Below, piece after piece: positions 1 through 64,000 of a stretch of 64,000 nucleotides of DNA. How positions within the stretch are numbered: position 1 is the first letter of the stretch; each line of letters starts with the position of its first letter. The stretch is from Acidobacteriota bacterium (GTDB taxonomy: Bacteria > Acidobacteriota > Thermoanaerobaculia > Multivoradales > Multivoraceae). Location of the stretch: assembly GCA_039026915.1 (NCBI GenBank), contig JBCCLJ010000011.1, forward strand, positions 72 to 64,071. Reading direction: 5' to 3'. The notes under the pieces are model-generated. The model was not told the DNA's origin. It did not search any database and was given only the letters and a program-made list of their open reading frames with translations. Made by a program: the position numbers and the translations under genes.

Positions 1-1
1 C

Positions 2-226
2 TTCGAGCAGGCGCGCTTCGTCCTTGCGCCCGATGCTCTGGTGGTCTTCGACGACATCGACTGGTCCGACGGCATGCGGCGGGCCTGGAGGGCGGTGACC
101 GAAGCGGAAGGGGTCGAGGCTTCGGTGGCCCTCGGCGACCTCGGCGTCGTGGCGCTGGGCAACGGGGCGAGGGAGACGACGCGACTCCAGGTACCAGCGA
201 GGATGGTTCGCTACTCGCAGCCGTGA
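2..226 (+). CDS. class I SAM-dependent methyltransferase, C-terminal fragment (5' end lies outside the window)
   Basis: The reading frame is open from base 2 (FEQARFVLAPDALVVFDDIDWSDGMRRAW...). The 'xxVVFDDIDW' segment resembles the C-terminal strand of Methyltransf_24/O-methyltransferase-like proteins. The track ORF 41..226 is the tail of this frame. Confidence 0.4.
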   Translation, partial: FEQARFVLAPDALVVFDDIDWSDGMRRAWRAVTEAEGVEASVALGDLGVVALGNGARETTRLQVPARMVRYSQP

Positions 227-352
227 CCGCCGAGCTTCGCGCGCTCGCCGCGGTTCCCCTTGCTGAGCCGGAGTCCGCCGCAGGCGAGCCTGGCGCTTTT
301 CCGCTCGCTGCGCCGCAGGCCAAGCCGGTCCTGATCCTCGGCGCCGTCGACC

Positions 353-1552
353 TCAGTGTGGATGTGCTTCGAGGTGCTGGCGCAGCAGGTCCTTGCCGTA
401 GTCGTTGCCGTTGGGCGTGCGCACGACGACGTGGATGTGCTGCCGACTCGGGACCGGCGGCATGAGGTGCCGCAGGTTCGCCGGACGCTGGTGGTCGAAC
501 TCGATGAGGATCACCGGGCTGTGGATCCGGTAGTAGTAGACAGCGTCGTCCTCCTGGCCGCCGATCCAGGCGAAGTAGGTGCGGTCGAGATGGGCCTCGA
601 TCTCATCGAGCCAGACGTCCGCGTGCTCGTCGCGCAGGTTGTCGGTGTAGAGCTCGATGAGCCGCAGCAGCGCCGTGCGGCTCTCCGGCGGCAGCTCGTT
701 GCCGGCTACACCCTCATAGTCGAGGGTGAAGTTGTCCTGACCGGCTTCGCCCTGATTGTTGTTGCCCTTCTTCTTCGCGCTGAGCACCGCGCGCTCGCGC
801 AGGCTGTCGGGTAGCGAGCGTAGGAGCTCCAAGCCCCGGCTCTGCTCCTCCTGCAGGATCGTCGTGCCCGCGTACTTGCCCGATTCGGCCGTCACCGGTT
901 CGGAGCCGACAAAGGTCGGCGTCATCACGACCTGGTCGCCGACGACGAAGAAGTTGACGATCAGGTGATGACCGTCGAGCTGCCAGCCCCAAGGATTCGT
1001 GGCGTGCGGTTCACCCATGAGGGTCAGGTGGTAGAGCCATTCTCCGAACTCGACGAAGTTGTCGCCGTCGAGCTCGCCGAGCGTGTGGTTGAGGCGCATG
1101 ATGTCTCGGCTCAGCTCGAGGCCCTTGGCGGAGAGTGACGTGCGGAGCAGGTTGAGAGCGAGCTCGCGCTGCGCTTCGTCCATCTCTTCGAAGCTCACTC
1201 CGTGGCGCACGTAGAAGTGTTGATTCATCCAGCGACGCCACTCATCGTCGTCGACGGCGAACTGCGTCGATGCACGCTGCTCGTCCGAAAGTCCCCTGAG
1301 GAAGGCGAATGCGGCTTCTCGTACCGGCTCGGTGGACACACCGTCGGAGCCGAGGTGGAAGAGATCTCTCTCCATGCCGTTCGAGGTCGCAATGCCGACG
1401 TACGGCGTTTCGGCAACGCGCTTCTCGAAGCGGTCCGACATCTTGCGGAAGCGCTCGAAGAGCTCTTCGTGCTGAGCCGCGAGGAGGCCGCCGGACGCGA
1501 CGGCCACGGAGAGCGCGGCAGCGATGGAGCGTGGCGAGAGCGTTGGATTCAT
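353..1552 (-). CDS. DUF3500 domain-containing protein (secreted)
   Basis: 399-aa ORF with an ATG start and an N-terminal signal-like segment. Characteristic DUF3500 blocks are present: NPWGWQLDGHHLIVNFFVVGDQVV and YYYRIHSPVILIEFDHQ. Confidence 0.8.
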   Translation of the reverse strand: MNPTLSPRSIAAALSVAVASGGLLAAQHEELFERFRKMSDRFEKRVAETPYVGIATSNGMERDLFHLGSDGVSTEPVREAAFAFLRGLSDEQRASTQFAVDDDEWRRWMNQHFYVRHGVSFEEMDEAQRELALNLLRTSLSAKGLELSRDIMRLNHTLGELDGDNFVEFGEWLYHLTLMGEPHATNPWGWQLDGHHLIVNFFVVGDQVVMTPTFVGSEPVTAESGKYAGTTILQEEQSRGLELLRSLPDSLRERAVLSAKKKGNNNQGEAGQDNFTLDYEGVAGNELPPESRTALLRLIELYTDNLRDEHADVWLDEIEAHLDRTYFAWIGGQEDDAVYYYRIHSPVILIEFDHQRPANLRHLMPPVPSRQHIHVVVRTPNGNDYGKDLLRQHLEAHPH

Positions 1553-1636
1553 GGTTACCTCGCTGTGTCTTTACTTCACAGCTTAGTCTCTCGGCGGCTT
1601 GCTGAGCCACCGACTTACCGTCTTCTCGTCTCGAGC

Positions 1637-2344
1637 TCAGAAGCGGTAGAAGACACTGAAGCGCACGACGGGGAAGATCTCGTAGTCGTCGACCTCCTCC
1701 TGAAGCTCGCGCTCCTCCTGTTCGAGAAAGGACTGCGCCAGAAAGTCGAGCTCCGGAATCTGATCGAGAGGTAGGCCGGTCTGTGCGCGTACGTCGACGT
1801 CCGGCTCGCCGAAGAAGATGGCGCCGAGGTCGAAGGCGAAGCCGATGCCGCGGTCGGACCGAGACGAACGAAAACCGAGCCCGGCGTACGGCGCGACGGA
1901 GTCGAGGTCTGCGCTGGCCTCGAGCGTGCCGAAGTCGACCGGACCGAGGATCTGACGAATCTGCTCGAGCGCTCCCGGTCCGAACTCGCGCAGAGCGAGA
2001 TCCTCCAGAGGGGCGCTGCCGCGAATGTCGTGGTCTTGGAAGACGACGCCCGCGCTCAGGTGGAAGCTGCCACCGAAGGGAGAGACGTCGATGACGAGAG
2101 CGGCCGAGCGCAGGTCGGCGTCACCTTCGTAGCGAACGTTGTCGGTGGAGAAAGACTCCGAAGCCGAGAAGGCGGCCGCGGAGATACGTCCTCGCAGCCG
2201 GCGGTTCCAGGCGTGGGCCAGTTCGAGACCCCCGCCTTCTGTCGAAGCGACGAAGCCGAGGTCCGTTTGGGCGTTCTGCGCCGCCGCCGGTGCGAGACAA
2301 GGGAGAGTGAGGAGAGCGAAGAGCCAGAGACGGCTTCGGATCAT
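1637..2344 (-). CDS. outer-membrane beta-barrel protein (porin-like)
   Basis: The start was trimmed to the internal ATG giving MIRSRLWLFALLTLPCLAPAAAQ, a signal peptide. The sequence shows an alternating amphipathic pattern and the terminal residues ...VVRFSVFYRF (aromatic C-terminus typical of OM barrels). Confidence 0.6.
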   Translation of the reverse strand: MIRSRLWLFALLTLPCLAPAAAQNAQTDLGFVASTEGGGLELAHAWNRRLRGRISAAAFSASESFSTDNVRYEGDADLRSAALVIDVSPFGGSFHLSAGVVFQDHDIRGSAPLEDLALREFGPGALEQIRQILGPVDFGTLEASADLDSVAPYAGLGFRSSRSDRGIGFAFDLGAIFFGEPDVDVRAQTGLPLDQIPELDFLAQSFLEQEERELQEEVDDYEIFPVVRFSVFYRF

Positions 2345-2468
2345 GGGGGCCTCCTGTGGAGCGCCAAAGACGCAAATATGCAGTAATGGCATGAAGTCTA
2401 TAAGAGAGCTACAAGCCACCCGAAGGCCCCCACAGGCCGCGCCCACTGATCGAGGGCTTTGTCCCGAG

Positions 2469-3779
2469 CTACTCGAGGGTCTCGGTCAGCGCCTGGTAGG
2501 TCGCCACCTTGAGGTCCGAGCGGAAGGGATAGGGCGAACCCATCAGCTGGATCATTCCGACGACGACCACTTCCTCGACCGGATCGATCCAGAAGACCGT
2601 GCCGGCAGCGCCGCCCCAGTTGTATTCACCGGCGCTCCCCATCACGCCGCCCGCCGCCGGGTCGGTGACGATGCCGAAGCCGAGCCCGAAGCCGAAGCCA
2701 CGCAGCGGCTGGCCGAGAGTTGGCGTCTCACCGTTGCCACCCGAAGTGATGCTGGCCGGTAGGTGGTTCGACGCCATGTAGGCGACCGTCTTCGGCCCGA
2801 GAATGCGCGCATCGCCGAGTCTTCCGCCATTGCGCATCGCCTCGGCGAAGCGCATGTAGTCGCGCGTCGAGCCGACGAGTCCGCCGCCGCCGCTGAAGAG
2901 CGTCACCGTCTCGTAGTTCTGCATCGCCTCCATGCCGCCCATCGGGATCTGCGTCAGCTTCTGAGTCTGCGGATTGATGTAGTGATTGGGGAGAAAGCGG
3001 CCCAGCTTCTCCTTCGGTACGGCGAAGAACGTGTCGACCATGCCGAGCGGCTCGAAGATGTTCTCCTGCAGGTACTCGTCGAAGCTCTTGCCGCTGATGC
3101 GCTGCACCACCAGGCCCGTGACGTCGACGGCGATCGAGTAGTGCCAACGGTCGCCCGGCTGGAACTTGAGAGGCAGCTCGGCGACCTTCCGTGCGAAGTC
3201 GTCGAGGTCTTCGGAGGCCCACAGCTTGGCCTTCTCGTACTCCGCGTCGACCGGGTCGTTCTGGGGGTCGAAGCCGTAGGAGAAGCCGGCGGTGTGCGTC
3301 AGCAGGTGCTGCATCGTCATCTCGCGCTCGACCGGCACGCGCGTGCCGTCCTCCTGCAGCACTTCGAGCTCCTTGAATTCGGGCACGAACTTGGAGACCG
3401 GATCGCTGAGATGGAAGCGGCCCTGCTCGTAGAGCTGCATGATGGCTGCCGCGGTGATCGGCTTGGTCATCGAGTAGATGCGAAAGAGATCGTCCTTTTC
3501 GAGCGGACGCTCGTCGCTGGCGCCCTTCTGGCCGACGGCTTCGAAGTGCACGACTTCGCCGCGTCGCGCGACCATGGTGACGACGCCGGCGAGCTGACCT
3601 TCGTCGACGTAGGCCTGGGTCATGTTGGTGATGCGACCGAGGCGTTCGCTCGAGAACCCCTGCGATTCGGGGCTGACGACCGGCATCTCTTCGGCGAAGG
3701 CGGCGCCGGAGAAGGCGAGTGCGACGGAAGCGAGCGCGAAGGACAGCGGCGTTGCAAAGCGCGACAGTTTGCGGGTCAT
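2469..3779 (-). CDS. serine hydrolase, beta-lactamase (class C/PBP4-like) fold
   Basis: SxxK motif in YSMTKPITAAAIMQL and a signal peptide MTRKLSRFATPLSFALASVALAFSGAAFA. The start was trimmed from track ORF 2469..3848 to ATG 3779. Confidence 0.85.
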   Translation of the reverse strand: MTRKLSRFATPLSFALASVALAFSGAAFAEEMPVVSPESQGFSSERLGRITNMTQAYVDEGQLAGVVTMVARRGEVVHFEAVGQKGASDERPLEKDDLFRIYSMTKPITAAAIMQLYEQGRFHLSDPVSKFVPEFKELEVLQEDGTRVPVEREMTMQHLLTHTAGFSYGFDPQNDPVDAEYEKAKLWASEDLDDFARKVAELPLKFQPGDRWHYSIAVDVTGLVVQRISGKSFDEYLQENIFEPLGMVDTFFAVPKEKLGRFLPNHYINPQTQKLTQIPMGGMEAMQNYETVTLFSGGGGLVGSTRDYMRFAEAMRNGGRLGDARILGPKTVAYMASNHLPASITSGGNGETPTLGQPLRGFGFGLGFGIVTDPAAGGVMGSAGEYNWGGAAGTVFWIDPVEEVVVVGMIQLMGSPYPFRSDLKVATYQALTETLE

Positions 3780-3993
3780 GTTGTCTCCTGGATGTTCGTG
3801 TCGAAGGATGACACACACCTTCGCTTTCAACCGATGCGAGGCCTCCACGAGCTTGCCGACGGGAAGCGTTGCGGTTCAGCGGGCAGCCAACGCGTCGTCG
3901 CGAGGAGCACGAACCGGCTCGCGGCTCCGTCGATTTCACACTGACTACAATGATCGGCGAGACCCCGAGAGAAGCTCCTTGAAGGAGGCCGAG

Positions 3994-5244
3994 ATGCTGC
4001 ATCCCATCCTCAACCGTCGATCGCTGGTTCTGAGTCTCGCCTTGGCCGCGTGTCTCGCGGCCTGTGCGACGAACGACGAGCAGGTACCGTCGGAAGTGCC
4101 CGGCGCTTCGTCGCTCTCCCCCGAAGCCCTCGAGGACCTCGCGACTTCGTTTCAGGCCGCCCTGGAGGAAGCTCAGGCCAGTGCGGCGGGGGGCGAAGAC
4201 AACTTTCCTGGCGGTACCGCCGCCTTTCTTCTGCCCGACGGAACGCTCCGTGCCTTCGCCGTCGGCATGAACGACGAGGAGCGCGGACTCGAAATGACGC
4301 CCGACCTGCTGATGCCGTCGGGAAGCATCGGCAAGACCTACGTCGGTGCGACGGCTCTGGCCCTGGCGCGCGAGGGCCGGCTCGACCTCGACGCCAGGAT
4401 CGCCGACTTCTTCGGCGAGGAAGAGTGGTTCGCCCGCCTGCCGAACGGGCCGGAGATCACGGTTCGTCACTTGGCGACACACACGAGCGGCCTCATCGAC
4501 CACGCCTTCGACTCCGAGGCTTTCGTCGCTGAAGCGAAGAAACGCACCGATCCGGACGACTACTTCGAGCCGCTCGAACTCGTCGAGCTCGTGCTCGATC
4601 AGGAGCCCCTCTTCGCGCCGGGCGCGGGGTACGACTACACCGACACCGGCTTCATCCTGCTCGGGCTGGTTATCGAGAAGGCTGCTGGCGCGACGTTCTA
4701 CGACGAGGTGCGAAGGCTCTTCCTCGATCCGCTGGGCCTCGATCACACCGTGCCCGCCGATCGTCGCGACGTACCGAACGTCGCGCAGGGCTACGCGCAC
4801 ACCGGTGCCGAGTTCTTCGGTACGCCGTTCGAGATGATCGATGCCGAGGGCAGGCTTGGGCTTCATCCGCTCACCGAGTGGACCGGAGGCGGGTTCTACA
4901 ACAACCCGCAGTCCCTCGTGCGTTGGGCCAAGGCGCTCTACGAGGGCGACGCGATCGCCGGCGACTACGTCGACGAGCTGGTGACTCCGGTCTTTCCCGA
5001 GAGCGAAGAGGTCGCCTACGGCTTGGGGCAGTTCGTGGCTCGAACCTCGCGAGGGCCGGTCTACGGACACTCGGGCTTCTTCCCCGGCTACAACTCGCGC
5101 GTCATGTACGTCGTCGATCACGGCTTTGCGGTCGCTCTGCAGATCAACTCGGACACGACGAAGGTCGGTGAGCATACGGAGACGCTGGCGCGCGTCGTCA
5201 TCGAAGCACTGGAAGCGGCGGGGAGCGTGCAAGACGCGGCGTAG
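3994..5244 (+). CDS. serine hydrolase, beta-lactamase fold, probable lipoprotein
   Basis: ATG at 3994 is preceded by GAAGGAGG. Lipobox-like LALAACLAAC is present, with an SxxK motif in SGSIGKTYVG. The upstream part of track ORF 3622..5244 overlaps the divergent gene and was discarded. Confidence 0.85.
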   Translation: MLHPILNRRSLVLSLALAACLAACATNDEQVPSEVPGASSLSPEALEDLATSFQAALEEAQASAAGGEDNFPGGTAAFLLPDGTLRAFAVGMNDEERGLEMTPDLLMPSGSIGKTYVGATALALAREGRLDLDARIADFFGEEEWFARLPNGPEITVRHLATHTSGLIDHAFDSEAFVAEAKKRTDPDDYFEPLELVELVLDQEPLFAPGAGYDYTDTGFILLGLVIEKAAGATFYDEVRRLFLDPLGLDHTVPADRRDVPNVAQGYAHTGAEFFGTPFEMIDAEGRLGLHPLTEWTGGGFYNNPQSLVRWAKALYEGDAIAGDYVDELVTPVFPESEEVAYGLGQFVARTSRGPVYGHSGFFPGYNSRVMYVVDHGFAVALQINSDTTKVGEHTETLARVVIEALEAAGSVQDAA

Positions 5245-5255
5245 GGAGGGTGGGG

Positions 5256-6725
5256 ATGACAGGACCGAGACGTCGTCGTTGGCTCTTGACGGCAATTCTT
5301 CTGGCGGGCGCGACGGCGACGGACGTCTGGCCGTGCAGCAAGGCGGACCCTCGAGGTTTGGGCCCGGTCTGGACCGGCGAGTCCTTCGGCTACTTCGGGA
5401 GCGCTCCGCCAGGTCTTCGCAGGCCGCTGGCGCCCTGGCTGTCTGCGGGCTCAGTCGTGATTTACAGCACCAGCGGCGAGCAGTTGCTGGCCGAGCCCTA
5501 CAGCGCTCCTGAGCTTGTCGAAGGACGGTTCTTTCCGCGCAAGATACTCCCCGATGGATCGGTCTGGGGCAGCGTTCGATGTGATTCGAGCGGTGCCACT
5601 CTGGAGCCACTCTGCGGCGAAACGCTCCGAGTCAGCGCGCGAGGTGACGTCCTCGAGACGTTGACCGAGGGCACGCCGTGGCCCTTTTCGCAGGATCTCC
5701 CGACGGAGCTGCGCGGAGGTGGCAGGAACGGCGAAGACGGGCCGTATCGCTTGCTCGTCCAGTGGCCGGGGCGGGAGGAGCCTGTGGTGCTCACCTCGCC
5801 CTTCACCGAGAAGCGCTCACCCTACGGTCCGGGCTGGTCCACCGGACGGGACGGCGAGCTGGCGGTAATGTGGTTCTCGGACTCGCGGGTCGCGGTGGTC
5901 CTTTTCGACTCGCGGGGCGACGAAGTCTGGCGCCGCGAGTATCCGCGTTCGTTCGACTCCAGACGTGAAGAGGGAGCGGAAGCAACTCTCGACCTGGCCG
6001 AGGGCCGCATGATCGTGGCCCCGGATGGTTCCCTGGTCATTGGTGCCTGGGGCATCAACCCGGACTGTTCTCCTCGCCACCGCTCTTCGTTCGTCGTGCT
6101 CGATGCCCAGGGAGGTTTGCGCGCTCGCGTCGACGGACCCCAGGTGGAGGGGATGGCTCTGTCGCCCGAGGGTCGGCTCGCCGTACGTCGCGGTCCGTTC
6201 ACCCAGGATCTGGAGCTCTTCAACCTCGACGGAGAGCTGATCGCAGAGCTCCCTCAGCCGTCCCAGTGGAAGGAGGAGGAGGCACGCCTCCGCGCCGAGG
6301 CGAAGCGGGTGACGGAGGAGAGCGATCCGGCGGATTGGTTTCGCTACTTCGAGTTCATGCCGAGTGCTTTCTCGAGAGTGAGAGGCTGGGTCGTCGAGAC
6401 TTGGCCCTCAGCCGCTGACGTGCTGCCTGCCAGCCTGGCGCTGCGCTTCGCTGAGGACCTCTGCGCCCTCGAAGAGGAGCGCGCTCCGGGCGTGGTGCTG
6501 GGCGCCTTTCTCGAGGAGAGGCACTTCTCGCGCCGACTCGTGGCCCTGTCCGGATTGAGCCAGTGTTTCGAGGAGCCGCCGGCGGAGATCGCGGACTTTC
6601 TCGAGGCTCTCCTTGCGAGAAAGGATGGTGAGGCGATGTACTACCTCGGGAAAGCTCGGGAGCGTTGGCCTTCTCTGGGCTCGGCAGCTGCACCGTCGAA
6701 GGCTACGAAAGACGAGGGGCCCTGA
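5256..6725 (+). CDS. hypothetical secreted protein, paralogue A (homologous to the N-terminal ~450 aa of 8043..11108)
   Basis: ATG 5256 follows GGGAGGG. The N-terminus carries a signal-like segment and a Cys (DVWPCSK). It aligns collinearly with 8043..11108, for example VWTGESFGYFGSAPPGLRRP vs VWTGESWAFYGSPPPALRPL, GELAVMWFSDSRV vs GDLAVVWFGSDRV, and ESDPADWFRYFEF vs ESEPADWIRDYKY. Confidence 0.7.
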   Translation: MTGPRRRRWLLTAILLAGATATDVWPCSKADPRGLGPVWTGESFGYFGSAPPGLRRPLAPWLSAGSVVIYSTSGEQLLAEPYSAPELVEGRFFPRKILPDGSVWGSVRCDSSGATLEPLCGETLRVSARGDVLETLTEGTPWPFSQDLPTELRGGGRNGEDGPYRLLVQWPGREEPVVLTSPFTEKRSPYGPGWSTGRDGELAVMWFSDSRVAVVLFDSRGDEVWRREYPRSFDSRREEGAEATLDLAEGRMIVAPDGSLVIGAWGINPDCSPRHRSSFVVLDAQGGLRARVDGPQVEGMALSPEGRLAVRRGPFTQDLELFNLDGELIAELPQPSQWKEEEARLRAEAKRVTEESDPADWFRYFEFMPSAFSRVRGWVVETWPSAADVLPASLALRFAEDLCALEEERAPGVVLGAFLEERHFSRRLVALSGLSQCFEEPPAEIADFLEALLARKDGEAMYYLGKARERWPSLGSAAAPSKATKDEGP

Positions 6726-6768
6726 GCAGGCGATCCGCCTCCCTCTGCCGAGGGCGTCTTCGACTCTG

Positions 6769-7812
6769 TCAGGGCTCCCGCGACGCTCGCTCGAACCCCC
6801 GAATCGCCGAATCGAAGTCGGCAAAGTCGATGTGCCGGGAGATCCGTCCCTCGCGGATGCGCAGCCAGGTGACGGTCAGGCCGGAGCCCACGAGCCGCTT
6901 CCCAGGCACTCCCCAGTCTTTACCGTCGACAGTGGCCGTGATGTCGACGAGAACGACGACGTTTGACCCCGCGACGAACGACTCCCGCACCTCGGGTACG
7001 ACCTCCTGAGTTCCGGAGCTTGCGTTGGCCGTGCGGTAGAAGTCGAGGACGGCGTCGCGCCCCTGGAAGCGATACGGCTCGATGTCGAAGTACTCGGCGG
7101 TGTAGTCCTCGTAGAGCACGTCTTCTGCGAGCAGGCTTGCCATCGTTGCGTAGTCGAACGACCAGACCGCCTCGAGATAGCGATCCGCGACGTTGCGCAG
7201 CGCAGCGACCTCTACAGCGTTGGGCTGTGGAAACTGCGGCCTGGTCGGAGAGGTGCTTGCGGTCTGCGCCGATGCGGCCGAAGGCGAGGTCGAATCGGAG
7301 CGGGCGGCGCTCACCTGTCGATCGACCTGCGCCATCAGCGTCTCGTAGTCGATGTGGTCGTGGTGCTTGGCGACGACCCCTTCCCGCACTTCGAGCACTG
7401 TGACGGCCGGCACACGTAGTTCGATACGGGTTCCTGGCGAGCCGAAGGGTGCCGCATCGCCTTGCGACAAGTACACCAGTTCGAAGACGACCTGGTTGCC
7501 TGCGCTGAAAGCGTGCTCGACTTCGAAGCCGCTGCTGTCGACGGACTCGACCGAGCCACGGAAGAAGTCGAAAACCGCTTCGCGCCCCTCGAAGCGCCAG
7601 GGTCCGCCGGGCAGTGCCGCAGACGTGTCATCGACGAAGAGCAGATCCTCGGTAGTGAGCGCAGCGAGCCGGTGGAGATCGGCTTCGTAGAGGGCCTCGA
7701 GGTATCGCTTCCCGAGCTCCACCGCGTCTTGCTCGTTTGGCGCGGAAGCCCCCTGAGAGACCGAGCTCCATAGGAGAACGGCGACGGCCAGCGCGAGTCT
7801 CAGTCCGATCAT
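6769..7812 (-). CDS. secreted protein with two tandem SnoaL-like (NTF2-fold) domains
   Basis: Signal peptide MIGLRLALAVAVLLWSSVSQGASA. Two ~130-aa halves are each shaped like a SnoaL domain (…FEGREAVFDFFRG…VLEVREGVVAKHHDHIDY and …FQGRDAVLDFYRT…WLRIREGRISRHIDFADF). They are joined by a Ser/Thr/Ala/Pro linker. Confidence 0.7.
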   Translation of the reverse strand: MIGLRLALAVAVLLWSSVSQGASAPNEQDAVELGKRYLEALYEADLHRLAALTTEDLLFVDDTSAALPGGPWRFEGREAVFDFFRGSVESVDSSGFEVEHAFSAGNQVVFELVYLSQGDAAPFGSPGTRIELRVPAVTVLEVREGVVAKHHDHIDYETLMAQVDRQVSAARSDSTSPSAASAQTASTSPTRPQFPQPNAVEVAALRNVADRYLEAVWSFDYATMASLLAEDVLYEDYTAEYFDIEPYRFQGRDAVLDFYRTANASSGTQEVVPEVRESFVAGSNVVVLVDITATVDGKDWGVPGKRLVGSGLTVTWLRIREGRISRHIDFADFDSAIRGFERASREP

Positions 7813-8042
7813 TCTTTGCTACTCCCTCATTCTCTTCTCGTGCTGCGGATCAAGACCGCCTCTCCGACGCTGACAGATTCCAGCCAGTTACGTCATCTTC
7901 GGCGCGGGGTTCGGTTGGGCCTGCGCAAGAACGCAGCGAGGAACTGTCGGCCGCCCACGCTGGTCTGAGCACCTGGGAAGTGCACACTGGATACGGCCTG
8001 AGTCGTCCGAAGGGTTGAATTGGCTTGTCTAGGACCATCACC

Positions 8043-11000
8043 ATGGAGATTCGTTCAACTGCAGATCGCTTCGCGACCCGTGCGCGACGCGCAGTCGTCC
8101 TCAGCGGGGTCTCAGCATTCGTAGTCATGCTGCTGCAGGTCTCTCCGGCAGCGGCCTGTCTCAAGTCGAATGCAGGGCGCTTTGGCATTGTGTGGACTGG
8201 AGAATCGTGGGCCTTCTACGGCTCGCCGCCGCCCGCGCTTCGGCCGCTCGATCCGGAGGCCAAGACGCCGAAAGCGTCGATTGTGTTTTACGACGACTCC
8301 GGAGTAGTGCTTGGCACGGAGGCAGTCTTCGATCCATCTCTCGCCGCCGGTCACTTCGTGCCGAGGGCGGTGACTCCGGAAGGCTATCTCTGGGGCGTTG
8401 TCTCCTGCGTCGATGAGTCGCCGGAGGCGCGCTGCGGCAAGGCAATCCGCGTGGCCGCAAGTGGCGACGTCCTCGAGGTCGCCGAGGCCGGTCCGGCTCC
8501 GTGGCGCGAGGTCGATCTGCGTGTCGAGTGGCTGACCGACGGCGGTCGGTCCCATCTCGACGTCGAATGGACTGGTTCGGGTCGGACATCCCGTCTTTCT
8601 TCTCCGTTTCGCTCGGACGCGGCCCCGATGTGGGCGAAGGGGCGGCGCGGTGATTTGGCCGTCGTCTGGTTCGGATCGGATCGGGTCGTCCTTGTGCGTT
8701 ACGGCCCCTCCGGCGACGAGGAGCTGCGCCGGTCCTTTCCAAGGTCGCTCCGGCCTGGTCTCGAGGACGGGCCGGAGGGTCCAGTGAAGATCGGGCGAGG
8801 TCGGATGGTGCTTGCCGACGACGGCTCTGTGATTGTCGGCGGCTGGTCCCTAGACTCCGACTGCACTCCCGCGCACGCCGCTTCGTTCATCGTTCTGGGG
8901 CCCGATGGCGATCAACGGTCTTGGGTGCGAGGAACGGCCGCTCTTGGGATGGTGGTCTCGCCTAGCGGAACTCTTGGTGTGCATCGCGCGGCGGGTGTCG
9001 AGCTCTTCGATCTCGACGGTCGTCGTCTTGGATCGCTACGGCGCCCAGCGGAGTGGCAAGAAAGGCAGAGTAAGCTCTTTCGGGAGGCCGCTGCCTTGGG
9101 TCCTGAGAGCGAGCCCGCCGACTGGATTCGCGACTACAAGTACTTTCCTCGGCAGCGGTCCTGGCTCGTCGACGACTGGATCGTGTCGGCATGGCCGGCG
9201 AATGCGGGCCAGTTGGCTGTCGACTTGCTGCTTGAGCTGTCGCCGCGGATCTGTGAGTCCGAGAAGCAGATCGCCGGGCGGGAGCTCTTGGCAGCCTTCC
9301 GGTCGGGCAGAAGCTCCGGTCTCCGCGTCTCGTTTCTGCGGGCTGCTGCTGCATGTCTGGACCGCCCGCCCACCGATGTCGTCGACTGGGTGAGGAGCGT
9401 CGCCGATCGCGGTAGCTCCATGGATTCCAAGCCCGCGCGCGAGGCTCTTTCAGTCTGGGGGCTGCTGGAGACCGACGAGGAATCGTTGGATCCCAGGAGG
9501 GCTGCTCGCGAGGCGGCGTGGTCGGCCTTGCTGTCCTCGCCGGTGGGCGGCCCGCTACCAGGAAGTCGAGAGTTCGAGATCGGGCGCCAGCTCCTCTTGG
9601 TCGAACTGCCTCGCATCGTTCCGGACGTCCTGTCTGCCGTGCAACGAGGCGGCGACGAAGCGGAGAGGGCGCTCGATTTCATTCGAGAAACTCTCTTTCG
9701 GGTTCCGCGGAAGAGCTCTCCCAGGAACGAGGATCACCGGCGGGCGCTGAAAGCTCTGGCCAGCGGGCTCAAGAGTGTCGATCCTTCGGCCGGTCGTTCG
9801 GCGGCCGCGTCGAGGGTAGGAGACCTGCTGGCGCTTGCGCTGGATGGTGACGCGGGTGCTCTGGATTCTCTGCTCGCCAGGCGAGGCTTCCTGGAGAGCG
9901 ACCAGGGTGCCTTCTGGCTTGGATTCGCAATCGCGGCGGCCAAGGAGCACGGGCTCCTGAGTCAGGAAGTGCTCGAAGAGACGGCGGCTCGATACGTTGC
10001 TCTTGGGGCGTACGGTGGCCCGGACTGGTGCTGGCGGGACGAGGACTTTCTCCGCTGTCGGGGTCGTCCGGCGGGGGACCCGCTCGCAACCATGCTCCGT
10101 CTCGTGGGGCGTGAGGGCTTCCCAGGCGTCTGGCTGCGAGGGTTGGACGCGTCGGCGTCCGTCGGCGCGCGGACGGCGTTGCTCACCTTCGTCAGCTCCG
10201 ATCCCGGAGTGTTGTCCGAGGAGCGTTGGGTTCGCCTTTTGAGGCAACCGTGGCTTCTGGAGGTCGAACTCCTCCACAGCACGATCGAAGTTCTACGCGT
10301 GGCGCCATCCGAAGGACCGGTGTGGGCTGAAGTGTCCCGGGTCTGGCGCCAACTGCTCGACGATCACGGCGTGAAGCGAGTGCTCAGGGTCGGCGGCTTC
10401 AGTCGACCGAGAAGAGGCGCGGGTTGGTCCGAGCTGACCTCGTTGTTGGAGCCCGAGGATTTGATGGAGGCGGTCAGCACGTTGAGAGACCTTCGGATCT
10501 GGGTGCGCCTGGTCGCTCGAGTCGGAGCCTGGCAGGGGATCGCGCGAGAGCTCGAGGTTCTGGCCGAAGGCAACTCTCTCTACGCCACGGCCGGCCTCGC
10601 GGGGCTTGGCGACCGGCCGGCCTTCGAGCGACTTCTCGCGCAAGGTCTGTCTGAGCTACCCGACGTCGAGTCGGGTCTGCAGTTCTTCCGCGCGGAGGCC
10701 GTCCAGCGCCTCACACCTCATGCGAACCACTTGGATTCCGACCACCGCACAGCTGTGCGACGCTGTCTTCGCAAACTTGGGATGCCGGCGGATCTTGCGA
10801 GTGATCTTGCCGACGAAGCGCGACGTCGTCTCGAGGCTGGTGAGCTTCCCGAGCTTCAGTCACTTTTGATTCTCGCAGAGCAAGACATGGAAGCTGCGGC
10901 CCTCGCGGTTCAGGGTCTGGTTGATAGTTCGCGCTTGAGCAGTCTCGGTTCGCGGCTCCATCGCCCGGCGAGTAGCAGAGATCTCGCTCGGCTCTTGGGG

Positions 11001-11108
11001 CGCATCGCGCGGTCCGACGCTACGGCGAGCCGGGCCGCCCTCGCTGCTCTCGAAGACTACGCTTCGATGAGCCCCGAGGCGGCCCGACAGCTCAGCCTCT
11101 CTCGCTGA
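8043..11108 (+). CDS. large hypothetical protein, paralogue B (N-terminal paralogue module plus ~550-aa Leu/Ala-rich helical C-terminal extension)
   Basis: The track ORF begins at TTG 8025 and the first ATG is at 8043. The N-terminus carries a hydrophobic segment then AAACLK. The first ~450 aa are collinear with 5256..6725. The remainder is helix-rich and low in recognisable motifs. Confidence 0.7.
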   Translation: MEIRSTADRFATRARRAVVLSGVSAFVVMLLQVSPAAACLKSNAGRFGIVWTGESWAFYGSPPPALRPLDPEAKTPKASIVFYDDSGVVLGTEAVFDPSLAAGHFVPRAVTPEGYLWGVVSCVDESPEARCGKAIRVAASGDVLEVAEAGPAPWREVDLRVEWLTDGGRSHLDVEWTGSGRTSRLSSPFRSDAAPMWAKGRRGDLAVVWFGSDRVVLVRYGPSGDEELRRSFPRSLRPGLEDGPEGPVKIGRGRMVLADDGSVIVGGWSLDSDCTPAHAASFIVLGPDGDQRSWVRGTAALGMVVSPSGTLGVHRAAGVELFDLDGRRLGSLRRPAEWQERQSKLFREAAALGPESEPADWIRDYKYFPRQRSWLVDDWIVSAWPANAGQLAVDLLLELSPRICESEKQIAGRELLAAFRSGRSSGLRVSFLRAAAACLDRPPTDVVDWVRSVADRGSSMDSKPAREALSVWGLLETDEESLDPRRAAREAAWSALLSSPVGGPLPGSREFEIGRQLLLVELPRIVPDVLSAVQRGGDEAERALDFIRETLFRVPRKSSPRNEDHRRALKALASGLKSVDPSAGRSAAASRVGDLLALALDGDAGALDSLLARRGFLESDQGAFWLGFAIAAAKEHGLLSQEVLEETAARYVALGAYGGPDWCWRDEDFLRCRGRPAGDPLATMLRLVGREGFPGVWLRGLDASASVGARTALLTFVSSDPGVLSEERWVRLLRQPWLLEVELLHSTIEVLRVAPSEGPVWAEVSRVWRQLLDDHGVKRVLRVGGFSRPRRGAGWSELTSLLEPEDLMEAVSTLRDLRIWVRLVARVGAWQGIARELEVLAEGNSLYATAGLAGLGDRPAFERLLAQGLSELPDVESGLQFFRAEAVQRLTPHANHLDSDHRTAVRRCLRKLGMPADLASDLADEARRRLEAGELPELQSLLILAEQDMEAAALAVQGLVDSSRLSSLGSRLHRPASSRDLARLLGRIARSDATASRAALAALEDYASMSPEAARQLSLSR

Positions 11109-11110
11109 AG

Positions 11111-12043
11111 TCAGCCAGCTTCGGCAAGCGGTTCTGCGCAGCTCGGTTCGGGAGAGCGGGGCGGCGCCGCCGCCTTCCGCTGGGCGAGCACGAAGACGTT
11201 CCCTGTGAGCACCAGCGCCGCGCCGGCGACCATCGTCCACTCGATCCGCAGCCCTTCGAAGAGCGCCGACAGGATCAGTGCGACGACCGGGAAGGCGACG
11301 GTCGCATAGCCAGCGCGATGTGCGCCGATGCGGCCGATGAGCGTCAGGTAGGCACCGAAGCCGACGACCGAGCCGAAGATCGACAGGTACGCCAGAGACA
11401 AGAGGTAGCTCGGTCGCAGGTCGACGGTGAAGGGGTGTCCCTGCGCCGCCGCGATGAGTGCGGTGAAGAGCGCGCCGTAGGCCATGCCCCAGGCGTTCGA
11501 CTGCACGATCGGCAGACCGCGGCCCTGTGCGGCCTGCGAGGCCATGTTGCCGAGCGAGGCGATGAAGGCGCCGGACATCGAGAGGGCCGCCCCCGTCAGC
11601 ACGCCGTCGGTGAGGGAAACGTTGGCGACTTCCGGTGAGAAGAGCACACCGATGCCGAGCAGACCGAGGGCCGCTCCGACGAGCGTGCGTGGATCGGAGC
11701 GCACGCCGAAGAAGAGCCGCGCGTTGAAGATGTTCATCCACAGGATGGTGGAGAAGGTGATCGCGGTCAGCGCCGACGTGATGTGGACCTGTGCTCGATA
11801 GGCAAGCACGTAGTTCAGGCAGAAGAGCAGGAGACCGAGAAGTGCGAAGCGGAGGTGGGCACTGCGGTCGAAACGCAGACGTAGACCGCGAAACAGGCTC
11901 CAGCCGAAGAGCAGGAACGAGGCACTGGCGTAGCGATAGACGATAGAGACCTCGGGGGCCACCTGGCCGAGCTGAAACTCGATGGCAAACCAGGTCGATC
12001 CCCAGATCAGGACGGTTGTGGCGTAGAGGATTGCGTTGTTCAT
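11111..12043 (-). CDS. DMT superfamily transporter (EamA family)
   Basis: 310 aa with about ten hydrophobic segments. Typical N-terminus MNNAILYATTVLIWGSTWFAIEF, duplicated EamA-like halves. Confidence 0.85.
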   Translation of the reverse strand: MNNAILYATTVLIWGSTWFAIEFQLGQVAPEVSIVYRYASASFLLFGWSLFRGLRLRFDRSAHLRFALLGLLLFCLNYVLAYRAQVHITSALTAITFSTILWMNIFNARLFFGVRSDPRTLVGAALGLLGIGVLFSPEVANVSLTDGVLTGAALSMSGAFIASLGNMASQAAQGRGLPIVQSNAWGMAYGALFTALIAAAQGHPFTVDLRPSYLLSLAYLSIFGSVVGFGAYLTLIGRIGAHRAGYATVAFPVVALILSALFEGLRIEWTMVAGAALVLTGNVFVLAQRKAAAPPRSPEPSCAEPLAEAG

Positions 12044-12111
12044 GGTGGGCAGTGTAGGGAGCCATGTGTATACTAAACAGATGCAGAAAGAAGAAAGTTT
12101 GACCTGTACAG
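12044..12111. promoter_or_regulatory. divergent EamA/MocR control region with AT-rich palindromes
   Basis: This 68-nt intergenic stretch is unusually AT-rich for the window. It contains TGTATAC (12067-12073, core GTATAC palindrome) and CTGTACAG (12104-12111). Confidence 0.35.
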
Positions 12112-13560
12112 ATGGCTGACGCAGCTCAGCGCTCCGCTGGAACTGATTTCCTCTACCGCCAGGTCATGGAGACGGTGCTCGGCTCCGTCGAGGATGGAAC
12201 GCTCCAGCCTGGGGATCGCCTGCCTTCGCTGCGCCGAATGAGCCAGATGGCCGGGGTCAGCGTTCCGACAGTGCAGCAGGCCTACGTCGAGCTCGAACGG
12301 CTGCGTCGCGTCGAGTCGCGCCCGCGCTCGGGCTACTTCGTGCGTCACGCAGCCGAAGCGCCGGTCGTGCGCCAGGCCAGTCTGCGCAGGCGACGCCCGA
12401 CCGAATACGTGTCGAAGCCGCTCGTGCAGAGAGTCTTTGACGGCATCGATCGACACGAGCTCGTGCCGCTCGGCATCGTCAGCCCGAGCCGTGCGCGACC
12501 GGCGAGCGGAGCGTTGGGCCGTGCGACGCGGCGGGTCATGAGTCGGCTGGGAGACGCAGCGCTCGAGTACGCGCCGACTCTGGGCGAGCCTTCGCTGAGG
12601 CGACAGATCGCTCACCACACCTTCGACACGCTCGGCGCTCACCTCGACCCTGACGATGTCGTCATCACCAACGGCGCTCAGGAGGCACTCCTTCTCGCGC
12701 TCAGCTCCGTTGCGTGTGCCGGCGACGTGATCGCCGTCGAGACGCCGACGTACCACGGGCTGCTGGAGCTGATCGACAGCCTGGGCATGCTGGCTCTCGA
12801 AGTGGAGACCTGTCCCGAAGAAGGCATCGATCTCGACTGCCTCGCTGAGGGGCTCGCCGACCACCCGGTGAAGGCCTGCCTCTTCTCGACGACGCTGTCG
12901 AACCCGCTGGGAGCGACGATGCCCAAGCCGCGGCAGCTAGACCTTCTGGAAATGCTGGCGAGATGCGACGTGCCCCTGATCGAAGACGACGTCTACGGCG
13001 AGCTGCTCTTCGACGGCTCGCGGCCGACGCCCTGTCAGTTCCTGGGCAGCGAGGCGCGGATCCTCACCTGCAGCTCGTTCTCCAAGACGGCAGCGCCGGG
13101 CTTTCGCATCGGCTGGGTGAGCGCTCCCGGACACGCGGCGGAGATCGCTCGGCGAAAGCGAGCCTTCTCTTGCACGTCGCCTCGACTCAATCAGCTGGCG
13201 CTCGCCGACTTTCAGGCGTCCGGCGACTACGGTCGCCATCTGGCAAGTCTGCGCCCCGTGCTGCGTCGCAACGCGGAGCGCTGTTCGGCGCTGGTCGAAG
13301 AGCACTTTCCCGAAGGCACCAGGCTCTCTCGGCCGGTCGGCGGCTCGGTGCTGTGGGTACAGCTTCCGGGGCGCACCTCGGCGGAGGAACTCTTCGAGAG
13401 GGCTTTGCAAGAGGGAGTGAGCGTGGCACCGGGCAGCATCTTCTCTCCGGCTCGTCGGTTCGCAAACTGCCTCAGGTTGAGCTTCGGTCACCCCTGGAGC
13501 GGAGAGATCGAGCGGGCTCTGGCGCTCCTGGGGCGCTGCGCAGCAGAGTTGGCCACCTGA
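12112..13560 (+). CDS. MocR/PdxR-type regulator: GntR-family HTH fused to PLP-dependent aminotransferase-fold domain
   Basis: The N-terminus FLYRQVMETVLGSVEDGTLQPGDRLPSLRRMSQMAGVSVPTVQQAY is a GntR wHTH. The C-terminal class I/II aminotransferase fold carries a PLP-lysine context, SFSKTAAPGFRIGW. The gene is divergent from an EamA transporter, a common MocR arrangement. Confidence 0.9.
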   Translation: MADAAQRSAGTDFLYRQVMETVLGSVEDGTLQPGDRLPSLRRMSQMAGVSVPTVQQAYVELERLRRVESRPRSGYFVRHAAEAPVVRQASLRRRRPTEYVSKPLVQRVFDGIDRHELVPLGIVSPSRARPASGALGRATRRVMSRLGDAALEYAPTLGEPSLRRQIAHHTFDTLGAHLDPDDVVITNGAQEALLLALSSVACAGDVIAVETPTYHGLLELIDSLGMLALEVETCPEEGIDLDCLAEGLADHPVKACLFSTTLSNPLGATMPKPRQLDLLEMLARCDVPLIEDDVYGELLFDGSRPTPCQFLGSEARILTCSSFSKTAAPGFRIGWVSAPGHAAEIARRKRAFSCTSPRLNQLALADFQASGDYGRHLASLRPVLRRNAERCSALVEEHFPEGTRLSRPVGGSVLWVQLPGRTSAEELFERALQEGVSVAPGSIFSPARRFANCLRLSFGHPWSGEIERALALLGRCAAELAT

Positions 13561-13588
13561 CGTCCTCTCGCAGCGGGCCACTTTTTTG
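13534..13588 (+). terminator. weak candidate intrinsic terminator after the MocR gene
   Basis: Inverted repeats CGCTGCG…CGCAGCG and TGGCC…GGCCA precede a T6 run at 13582-13587. The stems are short and the loops long. Confidence 0.25.
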
Positions 13589-13674
13589 AGATCGAGTCTC
13601 AGGAGAGTGGACTGTTGCCTCTCCGTTGGGAACAATAGGACCCCGTCGGTCCTGATTCTCCGCAGAGACGAGCC

Positions 13675-14925
13675 ATGCGCAAACTCGCTACCAGCCTGCA
13701 CCGCTATGTCGGCCTGACAACGGCCGCCTTCCTCTTTGTCATCGGACTCACGGGAGCGCTGCTCGCCTTCTACGACGAGCTCGATGCTTGGTTCGCCGCC
13801 GATCTTCGCCGCGCACCGGCGACCGACAGTCCGCTCACCGTCGGTCAGATCGTGGACCGGGTGGAGACCGCAATCCCCGAGGGACGCGTCACCTATGTGC
13901 ATACGCCCCCGGAGCCGGGTCACTCGATCATGGTGCGGGTCTCGCCACGCCCCGGATCGGGAGTCGAGAAGTTCGATTTCAGCGAGATCTTCGTCGATCC
14001 GGAGAGCGGTCGCGAACTCGGTCGACGGGACTGGGGCTGCTGTCTCGAGCGCAAGAACTTCATGCCCTGGGTCTACAGGCTGCACTACACCCTGCACGCG
14101 CCGGGTCGCATCGGCGTCTGGCTGCTGGGCGGCGTTGCTCTGCTCTGGGCGCTCGACTGCTTCGTTGCCCTCTACCTGACGCTGCCGCGCAGGCGTCCCT
14201 TCTTCCTGCGGTGGTGGCCCGCTTTCAAGGTCAAGACCGACGGCGGCGCCCAGCGCTTCAACTACGACCTGCACCGAGCCAGCGGCCTATGGCTCTGGGC
14301 GGTGCTGTTCGTACTGGCGTTCAGCGGCGTTTACTTCAACCTGAATCGCGAGGTCTTCCGCCCGGTCGTCGAAGTCTTCTCCGATCTCACGCCGTACCCC
14401 TACGAGTACCGGGACGCCGTGCCTCCGGAAGAGCAGGCGCCGATTCTCGGATACGACGAAGCGCTGCAGCGCGCTCTCGCGGAGGCGGAGCGACAGGGGT
14501 GGCCGACCGAGGCGAGAGGCGTCGCTTTGAGTCATGCGCAGCAGTACTACTCGGTCTACCTCCAGCCCTTCGACGATCTGCGTTTCGGTATGGCTGGCCC
14601 GACGCTCTTCATCGACTCGATGAACGGCACCCTGGTCGATGACCGAGTGCCGCTCGAAGGCTCAGCGGCCGACGTGCTGTTCTCGCTTCAGTACCCTCTT
14701 CACAGCGGCAAGATCGGTGGCCTCCTCGGACGCATCATTATTTGCCTCGCCGGTCTGGCGACGGCCGTTCTGTCGGTGACCGGCGTGATCATCTGGGCCA
14801 GGAAGCGCCGGGCCCGGATGCGAGGCGAGCGCGCGCGACGTCAGAAGAGGGCACCCGCCCTGGAGGGCGCGCTGCGCCCCGAACCGGCCCAGCAGTCTCC
14901 AGCAGCCTTCGATCGCGCAACTTAG
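13675..14925 (+). CDS. PepSY-associated TM helix domain protein
   Basis: N-terminus MRKLATSLHRYVGLTTAAFLFVIGLTGALLAF and later HRASGLWLWAVLFVLAFSGVYFN are typical of the PepSY_TM family. There is a C-terminal TM segment followed by a basic tail. Confidence 0.8.
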   Translation: MRKLATSLHRYVGLTTAAFLFVIGLTGALLAFYDELDAWFAADLRRAPATDSPLTVGQIVDRVETAIPEGRVTYVHTPPEPGHSIMVRVSPRPGSGVEKFDFSEIFVDPESGRELGRRDWGCCLERKNFMPWVYRLHYTLHAPGRIGVWLLGGVALLWALDCFVALYLTLPRRRPFFLRWWPAFKVKTDGGAQRFNYDLHRASGLWLWAVLFVLAFSGVYFNLNREVFRPVVEVFSDLTPYPYEYRDAVPPEEQAPILGYDEALQRALAEAERQGWPTEARGVALSHAQQYYSVYLQPFDDLRFGMAGPTLFIDSMNGTLVDDRVPLEGSAADVLFSLQYPLHSGKIGGLLGRIIICLAGLATAVLSVTGVIIWARKRRARMRGERARRQKRAPALEGALRPEPAQQSPAAFDRAT

Positions 14926-14994
14926 CTACCATCGGAGGCCTTCAGCCTCAGATCGAGTCTTCCGTCCGTGGAAGAGACAGTTAGGAGGAACGCC

Positions 14995-16066
14995 ATGCAC
15001 GTCCTTTCCGCAGGCCGAGTTGTCGGTGCTCTGCGCCGAACCCTCGTCGTCGTTACGGTTCTCGTGACCGCTCTCGTCAGCAGTGCCGCCGCCGAACAGC
15101 GCCTCTACATTCACAACACCTTCAGCGGTGAGATCACCAAGATCGGCATTCCCGACGATCCGTCGGGCGAGCACGAGATCCTCGGCACGATCGAGATCGG
15201 CCACTACATGGACTACATCACCGCTTCGCCGGACGGGCGGGTGATCTACGTGAACCGCGTCGACACGCTCGGCGACGAAGGCGCGGCACCGAATATCGGC
15301 GAGTCGGGTGAGCTGATCGCCATCGACGCGGCGACCGACGAGATCCTCTGGCGCCTCGCCATCGAGGGCATGACGCACCACATGTCGGTCTCGAAGGACG
15401 GACGCTACGTCTTCGTTCCCCTGTGGGACTCCTTCTGGCTCGCCGTCGTCGACACGGAGACTCGCCAACTCGCAAAAAAGATCTACACCGGGCACGGCGG
15501 CCACGGCAGCAAGGTTTCCCACGACGGCAAGCGGCTTTACGTCGGATCGATGCTCACCGACCAGCTCTGGGTCATCGACACCGAGAGCCTGGAGCTCGTC
15601 GATCGGATCCACTTCGACGACGGCGTGCGCCCCTTTGCACTGGCGAAGGACGATTCGCGCGTTTTCGTCCAGCTGTCGCGGCTGCACGGCTTCGACGTCG
15701 TCGACCTGCCGAGCAAGCGCAAGGCCGGGCGCGTCATGATGCCGACGCTCGGCCGTTCCTTCGAGATCCCCGAGGAGTATCCGCACAACGTCAACCACGG
15801 CATAGCCGTGTCGCCGGACGGCAAGACACTGCTGAGTGCGGGCAGCATCATCGACATCGTCGCCAAGTTCTCGCTGCCCGACCTGCGGCTCCAGGGAACG
15901 ATCGACGTCGGCAAGGACCCGAACTCGATCGTCTACTCGAAGGACGGTACCTTCGCCTACGTCAGCAACCGCAAAGAAGACACGCTGTCGGTGCTGCGCG
16001 TCGACACGCTGGAGGAGGTCCAGCGCATCTCTCTCGGCAAGTACCCGCAGCGCATGGTGGTGATCG

Positions 16067-16083
<17 letters not shown>
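14995..16083 (+). CDS. YVTN-family beta-propeller repeat protein (secreted)
   Basis: ATG 14995 is preceded by AGGAGG (14984-14989). The repeats are of YVTN type: SPDGRVIYVNRV, SKDGRYVFVPL, SHDGKRLYVGS, SPDGKTLLSAGS, SKDGTFAYVSN. Confidence 0.7.
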
Positions 16084-17595
<1,512 letters not shown>

Positions 17596-17599
<4 letters not shown>

Positions 17600-19236
17600 G
17601 CCACAGTCTGGCGTCGCTGGCGCTCCTGATCGCCACGGTGAGTCCGGTTCAGGGCGCCGCTCCCGGGGCTCTCGAGAGCAACGTGCTGCAGGTAGGGGGG
17701 CAGTCGGTACGGGTCGAGACTTTCGAGATTCCGTCGCCCGTTCCGGGGCCCGACGGCGAAACGGCCGTCATCGCGCTGACCTCGTTCCGCCTCGAGGGGC
17801 AGGACGATCGTCCGGCGCCCCTGGTGCTGCACGCGAACGGCTTCGGTTTGCCGCGTCTTCAGGAACTCGGTCCGCTGCAGGCTTCCAAGGGCGCTTCGTT
17901 CTGGGGCCAGCTGCGGGCGCTCGCCAGCGCCGTCGTCCTCGACGGCTACCACCTGGTGAGCTTCGACCACCGCGGTCACGGCGGTTCCGGGGGCGTCAGC
18001 CGCTCGATGGACCCCTTCTACGAGATCGTCGACGTCCGGACCGTGCTCGACTGGGCGGAGGAGAATCTCTCTGTGGCCCGCGACGACGCTGGCGACCCTC
18101 TGATTGGCACGATCGGTGGCAGCTTCGGCGGCGGGTATCAGCTCCTGCTGGCCGCCTTCGATCCGAGAGTCGACGCGATCGTACCGACGATGACGTGGAA
18201 CGATCTGCCGCGCTCCCTCTTCGGCTTCGGCGTGCTCAAGCAGGGCTGGCTCGAGTTCGAGTGCCAGATGGCGGTGCGCGGCGGCACGCGAACCGACCGC
18301 TTCTTCGAGCAGGCCTGTGGCGGTTCCGAGCAGCCGGGTGCTGCGCTCGTCGAACAGCTCGGCAGCCCTGAAGACGTTCGCTCGATGCTCGAGACCTGGG
18401 GCCGCAGCGGGTTGGGTCACCTGGAGACCGTCTGGGATCAGGAGGCGACGGGGCGGGTGCTCGATCCGCGACTCGCGAACGTCGAGCCTCGCCCGATCGA
18501 TGCACTGCTGATGCAGGCGAGCGAGGACGTCCTCTTTCCCCTGAACGAGGCCTTGGCCAACCAGCGGGTCCTCGAGCGCGGCGGCGGCGACGTCCGTCTG
18601 GTCGTTCTACGCTCCGGTCACGCGAACCCGGCCGCCGGCCAGGGCAACGGCCCCGCGACCTGTGGCGACCTCGGCGCCAACGAAATGACGCTCGCCTTCT
18701 TTGCCAGGACGCTGCGGGGTGAGGCGGATACGACGGACCTTCCCGAGGTCTGCGTCGCCGTCTCGCGCAGTGCTTCGCGGAAGCTCGTGCGACTCCCCGA
18801 GCTCGTCGCCGGGCGCAAGGTCGCCGTGACGGAGAGCGACTGGAGCGAGGGTGCGTGGGTCTTCCATCCGATCGAGACCCTCGCCGAGGCGAGAGACCTG
18901 ATCGGTGTTCCGCGTTTCACCGGCACCGTCGCCGCGGTCGAGGGTGCGGACCAGAGCATCGGGCTCGTGGGCCTTGCGGTCCGCACGGACGGTGGCGATC
19001 CTGCGCTGCTCTCGGGTCAGCTGGTGGCTCTGCGCCCCGGCCGCTACGTCGAGGTCGAGCTCGCCGGCGTGGCCGATCGACTCGATGCGGGCACAACTCT
19101 CGGTCTGTTGGCGTTCGAGACGCACCCGCAGTTTCGCCGCCCTGCTCGCGGCACGCCGACAGCCGGCGTGCTCGAGGGCAACCGCTTCGTCCTGGACGGC
19201 GAGGTGCGCCTTCCGCGCCTGTTGGAAGTCGAGTAG
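17596..19236 (+). CDS. CocE/NonD (peptidase S15-like) alpha/beta hydrolase
   Basis: ATGA overlap with the upstream gene. Signal peptide, then the SFDHRGHGGSGG block, nucleophile elbow GGSFGG, and LKAI-like DAIVPTMTWNDL. The C-terminal region looks like a beta-sandwich. Confidence 0.7.
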
Positions 19237-19260
19237 CTCGACGCGGCCCCTCGAGCGCCG

Positions 19261-20739
19261 TCATTCGGCGGCGTAGTCGGGGGGTGGCGTGAAGCCGCCC
19301 AGGGGCTCGGCGACGAGGCGTGCGAACTCGAGCGTCGTGCGGTCGCCGTAGGCCGGGCCGATCGCCTGGAGTCCGATCGGCATGCCGCTGCTCGACGGCC
19401 CGGTCGGAAAGACCGTCGAAGGCAGGTAGCAGAGCGTGGCAAGCCCAGCCCAGAAGATCTGCTGGAAGTAGGGAACGCGACGGTCGTCGATCGCCAGGGT
19501 GCGGCTGAAGATCGGGCTCTGGTCGTGCGGGAAGCCCTCGGTGGCCGAGCTCGGGCAGAGCACCAAATCCCACTCGTCGAAGAACTCCTGCCATGCGACG
19601 CGCAGCGCGCCGCGCTGTGCGTGCTCCGCCATCCAGACGCGGTAGCCGATGTTGGTCGCTGGCGTCGTTCCGACGATGGCGTTGAGAAGCGCCATGTAAG
19701 TCTTCTGGTGATGGGCGGGATCGAAGCTCGGCCGCGCCGTGTCGGAGACCTTGGCGCCCAGCTTGGCCAGGCGGTCGGCGACGTCCAAGACGCGGCCCGC
19801 CATCTCGTCGCTCACCGGCGCGACCTCGTCCGTCGGCCAGACGGCGATGCGCAGCTCGCTCAGGCTGGCTGCCCGCGGTGCCGGCAAGTCGAGCTTCCAA
19901 CCGGGGGAGTGCAGGATGTCCGGGCCTGCCAGAAGCTCGAAGGCAAACGCGAGATCTTCGGCGCTGCGCGCCAGCGGTCCGACGACGGCGAGGTCCGCGT
20001 CCTGCGGGACTGCAGCGGCGCCCGGCGGCGTGTGACCGCGCATCGGCACGACGCCCCAGGTCGGCTTGTGACCGTAGACGCCGCAGAAGTGAGCCGGGTT
20101 CCGGATCGAACCGCCGATGTCCGATCCAGCTTCGAGCGGGGTGAAGCCGGCCGCGAGCGCCGCGCCGGCGCCGCCGGAGGAGCCGCCGGGCGTGCGCTCG
20201 ACGTTCCAGGGATTGTTCGTCGTGCCGTAGATGGCGTTGTAGCTCTGTGTGTCGGCCAGCAACAGCGGCACGTTCGTCTTGCCGAGGATGTGCGCTCCCG
20301 CCTGCTGCAAACGCTCGACGACGACGGCGTCGCCCGTAGCGACGTTCTTCCCGGCGGCGGCCGGAATGCCCCACGTCGTTTCCAGACCGGTGACGTCGAA
20401 GGACTCTTTGACGGTCATCGGGATACCGTGCAGGGGTCCGAGGTCCCGTCCAGCGGCGAGCGCTTCGTCTGCGGCTCGTGCCGCGTCCAGGGCGCGTTCG
20501 AAGTTGCGAACGACGACGGCGTTGAGCGCCTCGTCTCGCTTCTCGATGCGATCGATGAGGTACTGCGTCAGCTCGACCGACGAAATCTCGCGCTCTCGGA
20601 TCTTCGAGGCGAGCTCCTGCAGCCCGCTATGGGCGTGAGCCGTTTCTCTGTTCGTCGGCTGGGCACCAGCGCGTCCGAGAGTGCCGACCGCCGCGGTCGC
20701 CGCGAGGCCCTGTGCAAAGCGTCGTCGAGTCAGATGCAT
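19261..20739 (-). CDS. amidase-signature (AS) family amidase with twin-arginine signal
   Basis: Tat-like N-terminus MHLTRRRFAQGLAATAAVGTLGRAGA. AS motif GGSSGGAGAALAAGF with upstream MTVKESFDV (catalytic Lys context). Confidence 0.9.
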   Translation of the reverse strand: MHLTRRRFAQGLAATAAVGTLGRAGAQPTNRETAHAHSGLQELASKIREREISSVELTQYLIDRIEKRDEALNAVVVRNFERALDAARAADEALAAGRDLGPLHGIPMTVKESFDVTGLETTWGIPAAAGKNVATGDAVVVERLQQAGAHILGKTNVPLLLADTQSYNAIYGTTNNPWNVERTPGGSSGGAGAALAAGFTPLEAGSDIGGSIRNPAHFCGVYGHKPTWGVVPMRGHTPPGAAAVPQDADLAVVGPLARSAEDLAFAFELLAGPDILHSPGWKLDLPAPRAASLSELRIAVWPTDEVAPVSDEMAGRVLDVADRLAKLGAKVSDTARPSFDPAHHQKTYMALLNAIVGTTPATNIGYRVWMAEHAQRGALRVAWQEFFDEWDLVLCPSSATEGFPHDQSPIFSRTLAIDDRRVPYFQQIFWAGLATLCYLPSTVFPTGPSSSGMPIGLQAIGPAYGDRTTLEFARLVAEPLGGFTPPPDYAAE

Positions 20740-20796
20740 GTTGGTTCTTCCTTGAGTGAGTGTGGGGAGGTCAGACGGAGTGCGGCAGAACCGTCC

Positions 20797-21459
20797 CTAC
20801 CGTTCCGACGGCGACCGGTTCGCTTGCCGCCTCTGCTCTGCGCGCAGTCCATCGATCACGAACGTCAGCGACGTCTGGAAGCTCCGTTCGAAGTCGAGGT
20901 CGAGCGCCGGGAGCGCTGCCGCGAGAGACGGAAAGCGCTCCCGCTCCGCGCTGCCGAGCTCGAGCACTCGGTAGGGCTTGGGGCCGCGCTGGCGGTTGAG
21001 CGCCTCGAAGCGCTCCTGCCGCTGCACGGAGTGGATCGTGTGATGGATGACGAAGACGTAGGCGATCCATGCCTCTCGCGGCGCGAAGCCGGCTCCTCGG
21101 AGGACTGCCAGAGCTCCCTCGACCAGGGCGAAAGCCTGTTCCGAGGCCGGTCCGATCGCGCTGGCGTAGTCGGCCGCTCCGGGCATTTCGAGGAGCGCAG
21201 AACGAAAATTGACGGCGAGTTCTTCGAGGTAGATGTCCCAGGCCTCCGAAGTGGGGCGTGCGACCCGTGCACAGAAGTGGTCCATGGCGGCCGCCAGCAG
21301 CGCTTCTCTCGATTCGAAGTGTCGGTAAAGCGCCGTTGCACTCACACCGAGGCGTCGCGCCAGCGAGTGCATCGAAAACCCTTCGATACCGATTTCGAGC
21401 AGTGCTTCGACGATGCGGTCGCGGTCGAGGCGTGAGCGTACGGGCGCTTCTACAGGCAT
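20797..21459 (-). CDS. TetR/AcrR family transcriptional regulator
   Basis: HTH block IVEALLEIGIEGFSMHSLARRLGVSATALYRHFESREALL. Confidence 0.9.
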   Translation of the reverse strand: MPVEAPVRSRLDRDRIVEALLEIGIEGFSMHSLARRLGVSATALYRHFESREALLAAAMDHFCARVARPTSEAWDIYLEELAVNFRSALLEMPGAADYASAIGPASEQAFALVEGALAVLRGAGFAPREAWIAYVFVIHHTIHSVQRQERFEALNRQRGPKPYRVLELGSAERERFPSLAAALPALDLDFERSFQTSLTFVIDGLRAEQRRQANRSPSER

Positions 21460-21493
21460 GAACTCGAGGTCCCGGAGGTTCGCTGGAAACCAG

Positions 21494-21510
21494 TGTTAAC
21501 GGCGTTAACA
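21494..21510. promoter_or_regulatory. candidate TetR operator: perfect 7-bp inverted repeat TGTTAAC-ggc-GTTAACA
   Basis: Read directly at 21494-21510. It lies in the 113-nt intergenic region between the divergent tetR gene (start 21459) and the ABC permease (start 21573). Confidence 0.55.
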
Positions 21511-21572
21511 TCAGGTTAGCAGAGCTTGGAGCACTGTGCAGCGGCACTCGTGTCGGAGAGAATCGAGCTCTC

Positions 21573-22550
21573 GTGAACGACTCTCGTGCTGCTGGCGTCG
21601 CGGGGACCGCCGCGACAGGCTCCTCGCAGGCCTTTCGAATCACTCTGAAGGGATTGGCTCGTCTGCTTCTGTCGGTACTCCTCGTTTCAGCGCTGTGCTT
21701 CTTCCTGGAGGACCTGGCCCCGGGCGACGTGCGCACCGCGGAACGTCTGGAAAGGCCCTGGACCCCGGCTGAGCGGCTCGCCGCCCACGAGGTCTCACCG
21801 GGTCGATCCTTGGTGGCCTGGCTTCAGGGGATCGTCCGGGGCGATCTCGGACGAACCGCTTCGACGGGTGAGCCCGTCAGAGAGCTGCTCTTGCCGCGCC
21901 TCGGAAGCAGCTTGCGCCTTGCGTCACTGGGCTGGCTCTTGGCCTGGACTGGGGCCTTGATCGTGGCGTGGATCGAGGTCGCGCGCCCCGGGAGCGTTTT
22001 GGCTGTGGCTGTCGAATCCCTCGGAGCGGCGCTCTTCAGCGTGCCCCCGGCCGCGTTTGCACTCTTCGGAGCGCTCGCGGCCGCCGAGCGGGGTTGGCTC
22101 CCGCCGCTCTTCTCCGACCGCGTCCCGTTCACCGGCTGGATCCTGCCGTCCTGGGCGATCGCGCTTTGCCTGCTCCCTCGACTGAGCCGCCTCGTTGCCG
22201 ATGAGCTCAAGAGCGAGGTGTCGAAGCTGCACAGCCTGCAGGCGCGCGCCTGGGGTCTCGGCGGGCATCGCGTGCTGCTGCGTTGCCTCCGTCTCAAGGC
22301 GCCGGTCTTCTGGACGCGGGCGGGTTTGAGCTTCGGAACGGCGATCGCCCTCGGAATGGTCGTCGAGATCGCCTTCTCCTGGCCGGGAATCGGAGCCCTC
22401 GCGCTGCGTTCCTTCGGCGAACAGGACGCTGTTCTCTTGGCGGGGGTGCTGTCCCTGACGACTGCTTGCTCAGTGTCCGCGACGATCGTCGGCGACCTTC
22501 TCGCAGCTGCAGCCGATCCCCGGGTGGAGTCGTCGGGAGGGCTGCTTTGA
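21573..22550 (+). CDS. ABC transporter permease (peptide/nickel, DppB/OppB-like)
   Basis: GTG start; the true start is uncertain. N-terminal TM segment LARLLLSVLLVSALCFFLEDLAPGD is typical of OppB/DppB-type permeases, with multiple further TM segments. Confidence 0.75.
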   Translation: MNDSRAAGVAGTAATGSSQAFRITLKGLARLLLSVLLVSALCFFLEDLAPGDVRTAERLERPWTPAERLAAHEVSPGRSLVAWLQGIVRGDLGRTASTGEPVRELLLPRLGSSLRLASLGWLLAWTGALIVAWIEVARPGSVLAVAVESLGAALFSVPPAAFALFGALAAAERGWLPPLFSDRVPFTGWILPSWAIALCLLPRLSRLVADELKSEVSKLHSLQARAWGLGGHRVLLRCLRLKAPVFWTRAGLSFGTAIALGMVVEIAFSWPGIGALALRSFGEQDAVLLAGVLSLTTACSVSATIVGDLLAAAADPRVESSGGLL

Positions 22551-23476
22551 GTCGTCGCGGCTGGTCTTGGGCAGGCCTGCTGCTCTTGCATGCGATGCTC
22601 TTCGCGGGAGCTTGGCTGCTTCCCAACGACGCGACGGTTCAGTTCCGCAGCGATCTCGACCTGAAGCCCTCCCTTCCCAGTCTGCTCGGGTCGGAGGGTG
22701 AGCTCACCGTCCTGGCCCGCTCGGAGGGCGAGTGGCGGCGCGCACGTCTGAGGCTTTTCTGCCGGGGCCCTGCGCTCTTCTGCGTCGACGAGCCTCTGCG
22801 CTTTTTTCCGCTGGGCACGGACTCTCTGGGCAGGGACCGACTCAGTCGCATCGCTCGAGGTGGGCTGATCTCGCTGACCATCGCGACGGGCGCCACGGCC
22901 CTGTCGCTTGGGATCGGTCTCTTGACGGGCCTGCTCGCCGCGCTGGGGAACTCCTGGCTCGGCGCTGCGCTCACGTTGATTGTCGACGTCGGTCGCTCGC
23001 TGCCCTGGCTGCTCCTGGTACTGGCTCTGCGAGCTCAGCGACCGCTCCAGATGGCCGCGTGGGAGTCCGTGGCGTTCTTGATCCTGATCCTCGGGCTCGG
23101 TGGCTGGTTCTCGACGTCTCGCCTCGTGCGAATGCGGGCACTTCAGGCTCTGGCGGAGCCTTGGGCCGAGGCGGCTCGCGGCCTCGGCCTGTCGCGCGTG
23201 CGGATCGGTTTGACGCACGTGTCGCCCCACCTCCGGCCGGTGCTCGTTGCGCAGGGCCTGGCCCTGGTTCCGGCGTTCGTTCTGGCGGAGACGTCGCTCT
23301 CTTTTCTCGGCCTCGGGATCGCCGATCCGCTCGTCAGTTGGGGAAGCCTTTTGGCCGAACTGCGCTACCGGGACGTTATTCTCTCCCGCCAAGGCGCAGC
23401 GTTCGTCCTGCTCCCTCTTCTTCTCGTCAATCTCGCCTACCTATGGACTGCCAAATCGTCCCGGTCGACGCACTGA
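22547..23476 (+). CDS. ABC transporter permease (DppC/OppC-like)
   Basis: TTG 22547 overlaps the upstream stop (TTGA). The FPLGTDSLGRDRLSRI block is typical of OppC/DppC, followed by TM segments. The upstream part of track ORF 22283.. was discarded. Confidence 0.8.
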   Translation: MSRRGWSWAGLLLLHAMLFAGAWLLPNDATVQFRSDLDLKPSLPSLLGSEGELTVLARSEGEWRRARLRLFCRGPALFCVDEPLRFFPLGTDSLGRDRLSRIARGGLISLTIATGATALSLGIGLLTGLLAALGNSWLGAALTLIVDVGRSLPWLLLVLALRAQRPLQMAAWESVAFLILILGLGGWFSTSRLVRMRALQALAEPWAEAARGLGLSRVRIGLTHVSPHLRPVLVAQGLALVPAFVLAETSLSFLGLGIADPLVSWGSLLAELRYRDVILSRQGAAFVLLPLLLVNLAYLWTAKSSRSTH

Positions 23477-25152
23477 AGCGCTGCTGCGTGCTCGTCCTGC
23501 TACTGACGCATTCTCTGGCATCGGGAAGCCTCTGGGCCCAGCCGGCAGCCGGCGGGCGGCTCGTCGTCGGTCTCAAGTCGGAGCCGCGCACCCTGAACCC
23601 CGTCTTTGCCAGCGATCGCGCTTCGCTGACGGTGAACCGCCTGCTGCACTCGGATCTGATTCGCATCGATCGCGAGACACAGCGCCCTCTGTCCTGGCTT
23701 GCGAGCCGCTTCGAGTCCTCTCCCACGACGCTCGACGTCGAGCTGCGTCCCGGGCTGCGCTTTTCCGACGGGCAGCCTCTGACCGTGGACGACGTGCTCT
23801 TTTCGCTCCGTCTCTACCTGGACGAAAGCGTTGGCTCGCCGTATCGAGAGCTCCTGGCCGCCGGCGCTGAGCCGCCGATTCTCGAGCGACGGCCGAATGG
23901 CGTACGCCTGCGTACGGGCGCTCCGCGAGCGGTCATGGAGAGAGTGCTGGACGGCCTGCCGATCCTGCCGCGCGCGGCCCTGTCCGAGCGCCTGGACTCC
24001 GGAAAGCTGGCGGACTCCTGGGGCTTGGGTGAGTCGAAGCAGGTGGTTGGCCTCGGACCGTTTCGCGTCGCCGAATACTCCGCCGGCCGGTTCCTGCGCC
24101 TGGAGCGCAACCCGTACTACTGGCGCACCGACGCCGACGGCCGAGCGCTTCCCCTACTCGACGAGGTCGTCTTTGTCTTCGGCGATGCTGCGGCTCTCGC
24201 GGCGCGTTTCGAGCAGGGAGAGGTCGACGTTCTCGACGGTCTGTCGGGCCAGGACTTCAAGCTGCTCGAGCAGCGGGCGAGCAGTCAGCGGCTCGTCGAC
24301 CTGGGCGCTGGTCTCGGCTACGAGTTCCTGTTCTTCAACCGGAACCGACCAGGCCCACGCCCCGAGGCCGTGCGTTGGTTTGCCGACACGAAGTTTCGCA
24401 AGGCGATCTCACGGGCGATCGACCGAAAGATCCTCGTCGAGGCGGCCTACGGTGGTCGCGCAGAACCTCTCTCGCTGCATGTGAGCAGTGGCGATCGGCT
24501 CTGGTTCGACCGCGCGTCAGAGGCGCCGCGCCGCTCCCTGGCCGGCGCGCACGCTTTGCTCGCCAACGCCGGATACGTTCTGCGAGACGGTCGGCTGCAT
24601 GACCCAGAGGGCTTGGCGGTCGTACTCAATATCGTGACCAACTCGAGCAATCGATCTCGTCAGCAGGCCGCGAGTCTGATTCGTCAGGACCTCGAAGAGC
24701 TAGGCATCGAAGTGAGCGTCGCCACCTTGGAATTCCGGTCCTTCCTCGAGCGCATCTTCGAGGCGCGCGACTACGACCTCGCGATCCTGGGGCTGGCGCG
24801 CGGCGACGTCGATCCCAATCCGGACCTCAACGTCTTCAGGACCGGTGGATCGAACCGTGTCTGGGAACTCACAGGTGGAGCAGAGGAGGATGCGCCCTGG
24901 CAGCCGGAGATCGATCGTCTGCTCGTGGAGCAGCGCAGCATGCACGAGGCGAGTGCGCGTCGTGCGGCGTATTCCCGCGTCCTCGAACTCCTGCGGCAGC
25001 ATGAGCCGGTCGTCTTCCTCGTCGCTCCGCACGTTCTCGTCGCAGCCTCCGCCGGTCTGGGCAACTTCGCCCCGGTCGTGCTGGGTCATCCGACGCTCTG
25101 GAACGCGGACGAGCTCTACTGGGTGGACCCAAACCGCCGGACGCGCCGATGA
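23443..25152 (+). CDS. ABC transporter substrate-binding protein, family 5 (peptide/nickel type)
   Basis: ATG 23443 gives MDCQIVPVDALKRCCVLVLLLTHSLASGSLWAQ, a signal peptide. LVVGLKSEPRTLNPVFASD and NPYYWR are typical of SBP_bac_5. The upstream 711 nt of track ORF 22732.. was discarded. Confidence 0.85.
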   Translation: MDCQIVPVDALKRCCVLVLLLTHSLASGSLWAQPAAGGRLVVGLKSEPRTLNPVFASDRASLTVNRLLHSDLIRIDRETQRPLSWLASRFESSPTTLDVELRPGLRFSDGQPLTVDDVLFSLRLYLDESVGSPYRELLAAGAEPPILERRPNGVRLRTGAPRAVMERVLDGLPILPRAALSERLDSGKLADSWGLGESKQVVGLGPFRVAEYSAGRFLRLERNPYYWRTDADGRALPLLDEVVFVFGDAAALAARFEQGEVDVLDGLSGQDFKLLEQRASSQRLVDLGAGLGYEFLFFNRNRPGPRPEAVRWFADTKFRKAISRAIDRKILVEAAYGGRAEPLSLHVSSGDRLWFDRASEAPRRSLAGAHALLANAGYVLRDGRLHDPEGLAVVLNIVTNSSNRSRQQAASLIRQDLEELGIEVSVATLEFRSFLERIFEARDYDLAILGLARGDVDPNPDLNVFRTGGSNRVWELTGGAEEDAPWQPEIDRLLVEQRSMHEASARRAAYSRVLELLRQHEPVVFLVAPHVLVAASAGLGNFAPVVLGHPTLWNADELYWVDPNRRTRR

Positions 25153-25706
25153 TCGAAACGACGAAGACCTCGGACGAGGAGCTCGTCGAGTCGTGTCTGG
25201 AGGGATCAACCGAGGCCTGGGAAGCCCTCGTTGATCGCTACCAGCGACTCGTGTGGGCGATCGTCACGCGTCGCGGCGTCGGCGAGGCGGACGTCGCGGA
25301 CGTCTTCCAGTCGATCTGGGTCGACGTCTTCAACGATCTGGGTCAGGTACGCAATCGCCGAGACGTGCGTCCGTGGTTGAGCTCGATCGCGGTGCGGAAG
25401 TGCTCGAGATGGCATCGTGATCGACTCCGAGCAGGGGACGGTGATGCGTCGTCCGACACGGTCGAAGAGGTCGAAGAGGCGCCATGGCTCGAAGATCTGC
25501 TGCGGCGCGATGCGATGCTGCGCAGCGTCGAGCGTCTTTCGCCGCGCTGCCAGGAGCTCGTTCGGCTACTCTTCTTCGCCGAGCCGCCAATGCCCTATCA
25601 GCAGGTCGCCGAGCAGCTCGGTCTCGCCGTCGGCTCCATCGGTTTCATTCGTGGGCGCTGCCTCGAGAAGCTGAAGGCCGTGCTCGAAGAAGAAGGGCTG
25701 TGGTGA
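25149..25706 (+). CDS. ECF-type RNA polymerase sigma-70 family factor
   Basis: Region 2 is YQRLVWAIVTRRGVGEADVADVFQSIWVDVF. Region 4 HTH is PYQQVAEQLGLAVGSIGFIRGRCLEKLK. ATGA overlap with the SBP stop. Confidence 0.9.
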   Translation: MIETTKTSDEELVESCLEGSTEAWEALVDRYQRLVWAIVTRRGVGEADVADVFQSIWVDVFNDLGQVRNRRDVRPWLSSIAVRKCSRWHRDRLRAGDGDASSDTVEEVEEAPWLEDLLRRDAMLRSVERLSPRCQELVRLLFFAEPPMPYQQVAEQLGLAVGSIGFIRGRCLEKLKAVLEEEGLW

Positions 25707-28420
25707 GCGCGGCCGAGGCTCTGGCCGAGCAGCTGATCGCCTGCGGGAGCCGCGACGATGTCGAGGCTTTCGTCCAAGGGCAGCCGGAGCTGAACACGTC
25801 GGCGACCATCGACTCACTCGTCCCACAGGTCCTCGGCAAGATCCGCGTCGATCTCGGTGCGGCCGAGGCTCTGCTGCAGCGAATCGAGTGGTTGGCAGAA
25901 CCGGTTGCCGCGGGTCCTCGCCGTGCACTGCTGATTCGCACTCGAGCCAACGTCGACCACTTTCGCTCCGACTATCCGAAGGCGCACTCGGGCTACCTGC
26001 GCGCCATCGAGGCCTACTCGGCGCTCGGCGACGATCTGCAGGTGGCGATCACCAAGAGCAGTGGGCTCGTCAACGCGTCGTACCTGGCGGAGCAGGGGCT
26101 CGTCGGCCGCTGGTCCGACGAGGCCGAGGCGGTCTTCGTCGAGCGCGACGATCCTCAACGCCTGGCTTCGTTGATGAACAACCGCGCGGGGGCCGCCTTC
26201 CGTCGCGATCGCTGGGAAGAGGCACTCGATCTGTACGGGCGAGCGGCTGAGCTCTTCCGCAGCCTCGATCGTCCGGGTGACGTCGCGATCTGCTACCGCA
26301 ATCGCGCCACCTGCCTGGTGAGCCTGCTGCGCTTCGAGCAGGCTCTGCGCGAGTACCGGGAGTGCTTGGACGCCTGCGCGTCCTTGGATCTCGCGGCGCT
26401 GGCGGCGGAAGCTCGCTACAACATCGCGTACCTCTACTTCCTGCGCGGAGAGTACGAGGAGGCGAGTCGTCGCTTCGGCCGCGCTCGTCGGGCCGCGCTC
26501 GATCGAGGAGACGCCTACCATGCTTCGCTCTGCGATCTCGATGAGTCCGAGCTCCATCTGGAGATCAATCGGACCCAGGAGGCGCGTGAGCTGGCACTGC
26601 GCGCCGCGGATTCGTTTGCTCTTCTCGGTCTCGACTTCGAGCGGGCGCGCTCGCTCGAGTTCGCCGCGGTGGCGGAGGGCCGTCTGGGTCAGGACAGCCG
26701 TTCGATTGCACTCCTTTCCAGGGCGGGCTCGTTCTTCGAGGCGGACGACAACCCGGTAGGCCTGGCGCGTGTGGGACTGCGTCTGGCAGAGCTGCGCGCT
26801 CGGCGCGGGCGCTTCGACGAAGCGTCGACGCACCTCGAGACTTCTCGAGAGCTCTTGCCCGCTGGAGAGGCTCAGTTCTTGCGGGCGCGGCTGGAAATCC
26901 TGGCAGCCGAGGTCCACCTCGAGCTCGGAGACCGTGCTTCCGTCCGGCGTTGTCTCGCAGCGGCCCGTCGCGTCGGAGCTGAGCAGCACGCCGTGCTCTC
27001 TTGGCAGCTCGACCTGGTGGAAAGCCGGGCTTCCGAGGACGAGGGTGACCTCGAGGGCGCCGTGGACTCACTGAAGAGAGCGTGTAGCGCGCTCGACGCG
27101 CTCTGGTCCCAGCTGGGAGGTGACGAACAGCGTTCGCACTTTCTCTCCGACAAACGCCACGTGTACGAGGGTCTCGTCGTTCTCGGACTGCGACAGGGGA
27201 GGGCGAAGGCCGCGTTCGAAGCGATCCAGCTCGCGAAGTCGCCGGGGCTGGCGGAGCTCATGACCTACGGCCTCGACGAGGATCGGCTGGCGGCCGTCGG
27301 CCTCGATGCCGCGACCGTCGAGCGTGCGCGCGAGCGTCGGGCCGGGGCGCTGCGGCGTGAAGGGGCGGCAAGCCAGCCCTCCGCCGATGGAGTCCTGGAG
27401 CCGCGTTCGGTCGATGTCGCGCTTCTCCAGGAGTCGATCCCTGAGGATGCGACCCTGGTCGAGTATTTCCTTGCTCGCGGGCAGGTCTACGTCGCGCTCG
27501 CCGCCCGAGAACGCCTGGAGGTCCGTGCGCTCGGGTCGGCGCGTTCTGCTCTCGAAGCCCAGCGCCTCCTGGCCTTCCGACTCACGCGCAGCGCGGAGTC
27601 TCTCGATCTGTCGGCGCCGGTCGACCGTCGAGTGCAGAAGTCCGTCGAGTCGCTGCACGCACAGCTCGTCTCGCCCTGGATCGATGATTGTCCGACTCCC
27701 TCTCTGGTCTTCGCCCCCCACGGCTTTCTTCATCGCGTCCCTTTCCACGCCTTGCAGCAGGGCGAACATGCACCGCTGGGCATCGAGCGACTCGTGTCCT
27801 ATGCGCCGAGCGGGTCGATTCTTCAGATCTGCCGGCGTCGCGAGGCTTCTCTGGGAACGGGTGCGCTCGTTCTCGGATACGCGGACGCCGATGCCCCGCA
27901 GCTCGAGGCCGAGGCAAATGCGGTGGCCAAGCACGTCGAGGGGAGTCGCCTGTATCTGGGGACGGAGGCGACGCGATCCTGCCTTTCAGACGAATCGGAG
28001 AAGGCAAGATTCGTCCACGTTGCTTCGCACTGCCACTTCCGTGTGGACAACCCTCTGTATTCGGGACTTCGACTTGCCGACGGAGAGTTGACGGCTCTGG
28101 ACCTTCATCGCGCTCGCCTCGTGGCGGACCTGGTCTCGCTCAGCGGCTGTAGCACCGGTCACTCCACCCTCGTCGGTGCCGACGAACAGCTCGGTCTGGT
28201 GCGCGGAGCGCTCTTTGCCGGTGCGCGCTGCGTGCTGGCCACTCTCTGGGACGTCGCTGACTCGGTAGGTGCCGCTTTCATCGATGAGTTCTACCGACAG
28301 GTGGGGCAGGGGGTTTCTCTCGATCAGGCGCTGCGCTCGACGATGACAGGAGTCCGAGAGACCTCCCCGAATCCCTTCTACTGGGCGCCGTTCGTGCTCC
28401 TCGGCGCCGCAGGCAATTGA
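25703..28420 (+). CDS. TPR-repeat / CHAT-domain (caspase-like) protein
   Basis: GTG 25703 overlaps the sigma stop (GTGA). The central region is TPR-like helical repeats. The C-terminal CHAT domain has a His context (FVHVASHCHF) and a Cys context (LVSLSGCSTG), and ends NPFYWAPFVLLG. No TM segments were seen. Confidence 0.85.
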   Translation: MSAAEALAEQLIACGSRDDVEAFVQGQPELNTSATIDSLVPQVLGKIRVDLGAAEALLQRIEWLAEPVAAGPRRALLIRTRANVDHFRSDYPKAHSGYLRAIEAYSALGDDLQVAITKSSGLVNASYLAEQGLVGRWSDEAEAVFVERDDPQRLASLMNNRAGAAFRRDRWEEALDLYGRAAELFRSLDRPGDVAICYRNRATCLVSLLRFEQALREYRECLDACASLDLAALAAEARYNIAYLYFLRGEYEEASRRFGRARRAALDRGDAYHASLCDLDESELHLEINRTQEARELALRAADSFALLGLDFERARSLEFAAVAEGRLGQDSRSIALLSRAGSFFEADDNPVGLARVGLRLAELRARRGRFDEASTHLETSRELLPAGEAQFLRARLEILAAEVHLELGDRASVRRCLAAARRVGAEQHAVLSWQLDLVESRASEDEGDLEGAVDSLKRACSALDALWSQLGGDEQRSHFLSDKRHVYEGLVVLGLRQGRAKAAFEAIQLAKSPGLAELMTYGLDEDRLAAVGLDAATVERARERRAGALRREGAASQPSADGVLEPRSVDVALLQESIPEDATLVEYFLARGQVYVALAARERLEVRALGSARSALEAQRLLAFRLTRSAESLDLSAPVDRRVQKSVESLHAQLVSPWIDDCPTPSLVFAPHGFLHRVPFHALQQGEHAPLGIERLVSYAPSGSILQICRRREASLGTGALVLGYADADAPQLEAEANAVAKHVEGSRLYLGTEATRSCLSDESEKARFVHVASHCHFRVDNPLYSGLRLADGELTALDLHRARLVADLVSLSGCSTGHSTLVGADEQLGLVRGALFAGARCVLATLWDVADSVGAAFIDEFYRQVGQGVSLDQALRSTMTGVRETSPNPFYWAPFVLLGAAGN

Positions 28421-28552
28421 GGAGCTCGCGCCCTCCAGGAACTTTTTTTCGGGCGCCTATATTTTTTGCTCGCGCTTGCGCCCCTATTAGACCGAACGTT
28501 GCCTGTCCGCTCCGGTGATCCGGCCGAACTCTAGAGACCTCAATTCCGCATC
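28421..28552. promoter_or_regulatory. intergenic region with mutually exclusive GC hairpins, T-runs and a GGAACTT motif
   Basis: GGGCGC (28451-28456) can pair with GCGCCC at 28428-28433 or at 28478-28483. T7 run at 28443-28449 and T6 run at 28462-28467. GGAACTT at 28438-28444 resembles an ECF -35 element, but no convincing -10 was found. Confidence 0.3.
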
Positions 28553-29170
28553 ATGACTTCCAAACCCCCCGAAGACAGTCGAGACCGCGACCTGAGCCTC
28601 GAAGCCTTGGTGGACCTGGCGCGCGGCCTCGGTGATCCCGCCGAGACGACGCGAGCCGGTCGCGAGCGCACCGAGGCATCCTCGAAGGCTCTGCGCGCCT
28701 TTTCGGAGCTCGCTGCTGCGACCGACCTCTCCTCGGAGGTTGCTGAAACCGAGGAAGGCGCTGCGGCGCTGAGGGCGACGCGTAGCCTGGCCGGCCTCCA
28801 CCACGCACCGATGGTTGCGGCTGTGCAGGAGATCGTTCAGGGAGCTGCGGGTCTCCGGTCCGAGCGTTCCGCCGAGCGGCGTCTCAGACTGCGGTCCAAG
28901 GGCGTCGTCGTCGAGGTCCTGGTTGATCCGCAGAGCGTCCAGGACGGTGTGGTGGTCGTCGGCGAGCTCTTTGGCGACTCTCCCGAGCGCCCGGCTCTGT
29001 CCAACGTTCCCGTGGTTCTTCAAGACGATGACCGCGTGCTGGCGTCTCTACGCTCCTGCAGCGACGGGGAGTTTCAAGCGGACGTTCGCGCCGAGGGAAA
29101 TCTCACTCTGTCGATCCTTCTGCCTCAGGACGAGGTGCTCAGGATCCCACTCCTCGAAGGTACTCTCTGA
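28553..29170 (+). CDS. hypothetical cytoplasmic protein (helical N-half, beta-rich C-half), translationally coupled to the S8 peptidase
   Basis: 205-aa ORF with an ATG start and high GC3. Its stop overlaps the S8 start by 1 nt (TGATG). No signal peptide and no recognised motif. Confidence 0.55.
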   Translation: MTSKPPEDSRDRDLSLEALVDLARGLGDPAETTRAGRERTEASSKALRAFSELAAATDLSSEVAETEEGAAALRATRSLAGLHHAPMVAAVQEIVQGAAGLRSERSAERRLRLRSKGVVVEVLVDPQSVQDGVVVVGELFGDSPERPALSNVPVVLQDDDRVLASLRSCSDGEFQADVRAEGNLTLSILLPQDEVLRIPLLEGTL

Positions 29171-30726
29171 TGCCCCCCTACAAGACTCCCCTCTCGCTGA
29201 TCACTCCCCGCTCGCTGATCTGGGTACTTCTCCTTGCCCTCCTCGCGCCTGCCCTCGCGCTTGCCGGCAACGGCGATGAGTCCGTGCTCCTCCGAATTGC
29301 GGAGTCCGACATCGAGGACGTCGAGAACCTCTACGGCTTCGACTTCGACGACGCGGACGGCTTTCTCGAGGGAGGCCAGTGGGTCTTCGAACTCGAGGTT
29401 TCAGAGGTCTCCGTGAACGTCTTCGAAGCGCTCGAGTTGGATGAGCGAGTCACCGTCGACACCGCTGGCCCTGCGCGCATCCCTACCCTCGACGCCGCGG
29501 GCTTCGCCGGCCGCGATCTCGGTTCACAGGAGTTGGCCACCGGCCGCCTTTCGACAGGTTGTCGTACTGGAGGACTCGTCCCCAACTGGACCGGCTACTC
29601 GCACCAGTTTGCTCTCGGGCAGGTCGGCGTGGCGCCGACGGAGCGCCTCCAGGGAAACTGTGGTCGGAGCGTGGTCGTGGCCGTCATCGACACGGGGATC
29701 GCGTCGACGCTGCCGAGCCTCGACGGCGTGCTGCTCCCGGGGTATGACTTCGTGCTCGACAGGGAAGGGGCGAGCGAGTGGCGAGCCGTGGGGCACAAGA
29801 GGAGAGGCTCTTCCCGCAGCAAGGTGGAGGCCGCTGTGCAGCAGTCGATTACCGCGATCGTCGAAGGACAGGGTGTTCCCGTCGTCGTCGATCAGTCGAT
29901 CACTGCGATCGTGGAACAGTCGATCACCGCCATCGTCGAGGACCTCGAGCTGCCGACCGCTTTCGGGCACGGCACTCTCGTCGCCGGTTTGGTTCACGCG
30001 GTCGCCCCCGAAGCCCGCATCCTCCCGATTCGCGCCTTCGACGGCAAGGGCGAGGGTGACGTCTTCGACATCGTGCGCGCGATCTACTACGCCGTCGACC
30101 GGGGCGCCGACGTCATCAACCTGAGCTTCTCGACGACCTCGAATTCTCCCGAGCTCCTCCGTGCGATCGAGTTCGCGAAGGGCAGGGGTGTGGCCTGCGT
30201 CGCCGCCGTCGGGAACCAGGGACGGAACGTGCTGACCTATCCGGCGGCATTCGACGACGTCGCCGGTGTTGCCGCGATCGAGGACAACGACAGCGCCGCA
30301 CACTTCACCAACGTCGGTGAGGCGGTCGCGATCAGCGCTCCCGGCGAACGTCTCATCTCGCTCTTCCCTGGAGGCCTCTATGCCGCGGTCTGGGGCACTT
30401 CGTTCAGTGCTCCTCTCGTCTCCGGCGCAGTAGCGCTGGTGATCGGTCGGTCCTACGGTGATGCGCAGCCGGGCGAGGCCCTCGGCGTCATCAAGGAGGC
30501 CGCTCGTCCTCATGCAACCGAGCAAGAGCTTGGAGAAGGCGTTCTGGATATCGCGGAAGCACTCGTCCAGATGCTGCGCAGCCGTGACTCCGTCCCGGAC
30601 TCCGATCCCCTTTCCGACCTCTCTGATGGCCCCGACTTCGACCCTGAGGACGAGGATGAAGAGGAGGACGAGGAGGAGGACGAGGACGAGGACTTCGAAG
30701 AGGACGACGAAGAAGACGACGACTGA
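29170..30726 (+). CDS. S8 family (subtilisin-like) serine peptidase, secreted, with internal QSITAIVE repeats and poly-acidic C-terminal tail
   Basis: Signal peptide …LIWVLLLALLAPALALAG. The catalytic triad contexts are VAVIDTGI (Asp), FGHGTLVAGL (His) and WGTSFSAPLVSG (Ser). Confidence 0.9.
   Translation: MPPYKTPLSLITPRSLIWVLLLALLAPALALAGNGDESVLLRIAESDIEDVENLYGFDFDDADGFLEGGQWVFELEVSEVSVNVFEALELDERVTVDTAGPARIPTLDAAGFAGRDLGSQELATGRLSTGCRTGGLVPNWTGYSHQFALGQVGVAPTERLQGNCGRSVVVAVIDTGIASTLPSLDGVLLPGYDFVLDREGASEWRAVGHKRRGSSRSKVEAAVQQSITAIVEGQGVPVVVDQSITAIVEQSITAIVEDLELPTAFGHGTLVAGLVHAVAPEARILPIRAFDGKGEGDVFDIVRAIYYAVDRGADVINLSFSTTSNSPELLRAIEFAKGRGVACVAAVGNQGRNVLTYPAAFDDVAGVAAIEDNDSAAHFTNVGEAVAISAPGERLISLFPGGLYAAVWGTSFSAPLVSGAVALVIGRSYGDAQPGEALGVIKEAARPHATEQELGEGVLDIAEALVQMLRSRDSVPDSDPLSDLSDGPDFDPEDEDEEEDEEEDEDEDFEEDDEEDDD
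29842..29940 (+). repeat. three in-frame copies of a 24-nt unit encoding QSITAIVE inside the S8 peptidase (between catalytic Asp and His)
   Basis: The copies lie at 29842-29865, 29893-29916 and 29917-29940, read directly. The last two are tandem. Confidence 0.8.
30640..30723 (+). repeat. GA-rich low-complexity coding repeat (28-residue Asp/Glu tail of the S8 peptidase)
   Basis: Encodes DPEDEDEEEDEEEDEDEDFEEDDEEDDD. The antisense strand yields the spurious poly-Ser ORF 30510..30797. Confidence 0.8.
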
Positions 30727-30736
30727 TCGTTGAGTA

Positions 30737-30767
30737 CGCCGGTGCTCGCCGGCGCCGGAAGAGTTTT
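30737..30767 (+). terminator. candidate terminator hairpin after the S8 peptidase
   Basis: CGCCGG (30737-30742) / loop TGCTCG / CCGGCG (30749-30754), with a TTTT run at 30764-30767. The gap between stem and T-run is 9 nt, so this is a weak call. Confidence 0.3.
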
Positions 30768-30813
30768 GGCTATTTCATAGTAATAAAGCAATAACACTAT
30801 TTAAGAGAGCATC
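30765..30813 (+). promoter_or_regulatory. AT-rich promoter region upstream of the 30814-38522 operon
   Basis: ttggctatttcatagtaataaagcaataacactatttaagagagcatc is roughly 30% G+C by hand count, in a window that is otherwise strongly GC-rich. It contains TTGGCT and several TA-rich hexamers. The exact -35/-10 could not be assigned. Confidence 0.4.
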
Positions 30814-31977
30814 ATGAACTCCGACCCCTCCGAACTGACCGTAGCGACCGTTCACGACGCGCTTTCGAGCACGAAAGACGCGACCCCTTCGAGTGCCGTC
30901 GTCAGCGTTCGCTTTCCAAGGCAGCGGACAAGCCCGCCCTCGCCGGCGCGTTCGAACGCCTCCAAGGTTGCCTTCACCTGCCGGCACGTCGATCTCTCGA
31001 GTCTTCGCGGTCTGACCACTGCGTGCGTTCCCCGCGCTGGAGATCTCGTCTTGGCAGAGGTGGTGCGCAGACGGCAGCACCCGCGGATCGAGCTGACCGA
31101 CGGTCGAAAGGCGACTCTCTTTCCCGGCGATGAGATCCTCGTCGCCTACGGCAACCGGTACGCCAGCGATCAGTTCGAGTCGCTCGTTCCGGAGGACCTC
31201 GATCCTTGCCATCTCGTCGCTTCGGGAGGCGTTGCGAGCCGGGTTCGTCACCGTCACAACGGCGTGCGTCCCGCGACCAAGATCCGACCGATCGGCCTGG
31301 TCACGGACTCCTCGGGTGTTGTCGTCAACCTTTCCTCGTTCGGGATCGAACTCGAGCCTCCGGTCCGGCGACCGCCCAGCTTTGCCGTCGTCGGGAGCTC
31401 GATGAACGCGGGCAAGACGAGGACAGCGATGCAGCTGATCTGGGCGCTCAAGAAGGCCGGTTTTCGCGTGGGAGCCGCCAAGATCACTGGCACCGGCTCC
31501 GGCGGCGACTACTGGAAGTTCGTCGACTCCGGTGCCGATCGAGTCCTGGACTTCGGCGATGCGGGACACGTCTCGACCTATCTCGTCGAGCTGGACGAGC
31601 TGCTGCGGATCGCTCGAGGACTCGTCGGTGAGCTCGAACGCTCGGGAGCAGAGGTCGTCGTCCTGGAGATCGCCGACGGGGTCTTTCAGGGCGAGACGGC
31701 CGCGCTCCTCGAGTCGCCGGAGATGCGAGCTCTCGTCGATGGCTATTTCCTCGCCGTCACGGACTCGCTCTCGGCGTCGGCGGGAGCTGATTGGATGCGT
31801 CGACGCTCGCTGCCTCTCCTCGCTCTCTGCGGCACGCTGACTCGGGCGCCGCTCGCCATCCGGGAGGCCTCGACAGCGACCGAGGTTCCGATTCTCAGCC
31901 TCTCCGAGCTCAGCTGCCCGAACGTCGCCAGCTCTCTCTTCTCGGTCACGGCCTCCGTCGAGCGCCCCGGTGCCTGA
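30814..31977 (+). CDS. DUF1611-like P-loop domain protein (function unknown)
   Basis: VVGSSMNAGKTRTAMQLIWALKKAGFRVGAAKITGTGSGG aligns by eye with the DUF1611 block GTDCxVGKMTTxxxLxxxLxxxGxxxxFvATGQTG. The N-terminal ~190 aa are unassigned. Confidence 0.55.
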   Translation: MNSDPSELTVATVHDALSSTKDATPSSAVVSVRFPRQRTSPPSPARSNASKVAFTCRHVDLSSLRGLTTACVPRAGDLVLAEVVRRRQHPRIELTDGRKATLFPGDEILVAYGNRYASDQFESLVPEDLDPCHLVASGGVASRVRHRHNGVRPATKIRPIGLVTDSSGVVVNLSSFGIELEPPVRRPPSFAVVGSSMNAGKTRTAMQLIWALKKAGFRVGAAKITGTGSGGDYWKFVDSGADRVLDFGDAGHVSTYLVELDELLRIARGLVGELERSGAEVVVLEIADGVFQGETAALLESPEMRALVDGYFLAVTDSLSASAGADWMRRRSLPLLALCGTLTRAPLAIREASTATEVPILSLSELSCPNVASSLFSVTASVERPGA

Positions 31978-33727
31978 CACGAACTCAACCCGGTCGGATG
32001 GCGCGCCACAGCTTCCCGGCGTGCTCCGAGGCAGCAACGGAGTTCTGCTGCTCGGCGTGGCCGGGGCCGGTCTGGGCCAGGCGGCCCTCAGTGTCGCCGT
32101 ACCTCTCAGCGTTGCCCGTGCCTTCGATCAGCTCGTCGCGAGCGAAGCGCTCACCGGCGACTGGGCGCCAAGGCTGGGCGTGCTGTTTGCCGCTCTGGGG
32201 TGCATCGCGTTCGTGGTTCGCTGGGCCGAGCGTTCGCTCTCGGAGGAGCTCGGCCAGCGCTACGTTCACCGAGTTCGACTGAAGCTCTGGGATCACATGG
32301 TGAAACTGCCGACGTCAACGCTCGTCGGTCCCCGGCGCGCCGGTACGCTGCTTCGGTTCGTGGGCGACCTGAACGCTCTCAAAGCCTGGGTCAGTCGCGG
32401 TTTCGTCGCCAGCTCGATCGCGATGCTCAGCTTGTCTGGCGGTCTGGGTGTCCTGTTTCATCTGAGCCCTCGCCTGGGTGCGCTGGTTGCGATGGCCTTG
32501 TCGCTCGGGCTCGTCGTGCAATCCGCCATCACTCGTCAGCTTTCCAGGCGGGTGAAGCGGTTGCGCAGGGACAGAGCCCGCCTGGCCGATCACATCGTGC
32601 AGCACGCAGGCACACTGGGTGTGATCCAGGCTTCGAATCAGCGACGCCGCGAGCGTCGGCGGATGCGTCGAAGCTCTCAGAGGGTCGCGCGGTCCGCCGA
32701 AGCCGTTGCGAACCGGTCGGGTTGGCTCGTCGGCTCCGGTGAGCTTCTGTCGATCCTCATCTTGGCTCTCGTGCTCGTCGGGGGGGCGGAAGCGCTGCGC
32801 GACGGACGCCTGTCTTCCGGCGAGGTCGTGGCGGCTCTACTGCTGGCCCGCTTCCTGGGGCGCCCCGTGCGGCGACTGAGTCGCGCTCAGGAGCAGTGGC
32901 TCAAGGCGCGGGTCTCGAAGCGCAAGCTGAACCAGTTCTTGTCGCTCGAGACGCTCGAGGAGCCGACTCGTGCGAAGCGACTCAAGTCCGGGACTGGCGC
33001 GGTCAAGCTGCGGGAGCTCGGGCTTCACTCTTCGGGGCCGCTCCTCAACGCCACGGTCCGGCCCGGAGACCGCGTCGAGCTTTGCGGTACCAACGGCATC
33101 GGCAAGTCGACCCTTCTGCGCGTCCTTTCCGGGCTCGGCCGTCCAGCGCGCGGCAGGCTCGTGCTCGACGGCCGCGACGTGGCGAACTGCCGCCTGGAGG
33201 CGATCCGAGGAGCCGTCTCCCTGGTCACTGCCGACCTGCCGCTTCTGCGGGGATCGCTGCGCCGCAATCTTCTCTACGGGCTGCCCTCGGGCGAGGACGC
33301 CGATCTTGACGTGGTGCTGCGTCTGCTCGACCTCGGATCCTGGATCGAAAGCCTGCCGCGCGGACTCGAGACCCGCGTGCAGGAGGGGGGTCTGAACCTC
33401 TCCGCCGGGCAGCGACAGCGCGTCGCGATCGCGCGGGCTCTGCTGTCTCGGCCTCGGCTTCTGCTTCTCGACGAGGCGAACACGACTCTGGACAAGACCG
33501 GTGTCGCCTCCTTGCGGGAGGTCATCGAGGACTTTGAAGGCACCGTCATCTACATCTGGCCAGGGACCGACGCGCCCGAACCGACCGTGCGCTGGAAGCT
33601 CAGTGAGAAGGGACTCCGATCCCGTCGTTTGAGTCCCCCGAAGACGCTCCGCGCGAGTGTCGAAGAGAGCCCACCTTCGTTGGATCACCGCGTCGATCTC
33701 GCCGAACTCAGACTGCAGGAAGCCTAA
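31970..33727 (+). CDS. fused ABC exporter (TMD-NBD half transporter)
   Basis: GTG start overlapping the upstream gene by 8 nt, with six hydrophobic segments. Walker A GTNGIGKST, signature LSAGQRQRV, Walker B LLLLDEA. The Q-loop and H-loop positions appear substituted (see finding). Confidence 0.85.
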   Translation: MPDTNSTRSDGAPQLPGVLRGSNGVLLLGVAGAGLGQAALSVAVPLSVARAFDQLVASEALTGDWAPRLGVLFAALGCIAFVVRWAERSLSEELGQRYVHRVRLKLWDHMVKLPTSTLVGPRRAGTLLRFVGDLNALKAWVSRGFVASSIAMLSLSGGLGVLFHLSPRLGALVAMALSLGLVVQSAITRQLSRRVKRLRRDRARLADHIVQHAGTLGVIQASNQRRRERRRMRRSSQRVARSAEAVANRSGWLVGSGELLSILILALVLVGGAEALRDGRLSSGEVVAALLLARFLGRPVRRLSRAQEQWLKARVSKRKLNQFLSLETLEEPTRAKRLKSGTGAVKLRELGLHSSGPLLNATVRPGDRVELCGTNGIGKSTLLRVLSGLGRPARGRLVLDGRDVANCRLEAIRGAVSLVTADLPLLRGSLRRNLLYGLPSGEDADLDVVLRLLDLGSWIESLPRGLETRVQEGGLNLSAGQRQRVAIARALLSRPRLLLLDEANTTLDKTGVASLREVIEDFEGTVIYIWPGTDAPEPTVRWKLSEKGLRSRRLSPPKTLRASVEESPPSLDHRVDLAELRLQEA

Positions 33728-33730
33728 GCC

Positions 33731-34540
33731 ATGCTCGATACGACACAGTACGTTCAACCCCCGGTCGCCGGTCCGCAAGTGCACCGCATCTCGCAGATCG
33801 GAATGCGATACGCGCTCCATGCGCCGGAAGACTGGCATGGCGGCCCGGTCGTGGTCGCCGTTCATGGGATCTCACGAAACTGGTTGGAGGTGCTGGAGGC
33901 GTTCACTCCGCACTGTGCCCGTGCCGGAGCGGCATTGATCGTGCCCCGGTTCAGCCGCAGAGGCTACCGCGGCTATCAGCGACTGCGCACCGGCAGTCGC
34001 GACGTGGCGGCAGATCGAGCGCTCGACCTCGTCCTCAAAGACGCCGAGATCCGTCTCGGTGAAGCAGTCGAGCGCGTCCACCTCTTCGGTTTTTCCGGCG
34101 GTGCCCAGTTCGTACACCGCTACACCCTCGTCAACCCGGACAAGGTCCTTCGTCAGGTGCTCACTGCGGCCGGCTTCTACACCATGCCCGACCCGCGGAC
34201 ACCTTTCCCCTACGGCCTGGGCGCAACGAAGCAGCGCCCTGCCTTCGACCTCGACGGACTGATGGTGCCGACCAAAGTCTTCGTTGGATCCGACGATACG
34301 GAGCGTGACGAAGATCTCCGGCAGCACGGCGATCTGGACCGCCTCCAGGGCGTGCACCGGGTGGAACGAGCAACCCGCTTCACGCTCGCGGTGCGCGCCG
34401 CGAGCAGCGTTCAGGGAGTGCCGCCGGCATGCAGTCTGGAGGTCCTGCCGTTCTGCGACCACAGCTTCCGGCGGTGCGTCGAAGTCGGAGATCTGGCGCG
34501 TCGTGCTGTCGACTTCCTGCTCTCGGGCAGCTCACGATGA
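33731..34540 (+). CDS. alpha/beta hydrolase (esterase / PHB-depolymerase-like)
   Basis: VVVAVHGISRN… is followed by the nucleophile elbow HLFGFSGGAQFV. Later Asp (VGSDDTERD) and His (FCDHSF) candidates complete a possible triad. It starts 3 nt after the ABC gene. Confidence 0.7.
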   Translation: MLDTTQYVQPPVAGPQVHRISQIGMRYALHAPEDWHGGPVVVAVHGISRNWLEVLEAFTPHCARAGAALIVPRFSRRGYRGYQRLRTGSRDVAADRALDLVLKDAEIRLGEAVERVHLFGFSGGAQFVHRYTLVNPDKVLRQVLTAAGFYTMPDPRTPFPYGLGATKQRPAFDLDGLMVPTKVFVGSDDTERDEDLRQHGDLDRLQGVHRVERATRFTLAVRAASSVQGVPPACSLEVLPFCDHSFRRCVEVGDLARRAVDFLLSGSSR

Positions 34541-36285
34541 TTCTTCGTTGTCTTCTGCTCGCCGTCCTCGTGGTCCGGCCGGCGTCTGCTGCCGAGGAGC
34601 GCGACGCCGATGTTCTGAAGCGACTTCGCGTCGGACACTGGATCGAAGTGCGCGGCGTGCTCGAGTCGGACGTTTTCGAGGCGGACCGTCTGGAGCTGCG
34701 TGCCCCCGATGACCGACCGTCTCTCTGGGGCGTCCTGGAGGAGGAGAACGGCCGACTGGTGCTTCTCGGTCGATCCATCGAGTCGGGACCTTGGACCGTT
34801 TGGCGTGGCGGCGATCCGACTCGGTGGGTCGGATCGCGAGTGAAGATCGTCGGCTCTCGTGCGCCCGATGGGCAGCTCTGGGCTCACGAAGTGCAGGGCA
34901 AGAGGGCTGGCGTCGAGCGCCTGGTCGGGCGCATTGACGAGCTCGAGCGGCTCCGTGACGGTCGTCTGAAGCTCGAGGTGCTCGGCTTCGAGGTTCTCGT
35001 GCCGGAAAGCGTGCGGCAACGCTCTGCCGGAGATCCGCGCCTGCATCGCCGCGTGCCGCCGCAGGCCCTGCGCTCGCCGAGCTCGCAGTTCGTCGACGGC
35101 GACGATCTTTTCGGCGAAGGCTACGTCGTCGGGGATCGCGCGCACATCGGCCTTCAGCAGCAGCTCGCCTTCACCGATCGCTCGAACTTCGAGCTCGATG
35201 AGCGTGACGATACGGACATCGATGACGACGACGATCGCCGCGATTCGTCGCACTCGTTGAGGGCTCGGCTGCTCTGGCGGCCCGGCGCACGCTTCGAAGC
35301 GGTCGTCGACGGCTCGGCGCGAACACGCCATCGGGATCTCGGTGACGGCGGAGAGGTGTCCTCTCGCCTGCGCCTGAACGAGGCCTTTCTCGTTGCGCGT
35401 AACGTCGGTTTCGGTCTCGATCTGCAGGTCGGTCGGCAGGACCACGACGACATCAGGGAGTGGCTCTTCGACCAGAACCTCGACGGCGTCAGGCTGTTCC
35501 GAGACACGCGGCGCCTGCGGCTTCAGCTGTCGGCGAGCACGACCCTGAGCGGCGGATCGGCTCGGGACCGAGACGCCTTCAACACGATCTTCTACGTCTC
35601 CAACCAGGCCCCTCGCCGGCACCTGGCCGCTTACCTCGTCGACCGCCGCTTCGGTGGTGGTCGAGACGAGATCCAGACGCACGTCGGCGCACGGTTCTTC
35701 GGACCGCTGGCCGCCGGCTGGCGCGGTTGGCTCGAGCTGTCCGCTCTCGACGGGCGCCGCGACGGTCGTCCGGTCCGAGCCTTCGGTGGTGATCTGGGGC
35801 TGACGTGGAGCTCGCGATCTCCCCGTCGTTGGACGACCACTTTCGGTTTCGCGCACGGTTCTGGTGACCGCGGCGGCAGCTACGACGGCCGCTTCCGGCA
35901 GACCGGCCTCCAGGACAACAACGGGCGCGTCGGGGGCCTGACCGCCGTGCGCTACTACGGTGAGATCTTCGATCCGGAGCTCACCAACCTCCAGATCGCA
36001 ACGATCGGCTTCGGGATGCGACCCCTGCGCCGAACGTCGGTCGAGATCCTCGCGCATCGCTACTGGCAGGACGTTGCGACGCGCACGCTCGGCAACAGCG
36101 ACCTCGACCGTCGTGCCAACGGGGTCGACCGCGATCTCGGTTGGGAGGTCGATCTCGTGCTCGGCTTGCGTCGCTACCGACGCTGGGACCTGGAGCTGGT
36201 TTTCGGGCGCTTCGAGCCCGGGCCGGCCCTCGAGGGCGGCGACGCCGCCCATCTTGCAAACCTACAGGTGCGGCTTCGCTACTGA
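34537..36285 (+). CDS. outer-membrane protein, alginate-export (AlgE-like) family barrel with N-terminal OB-like extension
   Basis: ATGA overlap with the hydrolase. Signal peptide MILRCLLLAVLVVRPASAAE. Blocks LQVGRQDHDDIREWLFDQNLDGVRLF, FRQTGLQDNN and DLGWEVDLVLGLRRYRRWDLELVFGRFEPG fit my recollection of the Alginate_exp family. C-terminus …LQVRLRY. Confidence 0.6.
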   Translation: MILRCLLLAVLVVRPASAAEERDADVLKRLRVGHWIEVRGVLESDVFEADRLELRAPDDRPSLWGVLEEENGRLVLLGRSIESGPWTVWRGGDPTRWVGSRVKIVGSRAPDGQLWAHEVQGKRAGVERLVGRIDELERLRDGRLKLEVLGFEVLVPESVRQRSAGDPRLHRRVPPQALRSPSSQFVDGDDLFGEGYVVGDRAHIGLQQQLAFTDRSNFELDERDDTDIDDDDDRRDSSHSLRARLLWRPGARFEAVVDGSARTRHRDLGDGGEVSSRLRLNEAFLVARNVGFGLDLQVGRQDHDDIREWLFDQNLDGVRLFRDTRRLRLQLSASTTLSGGSARDRDAFNTIFYVSNQAPRRHLAAYLVDRRFGGGRDEIQTHVGARFFGPLAAGWRGWLELSALDGRRDGRPVRAFGGDLGLTWSSRSPRRWTTTFGFAHGSGDRGGSYDGRFRQTGLQDNNGRVGGLTAVRYYGEIFDPELTNLQIATIGFGMRPLRRTSVEILAHRYWQDVATRTLGNSDLDRRANGVDRDLGWEVDLVLGLRRYRRWDLELVFGRFEPGPALEGGDAAHLANLQVRLRY

Positions 36286-36311
36286 GCGATCGACGCTCTC
36301 GAGAGACATTC

Positions 36312-38522
36312 ATGCGTTTTTCCTTCTCTGGGCGCCCGTGGTTCGCCCTGGCGCTTGCAGCAGCCTGCGTCTCCGTCCCTTCTCTGGGCCAAGAGCTGCT
36401 GCTCGAAGCGGAGCGCGTCAGCTCCGCCGGCCCCGACGGCGACGTTCGCTACGACGCCGCTCACGACGGTTTGGCTTACAACAGCCTCGATGACGAATAC
36501 CTCGTCGTCTGGGATGCCGACGATCGGCTGCCCGGCGTCGGCGCGACGTTCAATGGCAAGCGTGAGGTTTTCGGACGTCTCGTCGATGGTGACGGGACTC
36601 CGCTCGGAGCGGAGCGAGTGTTGGCCACCGCCGGACCCACGAGCGACGAGAGCTGGGACGCCGAGAACCCCGAAGTGGTCTTCAATGCGACGAGCGGCGA
36701 GTATCTCGTCCTCTACGTCGGGACGATCGCGAGCGGTGGTCTTCAGGCGAAGCAGGAGATCTTCGCGCAAAGAGTCTCGTCCATCGGGCAGGCGGTTGGC
36801 TCGCCGATTCGCGTCAGCACCACCGGAGGTGACACCAACCTGCGTCTCGACAGCCGAGAGCCCTCGGTGGCGTGGGACAGCAACTCGAACGCCTACCTCG
36901 TCGTCTGGCAGCGCGAGATGAGCGATACGGCTTCGCGCGCAGAGATCGAGGTCTTTGCTCGCCTGCTCGACGGCCAGGCCCGGCCCGTCGACTCGCAGTT
37001 CCGCGTCAGCAGCATGGGGCCTGACGGGGATACGACCTACGATGCGCTCGATCCGTACGTCGCGTTCAACTCTTCCAGCGACGAGTATCTCGTCGTCTGG
37101 CGGGGCGATGACAACCGCGGCGGCGTCGTGCAGGGCGAGTTCGAGATCTTTGGCCAGCGGGTTGCGGCCAACGGCACGCCGGTCGGTGCCGACGACTTTC
37201 GCATCAGCTTCATGGGGCCGCGCGGCAACGGCCAGTTCGACGCCTCGGATCCCGCAGTCGCACATAATCCGACCCTCGACGAGTACCTCGTCACCTGGGC
37301 CGGCCTCGACGACCCGGCGGTGGGCGAAGAGGTCTATGCCCAACGCCTTCGAGGGGACGGAAGCGCGTTGGGTACCGTCGTTCAGGTTTCCTCGATGGGT
37401 CCCGACGGTGGTGGGGCTGATGTCTACTCGGTCGACGAGAGCCTCGTCAGATTCAGTCCGCAGAGCGATGAGTACTTCGTCATCTGGATGGGCGAAGACA
37501 ACCGCGAGCTTCTCACCGAGGGCGAGTTCGAAGTCTTCGGTCAGCGTCTCGCGGCGGACGGCACGGCCGTCGGACTCGATGACGTGCGGCTTTCGAGCCT
37601 GGGTCCCGCCGGCGATTCACGCTTCGACGCCTTTTCGATCGATCTGGTGCACAACAGTGCGCGCGACGAGTTCTTCACGGTCTACTCCGGCGACGACGAC
37701 ACCGGCGCGCTCGTCGACGACGAAGTCGAGATCTACTCTCAGCGAGTCGCCCCGAGGCTGCCGAGCTGCGCCGAAAGCGCGACGACGCTCTGCCTCAACG
37801 GTGGCCGCTTCGAGCTCAGGGTGACCTGGAGAACGCGGCAGGGCACCACGGGCGGAGGTCGCTCGGAACGTCTGTCGTCGGATTCGGGCTGGTTCTGGTT
37901 CTTCGACGCGGCGAACACCGAACTCGTCGTCAAGGTGCTCGACGCTCGTGCCGTCAACGGACGCTTCTGGGTCTTCTATGGAGCGCTTTCGGACGTCGAG
38001 TACGTGATGACCGTGACCGACACGGAGACGGGGGAGCGCCGTGAGTACCGCAACCCTGCCGGCACGTTCGCGAGTCGTGGAGACACTGCAGCGTTCCCCC
38101 TCGCAGCAGCCAAGCCGTTGCAACCCTCGACGGTCGCGAATCGGGTCTCCGTCTCCGACTCTTCCGTCGCAGCGGCCGCCTGCACAGGCGGTACGACGAC
38201 GCTCTGCCTCAACGGCTCGCGCTTTCAGATCGAGGTCGAATGGACCGACCCCTTCGGCAACAGCGGCCGCGGTCAGGCGCAGAGCCTCACGTCCGACACC
38301 GGTTGGTTCTGGTTCTTCGACCCGGCCAACACCGAGATGGTGATCAAAGTGCTCGACGCGCGTGGCGTGAACGGCAACTACTGGGTTTTCTTCGGCGCGC
38401 TCTCGGACGTGCGATACACGGTGACGGTGACCGACACGCAGACCGGCTCGGTGAGGCGCTACGAGAATCCGTCGGGCACCTTCGCCAGCGTCGGCGACAC
38501 CGCGGCCTTTCCCGGATCGTGA
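36312..38522 (+). CDS. secreted repeat protein: seven ~55-60-aa blades (probable beta-propeller) plus two copies of a ~105-aa Cys-containing C-terminal domain
   Basis: Signal peptide MRFSFSGRPWFALALAAACVSVPSLGQE. Seven occurrences of the core (N/D)SxxDEYLVVW…E(I/V)FGQR…DG(T)xxG. Two copies of C-x5-TTLCLNG(G/S)RF…SD(S/T)GWFWFFDxANTExV(V/I)KVLDARxVNGxxWVFxGALSDVxYxxTVTDTxTGxxRxYxNPxGTFAS. Confidence 0.75.
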   Translation: MRFSFSGRPWFALALAAACVSVPSLGQELLLEAERVSSAGPDGDVRYDAAHDGLAYNSLDDEYLVVWDADDRLPGVGATFNGKREVFGRLVDGDGTPLGAERVLATAGPTSDESWDAENPEVVFNATSGEYLVLYVGTIASGGLQAKQEIFAQRVSSIGQAVGSPIRVSTTGGDTNLRLDSREPSVAWDSNSNAYLVVWQREMSDTASRAEIEVFARLLDGQARPVDSQFRVSSMGPDGDTTYDALDPYVAFNSSSDEYLVVWRGDDNRGGVVQGEFEIFGQRVAANGTPVGADDFRISFMGPRGNGQFDASDPAVAHNPTLDEYLVTWAGLDDPAVGEEVYAQRLRGDGSALGTVVQVSSMGPDGGGADVYSVDESLVRFSPQSDEYFVIWMGEDNRELLTEGEFEVFGQRLAADGTAVGLDDVRLSSLGPAGDSRFDAFSIDLVHNSARDEFFTVYSGDDDTGALVDDEVEIYSQRVAPRLPSCAESATTLCLNGGRFELRVTWRTRQGTTGGGRSERLSSDSGWFWFFDAANTELVVKVLDARAVNGRFWVFYGALSDVEYVMTVTDTETGERREYRNPAGTFASRGDTAAFPLAAAKPLQPSTVANRVSVSDSSVAAAACTGGTTTLCLNGSRFQIEVEWTDPFGNSGRGQAQSLTSDTGWFWFFDPANTEMVIKVLDARGVNGNYWVFFGALSDVRYTVTVTDTQTGSVRRYENPSGTFASVGDTAAFPGS
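37767..38519 (+). repeat. internal tandem duplication of the C-terminal domain of 36312..38522
   Basis: Copy 1 spans ~37767-38100 and copy 2 spans 38181-38519. They share the exact nucleotide string gacgacgctctgcctcaacgg near each start, and the proteins align collinearly. Confidence 0.75.
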
Positions 38523-38525
38523 GAG

Positions 38526-41012
38526 CTACTCGATGAAGCCGTAGAAGCGTCCCAGGTAGTAGGGCAGGAGGTACGACGCTCCGTCGGCGATGCGCGTGCC
38601 GCGGCCGCCGAAGTCCAGGGACCAGGGATCGTGATTCCAGTGGCCGACGAAGCGCTCGTCGATGGGGAGCACCCTGCCGTCGGCCCGGTGGCCTCGGGGG
38701 CGCCCCGTGCTCGATGAGCGCAACAGCTCGACGTCGTGCCGGTGGCTGTTGGCGAGCGGCCAGTCGCGGCGGTCGAGCGGGTAGCGCAGCAGCGTCTCGA
38801 GCGCGTCCGCGGACAGCGTGTCGCGGTCTGCACGCACCACGTAGTCGTCGTAGGCGTCGGCGTAGCGAATCTCCTCTCCTTCGAGCGCGCCGGCGAAGAG
38901 GAAGTGGAAGAGTGGATTGCGCTCGGGGCCCACGAGCGTCGAGTAGCGCTCCATCGTGTGCGCCCACTGCGCACGGAGGGTGGGGTCGCTCTCGTAGCGG
39001 AGCAGGTTGTACAGGTTCATCAGCGCCATCTCGTCGTCCGACTGGTTGCCGGTGCCCGGCCCCTGCTGGACCTTCGGGTGACGCGCGCTTGCCGCGTAGC
39101 CGTGGTTGTCGATCAGGTCCCGCGCGTTTGCTGCGTAGCGCTCAGCCTCCTCGGGCGTCGCGCTGACGTGCTCGGCGACGCGCAGGTACGACAGCACGCT
39201 CATCGAGTTGAGGCCGCGCTCCTCCCACCAGGAGGGATCGTGGTTGAGGGCCTGAGGACCGAAGACGGCCCAGCGGGTGTGCTCACCATCGTGATCGACG
39301 AGCGAGTAGTCGTTGCGCAGCAGATGATCGGTGATGCGGTGCACGACCTCGCGCACCTCGGCCTTCTCGTCCTGGTCAGCGACTAGGTCGTAGTAGACGC
39401 CGTAGAAGAAGTAGTGGCCGTCGAGCTCGTCGGAGCTCGTGTCGGCCTTCCAGTACCACCGGCCGTCCGCCGACGTGCCCCAGCGGGGCATCAGGCTCTT
39501 CCACTTGCGGTCGCGTCGCTGCGTCTCTGCGTCGCGCTCCGCCTGGCCGTCGTTCGGGTTGGGGCCGCTCGTCGGCAGGATGCTGCGAGCCGGAAAGCCC
39601 GGCTGCATCGCCGGCGTGCCGCCTCGAGTCACTTCGCTCAGGAAGGCGACGGCGCGAAAAGCCTCACGAGCGCGTCTCCTGGCCTCTTCGCTGCCGGTGG
39701 ACGCCCAGGCGAAGGCCTGTGCCGCACCGTACATGCTCGTCCAGAGGCCGTCGTTGTCGCTCGAGTGCAGAGTGCCAGAGGCCAAGTCCGCGTCGACGGA
39801 CGGCAGATGCAGCGCGTCGACGTAGCCGTACTCGGTGCGCTTGTGCTGCGCGTCGATGACTTCGTCGAAGTACTCGGCCTTCTCTTGCAGTGTTGTTTCG
39901 AGGAAGGCGATCTGTGCGACGCCCCCTTCGGTCGCGGCCCAGAGGTCGCCCCGTGCGTCGAAGGTGAGGGAGTGCACGTGATCGTGGGGAAGCCAGCGTG
40001 GCCCCTGTTTGTAGGACCACTGACTCAGCTCCGGAGCCACCAGGTTGGCTTCGAGGTGAATGAGTCCCTGCCGCGTGCCGAGCCAGATCGAGGCACCGTC
40101 AGCTCCGGCATCCTTTCCTGGCTGACTGGTGATGCAGTCGACTTCGGACCAGGGTAGGCCGTCGTGCTCATCCCAGAGCCGGAAGCTGCGGTCTTGCGGA
40201 AGGTAGACGCCGACCGTCTGCCCGATGACGAACCAGAGCCTTCCCGCTGCGTCGAAGTGCACGTCGCGCACGTCGCGGGGGACCCACTCCCGCGCGCTGT
40301 TGCGAGGGACCAGTAACTCGAGGTCGCGGCTGCTTCCCGACAACTCGCGCAGGCGCAGTCCGCGTGAGTCGGTCCCACGAAGGCCGACAGCGACGATTTC
40401 TCTCTGCAGGTCCAAGGCGACCGTCCAAGGTGCGTCATAGCGCTCGGTTGCCTTCCGCGCTCCCCGAAGAAGGTCTTCGATATCCCAGGCCTGCGCGTCG
40501 TCTCCAAACTTCGTGAGGGAAGTCTCCGAAGCCAGGTAGGTCGCTCCGAAGTCGGCCGTGTTGGCGATGGACCAAACCGCTCCGTTCTCGAGCTTCAATG
40601 GCTCATTGCCCACGAGCGTCCGTGCCGTCGTCCGATCCGGTTCAACCCAGACCACACCCCGCTGGAGGCTCCCCAGAAGACCGGGCGCCAAGCTGCTCTG
40701 GTCGGGCAGGGCGACGGGCTGCCAGCGCGCCTCGCCGAGCCCGGCGATCTGTTCTCGAAGGTCTCCCGTTCGAGAGGGAGGTTCGAGGCGAAACAGAGTC
40801 TCGCCGACGTTGGCGTAGATCGACCCGTCGCCGCTTGCGGCAACCGCATCGACCCGCGAATCGGTCAGGCCTCGCCCGGCCTTGTGCTGAACCCCTATCG
40901 GCTGCTCGATGCGAGTCGATGGAGACTGCGCGCTCGCCGCACCGGCGAGAAGTGTGACGACGGCGAGACGCGAGAGCCGGGAAGGGAACGCGGAACGCAT
41001 CGTCGTCTCCAT
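38526..41012 (-). CDS. secreted protein with N-terminal Reg_prop-like (two-component-regulator propeller type) repeats and an unassigned ~420-aa helical C-terminal domain
   Basis: Signal peptide (M)RSAFPSRLSRLAVVTLLAGAASAQS. Reg_prop-like strings are GRLWFVIGQTVGVY, ASIWLGTRQGLIHL and GDLWAATEGGVAQI. The C-terminal half is rich in aromatic/helical segments (possible alpha/alpha toroid, which is inference only). Confidence 0.65.
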   Translation of the reverse strand: METTMRSAFPSRLSRLAVVTLLAGAASAQSPSTRIEQPIGVQHKAGRGLTDSRVDAVAASGDGSIYANVGETLFRLEPPSRTGDLREQIAGLGEARWQPVALPDQSSLAPGLLGSLQRGVVWVEPDRTTARTLVGNEPLKLENGAVWSIANTADFGATYLASETSLTKFGDDAQAWDIEDLLRGARKATERYDAPWTVALDLQREIVAVGLRGTDSRGLRLRELSGSSRDLELLVPRNSAREWVPRDVRDVHFDAAGRLWFVIGQTVGVYLPQDRSFRLWDEHDGLPWSEVDCITSQPGKDAGADGASIWLGTRQGLIHLEANLVAPELSQWSYKQGPRWLPHDHVHSLTFDARGDLWAATEGGVAQIAFLETTLQEKAEYFDEVIDAQHKRTEYGYVDALHLPSVDADLASGTLHSSDNDGLWTSMYGAAQAFAWASTGSEEARRRAREAFRAVAFLSEVTRGGTPAMQPGFPARSILPTSGPNPNDGQAERDAETQRRDRKWKSLMPRWGTSADGRWYWKADTSSDELDGHYFFYGVYYDLVADQDEKAEVREVVHRITDHLLRNDYSLVDHDGEHTRWAVFGPQALNHDPSWWEERGLNSMSVLSYLRVAEHVSATPEEAERYAANARDLIDNHGYAASARHPKVQQGPGTGNQSDDEMALMNLYNLLRYESDPTLRAQWAHTMERYSTLVGPERNPLFHFLFAGALEGEEIRYADAYDDYVVRADRDTLSADALETLLRYPLDRRDWPLANSHRHDVELLRSSSTGRPRGHRADGRVLPIDERFVGHWNHDPWSLDFGGRGTRIADGASYLLPYYLGRFYGFIE

Positions 41013-41015
41013 AGG

Positions 41016-41771
41016 CTATCTACGCGAGCGGGAACGCCGCTTGGCGGGAGCGGGCTTCCGAGGCCTGCGACGGTTGCCACCGCGCTCGGTCTTTTCAGCG
41101 ACGAGAACGGCGTGGCGAAAGCCCTTGCCGCGCTTCTCGCCGCTCTTGTCGGCGCCGAAGTGGCCGCGCGCCTGCTCGAGCCGCGCCTCGAAGCCGGCCT
41201 TCTGCAGGTGGCGTACGAAGAGCGGCTCGGCCTGCGCGCACCAGATGGCGAGGATGCCGCCCGGGGCCAGATTGTCGCGGAGGCGCTCGAGACCGCGACG
41301 GTCGTAGAGGCGGCTGTTACCGTCGAGGCACCAGGCCTGAGGCCCGTTGTCGGTGTCCATCAGGATAGCGTCCCAAGGCCCCTGGCCGATCGGCACCCAG
41401 ACGTCGGACTGCGCGATGCGCGTGCGCGAGTCCGTCAGGGCTCCACGCTGGCGATCGTTGAGGAACTCGCGGTTCCACTCGACGACCTCGGGCACGATCT
41501 CGGCGACGGTCACCGTGGCCTGCGGGCCGACCTGATCGAGCGCCGCGCGCAGCGTGTAGCCGAGCCCCAGCCCGCCGACGAGCACGCGCGCTCCCGGCTT
41601 CTTCTTGGCGGCCGCGCAGCCCAGGTCGGCAAGCACGACCTCGGAGCCGTGCACGCGCGTCGACATGAGCTCCTGGCCGTCGAGGGTGAGGTGATAGTCG
41701 TCGCCGCGACGACGCAGCTGAAGCAGAGAACCGTCGACCGTCGCGCGGCCGAGCTCTTCGAGCGGTTGCAT
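41016..41771 (-). CDS. spermidine-synthase-fold (class I SAM-MTase-like) protein with poly-basic C-terminal tail
   Basis: The start was trimmed to ATG 41771 (MQPLEEL…). GxGxG block VLVGGLGLGYTLRAAL and DAILMDTDNGP are typical of the spermidine-synthase-like family. The tail is …RGGNRRRPRKPAPAKRRSRSRR. Confidence 0.65.
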   Translation of the reverse strand: MQPLEELGRATVDGSLLQLRRRGDDYHLTLDGQELMSTRVHGSEVVLADLGCAAAKKKPGARVLVGGLGLGYTLRAALDQVGPQATVTVAEIVPEVVEWNREFLNDRQRGALTDSRTRIAQSDVWVPIGQGPWDAILMDTDNGPQAWCLDGNSRLYDRRGLERLRDNLAPGGILAIWCAQAEPLFVRHLQKAGFEARLEQARGHFGADKSGEKRGKGFRHAVLVAEKTERGGNRRRPRKPAPAKRRSRSRR

Positions 41772-41806
41772 GCGCGGGAGTCTAGCGGGTGGATGGCGGG
41801 TGGCGC

Positions 41807-44800
41807 TTAGGGCACTTCGATCTCGACGGTCTCGCCCGGGAGGATCTGAACCTCGATGCGAGCAACGATCTCGTCGGTTGGATAGGTGTGGAGTTCGAGT
41901 GTCCACAGGCCGGGTGGTAGCGGCCCAAGTGGCTGGTGTCCTTCCCGGCTCGTGTAGAAACGCTCCGGGTATCTGACATCGCCGCGACGCGCGAGCACGG
42001 AGCCGCCAAAGCCGACGCTGCCCAGCTTGAGTCGCGCCCATCCGGCGGGTTCCAGTGGCACGCTCGTCTCTCCGGGCACTTCTACGCGGAGGGGGCCACC
42101 GACCTCAGCTCCAGTGGAGACCCAGAGTAAGTAGCTGCCCGGGCTCACACTGAGCTCGTGCGTTCCTGTCGTCCTTGTCTCGAGCCGGATCTGATCGATA
42201 TCCCGCTGCAGCCAATAGATGGCGGTCGGTGGCGTCGCCCCGCTGGCCGAGATCGGCGTTGCAAGGAGCGTTTCTTGGGCCGTGAACTCGATCTGCAGAG
42301 TCTCGCCCTCGGCGTGGGGAATGCGTTTCGTTCCGAAGACCGGGTGCCGCGCCTCGACCCAGGGATAGTCCGCGGCTGTGAGTTCGCCGAGCCTTCTAGC
42401 TTGCAGGAGACCCTCCGGACCGGACTCACCTAAGGCGACTTTGCGGTCGGAGGTGCTGACCAGAAAGATCGCGGCGCCTTCGAGGCCGACCCCTTCGGAA
42501 TCCAGAACCCGGACACGGAAGGGCGCCGTCGTGAGGTCGATCGAAAGCTCGAGATCTCCTTGCAGATCGACCACCTGTCGCTTCTCCAGCTTGGGTAACT
42601 CCGTGTTGACATGGATGAGCGCTGGACCTTCTTCCAGACCGCTGAGTGCGAAGGCCCCGGATTCGTCCGTCCGGGTGCCAGTCCCGGTGCTGTTGTCGGT
42701 ATTGCGGCCGTAGACCTCAGCGTTGCGAGCTGGTTCACCGTCGACGGTGACGATGCCGTGCACGGTGAAGCCGGCGCTGAAGTCGAGGTCGAGCCCGCGC
42801 AGATCCCCTTCGACTTCGATCTCACGCGTCACGTGCCGCTCGCCTTCGAGATAGGCGAAGAGTCTCCAGAGCCCTCGGCTGACGTTCTGAAGAACGAAGT
42901 CTCCCTGATAGCCAGGCGTCGTCTCCGGGTACGCCCCGCCAATGTTGATCGAGGCGAGGGGCGTAACGCCGATCCTGACCTTTTGCGCCAGATCGGCGTC
43001 GAGTCCGAGGACGCGTCCCTCGAGGCTGAATCCACGTTCGAGGACGACCTCGACGTCGAGGGCCCCAGCTCCCCGGAGTCGAAGCTCAGGCAGGTTCGGG
43101 TTGCCGAAGCCATCCTTGACGACGCGGAGGCGCGCCCACCCCGGCTCGAGACTAGTGATCTCAAAGGAACCGTCGGCTGCGGAGAATGCGTTGTAGCTTC
43201 CTCCGCTCCACTCGCGCCGGTCTTGGCTCGTCATGGCGTCCAGATAGACGCCTTCGACGGGCTCTCCGTTCTCATCGACCACGACACCTGTGATGCGTAA
43301 GCCAGGAACTAGCTCGACGTCGAAGCGGTCGTCGCCGCGGACATTGAGTGCCGAACTGTCCTTCCGGTAGCCCTCCGCTGAAGTCTCTAGAACGACCTTG
43401 CCTTCGGGAACGGCAGCGAGACGGTATCGACCTTCGCCGTCGGTCTGTGTGTGCGACGCGGTCTGTGCTCCGGGTGACCAGCGGTCGACGTCACTTCTTC
43501 TTGCGGCGACGTGCGCACCCGAGATCGGTTCGCCTGCAGCGGTGACACTTCCTGTGATCACTGCGCCGCGTTCGAGAGAGATCTCTAGCGGGGCGATTCC
43601 CCCTGCTTCGACCTCCAGCTCCACCACGGTCGGCACGTGCTCCCTGGCTTGCACTTGAAGCGAATGAGGTCCGATTCCTGCCGGGCCGATCTCGAAGCGT
43701 CCGTCGCTCTGTCCATTAGCCCAACCGATCTGGGAGTAGCTCAGACGGCCGTGAAGGCTCTCCACCTCATGGAGCGACAAGCCTGCGGGGATGCCCTCGC
43801 CGTCTGCGCCACGGACGATCCCCCTGATCATCACTCCGCGATCGAGTCGAAGCTCCAACGGCTCCGTGAGAGGAAGCTCAACGTCGATCGGCTCGATCTG
43901 GAGATAGCCCTTCGCTTCAACTTGCACGGCGTAACTCCCCCGGCCAAACCGATCGAATCTGAAGCTGCCGTCAGCAGCGCTCGTCGCGGCTCTGTAGTCG
44001 TCGCGGTAGCCTGGGCTATTGCGGTTAGGGTAGGCAGACAGTTGAGCTCCCTGGATTGGATCGCCTGATGCGTCCAAAACTCGTCCGGCTAACAGAAGCT
44101 CTGGATCGAGCCGCAACGTTCCGATTTCTTGCTGATCGCCTTCGAGCTCTATCCCGGCCACCGTTCCAGGTGCGAATCCGGTGGCCAGGGCGTGGAGTCG
44201 AAACCGGCCAGGGCGCTCCGGCGGAAGCTCGAAGAGCCCGCTCGAATCGGTGTTGGTCCTTCGGACAATCTCAGGTTCGGGAGACCAGTAGATTGGCGTC
44301 GAACGGCTTTCTTCCCTTTCTAGCCAGACCTCGGCGTTGGGCAAAGGGCGATTCTGCTCATCCACGATGGTGCCCCAGCCGACGAGCCCATCTTCGAGCG
44401 TTGTCGTTACGCTAGTTTCACCTTCGGGGCCAATCGTCAGCGAGATTTCAGCGGTGACGTAGTCCAGATGCTCGATTCGAAGGAGGTGAGCTCCGTCGCT
44501 CACGGACCTCAGTTCGACTCGCCCCGTCTGGTTCGTTTCTCGGGATCGCGGTCGTCCGCGAAGCCTGCGTTGATCGCGTGGCCATAGGGTAGCCACGGCA
44601 CCGCCGACGTTCGCGCCGCGAGTATCCATCACCCGAAGAGCGATGGTGCGGCGTGGATCAAGGGCAACCGTTCGGGCGTCGCTGTCGGCGCTTTGAACCG
44701 AAAGGTAAGCCTCGCTGTAGCCCCTGGCTGCGGCCGTGAGCCCGAGGCCTTGGCTCGACATCCACGTGGGCAGCTCGTAGCGTCCGTCAGGGCCGGTGAT

Positions 44801-45853
44801 TGCGACGTCGCTGACGCGCATTCGCGACCAGATCAGCGCGCCTGGGAGCGGGTCGCCCGTCGAGCGATCGACGACCTTGCCGTAGAGAACGGCCGGCGGC
44901 TTGAGCCCCAAAGTGAGGTCTTGCTCGCGACCGCCCGGAGGCACCGTGACGTTGCCGTAGCCGAGGTCCGCCGCCTCTACCTGGTAGTCGAGCCTCCGAT
45001 CCTTCGCCGCGGCGACGGCCGCACGACCTTGCTCGTCGGTCAGCGCCACGGGAACGAGCGACTCGCCGAAGCGTACGACGGCTTGGTCAACGGGATGTCC
45101 ACCTTTGCCCGTTACCTGAATCTCTTGCAGCGCGCCGCGCTCGAGCTCTACGGTGACGACGCCACGCCCGTTCGACGGCACGCTGCGCGGTAGGAATCCC
45201 GGAGCGGCGACGCGCACCGGGTGACTCGCGCCTCGCAGAGAGGGAGCCGCTACGTGCCCGGTCTCGTCGGTCCTGCCGTGCCAACGGCTAAGGCCCACGG
45301 CGGGCTCGACGCGCACCGAGTCACCTTGTGGCCGCACCCACTGCTCCGTGTCGACGAGAACCAGAGCCTCTTCGATGGGCTTCCCTTCGTGGTCGACCAC
45401 CTTCACCGTCAACTCCCTGGCGCGGGGCAGTGGAATCTCGGAGAGCACGAGGTCTTCGACGATCGCTCCGAGCTCGGCGCGCACGCGAAGGCCGGACGCC
45501 GTGACCGCGTCGAGCCGGTAGACCCCCGGTATGACGTTGGCTTCGAATCGCCCGTCCTTGTCCAACTCGAAGCTCGTTCCTTCGTCTTCCATCCTGGCGA
45601 CCCCGAGGTCGTGCAGGCGCCGCAGATGACTCGGTGGCGACGGCATGAGGTGCACCGTGGCAGAACCCGGCTGGCCCGCCGCGTCGACGAAACGTCCGCT
45701 GATGCGAACGGTCTCCTGAGCCAAGACCGGGGTCCAGAGGAGAGCAATCGCGAGGGCTACGACGCGCACCGTGGTCCAACGTCCGCGTAGCCGGGCGCGG
45801 AGTCTGTGAGCCCTTCCTCCTCGAGCCCTTGCGAACGCTCCCACCATTCTCAT
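41807..45853 (-). CDS. giant secreted protein of ~15 carboxypeptidase-regulatory-like (CarboxypepD_reg) repeats, paralogue 1
   Basis: 1348 aa with an ATG start and signal …VVALAIALLWTPVLAQE. The repeating pattern is GxVxDxxGxP(I/V)xGA…TDxxGxF…LxPGxYxL…GF. Confidence 0.85.
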   Translation of the reverse strand: MRMVGAFARARGGRAHRLRARLRGRWTTVRVVALAIALLWTPVLAQETVRISGRFVDAAGQPGSATVHLMPSPPSHLRRLHDLGVARMEDEGTSFELDKDGRFEANVIPGVYRLDAVTASGLRVRAELGAIVEDLVLSEIPLPRARELTVKVVDHEGKPIEEALVLVDTEQWVRPQGDSVRVEPAVGLSRWHGRTDETGHVAAPSLRGASHPVRVAAPGFLPRSVPSNGRGVVTVELERGALQEIQVTGKGGHPVDQAVVRFGESLVPVALTDEQGRAAVAAAKDRRLDYQVEAADLGYGNVTVPPGGREQDLTLGLKPPAVLYGKVVDRSTGDPLPGALIWSRMRVSDVAITGPDGRYELPTWMSSQGLGLTAAARGYSEAYLSVQSADSDARTVALDPRRTIALRVMDTRGANVGGAVATLWPRDQRRLRGRPRSRETNQTGRVELRSVSDGAHLLRIEHLDYVTAEISLTIGPEGETSVTTTLEDGLVGWGTIVDEQNRPLPNAEVWLEREESRSTPIYWSPEPEIVRRTNTDSSGLFELPPERPGRFRLHALATGFAPGTVAGIELEGDQQEIGTLRLDPELLLAGRVLDASGDPIQGAQLSAYPNRNSPGYRDDYRAATSAADGSFRFDRFGRGSYAVQVEAKGYLQIEPIDVELPLTEPLELRLDRGVMIRGIVRGADGEGIPAGLSLHEVESLHGRLSYSQIGWANGQSDGRFEIGPAGIGPHSLQVQAREHVPTVVELEVEAGGIAPLEISLERGAVITGSVTAAGEPISGAHVAARRSDVDRWSPGAQTASHTQTDGEGRYRLAAVPEGKVVLETSAEGYRKDSSALNVRGDDRFDVELVPGLRITGVVVDENGEPVEGVYLDAMTSQDRREWSGGSYNAFSAADGSFEITSLEPGWARLRVVKDGFGNPNLPELRLRGAGALDVEVVLERGFSLEGRVLGLDADLAQKVRIGVTPLASINIGGAYPETTPGYQGDFVLQNVSRGLWRLFAYLEGERHVTREIEVEGDLRGLDLDFSAGFTVHGIVTVDGEPARNAEVYGRNTDNSTGTGTRTDESGAFALSGLEEGPALIHVNTELPKLEKRQVVDLQGDLELSIDLTTAPFRVRVLDSEGVGLEGAAIFLVSTSDRKVALGESGPEGLLQARRLGELTAADYPWVEARHPVFGTKRIPHAEGETLQIEFTAQETLLATPISASGATPPTAIYWLQRDIDQIRLETRTTGTHELSVSPGSYLLWVSTGAEVGGPLRVEVPGETSVPLEPAGWARLKLGSVGFGGSVLARRGDVRYPERFYTSREGHQPLGPLPPGLWTLELHTYPTDEIVARIEVQILPGETVEIEVP

Positions 45854-45860
45854 CGGCAGC

Positions 45861-48800
45861 TCAGGGCACTTCGAGTTCGATGGTCTCGCCGGCGAGGATC
45901 TGCACCTCGAGGCGGGCGGTCACTTCGGTGGTTCCCAGCGGAATCACCTCCAACGTCCACAGACCCGGTGGGAGAGGCCCGACCGGCTGTGAGCCCGCGG
46001 CATCGGCGTAGAAGGGCTGTGGGTGCCGAAGCTCGCCGCGACGCGCGATGACGCGAGCCCCGAACGCGGCGCTCCGCGACTTCAAGCGCGTCCAACCTCC
46101 ACTTTCGAGCTGCACGGTGGCCTCGCCGGGCACGGCCACGCTCACCGGGCCGGCCACCTGAGTTCCGGCGCTGCTCCAGAGCAGGTAGTTGCCGGGAGGT
46201 GCCTCCAGAGTCGCCGAAGCGCCGCCCTGCGATCCTCCGGGAAAGGAGATTTCGCCCCGCTGCAGCCAAAACGCCGTCGGTGGAGGAGTCCCTTCGATGC
46301 TGCTCGTGATCGAGATTCGCAGCGCCTCCTGCTGTCCCAGGCGAATCTCGACCGTCGGCTCACCGCTCAACATCGCCCGGCCTGATCCGAGCGTCGGGTG
46401 ATCGACTGCGAGCGTGTTCCCCTGCCGGTTCTGATCGGTTTGCAGTCTCGCGGAAAGCGCTCCATTGGCTCCGGTGAGGCCGAGCTGAGACTGCGTCCCG
46501 AGATCCGAGATCAGCAGGACGGATGCTCCCTCGACAGGAGCCCCGTCGCCGCGGAGAACAACCACGTTGAGAGCGGTCGTGGTGAGGTCGATCGAAAGAT
46601 CGACGTCGCTCTGCAAGTCGATCGTGTCGACGTGCTGCAGAACGGGATCCTCCGTGCTCAAACTGATCTGGATCGGACCCGCCTGGAGTCCCTCGAGCTC
46701 GAAGATCCCCGAGGAATCGACTTCCGCCGAGGTCGCGGACGTCTGGTCCAAGCTGCCCGCATAGATGTGGCCGGAGGCCGGCTGCCCGTCGACGTTGATC
46801 GTGCCGCGCAGGACGAGCCCTGCGCCGAAGTCGAGCTCCACGTCGTCGATGTCCCGGTCGACCTCGAGATTCCGCCCCAGAACCCTGCCGGTTTCTTGGA
46901 AAGAGGCGGAGAGTCTCCAGTCACCGCGGCTGACGTTCGGCATGGAGAACCCTCCCTGGTAGTCGAGCGTCGCTTCGCGGTAGTTCCGGCCAAACTGGCT
47001 GACTCCCGTGGCGAACATGTTCAGGCGGATCAGGGCGTATTGATCGGGCTCGAGGCCGAGGATGCGGCCCGACACCGTAAACCCTCGATCGAGCACGATC
47101 TCGAGATCCGGAGCACTCTCGCGGAGCTCGATCTCTGGAACGGTGGGGGTTGCAAATCCCTCCTTCGACACTTCGAGCTGCGCCCAGCCAGGCTCCAATC
47201 CGCCGATCTCGAAGGCTCCGTCCGGGCCACTGAAGCCTTGGTGCTGACCGCCGCTCCAGCTCGATCGATCTTTGCTGACCATCGCTCGAACGAGCGCGCC
47301 GACGACCGGGTCGCCCGACTCATCGACGATGCGCCCCGTCACGCGCAGGCCCTTGTAGAGCTCGAGGTCGAAGCGTCGGTCGCCGCTGATGTCCAGGTTG
47401 TGAACCGTGGGCCGGTAGCCGTCGGCCGCCGCGGTGATCGTCATTTCGCCGTTCGGAACACCCGTGAGGCGGTAGCGGCCCTCGCCGTCGCTCTGGGTCG
47501 CGGCGCTCGGTCCGAGCATGCGCTGAAGAGTCAGCTCTTCCGCGCCGGTCGGGTTGACGCTCACCTGGGCTCCGGCGAGCGGTAGACCGTCGCCGGTGAC
47601 CGTTCCTGAGAAGACGGCTCCACGCTCCAGCGAAATGTCAATGGGGTCGGGGGCCTCGCCGCGGACCTCGACATCGACCAGGCGCTGCATGTGATCGACG
47701 GCGTTCACCATGAGCACGTGCCTTCCCTGCGTCGCCGGAGCGATCTCGAAGGTGCCGTCCGCCTCACTTCGCACCGTGGCGCGCTGCTTGGGAAACTCGT
47801 AGGGCTCGTTGGAGAGATCGATCCAGTAAAGGCCGACGTGCGCCGCAAGTCCTTCGCCGTTCTCGCCGCGGACCGTTCCCCGAAGGGCCAGGCCGCGCTC
47901 GAGGCGAACCTCGAGAGGTTGATCGAGTGGCAGGCTGATCTCTTGCGATTCGGGCCTGACGAATCCTCGAGCTTGGACACCCCAGACATACCGACCTCGT
48001 CCTATACGGTCGATTTCAAAGGTGCCGTCTTCGGCCGATGCTGCTGACTTCGAAGCGGGCGGCTGGCTCCTTCGGAAGTCCGCTTCCCGTAGGAAGAGAG
48101 TCGCTCCCGGGACGGGCTGGCCCTCTTCGTCGAGGATCCGACCTGAGAAGAGGGCTGCGGGCTCGAGTGTCAGCGTGCCGATCTCCTGGTCGTCGAACTC
48201 GAGCTCGAAGCCGTGGACTCTTCCTGGAGCGAAGCCGTCGGCCTCGGCGAACAGGTCGTAGCGTCCGGCCGCGACCGGCGCCAGATCGAAGCGGCCTTCG
48301 AGGTCGGTGATCGACTTCCGCGTTCCGGCGGAGGAATCAAAGACCCCGCTCCGTCTGTAGGTCGTCTCGGGTACCAGCCAGACCTCGACGCCGGCCAGCG
48401 GTTGGTTGTCCATGTCGAGGACGGTTCCCCATCCAGCGACGCCGTTCGGCAGCGTCACCTCGATCGTCTCTCGGATGTCCGGACCGAGAGTCAGGTCCGC
48501 CTCTGCGACGGCGTAGTCCGGATGTTCGACGAGCGCGACGTAAGAGCCCTGGCGCATTCCTCGCAAGGCGATGCGACCCTCCTCGTCCGTCGGGTTGGGC
48601 TTGGGTTGACTACGCATGGAGCTTCGATCGCGGGGCCACACGGTGACCAGGGCTCGCGGGACGCTCTCTCCGAGCTCGTTGCGAACGAGGAGTGTGATCG
48701 AGCGGTTCGGCTCCAGAGCCACCGTCGGCGCCTCGCCCGCGACGTTTCCCATGGAGGTGTTCTCGGAACTGTAGAGCTGCGCAGCGACGCCGAGGCGGAT

Positions 48801-49829
48801 GCCCCGGCTCGATGTCCACGTCGGCAGCTCGTAGCGGCCGTCGGGATCGGTCGTCGCGAAGTCGCTCGGGCGGTCGAGCGACCAGACGAGCGCTCCCGCG
48901 ACCGGGTCGCCACTCGTTCGATCGATGACCTTGCCGAAGAGCGAAGCGGGCGGCTCGAGTCGGACCTGCAGCGACTCTTCGGTGCCGCGAACCGGCGTTC
49001 TGAAGCCGCTGTAGCCCAGGTCTCCAGACTCGACCTGGTAGTCGAGGATGCGATCGGTGGCTGCGGTGACCGTTGCCCTGCCTTGGTCGTCGGTGACGGC
49101 GACGGGCACGAGCGACTCGCCGAAGCGCACGACAGCGCGGGCTACGGGGCGGCCACGCTCGTCCGTGACGGTCACACGCTGAGGCGCGCCGCGCTCGAGC
49201 TCGACCGTCACCGCGCCGCGCCCGTTCGACGGAACCCCGCGCGGCAGGAAACCATCCGCCGCGACGCGCACCGGGTGATTCGCTCCGGGAAGCGCTGGGG
49301 CGGCGACGCGACCGCCCTCGTCGGTCCTGCCGTGCCAGCGGCTCACACCTACTGCCGGCTCTTCGCGTTCGGAGCTTCCCTGCGGGCGGACCCACTGCTG
49401 GGTGTCAACCAGGACGAGGGCGTTCTCGATGGGCTGACCTGCGTCGTCGACGACGCGAATCGACAGCTGCGTCGCGCGCGGGAGCGCGATGTCGGCCAGA
49501 GCGAGATCGTCGACGACGACGCCGAGATCGGTACGCGGTCGCAGCCCCGAGGGCGTTGCGATGTCGACGCGGTAGATGCCTGGAGGCACTTCCACCTCGA
49601 GCCGGCCGTCCGGGCCGAGCTCGAAGCTCGTTCCTTCGTCCTCCATCTTGGCGACGCCGAGGTCGTGCAGCCTCCGCAGATGACTCGGAGGTGACGGCAT
49701 CAGGTGCACCGTAGCCTTTGCCGGCTGACCTGCTGCGTCGACCAAGCGCCCGCTGATGCGGACCGACTCCTGAGCAAACGAAGGGAAGCATAGCGTCGCC
49801 AGGACGAGCGCTGCAGCGCTCGTTCGCAT
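45861..49829 (-). CDS. giant secreted CarboxypepD_reg-repeat protein, paralogue 2
   Basis: The track ORF begins at GTG 49895. ATG 49829 gives the clean signal peptide MRTSAAALVLATLCFPSFAQE. It is collinear with paralogue 1 along its whole length, and the stop lies 7 nt upstream of the paralogue 1 start. Confidence 0.8.
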   Translation of the reverse strand: MRTSAAALVLATLCFPSFAQESVRISGRLVDAAGQPAKATVHLMPSPPSHLRRLHDLGVAKMEDEGTSFELGPDGRLEVEVPPGIYRVDIATPSGLRPRTDLGVVVDDLALADIALPRATQLSIRVVDDAGQPIENALVLVDTQQWVRPQGSSEREEPAVGVSRWHGRTDEGGRVAAPALPGANHPVRVAADGFLPRGVPSNGRGAVTVELERGAPQRVTVTDERGRPVARAVVRFGESLVPVAVTDDQGRATVTAATDRILDYQVESGDLGYSGFRTPVRGTEESLQVRLEPPASLFGKVIDRTSGDPVAGALVWSLDRPSDFATTDPDGRYELPTWTSSRGIRLGVAAQLYSSENTSMGNVAGEAPTVALEPNRSITLLVRNELGESVPRALVTVWPRDRSSMRSQPKPNPTDEEGRIALRGMRQGSYVALVEHPDYAVAEADLTLGPDIRETIEVTLPNGVAGWGTVLDMDNQPLAGVEVWLVPETTYRRSGVFDSSAGTRKSITDLEGRFDLAPVAAGRYDLFAEADGFAPGRVHGFELEFDDQEIGTLTLEPAALFSGRILDEEGQPVPGATLFLREADFRRSQPPASKSAASAEDGTFEIDRIGRGRYVWGVQARGFVRPESQEISLPLDQPLEVRLERGLALRGTVRGENGEGLAAHVGLYWIDLSNEPYEFPKQRATVRSEADGTFEIAPATQGRHVLMVNAVDHMQRLVDVEVRGEAPDPIDISLERGAVFSGTVTGDGLPLAGAQVSVNPTGAEELTLQRMLGPSAATQSDGEGRYRLTGVPNGEMTITAAADGYRPTVHNLDISGDRRFDLELYKGLRVTGRIVDESGDPVVGALVRAMVSKDRSSWSGGQHQGFSGPDGAFEIGGLEPGWAQLEVSKEGFATPTVPEIELRESAPDLEIVLDRGFTVSGRILGLEPDQYALIRLNMFATGVSQFGRNYREATLDYQGGFSMPNVSRGDWRLSASFQETGRVLGRNLEVDRDIDDVELDFGAGLVLRGTINVDGQPASGHIYAGSLDQTSATSAEVDSSGIFELEGLQAGPIQISLSTEDPVLQHVDTIDLQSDVDLSIDLTTTALNVVVLRGDGAPVEGASVLLISDLGTQSQLGLTGANGALSARLQTDQNRQGNTLAVDHPTLGSGRAMLSGEPTVEIRLGQQEALRISITSSIEGTPPPTAFWLQRGEISFPGGSQGGASATLEAPPGNYLLWSSAGTQVAGPVSVAVPGEATVQLESGGWTRLKSRSAAFGARVIARRGELRHPQPFYADAAGSQPVGPLPPGLWTLEVIPLGTTEVTARLEVQILAGETIELEVP

Positions 49830-49952
49830 CGCGCGACCGAAGCGCGCTCCGCGTCCTCGTTCGAATCCAGAACCCGCGCTCGACGGACGTCGCACTCCAC
49901 ACCCCCTCTGGCTCGTTTTGTCCCTCAGACTCTAGCGGTTGTCGAGTAAGCC

Positions 49953-52900
49953 CTACGGAATCTCGACGTCGATCGTTTCTCCAGCGACGACGTCGACGGC
50001 GATCTGCCGCGTCGTTCCGTCGACGAGATCGGTGACCTCGAGCGTCCAACGTCCGGGCGCGAGCGGCCCGGAGCGCTGGCCGTCCTGGTGGCCGAAGTGA
50101 CCCACCGCTGGATGCGCCTGGCCGGCATGGCGACCGACGATCGAGTCCCAGCCCGAGGCCGATCGGCCGGTGAGTCGCACGAAGCCTCCAAGCTCGAGCT
50201 GCAGCGTGATCTCGTCGCGCGGAAGCTCGACCCACCTCGGGCCCGCTTGGCTTCGCCAGCTCTGACCCCAGAGGAGGTAGCGCCCTGGCGGAACCTTCAG
50301 CTCTGCGGGCTGGGAGGCTTCCACGTCAAGAGTCTCCACGCTGAAGCCGTTGCCTTGGAGGAAGATCTGCCCGATCGTCGGCGCCCGTCCGTCGGTCTCG
50401 ACCAGACGCACGCGTGTGGACGCATGTGGTTCCAGGACGATCACGGCTCCCGTCTCGCCTTCGGGCAGCACGACCCGGCCGGTCCCCTTGTCTCGATGTC
50501 GCGCCAGCACCTGGATCGGGCCGGGCGGCCGGTCCGGGAGGAGGATGATTGCGGTCCCGTCGGTGCTGGTGCCGCTCTCTCGCCTCGGAGTGCCGCCTCG
50601 AGAATCGAGCGTCCAGAGGCCGGCGCCTGCGACGGGCCGGCCGTCCGCGTCTTCCACGAGCACGGTCAGTCGGTGCGACGTCAGTTCGATCTCCAGATCG
50701 ACGTCGCTGAGGAGGTCGAGGCGTTCGAGGTGGCGCGCACCGCCGGCGGTCACGACGAGGTCGACCGTCCCCGACGGAGCCTCGACCTCGAATCGTCCCT
50801 GGGCGTCGGCGGTGGTCACGTTCTCTCCCGACGCGCCGAGCACGCGGACCGTGGCCCCGGGAGCCGGAGATCCGTCGAGCTCGACCGTGCCGCGGACCTC
50901 GACAGTGTCGTCGAACGCCAGCTCGATGCCGGTGAGGTCGCCGTCGACGTCGATCTGCTGCTTGACGAAGCGACGCGTGCTCTCGACGCTAGCCCGAAGC
51001 TGCCACAGCCCGGGGGCCGTCTCCTCGAGAAGGAAGCTGCCATCTTCGGCAACGCTCACCCTTCCGAAGTGCGCGAAGTTGGCGTCGGTTCCCTGCATGC
51101 CGTGGGCCGTGAGCTTTGCTTCCGCGAGCTCGTTCTCGGAAAGGCCGGTGATTCGGCCGCGCACCGTGAAGCCTCGCGAAAGCTCGATCTCGACGCCCTC
51201 GATGTCGCGGTCGACGAGCTCGAGGACCGTCGAGCTCCCCTTGGCGAAGCCCTCTTTCTCGACTTCGATCTGGAGATAGCCGGGCCCCAATGCGTCGACG
51301 ACAAATCGACCGTCTCGATCCGTCGGTGGGTCTTGGACTCTCATCACGCTGTGCCAGGACTTGAGGCCCGCGCTGTGCCTCTGGATCCAGACGGCGCCTT
51401 CCACCGGGTCCCCGCGGTCGTCGATGACCCTGCCCGAGACGGAGAAGCCGCGGGAGAGGGTGAAGGTCTCGTTGCTGCCGGCTCGGACGCCGACCTGCCG
51501 CCGCACCGGGAGGAAGCCATCGGCCTCGACGGACACTCGATATTCGGCGTTCTTCAGTCCGGTGAGCATGAACCGGCCGGAGACGTCGCTCGTGACCGGG
51601 TTGCGGAGCACATCGGAGGCGCGCGCGTCGCTGTCCGCCGAGACGCGCGCTCCAGGGATGGGCTGCCCGCTCTCGTCGAGGACCTGGCCTTCGAGTGAAA
51701 TCCCCTCTTCGAGCACGACGTCGATCTCGAGCGTCTGCGCTTCTTCGCTGCCCGCGAGAGGCATCGTCGTCCCCTGGAAGCCGTCCGCGTCAAAGGCGAT
51801 CCGCAGGCCCTCTTGGGGTCGAACCGATGGCAGCTCGAAGCGTCCCTGCTCGGCCACGACCCAGGCGCCGCCGTGGAATCGGCCGTACCCCTTGGCACCG
51901 CTGACCAGGGCGACGCGAGCGACGAGAGGAGTGCCCTCGGAGGATTCGACGCGTCCGCGAACGAGGAGTCCCTCGTGCAACCGGACGACGAGCTCGCCTT
52001 CGATTGGCAGTTCGCGGCGCTCGAAGGTCGTCGCATAGCTCTCCGCTTTGACGACGATCTGGTGCGCACCGGCTGAAAGACCCTCGAAGGTACGACCTCC
52101 CTGCGCATCGGTCTGCGCGCTGACCCGCTTCCAGCGGCCTGGCCCTCCGGGACCCTGGTCAGTCACGCTCACTTCGGCCCCGGCGATCGGCTCGTCGTCC
52201 ATCGTGAGCACTCGGACCGGTAGGCGCTGGCCCCGCTCCAGTCGGAAGGTGCCGAGCCCCTGCTCCTCGGCTTCCACCAGGTCGACCATCGCTTGCCGTC
52301 GGGCGAAGCCCTCGTGCTCGAAGAGGACCTCGTAGCGGCCCGGCGCGAGCGCGCCCGTCTGGAAGTCGCCGTTCCCGTCGCTGACGGTCTCCGAGACCGC
52401 ACGCTCCTCCAAGAGAAGCCTGCGTCCCCTGGGCTGCATCAGCTTCGAGAGCGTGATCGTCGTTCCTTCGAGGGGCCGCTCCTCCGCATCGACGACGCGG
52501 CCTTTGCCGCGGAAGCCGTCTCGAAGAACCACTGTCAGAGTGGGACGAAGATCATCGGCGGCCAGAGTCAAGGGGACCGTCGCCACAGCAAAGTCGGGGT
52601 GCGTCGCTCGGACCCGGTACGAACCGGGCACGAGACCTTCCACCGTGGTTTTGCCTTCGCTGCCGGAGACGGATGTCTTGACGGACCGGGACCTCCAGGC
52701 GGTCGGCCGCACCTCGACGTTTGCCCCGGAGATCCGTGTGCCGTCGGGCGCCAGCACGGTGATCGTCGCGGCGCAGGTTCGGGCGAGGGCGATCGGCGTC
52801 GAGCGCTCGCCGAAGCTCTTGGCGTCTCCCTGGTCGTAGCCGGCCGCGACGGCGACGACGTCGAGGGGCTGCGCCGCAGACCGGGTGTCGATCTCGAACC

Positions 52901-54044
52901 GCCCCTTCCCATCGGCCCGCCGCCAGTCCTCGGGGCGTCCGCGCGGCCAGACGACCGCGTGGGGAATCGCGGTGCCGCGATCACGATCGATGACGTTGCC
53001 GCGGATCGTCAGCGATGGATCGAGTCGGACGATCGACGTTTCCGAGTCGATCTCGCGCCCTGAGGAGTGCCCGGGAGAGCTCACTCGGTAGAGGAGCGGC
53101 TCGTTGCCGAAGGGCAGAGTGGCGTAGCCGTCGGAGTCGCTCTGGGCGACGACGGTGCCTCCAAGGTCGAAGCGAGCCTGGGGAAGCGGGCTCTTCTGCG
53201 CGGACTCGACCCGTATGCGCAGAGGGCGCGCGGCTTCGAGTTGCAGCGTCGCGGATCCGTCGGGTCTCAGCTTCTCCCAGAGAGGCGCCTTGCCCGGGGC
53301 CGTGACGCCGACCCGATGAGAAGCCTCCTCGGCCAGCCAGACGCGGCACCGACCGTCCGCGTTCGTCAGCACGGTGTGCTCGGCGACCGACTCGAGAATG
53401 CGTCGTACGGAGTACATGCGCCCGAAGAACTGCGGCAGCGGCTCGCCACCCCATCGCGAAACGACGTGGACGCGCGCCCTCGGAATGGGCTTGCCCTCGC
53501 CGTCGACGATGCGGAGCCCGCGGTAGCGACCTTTCGGCGGGACCCAGGGCTCGAGCTGCGTATCCTGCACCAGCGGTCCCAGCGGCCGCCGCACGATCGA
53601 GCCGCTCGAGAGGGCGATCTCGACCACGTAGCGCCCCGGCGGCAGCTCGGCCTCGAAGCGGCTCGTGGCCGGCGCGCCCAGCAGGTCCTCATCATCGTCG
53701 GCGGACAGGGCACCCTCCTCGGCGATCAGGAGCGGCAGCTCGACGGCGCGACCTTCCGAATCGATCAGGCTCCCGGAGAGGCGGATCGTGTCGCTCGAAG
53801 CCGCCATCGCCGGAAACGACAGCGCCAGAAGCAGAGCGCATGCTGTTAGCCTGTCGCAGATTTCCGCCAGACGCCGTTGCAACGGGGTAGGACCCCCGAT
53901 GCTTTGCTCGGTCGGTGGGATCGAGGGGGCCGAGAGAGACGATGTTGCGCGCGCCAGTGGCCGGCTACCGGCCGCTCTGATTCGGTACTCGCGCGGGCTC
54001 CGCATCGCCATTCTCCTCACTCCCGTCCAGCTCCCCGTCGTCAT
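49953..54044 (-). CDS. giant secreted CarboxypepD_reg-repeat protein, paralogue 3 (more diverged)
   Basis: 1363-aa ORF from ATG 54044. The hydrophobic signal (LTACALLLALSFPAMAA) sits ~65 aa in, so the true start may be internal (for example in-frame TTG at 53882). It has the same repeat architecture and a conserved C-terminus …GETIDVEIP. Confidence 0.75.
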   Translation of the reverse strand: MTTGSWTGVRRMAMRSPREYRIRAAGSRPLARATSSLSAPSIPPTEQSIGGPTPLQRRLAEICDRLTACALLLALSFPAMAASSDTIRLSGSLIDSEGRAVELPLLIAEEGALSADDDEDLLGAPATSRFEAELPPGRYVVEIALSSGSIVRRPLGPLVQDTQLEPWVPPKGRYRGLRIVDGEGKPIPRARVHVVSRWGGEPLPQFFGRMYSVRRILESVAEHTVLTNADGRCRVWLAEEASHRVGVTAPGKAPLWEKLRPDGSATLQLEAARPLRIRVESAQKSPLPQARFDLGGTVVAQSDSDGYATLPFGNEPLLYRVSSPGHSSGREIDSETSIVRLDPSLTIRGNVIDRDRGTAIPHAVVWPRGRPEDWRRADGKGRFEIDTRSAAQPLDVVAVAAGYDQGDAKSFGERSTPIALARTCAATITVLAPDGTRISGANVEVRPTAWRSRSVKTSVSGSEGKTTVEGLVPGSYRVRATHPDFAVATVPLTLAADDLRPTLTVVLRDGFRGKGRVVDAEERPLEGTTITLSKLMQPRGRRLLLEERAVSETVSDGNGDFQTGALAPGRYEVLFEHEGFARRQAMVDLVEAEEQGLGTFRLERGQRLPVRVLTMDDEPIAGAEVSVTDQGPGGPGRWKRVSAQTDAQGGRTFEGLSAGAHQIVVKAESYATTFERRELPIEGELVVRLHEGLLVRGRVESSEGTPLVARVALVSGAKGYGRFHGGAWVVAEQGRFELPSVRPQEGLRIAFDADGFQGTTMPLAGSEEAQTLEIDVVLEEGISLEGQVLDESGQPIPGARVSADSDARASDVLRNPVTSDVSGRFMLTGLKNAEYRVSVEADGFLPVRRQVGVRAGSNETFTLSRGFSVSGRVIDDRGDPVEGAVWIQRHSAGLKSWHSVMRVQDPPTDRDGRFVVDALGPGYLQIEVEKEGFAKGSSTVLELVDRDIEGVEIELSRGFTVRGRITGLSENELAEAKLTAHGMQGTDANFAHFGRVSVAEDGSFLLEETAPGLWQLRASVESTRRFVKQQIDVDGDLTGIELAFDDTVEVRGTVELDGSPAPGATVRVLGASGENVTTADAQGRFEVEAPSGTVDLVVTAGGARHLERLDLLSDVDLEIELTSHRLTVLVEDADGRPVAGAGLWTLDSRGGTPRRESGTSTDGTAIILLPDRPPGPIQVLARHRDKGTGRVVLPEGETGAVIVLEPHASTRVRLVETDGRAPTIGQIFLQGNGFSVETLDVEASQPAELKVPPGRYLLWGQSWRSQAGPRWVELPRDEITLQLELGGFVRLTGRSASGWDSIVGRHAGQAHPAVGHFGHQDGQRSGPLAPGRWTLEVTDLVDGTTRQIAVDVVAGETIDVEIP

Positions 54045-54079
54045 CGTAGCTGCTCTGACCCCAACGACAAGGACACCTC

Positions 54080-56536
54080 ATGCGAAGAACGACCCCCAGC
54101 GTCCTGACTTCTCGAGCTCCGCGGCTCGCTGTGCCGGTCGCTGCCGTGCTCTTCACCGCGGCGGCATTGGCTCTCGCTTCCGACGACTTCACCTCCTTTC
54201 GCGGTGACTTCGGCCGGGGAACCGCGGCTTCCGCGCCCTTTACCTCGGCTCTGCAGCAGAGCTGGACTCGTCCGATCGGCTCTGCGTACGCCGGCATGGC
54301 GATCGCTGGCGATCGCCTGGTGACCGCTGAAGCGCAGGACGGTCGCGACACGTTGGTCGCGCTCAGCCTGGAGACCGGGGACATGCTCTGGTCGCTCGAC
54401 CTTGCCGAGGCCTACAAAGGGCACGGCGGCTCGCAGGACGGCGTCATCGCGACGCCGGCGGTCGATCGCGGTGTGGTCTTTGCCGTCGGCCCCTACGGCC
54501 AGGTCGTCGCCGCCAAACTCGACGACGGCAGCGAGCTGTGGCGTCAGCGCATCGGCGTCGCCGACACCGAGCTGGCTGCCGAGACGCCTTACTACGGCTT
54601 TGCTTCCTCGCCGCTGGTGGTCGGAGATCTGGTCGTGGTGCAGGTAGGGAACCCTGGCGGTGCGGCCGTGGCTCTGCAGCGGGACAGCGGTGAGATTGCC
54701 TGGCGGGCGCCGGGCGACGGCGTCTACGCTCAGTCTCCGATCCTCGGGGGCGGCGCGGACGCTCCTCAGATCCTCGTCGCCAGCAACACGGCGATCACCG
54801 GTCTCGACCCGGAAGAAGGCGAAGTGCTCTGGCGCTACCCCGTCGACGCGAACCGGGCGACTTCGCTTTCGATGTCTCCGATCTACCTGCCCGACGGCTC
54901 GATCTACGCCATGGTTTCGGACGACCGGTCCGTTGTGCTCGAGGTTCCGGCGACCGGGGGTGGGGCCGAGCCGCCGCAGGCCGAGGCAGTGTGGGAGCAG
55001 AACGCACTGACGCGCACCTACAGCCCACCGGCTCTGATCGGCGATCAGCTCGTCGGCTTCACGTCGCGCCTTCTGACGGCCTATTCGGTGGACGATGGAG
55101 CGCGACTGTGGCGCTCGCGTGCCCCCGGAGACGGCTTCTTGCTCGGTCTCGGCGACGCGCAAGCGGTCGTCCTCACGAAAGAGGGCTCGCTGCACCTCGG
55201 CGCCGTGAAAGAGGGATGGCAGGAGCAGTGGTCCCTGCAGGGCGTCTTCGAAGATCTCGTCTGGACGCCGCCGGCCTACGCGAACGGCTCGGTCTATCTG
55301 CGCTCGATGACGGAGATCACGCGCTTCGACCTGCTGACCGACCGCGTCACCGAGGTGGAGCAGGAAGGTTCGCTGCCGGATCGCCTGAAGAAGCTCGAAG
55401 ATCGTTCGCCGGCCGGCATTGATGCTTTCCTGGCCGACGTGCAGACGCCGCTGATCGACGGCGATCGCGCGCTCTTTTTGTGGCGTGGTGAGGCGCAGGA
55501 CGTTGGCATCGGCGCCGACTTTCTGGGAATGCGGCGCGAGGAGGCATTTGCGCGCCTCGCAGACACCGACCTCTGGTGGTACGAGGTCGCGCTCGACCCG
55601 GAGTTGGCCTACCACTATCTTCTCTTCGTCGACTACGAGCCGGCCCTCGATCCCCTCAATCCGCGCAGCGAGTTCAACACGGTTTGGGGCTACAACCTGA
55701 ACTGGGTCGATCCCGGAATCCCGGCGGTCGAGATGTCCGTCGTCGAGATGCCGGGGCGAACGGCGCCACCGTCGCACTTGGCGGCGGACGCCGAGGCACC
55801 GGCGCAGCGTGGCCGCCTCGACACGGTCGCCTTCGAGATCGGGCGGGACGATCTGACGGGGCCCAGCATGGGTCCGCCCGAAGGCGTCGACTACGCCCTC
55901 GAGCAGCTTGCCAAGCCGAATCAGGTCTGGCTGCCGCCCGGCTACGACGCAACCGACGATCGCTACCCGGTGGTCTACCTTCTCAAGGGCTCCGGCGCGC
56001 TCGACGAGAAGCAGGGTGCCTGGATTCGCACGCTCGACCGCCGTGTCGGACGCGACTTTGCGCCGCTCATCGTCGTCTTTCTCGACGGCCCACTGCCTTC
56101 GGCTCTGCCGATGTCTGCCATCTTCGAAACGATCGACAGCAAGTACCGGACGCTTCCGGATCGCACCTCTCGCGCCCTGATTTCGATGGGCATGGTGAGC
56201 TTCGAACCGATCGCCCGCGCCGGAACCGAGCGAGCCGCCTTCGGCGCCTTCGGCGTGCAGGACTTCTTTGGTTTCGATGAAGAAGTGGGCATGCTGCTCG
56301 GCATGGTGCAGCGCAACGACGAGCTGCCTCTGCGCGGCTATCTCGAGTGGGGACGACAAGGAGCTCGCAGCGAGACGGAAGGCTGGGACATGCGCGCGTG
56401 GGGTCAGCAGGTCTACGACGGTCTCGAGGAGCGTGGTGTTGCTCTCGAGGGTGGTGAGCAGGCTGAGTCGATCGGTTGGATGAGCTGGCGCAATCGCACG
56501 CACACGATGCTGGGGTTTCTCTTTCCGCCGGAGTAG
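54080..56536 (+). CDS. fusion protein: PQQ-like (BamB-type) beta-propeller + enterochelin-esterase-like N-domain + esterase (alpha/beta hydrolase)
   Basis: Signal peptide …VAAVLFTAAALALASD. PQQ-like repeats are LSLETGDMLWS, KLDDGSELWRQ, QRDSGEIAWRA, DPEEGEVLWRY and VDDGARLWRS. The C-terminal portion, WWYEVALDPELAYHYLLFVD…VWLPPGYDATDDRYPVVYLLKG…ALISMGM, is typical of the putative-esterase family. Confidence 0.75.
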   Translation: MRRTTPSVLTSRAPRLAVPVAAVLFTAAALALASDDFTSFRGDFGRGTAASAPFTSALQQSWTRPIGSAYAGMAIAGDRLVTAEAQDGRDTLVALSLETGDMLWSLDLAEAYKGHGGSQDGVIATPAVDRGVVFAVGPYGQVVAAKLDDGSELWRQRIGVADTELAAETPYYGFASSPLVVGDLVVVQVGNPGGAAVALQRDSGEIAWRAPGDGVYAQSPILGGGADAPQILVASNTAITGLDPEEGEVLWRYPVDANRATSLSMSPIYLPDGSIYAMVSDDRSVVLEVPATGGGAEPPQAEAVWEQNALTRTYSPPALIGDQLVGFTSRLLTAYSVDDGARLWRSRAPGDGFLLGLGDAQAVVLTKEGSLHLGAVKEGWQEQWSLQGVFEDLVWTPPAYANGSVYLRSMTEITRFDLLTDRVTEVEQEGSLPDRLKKLEDRSPAGIDAFLADVQTPLIDGDRALFLWRGEAQDVGIGADFLGMRREEAFARLADTDLWWYEVALDPELAYHYLLFVDYEPALDPLNPRSEFNTVWGYNLNWVDPGIPAVEMSVVEMPGRTAPPSHLAADAEAPAQRGRLDTVAFEIGRDDLTGPSMGPPEGVDYALEQLAKPNQVWLPPGYDATDDRYPVVYLLKGSGALDEKQGAWIRTLDRRVGRDFAPLIVVFLDGPLPSALPMSAIFETIDSKYRTLPDRTSRALISMGMVSFEPIARAGTERAAFGAFGVQDFFGFDEEVGMLLGMVQRNDELPLRGYLEWGRQGARSETEGWDMRAWGQQVYDGLEERGVALEGGEQAESIGWMSWRNRTHTMLGFLFPPE

Positions 56537-56842
56537 GAGAACTTTTCGGTGGCGTGGGCGGTGCCTGGCGGCCTCGTTCTCTGGCGGAACCCAGGCGGGC
56601 AGCGGACTTTGGCAGGATTGCCGCTTCGACGTGGTGATCCGATCGAAGTCGTCCTGGCTTCTGCAGGGTCCGATCACTCAGAGTCCACCGTCTCTGAGAT
56701 CCGTCCCCGCTCGATCCGCTCTATGCGCCACTAGCGATAAGCTCGGCTTTCCCATGACACGGAAAAGCTACGGATTGCGTGAGAAGGAACAAGGGCCGTG
56801 CAAACGGCCTCTCGCTGACCCGAAGGCTTTTAGGAGGCTCAA

Positions 56843-57457
56843 ATGAAGAATCTCGCTCTCTGGACGACGATCGCCGTCTCCGCGTTGCTGGTGACGGACA
56901 TCGCTGAAGCGCAGCGCAAGAAGAACAAAGAGACACGCAACGAGAACATCCCTCTCGTCTGGACCCCGACGACGGAGCTCGGTGAGCTCGACCCGATCGA
57001 CCTGACGGGTGTCACCGGCACGGCCATCGAGATCGGCGAGATCACCGACAGCCGTCGCGAGACGGAGGAGATCGGTCGCAACGTCGAGGACGCTCGGCCC
57101 AAGCTGGTGACCACGCCGGACAACGTCGCCGAGTTCGTTCGCGACAAGGTGGGTGACCTCATGTTCGACATGGGCTTCAAGGTGGTGAAGTCCGATGCGG
57201 AGTTCCGGCTCGAGGGCGAGCTGCGCAAGTTCTACTGCGAAGAAGACAACACGTACGAAGCGGAAACGGTGATGGTCATGAAGTTGATCGACGGCTCGGG
57301 GAACGCCGTCTGGGAGTCGCTGATCACCGGCTCGTCGACCCGCTGGGGGCGCTCGTACAAGGACGAGAACTACTACGAGTCGCTCGCCGACTCGCTGATC
57401 GAAGCGACGCATCGCATCGCTTCGTCGGCCGACTTCCGCCGCGCGCTCAGGAAGTAG
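56843..57457 (+). CDS. small secreted hypothetical protein
   Basis: AGGAGG at 56832-56837 and ATG at 56843, with signal MKNLALWTTIAVSALLVTDIAEAQ. The globular alpha/beta-looking body vaguely resembles the YajG-type lipoprotein family but has no lipobox Cys. Confidence 0.65.
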   Translation: MKNLALWTTIAVSALLVTDIAEAQRKKNKETRNENIPLVWTPTTELGELDPIDLTGVTGTAIEIGEITDSRRETEEIGRNVEDARPKLVTTPDNVAEFVRDKVGDLMFDMGFKVVKSDAEFRLEGELRKFYCEEDNTYEAETVMVMKLIDGSGNAVWESLITGSSTRWGRSYKDENYYESLADSLIEATHRIASSADFRRALRK

Positions 57458-57467
57458 CTCGCCGTTG

Positions 57468-58058
57468 ATGGAGAGCTACGACGACGGGAACCGCAAGGGA
57501 GTACGGAACTTGAGCTGGGAGGAGTTCGCCAGGCTCTCCCGCGACCTCGCCGAGACGGTACGGGCCTTCGAGCCCGACGTCATCGTCGGGGTCGCGAAGG
57601 CGGGCCTTCTCCCGGCGACCGCGGTGGCTTGCGCGCTGCGCTGCGAGCTGATTCCCGTACGAATCAGTCGCCGTGTCGATGACGTCGTCGTGCATCGAAC
57701 GCCGCAGTGGCGCGTCCCGCTGACCGCAGGCCTTGCCGGCAAGCGCGTTGCCGTCATCGACGAGATGGCTGACACGGGTGAGACGCTGCGCCTCGTCGCC
57801 GAGCACACGCGTGAAAACGGCGCGCCCAAGATTCTGACCTCTGTCTTGGTGCAGCACAGCTGGGCCGATCCAAAGCCGGACTTCGCCGCACTGCATACCG
57901 ATGAGCTCGTCGTCTTCCCTTGGGACGCGAAGGTGCTCGTGGATTCGCAGTGGCAGATCCATCCGGAGATCGCCGCGGCGGTGGAGAATCTCGAGAGAGA
58001 ATCGACTGCGGCGACGACCGAGCTGCGCCCCTCGGAGCTGCGCCTCGAAGACGACTAG
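57468..58058 (+). CDS. phosphoribosyltransferase-domain protein
   Basis: PRPP-binding loop KRVAVIDEMADTGETL preceded by VIVGVAKAGLLPA. The track ORF begins one codon earlier at TTG 57465. Confidence 0.8.
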   Translation: MESYDDGNRKGVRNLSWEEFARLSRDLAETVRAFEPDVIVGVAKAGLLPATAVACALRCELIPVRISRRVDDVVVHRTPQWRVPLTAGLAGKRVAVIDEMADTGETLRLVAEHTRENGAPKILTSVLVQHSWADPKPDFAALHTDELVVFPWDAKVLVDSQWQIHPEIAAAVENLERESTAATTELRPSELRLEDD

Positions 58059-58113
58059 GCTTCCGCCATTCCGAGCGTGCGGCTGTTCCATCTCCCGATG
58101 TTTCGGCGCTGTT

Positions 58114-59289
58114 CTAGCGCATGCGCCCCAGCTGTCGTTCGAACTGGCTGAGTGCCAGCTCGATGGGAATCGCGAGGCCGATGCCTTCGCTGTCGCGAAG
58201 GATTGCCGAGTTGATACCGACGACGCGCCCGCGATCGTCCACCAAAGGGCCTCCCGAGTTGCCCGGGTTGATCGGTGCATCGGTCTGCAGGACCCGGAAG
58301 TCCTCCGGATCTCCGGAGTCGCCGACGTAGCCGGAGAAGATCCCGGAGGTCACCTTGTGGCGTAGCCCGCGAGGGCTGCCGATCGTGAAGAGCTGCTGCC
58401 CGAGCTGGAGGTCGTTGCTCGACGCCGTCTCCATGGCGGGGCAGCCACTCTCGGGGATCTCGAGAAGCGCCAGGTCGTACTGATCGCTGAGCTGGACGAT
58501 CTCCAGAGAGTGCTCGGAACCGTCGGCGAGCACCGCCGTCAACTGGGACCCGTGGCGCAGTCCGAGGATCTGTTGGCGCCGGTCTTCGACCTGTCCTTCG
58601 GCTTCGCGCACGCGGTCGATGTCGCGCCCGACGTAGCGCTCCCAGGCATCCTCGCTGCAGTCGCGGCAGCGCCTTCGAAAGTTCTCCTTCTTGGCGTCGA
58701 GCCAGCGGTTCACCTCGACGAGCTGTCGCTCGGCCTCCCGCAGCTGCGCCTGCATCGCATCTGCGTCGCCGCTGCCGAGAGCAACGACGTGACGGTTCGA
58801 GAGGATGCGGCAGCCGCTGCCGAGGAAGAAGCCAGAGCCGACGGAGGTCGGCGTCTTGATGAACACCGTGGCATTGCGGGCCCGCTCGATGTCGTTGCGT
58901 GCCGGCACCTCGGCATCGAGCTGTCGAGCGATGCGACCGGATCGCCTCGCAGACACCGGAGTCGGCGCAGCGTCCGGCGTTGGAGCGGACTCCGCAGCGG
59001 CTGGGGCGGGATCGACCGCCTCGGGCTCGTCGTCTCCGTCGCTGCCGAAGACCAGCGCGAAGAGTCCGAGGAGGACGACGGCGGCGAACGGAAGGACAAA
59101 AGGTGGCAGGTGGCGTTGCCGGGCTGCGGCAGCTCCGCCGGCTGCGAAGGCGGGCGCCGGAGCCGCCGCGGGCCGTGGGGAGACCTCGGAGGGCGCTTTG
59201 CGCAGCGGTGGATTCTCGGCGCACTGGGTGCACCAGGTCGATCCGTCGGACGTCGGAGTCAGGTCGTTGTCACAGTGTGGGCAGCGCAT
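58114..59289 (-). CDS. membrane-anchored trypsin-like (S1C/HtrA-type) serine protease with N-terminal zinc ribbon, no PDZ
   Basis: MRCPHCDNDL…WCTQC is a CxxC…CxxC zinc ribbon. TM helix PFVLPFAAVVLLGLFALVF. Catalytic contexts: His LSNRHVV, Asp QYDLALLEI, Ser TDAPINPGNSGGPL. Confidence 0.8.
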   Translation of the reverse strand: MRCPHCDNDLTPTSDGSTWCTQCAENPPLRKAPSEVSPRPAAAPAPAFAAGGAAAARQRHLPPFVLPFAAVVLLGLFALVFGSDGDDEPEAVDPAPAAAESAPTPDAAPTPVSARRSGRIARQLDAEVPARNDIERARNATVFIKTPTSVGSGFFLGSGCRILSNRHVVALGSGDADAMQAQLREAERQLVEVNRWLDAKKENFRRRCRDCSEDAWERYVGRDIDRVREAEGQVEDRRQQILGLRHGSQLTAVLADGSEHSLEIVQLSDQYDLALLEIPESGCPAMETASSNDLQLGQQLFTIGSPRGLRHKVTSGIFSGYVGDSGDPEDFRVLQTDAPINPGNSGGPLVDDRGRVVGINSAILRDSEGIGLAIPIELALSQFERQLGRMR

Positions 59290-59382
59290 GAGCCAGAACG
59301 CAGCAAAAGCGTTGCCAGAGAACGACTTCCGGGACGAGTCGCGACCCGCGGCTCTGGCGTGACCGCCGTTCGAGGAGCCGAG

Positions 59383-61908
59383 CTACTCCTCGCGCAGAGC
59401 CACCATCGGGTCGACGCGCGAGGCCTTGCGTGCCGGAACGAGCCCAGCGAGGAGCGCCACGGTGCAGAGCAGAACCAGAGAAATCATCAGGACCAACGGG
59501 TCGTGACCGTCGAGCTCGAAGAGCAGAGATGCCCCCAGCCGACCCAAGCCGAGGGCCCCGACCAAGCCGATGATCGCGCCCGGTACGGTCAGCAGACCGA
59601 CCTGGCGCAGGATCATGTTGCGGACCTCGTGCGGGGCCGCACCGAGCGCCATGCGCAGCCCGATCTCGCGCGTACGCTGAGCCACGGCATAAGCGAGGAC
59701 GCCGTAAAGTCCGACGGCGGCGAGCAGCGTGGCCAGAACGGCGAAGGCGGTCGTCAGAGTCGTCATCATCCGATCGAGAAAGAGGCTCTGCGTCACCTGC
59801 ATCTCCATCGTCTGCAGGTTCTCGATCGGCAGGCTCGGGTCGAGGCCGCCGACCTTCGAGCGCAGCGTCGACAGAAGCTGCTCCGGCTCTGAGCTGCTGC
59901 GCACGTAGAAGTTCATGAAGCCGAGCTCCTGATTCTGCTTGTAGGGCAGATAGAAGAGCGGCGGTACTTCGTCTTTGACCTCCGAGTACTTCGCGTTCTG
60001 CACCAGTCCGACGATCTCGAGGTCGTACTCTTCGCCGCGTCCGATCTGCATCCGCCGGCCGACGGCGGAAGTGCCGAGCTCGAACTTCTTGGCGAAAGCC
60101 TCGTTGACGATGACCGCGCCGGGCGCGCCGGCGACGTCACGCTCGTCGAACTCACGACCGTTGATCAGCGGAATGCCGAGCGTGCTGAAGAACTCGGGTC
60201 CGATTTCTGTGTAGTTGGCCTGCGTGTCGGTGTCTGGATCGTTGGGATATCCCTCGACGGAGACGTTGGAGCCCCAGTTGTTGCCGCTGATCAACGGCAC
60301 CATCGAGGCACCAACGCCGTCGACACCAGGAAGCGCCGCGACCTCCTCTTCGATCCGTGCAAAGAGCGCTTGGGAGTCGGAAGGCGAGTAGCCGTTCAGC
60401 TCGGGTGACAGGCCGAAGACGGCGAGTCGGTCGGTCTGCAGGCCTAGGTCGACCTTGCTGACGTTCATCAGGCTCTTCGTGAAGAGCCCGGCCGATGCGA
60501 GCAGGGCCATGGAGAGAGCGATCTGCACGGTCGCCATGCCGGTACGGAAGCGGCTCGCGCCGCGCGACTGCGAGTTGCGCCCGCCGCCGCCCTTGAGGGA
60601 GCCGGCGAGGTCGTGGCGGGTCGCATGCAGCGCGGGGAAGAGTCCGGCGAGACTGGTGAGCAGCACGAGGATCAAGAGGAAGAGCCCCGTCGCGGAGCCG
60701 AGCTGAAACTGCAGCATGAGTCCCGCGTCGTCCGGGAGGAACTGCAGCATCAGGCGAAGGGTGGCGCGAGCGGTCGCGATGCCGAGCAGTCCGCCGATGG
60801 ATGCGAGCAGGAGAGACTCGGCCATCAGCTGGCCCACGACCTGGTAGCGATGCGCGCCGATCGACATGCGCAGAGCGATTTCGTTGGCGCGACCCGTTGC
60901 CTTGGTCAGCAGCAGGTTTGCAATGTTGGCGCAGGCGATCAGCAGAACGAAGCCGGTGACGCCGAGCAGCAGCAGCATCGGTGCGCGCGTCTCCTCGATC
61001 ATCGTGCTCTGGCCCTTCTGACCCGCCTTGAGGACCAAGGTCTTCTCCGCAAAGCGCTCGAGGTAGTCCTCACTGGCCCCCTGCTGGAGCGGCAGCTCGA
61101 TCTCTCGAATGATGTTCTGGTACGGAACGTTGATCGCCGTCTGTGCTTCTTCGAGGCTGACGCCCGGCTTCAGTCGGGCAAAGGCGTAGGCCCAGTAGCT
61201 GCGGCGTTCCTCGTAGTCGTCCCAGCCCGGAATCATGGAGCCGCGCATGCTCAGAGGAACGAAGATCTGCGGGTCGTTGCCGAGCGTGGTTCCGCGAAAG
61301 CCGCGAGGTGCGACTCCAACCACCGTCATCGCCTGGCCGTTGACCTGAAGGGCTTTGTTGAGGATCGACGGGTCCAGGTCGAACCTCGTGCGCCAGTAGG
61401 CATAGCTGAGCACGACGATCGGGTGGCCGTTCGGCGAAACGTCGTCGCTCGGCTCGAAGAGCCTGCCGGCGGCCGGGTTGAGGCCCAGAACCTGGAAGTA
61501 GTTGCCGGTGACGAGTGCGCCTTCGCCGCTCAGTGTGTTGCCTTCGTAGGCGAGGTTTGCTCCGAACGGGTTGTGCGCCGCGATCCCGGTGAAGGCGTCC
61601 TGCTCCTGCTGCAGATCACGCACCATGGCGTAGCTGAAGACGTCGCGCCCGGCGTTGCCCATCGAGACGGAGCCGGACATGGGGCCCTGGGGCGAGAGGT
61701 TGACGAGCTCTCCAGGCGTCTGGACCGGCAGCGGACGCAAGACCACCGTCTCGAAGATGGAGAAGATCGCGGCGTTCGCGCCGATCCCCAGAGCGAGCGA
61801 GAGCGCTGCCACGAGGGTGATCAGGGGACTGCGGAGGAGCGAACGAAAGGCAAGGCGCAGATTGAACAAATCGAGATCTCCTGACGAGAAATTGTCGCGC
61901 TGGGTCAC
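59383..61908 (-). CDS. ADOP-type duplicated FtsX/MacB-like ABC permease (no adjacent ATPase)
   Basis: 841 aa. The N-terminus LRLAFRSLLRSPLITLVAALSLALGIGANAAIFSIFETVVLRPLPVQTPGELVNL is typical of the Acidobacterial duplicated orphan permease family. Two MacB_PCD/FtsX halves. Confidence 0.9.
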   Translation of the reverse strand: MTQRDNFSSGDLDLFNLRLAFRSLLRSPLITLVAALSLALGIGANAAIFSIFETVVLRPLPVQTPGELVNLSPQGPMSGSVSMGNAGRDVFSYAMVRDLQQEQDAFTGIAAHNPFGANLAYEGNTLSGEGALVTGNYFQVLGLNPAAGRLFEPSDDVSPNGHPIVVLSYAYWRTRFDLDPSILNKALQVNGQAMTVVGVAPRGFRGTTLGNDPQIFVPLSMRGSMIPGWDDYEERRSYWAYAFARLKPGVSLEEAQTAINVPYQNIIREIELPLQQGASEDYLERFAEKTLVLKAGQKGQSTMIEETRAPMLLLLGVTGFVLLIACANIANLLLTKATGRANEIALRMSIGAHRYQVVGQLMAESLLLASIGGLLGIATARATLRLMLQFLPDDAGLMLQFQLGSATGLFLLILVLLTSLAGLFPALHATRHDLAGSLKGGGGRNSQSRGASRFRTGMATVQIALSMALLASAGLFTKSLMNVSKVDLGLQTDRLAVFGLSPELNGYSPSDSQALFARIEEEVAALPGVDGVGASMVPLISGNNWGSNVSVEGYPNDPDTDTQANYTEIGPEFFSTLGIPLINGREFDERDVAGAPGAVIVNEAFAKKFELGTSAVGRRMQIGRGEEYDLEIVGLVQNAKYSEVKDEVPPLFYLPYKQNQELGFMNFYVRSSSEPEQLLSTLRSKVGGLDPSLPIENLQTMEMQVTQSLFLDRMMTTLTTAFAVLATLLAAVGLYGVLAYAVAQRTREIGLRMALGAAPHEVRNMILRQVGLLTVPGAIIGLVGALGLGRLGASLLFELDGHDPLVLMISLVLLCTVALLAGLVPARKASRVDPMVALREE

Positions 61909-62011
61909 CGTACTTACGTTTCAGTCGAAAGTTCGTTGCGTCGGGTCTGGAGGTCCAGGCTGGCGTTAAACTTCCAGATCAAGCAACAGAGCCGACCGTG
62001 AGGAGACGACC

Positions 62012-64000
62012 ATGACGACCTGCCGACCTCGTTCACTCCGCCGCCGCTGCGCCGCCGTGGGGCCAGCGGTTCTCGCAGCGCTTGCCGCGATGGCGCTCTG
62101 CACCGGTGCCTACGCCGTCTCGCATCCGCTCGACTCACTGACCATGGAAGAGCATTGGAAGGTGCTCGAGGTGCTGCAGTCAGCGGGCCACCTCGACGCG
62201 GGCGCGACGCTGCCGCTGGTGCAGCTCGAGCCTCCGTCGAAGTCGCAGATTCTCGACTGGCGTGCGAAGGGCGGTGAGCTCCCGCGCCGAGCCCGCGTCG
62301 CCGTCGGCTTCGGCGGCGACGGCTATGAGGCGATCCTCGACCTTTCCGCAGAGAAGGTCGAGCGATGGACGAAGCTGGAAGGGGTCGAGATCCCCTGGGC
62401 GCCGGAGGATCTAGGCGCGGTGGTCGACGTCGTGCAGGAGCACCCCGAGGCGCAGGCGGCCATGCGCCGTCGCGGCTACGACGATTGGACGTTCCTTTCC
62501 TGCATCACTCTCCCTCCCGGCTTCTACGATCTGGAGGAGCAACGAGGGCGTCGGGTCGGTCATGTGACGTGCACCGATCCACGCGCCCGCAACACTTGGG
62601 CGCGCGGCATCGAGGGCTTTGCGGCGGTCGTCGATCTCGACGAGGGCAAGGTTCTTCGCGTCATCGATGAAGACATCGTTCCGATTCCGGCGACGCGCTC
62701 GGATTTCGATCCGTCGTCCATCGGCCCGGTGCGCGAAGCTCCCGGTCGCCTGCGCATCGAGCAGCCCGAAGGCCCCGGCTTCGCTCTCAGCGGTCATGAG
62801 GTCACCTGGCAGAAGTGGCGCTTTCATCTGAGGATCGATCAGCGCGTCGGTCCGGTGCTGTCGCTGGTCGAGTACCTTGACGACGATGCGGTGCGCTCGG
62901 TTCTCTACGAGGCGCACCTCTCAGAAATCTTCGTGCCGTACATGGACCCGGCGGAAGGCTGGTACCACCGCAACTTCATCGACGCCGGAGAGTATCCGCA
63001 GGGCGGTCTCGTCAAGGACCTCCTGCCCGGCCGGGACTGTCCCGAGTACGCTCACCTCTTCGACACGGTCGTGCCCGGCGTCGGCGGACAGCCGGAGGTC
63101 GTCAACAACGCGCTGTGCCTGTTCGAGCGTTCGGGTGGCGGCGTCGCCTGGCGACACTTCGACTCGGCGAGCCCGGGACTCTCCGAGAGTCGTCCCTCGA
63201 CCGATCTCGTAGTGCGCAGCGCCGCATCGATCGGCAACTACGACTACCTCTTCGACTGGGTCTTCCGACAGGACGGCTCGATCGAAGTCGGCGTCGGCGC
63301 GACCGGCATCGTCGAGGCCAAGCCGGTGCGTTCGAAGGGAAGGAGCACGGAGACCGCTTCGACGTCTGGTACCGCAGCGGTCTTCGACGTTTCCCGTCGC
63401 GCCGACGCAGACGATGCCTACGGCCACTTCGTCGCCGATCACGTCGTCGCGGTGAATCACAGCCACTACTTCAGTTTCCGCATGGATCTCGACGTCGACG
63501 GGACGGAGAACAGCCTGCTGGTCGACCGATTCGAGCGACGCAAGCTGCCGAAGGATCACCCGCGGCGCAGCTTGTGGGTCGTCGAGACGGACGTCGCGAA
63601 GACCGAAGATCAAGCTCGCATGACGCTCGACCCGACGAAGCCCAAGATGTGGAGGGTGGCGTCGCAGCACGCGACGAACGCGGTGGGCTATCCGACGAGC
63701 TTCCAGATCAAGGCCGGTTCGAACGCCCGCACCCTGATGTCCGAAGACGACATGCCGAGGCGGCGCGCCGGGTTCATCGACCATCACCTCTGGGTCACGC
63801 CCTACGAGGCGAGCGAACGCTATGCGGCTGGCGACTATCCGACGCTGTCGACTCCGGGACAGGGCCTGCCGAGCTGGAGCAAAGAACGCCCGATCGAAGG
63901 CACCGACATCGTCGTCTGGCACACGGTCGGAATGCATCACGTCGTGCGCGCCGAGGACTGGCCCGTCATGCCGCTGATGTGGCACCACTTCGAGCTGAGG
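62012..64000 (+). CDS. copper-containing primary amine oxidase (TPQ enzyme), 3' end outside the window
   Basis: Absent from the ORF track because no stop is reached. I translated it by hand from ATG 62012 (GAGGAG upstream), and the frame stays open for 663 codons to the window edge. Signal MTTCRPRSLRRRCAAVGPAVLAALAAMALCTGAYA. TPQ consensus SIGNYDYLFDW, Cu-His block VNHSHYFSFRMDLDVDG, and HHVVRAEDWPVMP. Confidence 0.85.
   Translation, partial: MTTCRPRSLRRRCAAVGPAVLAALAAMALCTGAYAVSHPLDSLTMEEHWKVLEVLQSAGHLDAGATLPLVQLEPPSKSQILDWRAKGGELPRRARVAVGFGGDGYEAILDLSAEKVERWTKLEGVEIPWAPEDLGAVVDVVQEHPEAQAAMRRRGYDDWTFLSCITLPPGFYDLEEQRGRRVGHVTCTDPRARNTWARGIEGFAAVVDLDEGKVLRVIDEDIVPIPATRSDFDPSSIGPVREAPGRLRIEQPEGPGFALSGHEVTWQKWRFHLRIDQRVGPVLSLVEYLDDDAVRSVLYEAHLSEIFVPYMDPAEGWYHRNFIDAGEYPQGGLVKDLLPGRDCPEYAHLFDTVVPGVGGQPEVVNNALCLFERSGGGVAWRHFDSASPGLSESRPSTDLVVRSAASIGNYDYLFDWVFRQDGSIEVGVGATGIVEAKPVRSKGRSTETASTSGTAAVFDVSRRADADDAYGHFVADHVVAVNHSHYFSFRMDLDVDGTENSLLVDRFERRKLPKDHPRRSLWVVETDVAKTEDQARMTLDPTKPKMWRVASQHATNAVGYPTSFQIKAGSNARTLMSEDDMPRRRAGFIDHHLWVTPYEASERYAAGDYPTLSTPGQGLPSWSKERPIEGTDIVVWHTVGMHHVVRAEDWPVMPLMWHHFELR

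What the first reader, a model, noticed from the sequence alone, without database searches (positions are those of the whole stretch)
25149..30726. ECF sigma factor, TPR-CHAT caspase-like protease, small unknown protein and secreted S8 subtilase form a compact module
The ECF sigma gene stop overlaps (GTGA) the start of a 905-aa cytoplasmic protein. That protein has TPR-like repeats and a C-terminal CHAT domain whose His (VASHCHF) and Cys (LSGCSTG) contexts look intact.

After a 132-nt structured spacer comes a 205-aa motif-less cytoplasmic protein. Its stop overlaps (TGATG) the start of a signal-peptide S8 subtilase. No classical anti-sigma factor (zf-HC2/RskA-like, single TM) is present.

TPR-CHAT proteins act as regulated proteases in other contexts, such as type III-E CRISPR Craspase and the conflict systems proposed from comparative genomics. 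A sigma factor translationally coupled to one suggests proteolytic control of the sigma, or a sigma-driven protease cascade. This is an inference and not a described system as far as I know.
Basis: partly seen in the sequence, partly recalled or inferred. Interest (0 to 1): 0.7.

Follow-up and report, generated by a model that had tools for sequence, protein, structure and literature searches.

The report
Peptide-sensing protease switch for a sigma factor
The four genes are the core of a nine-kilobase operon found in hundreds of soil Acidobacteria, and it looks like a new peptide-signalling circuit: a secreted protease carries several identical copies of a species-specific eight-residue peptide, which probably switches on an intracellular caspase-like protease that frees a sigma factor from a previously unrecognised anti-sigma factor.

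Summary

**Extent.** The unit spans 21573-30726: two ABC permeases, an oligopeptide-type binding protein, the ECF sigma, the TPR-CHAT protease, a promoter-like motif, the 205-aa protein and a secreted S8 protease. The gene order is conserved in at least 79 species-level genomes, nearly all labelled Acidobacteriota, and at least 576 genomes carry a relative of the CHAT protein.

**The 205-aa protein.** It is a degenerate member of an unannotated family of soluble anti-sigma factors. 67 of 75 orthologues carry the H-x3-C-x2-C zinc motif; the window copy has lost it.

**The spacer.** The "structured spacer" is not structured. It holds a conserved bipartite promoter-like motif.

**New finding.** 91 of 104 S8 orthologues carry 2-9 copies of an octapeptide (QSITAIVE x3 here).
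- Copies are identical within a genome but differ between species.
- They differ at synonymous DNA sites, so recent repeat homogenisation does not explain their identity.
- Peptide type co-varies specifically with the TPR half of the CHAT protein.

**Best reading (inferred).** The peptide is released, imported, and sensed by the TPR domain. CHAT then cleaves the anti-sigma factor and the sigma is released.

**Precedents.** Craspase Csx29/Csx30/CASP-sigma, DdvA/DdvS, the ECF54 gene context, and RRNPP peptide signalling.

The parts
21573..22550 (+). ABC importer permease 1 (BPD_transp_1); first gene of the operon in this window
   Evidence: Pfam E=4.1e-9. Orthologous permease pairs lie upstream in 49/63 evaluable loci. 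A divergent TetR gene (20797-21459, minus strand) lies directly upstream.
22547..23476 (+). ABC importer permease 2 (BPD_transp_1). The start is either TTG at 22547, which overlaps the permease 1 stop as TTGA, or ATG at 22595.
   Evidence: Pfam E=1.4e-18 on 22577-23476. Start candidates.
23439..25152 (+). Periplasmic solute-binding protein, family 5 (oligopeptide/dipeptide type). Its stop overlaps the sigma start as ATGA.
   Evidence: Pfam SBP_bac_5 E=8.8e-62. Sequence read. Present upstream in 63/70 loci.
25149..25706 (+). ECF (group IV) sigma factor, 185 aa
   Evidence: Sigma70_r2 and r4; TIGR02937 at 72.6 bits against a cutoff of 42.9. Directly upstream of the CHAT gene in 67/76 loci. 32% identical (E=1e-23) to the sigma of an actinobacterial S8/CHAT locus.
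25703..28420 (+). Cytoplasmic TPR-CHAT caspase-like protease, 905 aa. TPR superhelix at about aa 3-470 (nt 25709-27112). CHAT domain at about aa 583-901 (nt 27449-28405). Catalytic H776 (nt 28028-28030) and C816 (nt 28148-28150).
   Evidence: Pfam CHAT E=3.7e-50. Dyad conserved in alignment A4. AF2 model pLDDT 84.2. Best PDB fold match is Csx29, 8eey_B, E=8e-16, followed by separase and DdvA.
28455..28488 (+). Conserved bipartite promoter-like motif cCTATATTTTT-N14-cCCtTAT, about 65 nt upstream of the p205 start codon
   Evidence: The PWM hit scores 31.8 bits and is unique in the 64-kb window; the next best scores 9.1. The pattern is expected 0.01 times by chance. The motif lies upstream of p205 in 55 of 76 strong hits across 1.69 Mb of loci.
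28553..29170 (+). Soluble anti-sigma-like protein (p205). N-terminal four-helix domain at aa 16-84. Linker with invariant A-G-x-R (AGLR, nt 28847-28858). C-terminal beta-sandwich at aa 109-201.
   Evidence: Family found. 67/75 orthologues carry the zf-HC2 motif and none has a TM segment. Pfam zf-HC2 and CarboxypepD_reg hit family members. PDB profile hits to RslA and RsiW, with a weaker, non-significant hit to DdvA. AF2 model pLDDT 80.5. G100 and R102 are invariant.
29170..30726 (+). Secreted S8 subtilase, 518 aa. Signal peptide at aa 1-32, by inspection of the sequence. Catalytic residues D174 (nt 29689), H267 (nt 29968) and S411 (nt 30400). Acidic C-terminal tail at nt 30646-30723.
   Evidence: Pfam E=1.7e-35. 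Catalytic residues invariant in alignment A6. Coordinates.
29842..29940 (+). Octapeptide cassette between the catalytic Asp and His. Three copies of QSITAIVE: 29842-29865, 29893-29916 and 29917-29940.
   Evidence: Coordinates. The three DNA copies differ only at synonymous sites. A homologous cassette is present in 91/104 S8 orthologues.

Best explanation
The region 21573-30726 is one signalling operon. I read it as a peptide-gated proteolytic switch for an ECF sigma factor.

Proposed sequence of events:
1. At rest, the sigma (25149-25706) is held by the soluble anti-sigma-like protein p205 through its N-terminal helical domain.
2. The S8 protease is exported. The identical octapeptides in its Asp-His insert (QSITAIVE x3 here) are released by (auto)proteolysis.
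3. The peptides are taken up by the co-encoded oligopeptide-type ABC importer.
4. In the cytoplasm, the peptide binds the TPR superhelix of the TPR-CHAT protein and activates its His776/Cys816 protease.
5. CHAT cuts p205, most likely in the linker at the invariant A-G-x-R. This frees the sigma.
6. The sigma transcribes from the conserved CTATATTTTT-N14-CCCTTAT promoter in front of p205-S8. That gives positive feedback through more S8 and peptide, and resets the switch through new anti-sigma factor.

Shown here: gene content, synteny, domains, intact catalytic residues, motif conservation, within-genome peptide identity, and peptide/TPR co-variation.

Inferred: every biochemical step, namely binding, peptide release, import, cleavage and promoter use.
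For: Synteny:
- The order permease-permease-SBP-sigma-CHAT-p205-S8 is kept in loci whose CHAT proteins are only 31-47% identical to the window's. The census covers 79 species-level genomes, and at least 576 genomes carry a relative of the CHAT protein.

Anti-sigma assignment for p205:
- 67/75 orthologues carry H-x3/4-C-x2-C and none has a TM helix.
- Pfam zf-HC2 hits 5 of 35 members and CarboxypepD_reg hits 13 of 35.
- The family profile hits RslA (3hug_B) at E=4e-4 and RsiW at E=0.012.
- The AF2 model shows four N-terminal helices followed by a beta-sandwich.

Protease competence:
- CHAT dyad conserved.
- Fold closest to Csx29, which is known to cleave the sigma inhibitor Csx30 (PMC10028731).

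Promoter-like motif:
- Strong PWM hits are concentrated upstream of p205. Some lie upstream of the ABC ATPase genes or after S8.

Peptide cassette:
- 91/104 S8 genes carry an exactly repeated 8-mer, in 2-9 copies.
- Of 348 within-gene copy pairs, only 9 are identical in DNA. The mean difference is 4.45 nt per 24, including switches between AGY and TCN serine codons. Identity is therefore kept at the protein level.
- At least 28 different peptides occur across species.
- Tandem S8 paralogues share the genome's peptide.
- Two complete modules in one genome (L032, L054) carry different peptides.

Co-variation with the TPR half:
- In 12 closely related loci I compared QSSTSILD (5 loci) with QSTTSILD (7 loci). 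Twenty columns of the CHAT protein separate the two groups perfectly, and all 20 lie in the TPR half (hypergeometric P=5e-7).
- This split ranks first of 792 possible 5-vs-7 splits.
- Separating columns elsewhere: sigma 0, p205 0, CHAT C-half 0, SBP 1. The best split for sigma, SBP and the CHAT C-half is a different bipartition that mixes the peptide types; p205's best is a third, also mixed.
- At matched background divergence, TPR divergence doubles when the peptides differ (0.070 vs 0.152). CHAT-domain divergence does not change (0.104 vs 0.107).

Precedent for the extracellular logic:
- RRNPPA systems use tandemly duplicated propeptides that are cut by extracellular proteases, imported by Opp and bound by TPR receptors (PMC11343458).
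Against: - No step has been tested biochemically, and no multimer modelling was possible.
- The window's own p205 lacks the zinc ligands. Its assignment rests on family membership.
- The co-variation test rests on one clade of 12 related MAG loci. Pairs share ancestry, so the P-values are optimistic.
- The association could in principle reflect coupled recombination of two segments.
- The window has no ABC ATPase genes next to the permeases. tblastn found none, but it also missed the ABC exporter at 31970-33727, so this search is not conclusive.
- The window has no copy of the promoter motif upstream of 21573. Autoregulation of the sigma itself is therefore not supported here.
- The motif does not resemble the usual ECF GGAAC/CGT promoter, and could be the site of another regulator.
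- Some loci with the cassette lack an adjacent importer (L010).
- The cleavage site is a guess from conservation.
Confidence: 0.5

Rival explanations
1. It is a sigma/anti-sigma/TPR-CHAT proteolytic switch, but the input is not the S8 octapeptide imported from outside. In this reading the TPR domain recognises the unfolded S8 precursor directly in the cytoplasm, through the same repeats. It would act as a sensor of secretion or precursor load, or as a processing step. The ABC importer would be merely a co-regulated nutrient-uptake target.
For: - The peptide/TPR co-variation shows recognition but not the compartment where it happens.
- Some loci with the cassette lack an adjacent importer (L010).
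- The window lacks ATPase genes beside the permeases.
Against: - The importer genes are translationally coupled to the sigma gene here (ATGA overlap) and are present in 63/70 loci.
- Up to 9 tandem exact copies fit a polypeptide precursor better than a docking site.
- S8 carries a clear Sec signal peptide.
Confidence: 0.17
2. It is a generic protein-scavenging regulon. The S8 protease digests environmental protein, unspecific oligopeptides are imported, and the sigma system simply up-regulates protease and transporter. The octapeptide repeats would be a structural or auto-inhibitory feature of this subtilase subfamily.
For: - The gene content (secreted protease plus oligopeptide importer) fits nutrient acquisition.
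- Neighbouring genes in the window include an amidase and an S15 peptidase.
Against: - A structural loop need not be identical in every copy, nor in both paralogues, while differing between close species.
- Independent codon paths to the same residue in different copies indicate selection on the peptide sequence itself.
- TPR-specific co-variation is not expected for unspecific peptides.
Confidence: 0.13
3. It is an anti-phage or conflict system of the Craspase or caspase-effector type, in which CHAT and S8 are effector proteases triggered by infection.
For: - The CHAT fold is closest to Csx29.
- Weak PADLOC hits: BovA at 25 bits, subtilase at 49.8 bits, IetS at 19.6 bits.
- NCBIfam Csx29 at 59 bits.
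Against: - Every defence-model score is far below a family-level match (Csx29 59 bits against a cutoff of 300).
- No cas or other defence genes lie in the flanks.
- The operon has a stable chromosomal context with an ABC importer across a whole phylum, unlike the patchy spread of defence islands.
- S8 is exported, not cytoplasmic.
Confidence: 0.05
4. The ECF54-style reading from the literature applies: there is no anti-sigma factor, and the sigma itself is stabilised or degraded directly by the neighbouring proteases.
For: - This was proposed for ECF54 from gene context (PMC8999054; PMC7826278).
- An actinobacterial locus has homologous sigma, S8, TPR-CHAT and a small protein with only the beta-sandwich part.
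- The window p205 has lost its zinc motif.
Against: - The acidobacterial p205 family has a recognisable anti-sigma domain.
- S8 is extracytoplasmic and cannot reach the sigma.
Confidence: 0.1

Closest known systems
Type III-E CRISPR Craspase: Csx29 (TPR-CHAT) / Csx30 / CASP-sigma (PMC10028731)
   Same: - A cytoplasmic TPR-CHAT protease sits next to an ECF sigma and a soluble two-domain sigma inhibitor.
- In Craspase, cleavage of the inhibitor relieves sigma inhibition.
- Csx29 is the best structural match of the window protein (8eey_B, E=8e-16).
   Different: - There is no Cas7-11, crRNA or cas genes here, so the activator cannot be target RNA.
- p205 is a ZAS-type anti-sigma domain plus a beta-sandwich, and is unrelated to Csx30.
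- The Csx29 NCBIfam model scores 59 bits against a cutoff of 300.
- This system adds a secreted S8 protease and a peptide importer.
DdvA/DdvS of Myxococcus xanthus (PMC11506125)
   Same: - An ECF sigma is controlled by a zinc-type anti-sigma domain that is functionally tied to a TPR-CHAT module.
- DdvA is among the top fold matches (8rot_A, E=2.9e-12).
- The p205 family profile weakly hits the DdvA N-terminal domain, not significantly (E=0.36).
   Different: - DdvA is one transmembrane polypeptide with a periplasmic TPR-CHAT that has an incomplete active site.
- Here the anti-sigma factor and TPR-CHAT are separate soluble proteins, and the CHAT domain is full-length with its dyad intact.
- The regulon here is a protease/importer operon, not CBASS-CRISPR.
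ECF54 group context (Huang et al. 2015, as summarised in PMC8999054 and PMC7826278)
   Same: - Conserved neighbourhood of an ECF sigma with CHAT, subtilase and carboxypeptidase(-regulatory-like) proteins, with proteolytic control proposed.
- An actinobacterial locus (L091) has homologues of all four proteins: sigma at 135.8 bits to my sigma HMM, and the small protein at E=4e-10 to the p205 HMM.
   Different: - ECF54 is described as actinobacterial and lacking an anti-sigma factor.
- The acidobacterial version has a recognisable anti-sigma domain, a different gene order, a linked ABC importer and the octapeptide cassette, which is absent from the L091 S8.
- Formal ECF Hub classification could not be run.
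RRNPP(A) peptide quorum sensing of Bacillota (PMC11343458, PMC9765709)
   Same: - A secreted precursor, sometimes with tandemly duplicated pheromone units, is cut by extracellular subtilisin-type proteases.
- The peptide is imported by an oligopeptide permease and bound by a cytoplasmic TPR receptor.
- Peptide and receptor diversify together.
   Different: - The receptor output here is a CHAT protease acting on a sigma/anti-sigma pair, not an HTH or a phosphatase.
- The peptide units are embedded inside the protease itself rather than in a small propeptide gene.
- The host is a diderm phylum (Acidobacteriota).
- There is no sequence relationship to RRNPPA receptors.
CalpL/CalpT/CalpS (type III CRISPR Lon-SAVED protease, anti-sigma, ECF sigma). 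This comparison is from my own knowledge; PMC10028731 mentions the related CRISPR-T/Lon case.
   Same: A ligand-activated cytoplasmic protease cleaves a soluble anti-sigma-like protein to release an ECF sigma.
   Different: The protease is of a different class (Lon rather than caspase-like). The ligand is a cyclic oligoadenylate rather than a peptide. The context is CRISPR-linked.

Membership tests
ECF (group IV) sigma-70 family | Sigma2 and sigma4 domains only, about 180-200 aa | tested here: met
   Sigma70_r2 (aa 27-92) and Sigma70_r4 (aa 128-176). TIGR02937 scores 72.6 bits against a cutoff of 42.9.
ECF54 group | Assignment by the ECF Hub group HMM or tree | not testable with these tools
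   The ECF Hub models are not available here. The only proxy is 32% identity (E=1e-23) to the sigma of an actinobacterial S8/CHAT locus, and 135.8 bits for that sigma against my sigma HMM.
ECF54 group | Conserved neighbourhood with CHAT, subtilase and carboxypeptidase-like proteins | tested here: met
   description in PMC8999054.
ECF54 group | No anti-sigma factor in the context; actinobacterial distribution | tested here: not met
   The p205 family carries a zf-HC2-type anti-sigma domain. The host is Acidobacteriota.
ZAS / class I anti-sigma factors (zf-HC2) | H-x3-C-x2-C zinc motif in an N-terminal helical anti-sigma domain | tested here: not met
   The window p205 has no His/Cys at these positions. 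The family does: 67/75 orthologues, Pfam PF13490 in 5/35 members.
ZAS / class I anti-sigma factors (zf-HC2) | Anti-sigma domain fold and homology | tested here: inconclusive
   The family profile hits RslA (3hug_B) at E=4e-4, RsiW at 0.012 and DdvA at 0.36. AF2 predicts four helices at aa 16-84, but at pLDDT 59-80. Foldseek returned only beta-sandwich matches.
ZAS / class I anti-sigma factors (zf-HC2) | Binds and inhibits its cognate sigma | not testable with these tools
This needs pull-down or transcription assays.
CHAT / clan CD caspase-like proteases (Csx29, separase type) | CHAT domain with a catalytic His-Cys dyad, preceded by a TPR superhelix | tested here: met
   PF12770 E=3.7e-50. H776 and C816 conserved. 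AF2 model and Foldseek matches to Csx29 and separase.
Type III-E Craspase (Csx29) | Association with Cas7-11, Csx30 and Csx31; score above the NF041237 cutoff | tested here: not met
   NF041237 scores 59.3 bits against a cutoff of 300. The flanking genes are TetR, an amidase, an ABC exporter and a hydrolase. No Cas7-11-sized ORF lies adjacent.
Subtilase S8 | Asp-His-Ser triad plus oxyanion Asn | tested here: met
   D174, H267, N349 and S411 are invariant in alignment A6. PF00082 E=1.7e-35.
Opp/Dpp-type ABC importer | Family-5 binding protein, two permeases and two ATPases | tested here: inconclusive
   The SBP and both permeases are present. No ATPase gene was found in the window. Orthologous loci do have two upstream ATPase genes: L005 and L008, and L018 and L062.
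RRNPP(A) quorum-sensing receptors | TPR peptide-binding domain fused to an HTH or phosphatase-type output; Bacillota; small adjacent propeptide gene | tested here: not met
   The output domain is CHAT. The phylum is Acidobacteriota. The peptide units lie inside the S8 gene. The system works like RRNPP but is not a member.
DdvA-type anti-sigma factors | A single polypeptide with an N-terminal ZAS domain, a TM helix and a periplasmic TPR-CHAT | tested here: not met
   The anti-sigma-like protein and TPR-CHAT are separate genes. No member of the p205 family has a TM segment.

The most novel reading that the evidence does not exclude
Acidobacteria have a previously unrecognised class of peptide pheromone (pherotype) signalling.
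- The signal is encoded as 2-9 identical octapeptide units inside the catalytic domain of a secreted subtilase.
- After release it is re-imported by a dedicated Opp-like transporter.
- It is read by the TPR domain of a caspase-like CHAT protease.
- The output is cleavage of a soluble anti-sigma factor and release of an ECF sigma.

This would be the first RRNPP-like circuit outside the monoderm lineages. It would also be the first in which a caspase-family protease is the peptide receptor.
Probability: 0.4. Interest if true: 0.9.

Novelty: new variant of a known kind. Interest (0 to 1): 0.8.

Why it matters
- **Signalling in Acidobacteria.** They are among the most abundant soil bacteria, yet almost nothing is known about how they signal. 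If the reading is right, this operon is present in at least 576 species-level genomes and would be a major cell-cell or self-sensing pathway for the phylum.
- **A ligand for a free-standing TPR-CHAT protease.** Apart from RNA-activated Craspase, this large and widespread protein class has unknown inputs.
- **An anti-sigma factor for 'orphan' sigmas.** The ECF54-like sigmas were catalogued as lacking a regulator.
- **Testability.** The species-specific peptide and TPR pairs are a ready-made set of orthogonal peptide-activated proteases. Each step can be tested with a synthetic octapeptide and three purified proteins.

Tried and rejected
- **Composition test of the 205-aa ORF.** GC1 is about equal to GC3, so the ORF and its antisense partner (28487-29023) cannot be told apart. 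Homology settled it.
- **Word-indexed search with p205 alone.** It found only itself. The exhaustive phmmer search was needed.
- **Foldseek with the whole p205 model.** It returned only generic beta-sandwich matches, all with E>=0.006. It gave no information on the helical domain.
- **'Structured spacer'.** Rejected: z=+1.34. No sigma-70-type promoter was found in 21300-31000, and no terminator-like site in the spacer.
- **Dyad search upstream of the sigma and of the permeases.** The only recurrent pairs upstream of sigma lie inside the SBP coding sequence, and none stood out upstream of the permeases.
- **Defence-system reading.** The PADLOC and NCBIfam defence models give only weak sub-threshold hits.
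- **Downstream gene 30814-31977 as part of the module.** It is not homologous to the gene in the same position in the closest locus, L001. The motif hit at 30768 scores only 9.1 bits.
- **ECF classification papers.** The Huang 2015 paper is not held, and no supplementary files of the Casas-Pastor 2021 paper are held.
- **tblastn for ABC ATPases in the window.** It returned nothing, and a Walker A/LSGGQ regex also found nothing. Both missed the Pfam-positive ABC exporter at 31970-33727, so the negative result is weak.
- **Literature searches for this operon.** They found no description of it.

Full report
**1. Observation**

- The sigma (25149-25706) has Sigma70_r2 and r4 domains and passes the NCBIfam ECF superfamily cutoff. 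It reaches no specific sigma family cutoff.
- Its TGA (25704-25706) overlaps a GTG at 25703 that starts a 905-aa protein.
- That protein has TPR_12 repeats and a CHAT domain at E=3.7e-50.
- In an alignment of 25 full-length orthologues, C816 (LSGCSTG) is invariant and H776 (VASHCHF) is at least 90% conserved.
- The spacer 28421-28552 is 132 nt, but it folds worse than its shuffles (z=+1.34).
- The 205-aa ORF has no Pfam or NCBIfam hit. Its stop shares one base with the ATG of an S8 subtilase (Pfam E=1.7e-35).
- The subtilase residues D174, H267, N349 and S411 are invariant among orthologues.
- The host is an Acidobacteriota MAG.

**2. The module is larger than described**

The sigma ATG overlaps (ATGA) the stop of an SBP_bac_5 solute-binding protein gene. 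Two BPD_transp_1 permease genes precede that, starting at 21573. A divergent TetR gene and an amidase gene lie further upstream.

Contigs encoding CHAT orthologues only 32-47% identical to the window's show the same order. That order is (ATPases-)permease-permease-SBP-sigma-TPR-CHAT-about 210 aa-S8, sometimes followed by an HD-domain gene or a second S8.

A scan of one genome per species found at least 576 genomes with a relative of the CHAT protein. The best 79 loci are almost all labelled Acidobacteriota. I built HMMs from the session alignments and took a census of those 79 loci:

| Component | Position relative to CHAT | Loci |
|---|---|---|
| sigma | directly upstream | 67/76 |
| SBP | upstream | 63/70 |
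| permeases | upstream | 49/63 |
| p205 family | within 1.5 kb downstream | 59/73 |
| p205 family | within 7 kb downstream | 51/54 |
| S8 | within about 3.3 kb downstream | 62/70 |
| S8 | within about 9.5 kb downstream | 52/54 |
| HD domain | downstream | 15/54 |
| second S8 | downstream | 19/54 |

The gene after S8 in the window is not conserved in the closest locus. The unit therefore ends at 30726.

**3. The 205-aa protein is a cryptic anti-sigma factor**

- A word-indexed search found only the protein itself. An exhaustive phmmer search found 37 relatives of 150-240 aa, plus one match within a 2321-aa protein.
- Aligned with the positional orthologues, the family shows three parts. The N-terminus has W-x-D-F-x-R-G...H-L-x-x-G-C-x-x-C. 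A linker carries F-D-S...P-x-x-A-G-x-R, with the Gly and Arg invariant. The C-terminus is a beta-rich domain ending in F-G-E-F.
- Among 75 orthologues from the loci, 67 have H-x3/4-C-x2-C in the first 80 residues. None has a convincing TM segment.
- Pfam zf-HC2 hits 5 of 35 members and CarboxypepD_reg hits 13 of 35.
- A 58-sequence profile hits the anti-sigma factors RslA (3hug_B, E=4e-4), RsiW (E=0.012) and DdvA (E=0.36, not significant). The alignments fall over the zinc-motif region.
- The AF2 model (pLDDT 80.5) has four helices (aa 16-84), a lower-confidence linker and a confident beta-sandwich.
- All 120 listed database members carry no Pfam domain and, where a source names them, are called 'hypothetical protein'. 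This probably explains why such contexts were catalogued as lacking an anti-sigma factor.
- The window copy and its closest orthologue (L001) have lost the His and Cys ligands.

**4. The spacer carries a promoter-like element**

A dyad search of the 200 nt upstream of p205 in 74 loci recovered a bipartite motif, cCTATATTTTT-N14-cCCtTAT. I scanned 1.69 Mb of loci on both strands with a PWM at 18 bits or more and found 76 hits.
- 55 hits lie directly upstream of p205.
- Several others lie just after S8.
- In L018 and L062, hits lie upstream of the two ABC ATPase genes that open the operon.

In the window the motif sits at 28455-28488 and scores 31.8 bits. It is unique in the 64 kb, and the pattern is expected 0.01 times by chance. 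There is no copy upstream of 21573.

The geometry is two conserved blocks separated by about 14-16 unconserved bases, always on the coding strand, 45-150 nt before the start codon. That fits a sigma-dependent promoter, but the sequence is not the canonical ECF GGAAC/CGT. Which sigma uses it is an inference.

**5. An octapeptide cassette inside the S8 protease**

Between the catalytic Asp and His, the S8 orthologues carry an insert of 70-100 aa with repeats of Q-S-T-x-x-I-L-D.
- The window has QSITAIVE three times: 29842-29865, 29893-29916 and 29917-29940.
- Across the loci, 91 of 104 S8 genes (66 of 77 loci) carry an exactly repeated 8-mer before the catalytic His, in 2-9 copies.
- Copies within a genome are identical in protein. 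Of 348 within-gene pairs, only 9 are identical in DNA, with a mean of 4.45 differences per 24 nt.
- In L028 the five Ser3 codons are TCC, AGC, AGC, TCA and AGT. The copies reached the same residue by different mutational paths, so this is not recent repeat homogenisation.
- Between species the peptide varies. At least 28 types occur, including QSTTSILD, QSSTSILD, QSTSGILD, QSLQPILE, QETTPILD, QRTRAILG and QSTVAFLD.
- Tandem S8 paralogues share their genome's peptide.
- Genomes with two complete modules use different peptides: L032 has QSTVALLN x9 and QSTVAFLD x4; L054 has QSTVSLLN and QSTVAFLD.
- Angelobacter-type S8 proteins have one more copy in the N-terminal region before the catalytic Asp.
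- The actinobacterial S8 (L091) and the rearranged locus L009 lack the insert.

**6. The peptide type co-varies with the TPR half of the CHAT protein**

I compared 12 closely related loci, five with QSSTSILD and seven with QSTTSILD.
- The CHAT protein has 20 alignment columns that separate the two groups perfectly.
- All 20 lie at window positions 27-464, although variable columns are split evenly between the halves (155 vs 154). The hypergeometric P is 5e-7.
- This bipartition ranks first of all 792 possible 5-vs-7 splits for the CHAT protein; the next best has 13 columns.
- Separating columns elsewhere: sigma 0, p205 0, CHAT C-half 0, SBP 1.
- Sigma, SBP and the CHAT C-half have their best split on a different bipartition that mixes the two peptide types; p205's best is a third, also mixed.

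| Pair type (background divergence below 0.12) | TPR-half divergence | CHAT-domain divergence |
|---|---|---|
| same peptide | 0.070 | 0.104 |
| different peptide | 0.152 | 0.107 |

Pairs are not independent, so the P-values are optimistic. The effect is still large and confined to one region. The intervening CHAT domain and p205 gene do not share the signal, which argues against simple linkage.

**7. Structure of the TPR-CHAT protein**

The AF2 model (pLDDT 84.2) shows a long helical-repeat superhelix (about aa 3-470), a partly disordered linker and a CHAT domain (583-901). The best PDB matches are Csx29 of Craspase (8eey_B, E=8e-16), separases, and the TPR-CHAT of the anti-sigma factor DdvA (8rot_A, E=2.9e-12).

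**8. Mechanism**

My best-supported reading is the cascade set out under best explanation:
1. The S8 protease is exported.
2. The octapeptides are released.
3. They are imported by the ABC system.
4. They bind the TPR superhelix and activate CHAT.
5. CHAT cleaves p205, possibly at the invariant A-G-x-R.
6. The freed sigma transcribes from the conserved motif in front of p205-S8.

Steps 1-6 are all inferred. What is shown is the gene content, synteny, intact catalytic residues, anti-sigma homology at family level, the motif, and the peptide identity and co-variation patterns.

**9. Comparison with what is known**

- Craspase provides an experimental precedent: a TPR-CHAT protease cleaves a soluble sigma inhibitor (PMC10028731).
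- DdvA/DdvS shows a ZAS anti-sigma domain physically fused to a TPR-CHAT. It is stated to be the only characterised case (PMC11506125).
- An actinobacterial locus (L091) contains homologues of the sigma, the S8, the TPR-CHAT and the beta-sandwich part of p205. The acidobacterial operon is therefore related to that context.
- The extracellular half resembles RRNPPA signalling, including tandemly duplicated propeptides cut by extracellular proteases (PMC11343458). RRNPPA systems are described from Firmicutes (PMC9765709), and their receptors have different output domains.
- Searches of the held literature found no description of this operon, the p205 family or the S8 cassette.

**10. Verdict**

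- The sigma/CHAT/S8 association is not wholly new. It is the ECF54-type context, with Craspase and DdvA as mechanistic precedents.
- The window belongs to a large acidobacterial variant with three features I could not find described. These are a soluble anti-sigma family, a dedicated promoter motif, and a multi-copy species-specific octapeptide inside the secreted protease that co-evolves with the TPR sensor.
- I class it as a new variant of a known kind, namely protease-gated ECF sigma/anti-sigma switches.
- I put about 40% on the stronger reading that it is a new type of peptide pheromone system.

Noticed in passing
window 30646-30723: The S8 protease ends in a 26-residue run made almost entirely of Asp and Glu (a GAGGAC-type repeat, 13 copies by TRF). 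None of the six aligned orthologues has this tail.
   Followed up: partly
window 29185-29220: An 18-nt tandem duplication (2.0 copies, 94% match) lies in the S8 N-terminus. It encodes TPLSLI/TPRSLI just before the hydrophobic core of the signal peptide.
   Followed up: no
window 30754-30801: A terminator-like hairpin (30754-30770) directly follows the S8 stop codon. It overlaps an AT-rich stretch that holds the second-best hit to the promoter PWM in the window (30768, only 9.1 bits). In several other loci (L008, L013, L053, L071) a strong copy of the motif sits in the equivalent position after S8.
   Followed up: partly
L032 and L054 (whole loci): Two complete modules lie side by side in one genome, with different octapeptides. 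Module 1 has QSTVALLN or QSTVSLLN in about 9-10 copies. Module 2 has QSTVAFLD x4 in each of two S8 paralogues. This is as expected for orthogonal channels.
   Followed up: partly
L005 12062-12748, L010 10146-10796, L007 6212-6898 and 15/54 loci: An HD_5/HD-domain gene (HD-GYP-like) follows S8 in about a quarter of the loci. It is absent from the window. It may be an output of the system.
   Followed up: no
L004 13283-13705, L007 5808-6215, L073 16680-17085, L088 16646-17036, L091 5595-6098: Short versions (about 135-150 aa) of the p205 family keep the linker and beta-sandwich. In L091, at least, the match omits the N-terminal anti-sigma domain. Four of the five loci have no adjacent sigma gene; the actinobacterial locus L091 does have one.
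   Followed up: partly
window 20797-21459 (-) and 19261-20739 (-): A TetR-family regulator and an amidase are transcribed divergently from the operon start. The promoter motif is absent from the 113-nt gap. Expression of the importer-sigma-CHAT part in this genome may therefore be under TetR or constitutive control.
   Followed up: no
window 35964-38522 (+), 45861-49931 (-), 49953-54077 (-): Three large ORFs with coding-type GC3 were not characterised. The 852-aa product of 35964-38522 has no Pfam hit at E<=0.001. The 1357-aa and 1375-aa ORFs were not examined.
   Followed up: no
window 31970-33727: This ABC exporter (ABC_membrane plus ABC_tran by Pfam) was missed both by tblastn with OppD/F-type ATPases and by a Walker A/LSGGQ regex. 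Its ATPase motifs are therefore atypical, or my negative search for importer ATPases is unreliable.
   Followed up: no

What the first reader, a model, noticed from the sequence alone, without database searches (positions are those of the whole stretch)
41807..54044. Tandem triplication of ~1350-aa secreted proteins built almost entirely from carboxypeptidase-regulatory-like repeats
Three consecutive minus-strand ORFs of 1348, 1344 and 1363 aa occupy about 12 kb of the window. The gaps between them are only 7 nt and 57-123 nt.

Each has an N-terminal signal peptide followed by ~15 units of ~85-95 aa. The units show the pattern GxVxDxxGxPxxGA … TDxxGxF … LxPGxYxL … GF, the CarboxypepD_reg/transthyretin-like beta-sandwich signature.

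All three share a non-repeat C-terminal ~170 aa with conserved strings (PPGxYLLW, GPLPPGLWTLE) ending GET(V/I)(E/D)(I/L/V)E(V/I)P. Copies 1 and 2 are still alignable at DNA level. Copy 3 is more diverged, so duplication happened at least twice.

I see no TonB-dependent barrel, peptidase domain, thioester motif or known sorting signal (LPXTG, PEP-CTERM, T9SS CTD). That leaves these very large exported proteins without an obvious functional class.
Basis: partly seen in the sequence, partly recalled or inferred. Interest (0 to 1): 0.7.

Follow-up and report, generated by a model that had tools for sequence, protein, structure and literature searches.

The report
Three tandem 15-domain beta-sandwich exported proteins
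Three neighbouring genes of an Acidobacteriota genome encode old, fast-evolving copies of one giant exported protein made only of 15 beta-sandwich domains; it belongs to a widespread, already annotated but unstudied family, so it is real and tidy but not a new kind of system.

Summary
**Observation: confirmed.** Three intact minus-strand ORFs of 1348, 1344 and 1363 aa lie 7 nt and 57-123 nt apart. Each has a signal peptide followed by CarboxypepD_reg (PF13620) repeats (E about 1e-90).

There is no non-repeat C-terminal module.
- A repeat profile finds 14 units at matching positions in all three proteins, including the last about 70 aa.
- AlphaFold2 (pLDDT 92.6) shows the last 325 aa as four all-beta sandwiches.
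- Each protein is therefore 15 domains and nothing else.

**History.**
- c1 and c2 are 49% identical. c3 is 27-30% identical to both.
- A related Thermoanaerobaculia MAG has a single copy at the syntenic locus.
- Another organism keeps the c3-type then c2-type order.
- At least three other assemblies reproduce parts of the array (c3-c2 adjacency in two, c2-c1 in one). This makes it two old duplications, not a mis-assembly.

**Family.**
- About 1350-aa collinear relatives are common in Acidobacteriota. Most are solitary genes.
- One distant genome has its own tandem array with decayed copies.
- Invariant residues are only Gly and Phe. The mature proteins lack thioester, barrel, peptidase and anchor features.
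- They diverge far faster than their neighbouring genes.

**Most likely role:** a non-enzymatic extracytoplasmic scaffold or surface protein. This is inferred, not shown.

**Closest solved relative by sequence:** eukaryotic NOMO, at repeat level only.

**Verdict:** ordinary to moderately interesting.

The parts
41807..45853 (-). c1: 1348-aa paralogue. It has a signal peptide ending VLAQ|E and 15 beta-sandwich domains. NCBI calls it MEM6701669.1 with a shorter start (1305 aa).
   Evidence: GC3 is 0.718, lower than c2 and c3.
45861..49895 (-). c2: a 1344-aa ORF whose probable start is Met23 at 49829 (1322 aa). The signal peptide is MRTSAAALVLATLCFPSFAQ|E, followed by 15 beta-sandwich domains. 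NCBI calls it MEM6701670.1 from Met66, which cuts off the signal peptide.
   Evidence: AlphaFold2 models cover residues 23-1222 and 1020-1344.
49953..54044 (-). c3: a 1363-aa ORF whose probable start is the TTG at 53882 (1309 aa, matching NCBI MEM6701671.1). The signal peptide is (M)QRRLAEICDRLTACALLLALSFPAMA|A, followed by 15 beta-sandwich domains.
41810..42286 (-). c1 domains 14-15 (residues about 1190-1348).
   Evidence: Domain 15 matches the repeat profile at E = 3.8e-10. Domain 14 matches weakly through its SPGSYLLW strand.
45864..46340 (-). c2 domains 14-15 (residues about 1186-1344).
   Evidence: This stretch lies inside the AlphaFold2 model, which is all-beta with pLDDT 92.6. Foldseek matches it to tandem Ig/CnaB-type chains.
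49956..50438 (-). c3 domains 14-15 (residues about 1203-1363).
53883..54079 (.). A 197-nt divergent intergenic region between the probable c3 start and the BamB-like propeller gene. It presumably holds the promoters; none was detected by the consensus scan.
54080..56536 (+). A divergent 818-aa PQQ_2/BamB-like beta-propeller protein with a signal-peptide-like N-terminus. It is a conserved neighbour of the c3-type gene in a second organism (76% identical there). It is absent from the single-copy syntenic locus.
41016..41771 (-). A downstream 251-aa gene that starts 35 nt after the c1 stop codon. It has a weak spermidine-synthase-like methyltransferase fold. It is conserved (70% identity) after the single-copy gene in the relative.
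38526..41012 (-). A downstream 828-aa protein that starts 3 nt after the 251-aa gene. Its only family hit is a weak Reg_prop match. It is conserved (66% identity) in the relative.

Best explanation
**What the genes are.** The three genes are paralogues of one ancestral gene. Each encodes a Sec-exported, strongly acidic, non-enzymatic protein. Each is an uninterrupted chain of 15 CarboxypepD_reg (transthyretin/prealbumin-like) beta-sandwich domains joined by short linkers. No other module is present.

**Family.** They belong to a widespread, uncharacterised family of about 1350-aa proteins in Acidobacteriota, mostly Thermoanaerobaculia. Domain order is fixed across that family.

**How the array arose.**
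- A first duplication gave the c3 type and the c1/c2 type.
- A later duplication split c1 from c2.
- All three have stayed intact.

**Most likely role (inferred, not shown).** A structural or binding scaffold outside the cytoplasm, such as an envelope or surface rod, coat or fibre. Rapid sequence turnover and repeated tandem birth-and-death fit an exposed, interaction-driven protein.
For: **Shown: domain content.**
- PF13620 scores E about 1e-90.
- There are 14 profile-detected units per protein at matching positions, plus a weak 15th.
- The AlphaFold2 models are all-beta. The C-terminal 325 aa give pLDDT 92.6 and pTM 0.82. Residues 23-1222 give pLDDT 86.5 and pTM 0.78.

**Shown: export and composition.**
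- The signal peptide is the only hydrophobic segment.
- Mature c1 and c2 have no Cys (c3 has two). Net charge is -34 to -59.

**Shown: no catalytic signature.** Among 59 aligned family members the invariant columns are 12 Gly and 1 Phe.

**Shown: family.** The search gave 194 hits. Many are 1300-1450 aa, 26-30% identical and cover 80-97% in a single collinear alignment.

**Shown: history.**
- c1-c2 are 49% identical; c3 is 27-30% identical to both.
- The NJ tree is ((c3,P0123),((c1,c2),P0124)), and this group is monophyletic.
- The syntenic locus of a Ca. Multivoraceae MAG has one copy.
- A second organism has PQQ_2 | c3-type | c2-type.
- Parts of the array recur in other assemblies: a 23,074-bp contig has c3, c2 and the start of c1, a 5,828-bp contig has c3 and c2, and further short contigs carry single copies.

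**Shown: selection.**
- For c1-c2, pN is 0.34 against pS 0.63.
- Domains 1-2 are 75-77% identical with pS 0.5-0.6. This points to protein-level constraint, not recent gene conversion.

**Shown: fast evolution.**
- c3 is 44% identical to its orthologue, while the adjacent propeller gene is 76% identical.
- c2 is 36% identical to P0124, while flanking genes are 65-70% identical.

**Shown: recurrent amplification.** An independent tandem array with truncated copies exists in a distant genome.

**Shown: structural neighbours.** These are tandem Ig/CnaB-type rods, stalks and adhesin extenders, plus NOMO by sequence.
Against: - No localisation, expression or binding data exist.
- No secretion or anchoring signal beyond the Sec signal peptide was found. 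Exposure beyond the periplasm is therefore an assumption.
- Gene neighbourhoods of family members are not conserved, so no partner system supports any role.
- A pTM of 0.78 for 1200 residues is higher than I would expect for a floppy bead chain.
- Rapid divergence could equally reflect weak constraint on a spacer.
- dS is saturated (above 1), so the dN/dS values are unreliable.
Confidence: 0.6

Rival explanations
1. Periplasmic alpha-2-macroglobulin-like protease trap or other MG-domain defence protein.
For: - It is a large exported multi-beta-sandwich protein.
- There are weak Pfam MG4 and bMG3 hits.
- Bacterial A2M, TEP1 and complement proteins appear in the Foldseek lists.
- A trypsin-like protease gene lies about 4 kb upstream.
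Against: - There is no CxEQ motif. c1 has no Cys at all.
- There is no helical thioester domain. The models are all-beta apart from a few short helices.
- There is no lipobox.
- The MG hits are below Pfam cut-offs or have zero independent stretches.
- TM-score to Salmonella and E. coli A2M is 0.06-0.08.
Confidence: 0.04
2. NOMO-like fixed-length spacer. A rigid rod of tandem CarboxypepD_reg domains sets or bears load across a compartment, here the periplasm or envelope.
For: - Human NOMO2 is the best solved sequence relative of the family profile (E = 5.9e-35).
- NOMO is a rod of tandem Ig-like domains that acts as an ER-lumen spacer (PMC8327139).
- The family has a narrow length distribution and fixed domain order.
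- The model has a high pTM.
Against: - The match is repeat-level, not collinear. One profile region hits several NOMO domains.
- There is no transmembrane anchor or tail.
- My own estimate is that 15 domains fully extended would exceed typical periplasm width.
- Fast divergence and tandem paralogy are unusual for a ruler.
Confidence: 0.15
3. Secreted adhesin or carbohydrate- or particle-binding fibre, a surface-coat (S-layer-like) subunit. The three diverged copies would give different specificities or antigenic variants.
For: - The proteins are acidic and Cys-poor.
- They diverge fast compared with their neighbours.
- Tandem birth-and-death arrays recur.
- Foldseek neighbours are pilins, adhesin extenders, the SlaB S-layer stalk and the GhpA grappling hook.
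- There is a weak hit to the Kustd1514 S-layer model.
Against: - There is no adhesive tip domain, no anchor and no dedicated secretion system nearby.
- The Kustd1514 score is 44 bits against a cut-off of 1400.
- The fixed domain number contrasts with the variable repeat numbers typical of adhesins.
Confidence: 0.3
4. Assembly artefact: one gene expanded into three by mis-assembly.
For: None beyond the general risk for repeats in MAGs.
Against: - The copies are only 49% and about 28% identical in protein, and c3 is not alignable to the others at DNA level.
- Parts of the same order are seen on other contigs and assemblies: c3-c2 and the start of c1 on one, c3-c2 on another.
- An orthologous c3-type then c2-type pair exists in a different organism.
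- There are no DNA tandem repeats.
Confidence: 0.01

Closest known systems
Eukaryotic NOMO (BOS complex subunit NOMO1/2/3; PDB 9c7v_B)
   Same: - It is a long all-beta chain (more than 1200 aa) of tandem CarboxypepD_reg-type sandwiches behind a signal peptide.
- It is the best solved sequence relative of the family profile (E = 5.9e-35).
- It is non-enzymatic.
   Different: - NOMO is described with fewer domains: at least eight by negative-stain EM, about twelve from my memory.
- NOMO has a C-terminal transmembrane anchor and a cytosolic tail. These proteins have 15 domains and no anchor.
- The alignment is repeat-to-repeat, not collinear.
- NOMO does not appear among the top 50 Foldseek matches of the 1200-residue model.
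Gram-positive CnaB/prealbumin-fold chains: BaTIE (6fwv), pilins (BcpA, RrgB, SpaD, PitA) and SdrD B repeats
   Same: - These are the top Foldseek hits for both models.
- They share the tandem beta-sandwich rod architecture.
- Pfam SpaA and SdrD_B give weak hits.
   Different: - There is no LPXTG sortase signal and no thioester or adhesive A domain.
- The proteins are Lys-poor and no conserved Lys or Asn column was found that would support isopeptide bonds.
- The host is presumed to have two membranes.
- TM-scores are only 0.1-0.3.
Bacterial alpha-2-macroglobulin (ECAM/YfhM; 4u48, 4ziq)
   Same: It is a large exported protein dominated by beta-sandwich (MG) domains.
   Different: - These proteins have no thioester, no TED, no bait region and no lipobox.
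- TM-score is 0.06-0.08.
TonB-dependent receptors with an N-terminal CarboxypepD_reg domain (SusC/RagA, Myxococcus Oar)
   Same: They share the domain family. There are weak TIGR04056 and SusC hits over about 40 residues.
   Different: There is no plug and no 22-strand barrel. Scores are 25-29 bits against a cut-off of 368.
S-layer proteins with beta-sandwich stalks (anammox Kustd1514 family NF052345; Sulfolobus SlaB 8qox_B)
   Same: - They are acidic, exported, multi-sandwich proteins.
- Weak sequence and fold hits were found.
   Different: - The score is 25-44 bits against a cut-off of 1400.
- There is no coiled coil or transmembrane segment as in SlaB.
- No lattice evidence exists.

Membership tests
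Pfam PF13620 CarboxypepD_reg domain proteins | Score above the gathering cut-off (32.3 bits), with multiple independent domain matches | tested here: met
   All three proteins score 295-300 bits with 6-8 stretches. An iterated profile finds 14 units each.
The about 1350-aa collinear poly-CarboxypepD_reg family of Acidobacteriota (uncurated; NCBI name 'carboxypeptidase regulatory-like domain-containing protein') | A signal peptide followed by 13-15 sandwiches in fixed order, aligning end to end with other members | tested here: met
   - Relatives are 26-30% identical over 80-97% of the length. Lengths are mostly 1326-1410 aa.
- The 59-sequence alignment shows position-specific motifs.
- Domain counts are 12-15.
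- C-terminal strand motifs are shared.
Bacterial alpha-2-macroglobulin | A CxEQ thioester within a helical TED domain | tested here: not met
   There is no CxEQ and c1 has no Cys. The models are all-beta.
Bacterial alpha-2-macroglobulin | Global MG-ring architecture | tested here: not met
   Foldseek TM-score to 4u48, 4u4j and 4ziq is 0.06-0.08.
TonB-dependent receptor (SusC/RagA, Oar type) | Plug domain and C-terminal beta-barrel | tested here: not met
   There are no Plug or TonB_dep_Rec Pfam hits. TIGR04056 scores 25-29 bits against a cut-off of 368.
Sortase-anchored CnaB pilins/MSCRAMMs | A C-terminal LPXTG sorting signal with a hydrophobic tail | tested here: not met
   There is no LPXTG and no C-terminal hydrophobic segment.
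Sortase-anchored CnaB pilins/MSCRAMMs | Intramolecular Lys-Asn/Asp isopeptide bonds | not testable with these tools
   No conserved Lys column exists in the family alignment, and each protein has only 11-22 Lys. This argues against such bonds but is not a direct test.
Kustd1514 S-layer glycoprotein family (NF052345) | Whole-protein score above 1400 bits | tested here: not met
   Scores are 25-44 bits, covering only profile positions of about 1313-1472.
NOMO / BOS-complex subunit | A collinear domain chain plus a C-terminal transmembrane anchor | tested here: not met
   The match is non-collinear and repeat-level. The only hydrophobic segment is the signal peptide.
PEP-CTERM / T9SS CTD / other C-terminal sorting domains | A recognisable C-terminal sorting motif or domain | tested here: not met
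   - The C-terminus is the last strand of sandwich 15 and ends ...GET(V/I)(E/D)(I/L/V)E(V/I)P.
- There is no Pfam or NCBIfam sorting-domain hit.
- No PEP motif occurs near the C-terminus.

The most novel reading that the evidence does not exclude
The family is not a floppy bead chain. It is a fixed 15-domain assembly with a defined three-dimensional superstructure: pTM is 0.78 over 1200 residues, and no global PDB counterpart has a TM-score above 0.12. Under this reading it forms a so far unrecognised envelope coat, stalk or capture fibre of Thermoanaerobaculia and other Acidobacteriota. Tandem, rapidly diverging paralogues (c1-c3 here, and an independent array elsewhere) would provide surface variation. 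The c3 type would work together with the conserved divergent BamB-like propeller.
Probability: 0.15. Interest if true: 0.55.

Novelty: new member of a known kind. Interest (0 to 1): 0.3.

Why it matters
- **Correction of annotation-level impressions.**
  - There is no special C-terminal module.
  - The PGAP start calls for c1 and c2 cut off the signal peptides.
  - JGI's 'protocatechuate 3,4-dioxygenase beta subunit' labels on relatives are probably domain-level mis-annotations.
- **A tractable family.** The work delimits a large, uncharacterised family of giant all-beta exported proteins in a poorly studied phylum. The family has fixed domain order, fast evolution and recurrent tandem amplification.
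- **If the role is on the surface.** It would bear on how Acidobacteriota build or vary their surface.
- **Limits.** Nothing here overturns current knowledge or opens a long-standing question. The function remains inferred.

Tried and rejected
1. **C-terminal module as its own family.**
   - A profile of the three C-termini was run against 1.84 billion representatives. It gave only 27 hits at E ≤ 1e-3.
   - The strong hits were the three copies themselves plus two relatives of the same clade (one an orthologue of c3). The rest were weak matches, about half of them at the C-terminal ends of about 1100-1400-aa proteins.
   - A phmmer search with the c2 C-terminus found only c1 and c3 among 120 homologues.
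   - I rejected it as a separate module.
2. **Conserved gene neighbourhood.** Seven homologue contexts show no shared partner apart from close-relative synteny.
3. **Downstream genes.** The 261-aa gene downstream in L002 is unrelated by eye to the window's 251-aa gene.
4. **Genome-collection scan.**
   - The 59-sequence alignment had no stretch conserved enough to search with.
   - The clade alignment found only the Multivoraceae MAG and one partial Planctomycetota match.
5. **Phage and defence libraries.** PHROGs gave only marginal unknown-function hits. PADLOC gave none.
6. **DNA-level signals.** There are no DNA tandem repeats of domain size. Promoter and terminator scans were at or below chance.
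7. **dN/dS.** Synonymous sites are saturated (dS above 1), so only pN < pS is usable.
8. **Literature.** Five of six searches found nothing on this family; the sixth found only the NOMO papers.
9. **Model coordinates.** They are not available in the sandbox, so rod versus compact shape could not be measured.

Full report
**1.

The window is about 66% G+C. It carries three consecutive minus-strand ORFs:
- 41807-45853, c1, 1348 aa.
- 45861-49895, c2, 1344 aa.
- 49953-54044, c3, 1363 aa.

The c2-c1 gap is 7 nt. The c3-c2 gap is 57 nt to the ORF's GTG, or 123 nt to Met23, which directly precedes a canonical signal peptide (MRTSAAALVLATLCFPSFAQ|E).

For c3, the divergent neighbouring gene starts only 35 nt from the ORF's first ATG. 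A TTG at 53882 precedes a good signal peptide, and NCBI's own call on this contig is 1309 aa.

The long plus-strand ORFs that overlap the three genes have the codon-position G+C pattern of antisense shadow frames. No other ORF in the window carries the repeat.

**2. What the proteins are made of**

- Pfam PF13620 CarboxypepD_reg matches each protein at E = 1e-89 to 4e-91, with 6-8 stretches passing on their own.
- All other Pfam hits are weak. They include CarbopepD_reg_2, Big_1, DUF4198, SpaA, SdrD_B, MG4, bMG3, NOMO1-like_2nd and PEGA. By my reading these are related sandwich families hitting the same stretches.
- NCBIfam gives nothing above any cut-off.
- A repeat profile iterated on the three proteins converged on 14 units per protein at equivalent positions. 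The last about 70 residues are among them, at E = 9e-7 to 5e-11.
- The one remaining gap (c1 about 1190-1277) aligns weakly through its 'PPGxYLLW' string to the repeat's 'lppGrYrl' strand.
- AlphaFold2 on c2 residues 1020-1344 with a 38-sequence family alignment gave pLDDT 92.6 and pTM 0.82. The structure is all-beta and corresponds to four sandwiches.
- Foldseek matched that model to tandem Ig/CnaB-type chains such as BaTIE, Gram-positive pilins and adhesin extender repeats.

Each protein is a signal peptide plus 15 sandwiches and nothing else.

A second model, of c2 residues 23-1222 with 59 sequences, gave pLDDT 86.5 and pTM 0.78. It is all-beta apart from a few short helices.

**3. What is absent**

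- There is no CxEQ, no LPXTG and no C-terminal hydrophobic segment.
- c1 has no cysteine, and c2's only Cys is in the signal peptide.
- There are no plug, barrel, peptidase or sorting-domain hits.
- PHROGs and PADLOC give essentially nothing.
- In a 59-member family alignment the invariant columns are 12 Gly and 1 Phe. The near-invariant columns are almost all Gly, Pro, Leu, Val, Phe or Ala (the exception is the start Met). I read this as purely structural conservation and infer a non-enzymatic protein.
- The proteins are strongly acidic (net charge -34 to -59) and Lys-poor.

**4. History of the array**

- c1 and c2 are 49% identical over their full length and still align at DNA level. c3 is 27-30% identical to both, is collinear with them, and gives no blastn hit.
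- A neighbour-joining tree of 42 full-length members gives ((c3,P0123),((c1,c2),P0124)) as one clade.
- P0124 sits in a Candidatus Multivoraceae MAG (Thermoanaerobaculia). Its locus is syntenic with the window:
  - The shared genes are Cu amine oxidase, MacB/FtsX, a trypsin-like protease, a phosphoribosyltransferase, a 204/212-aa gene, then the giant gene, then a 251/269-aa gene and a Reg_prop-like gene.
  - It has a single giant gene and no propeller gene.
- P0123 is 44% identical to c3. It lies on a contig from another sample, next to a divergent PQQ_2 propeller gene that is 76% identical to the window's. It is followed by the N-terminus of a c1/c2-type gene that is 70% identical to c2 and 63% to c1.
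- The first duplication therefore predates the split of those organisms, and the c1/c2 split is later.
- Other assemblies reproduce parts of the array. A 23,074-bp contig carries c3, c2 and the start of c1; a 5,828-bp contig carries c3 and c2; and further short NCBI and Logan contigs carry single copies.
- Together with the deep divergence of the copies, this excludes an assembly expansion.
- TRF finds no domain-sized DNA repeats.

**5. Selection and tempo**

- For c1-c2, pN is 0.34 against pS 0.63.
- Domains 1-2 are 75-77% identical although their synonymous sites are as diverged as elsewhere (pS 0.5-0.6). The N-terminal conservation is therefore protein-level constraint rather than recent gene conversion.
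- Domain 15 (58%) and domain 10 (55%) are also above the 34-49% identity of the middle domains.
- dS is saturated, so I do not quote omega as meaningful.
- The giants evolve much faster than their neighbours. The comparisons are 44% against 76% (c3 orthologue against adjacent propeller) and 36% against 65-70% (c2/P0124 against flanking genes).
- c1 has a lower GC3 (0.718) than c2 (0.785) and c3 (0.822). I cannot explain this.

**6. The wider family**

- The word-indexed search returned 194 proteins at E ≤ 1e-10.
- The best non-self hits are 1300-1450 aa, 26-30% identical and cover 80-97% of the query.
- Where named, they come from Acidobacteriota, Thermoanaerobaculia or Polarisedimenticolia MAGs.
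- Shorter or partial matches come from Planctomycetota and Myxococcota.
- Family members share the N-terminal signal peptide and a C-terminus that is the last strand of a sandwich, for example '...PGVWSFTI...GSATVT.G...EV.LP'.
- Their domain counts with my profile are mostly 12-15.
- Seven neighbourhoods inspected show no common partner.
- One 4.58-Mb contig carries an independent tandem array. It has three intact copies of 1234-1261 aa that are 41-57% identical to each other and about 26% identical to c1-c3. It also has a split copy, a truncated copy, and a further copy nearby.
- Tandem birth-and-death is therefore recurrent in the family.

**7. Comparison with known proteins**

- By sequence profile, the best solved relative is human NOMO2 (E = 5.9e-35). 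However, one profile region matches several NOMO domains, so this is repeat-level homology and not shared architecture.
- NOMO is a rod of tandem Ig-like domains proposed to space ER membranes. It too resembled BaTIE (PMC8327139).
- The 1200-residue model has no global counterpart in the PDB. TM-scores are at most 0.12, and 0.06-0.08 for bacterial alpha-2-macroglobulins.
- Literature searches found nothing on this family.

**8. Interpretation**

*Shown:* the identity as three old paralogues of a 15-sandwich exported protein, the family membership, the duplication order, and the absence of enzymatic, barrel, thioester or anchor features.

*Inferred:*
- I infer a non-enzymatic structural or binding role outside the cytoplasm.
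- I favour an exposed envelope or surface scaffold. The reasons are the fast divergence, the acidic Cys-poor composition, the recurrent tandem amplification and the rod/stalk/pilin-like structural neighbours.
- A NOMO-like spacer role and a secreted adhesin or coat role are variants I cannot separate.
- The alpha-2-macroglobulin and mis-assembly readings are effectively excluded.
- The unusually high pTM for so long a chain hints at a defined superstructure.

**9. Verdict**

This is a real and cleanly delimited paralogue array of an already annotated but uncharacterised protein family. It is a new member of a known kind, with modest interest.

Noticed in passing
L011:585-17705 (contig ctg21642c, 4.58 Mb, sample ERZ21861969): This contig holds an independent tandem array of the same family. 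It has intact copies of 1261, 1234 and 1236 aa that are 41-57% identical to each other. It also has a copy split into 520 + 339 aa, a 394-aa truncated copy, and a further 1290-aa copy nearby. This is birth-and-death evolution in a distant lineage.
   Followed up: partly
window 54080-56536 (+); L004:124-2634 (-): An 818-aa PQQ_2/BamB-like beta-propeller gene lies divergent from c3. The pairing is conserved (76% identity) next to the c3 orthologue in another organism. The gene is absent from the single-copy syntenic locus L005. Residues about 346-818 have no family hit.
   Followed up: partly
window 45716-45853, 49698-49895, 53883-54044: The start codon calls differ between assemblies. On this contig NCBI calls c1 at 1305 aa and c2 at 1279 aa, and both calls remove the predicted signal peptide. 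Another MAG calls c2 at 1322 aa (Met23).
   Followed up: yes
window 41807-45853: c1 has a clearly lower third-position G+C (0.718) than c2 (0.785) and c3 (0.822). This is unexplained. It could be relaxed selection or faster drift in the youngest, most downstream copy.
   Followed up: no
c2 residues 23-1222 (window 46230-49829): AlphaFold2 gives pTM 0.78 for a 13-domain, 1200-residue chain, which is higher than expected for a flexible bead chain. The overall shape could not be examined because model coordinates are not exposed.
   Followed up: no
window 38526-41771 (-); L005:14235-17176: A 251-aa protein with a weak spermidine-synthase-like fold and an 828-aa protein with only a weak Reg_prop hit follow c1 at gaps of 35 nt and 3 nt. 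The same pair follows the single-copy gene in the Multivoraceae MAG (70% and 66% identity). They may be co-transcribed with the giants.
   Followed up: partly
window 25445-28420 (+), 29032-30726 (+), 31841-33727 (+), 34309-36285 (+): Upstream there are four notable genes: a TPR-CHAT domain protein (about 990 aa), a subtilase S8, an ABC exporter, and an Alginate_exp-type outer-membrane protein. Their relation to each other was not examined.
   Followed up: no
window 2469-3875 (-), 3613-5244 (+), 16064-17599 (+): There are three separate beta-lactamase-family (PF00144) genes within 17 kb. Nearby are a DUF3500 gene, an amidase, a TetR regulator and an S15 peptidase-like hydrolase.
   Followed up: no
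homologues P0010, P0017, P0019, P0022 and others: JGI names many family members 'protocatechuate 3,4-dioxygenase beta subunit'. This is probably a mis-annotation driven by the transthyretin-like N-terminal part of Dioxygenase_C (PF00775) matching the repeat.
   Followed up: partly
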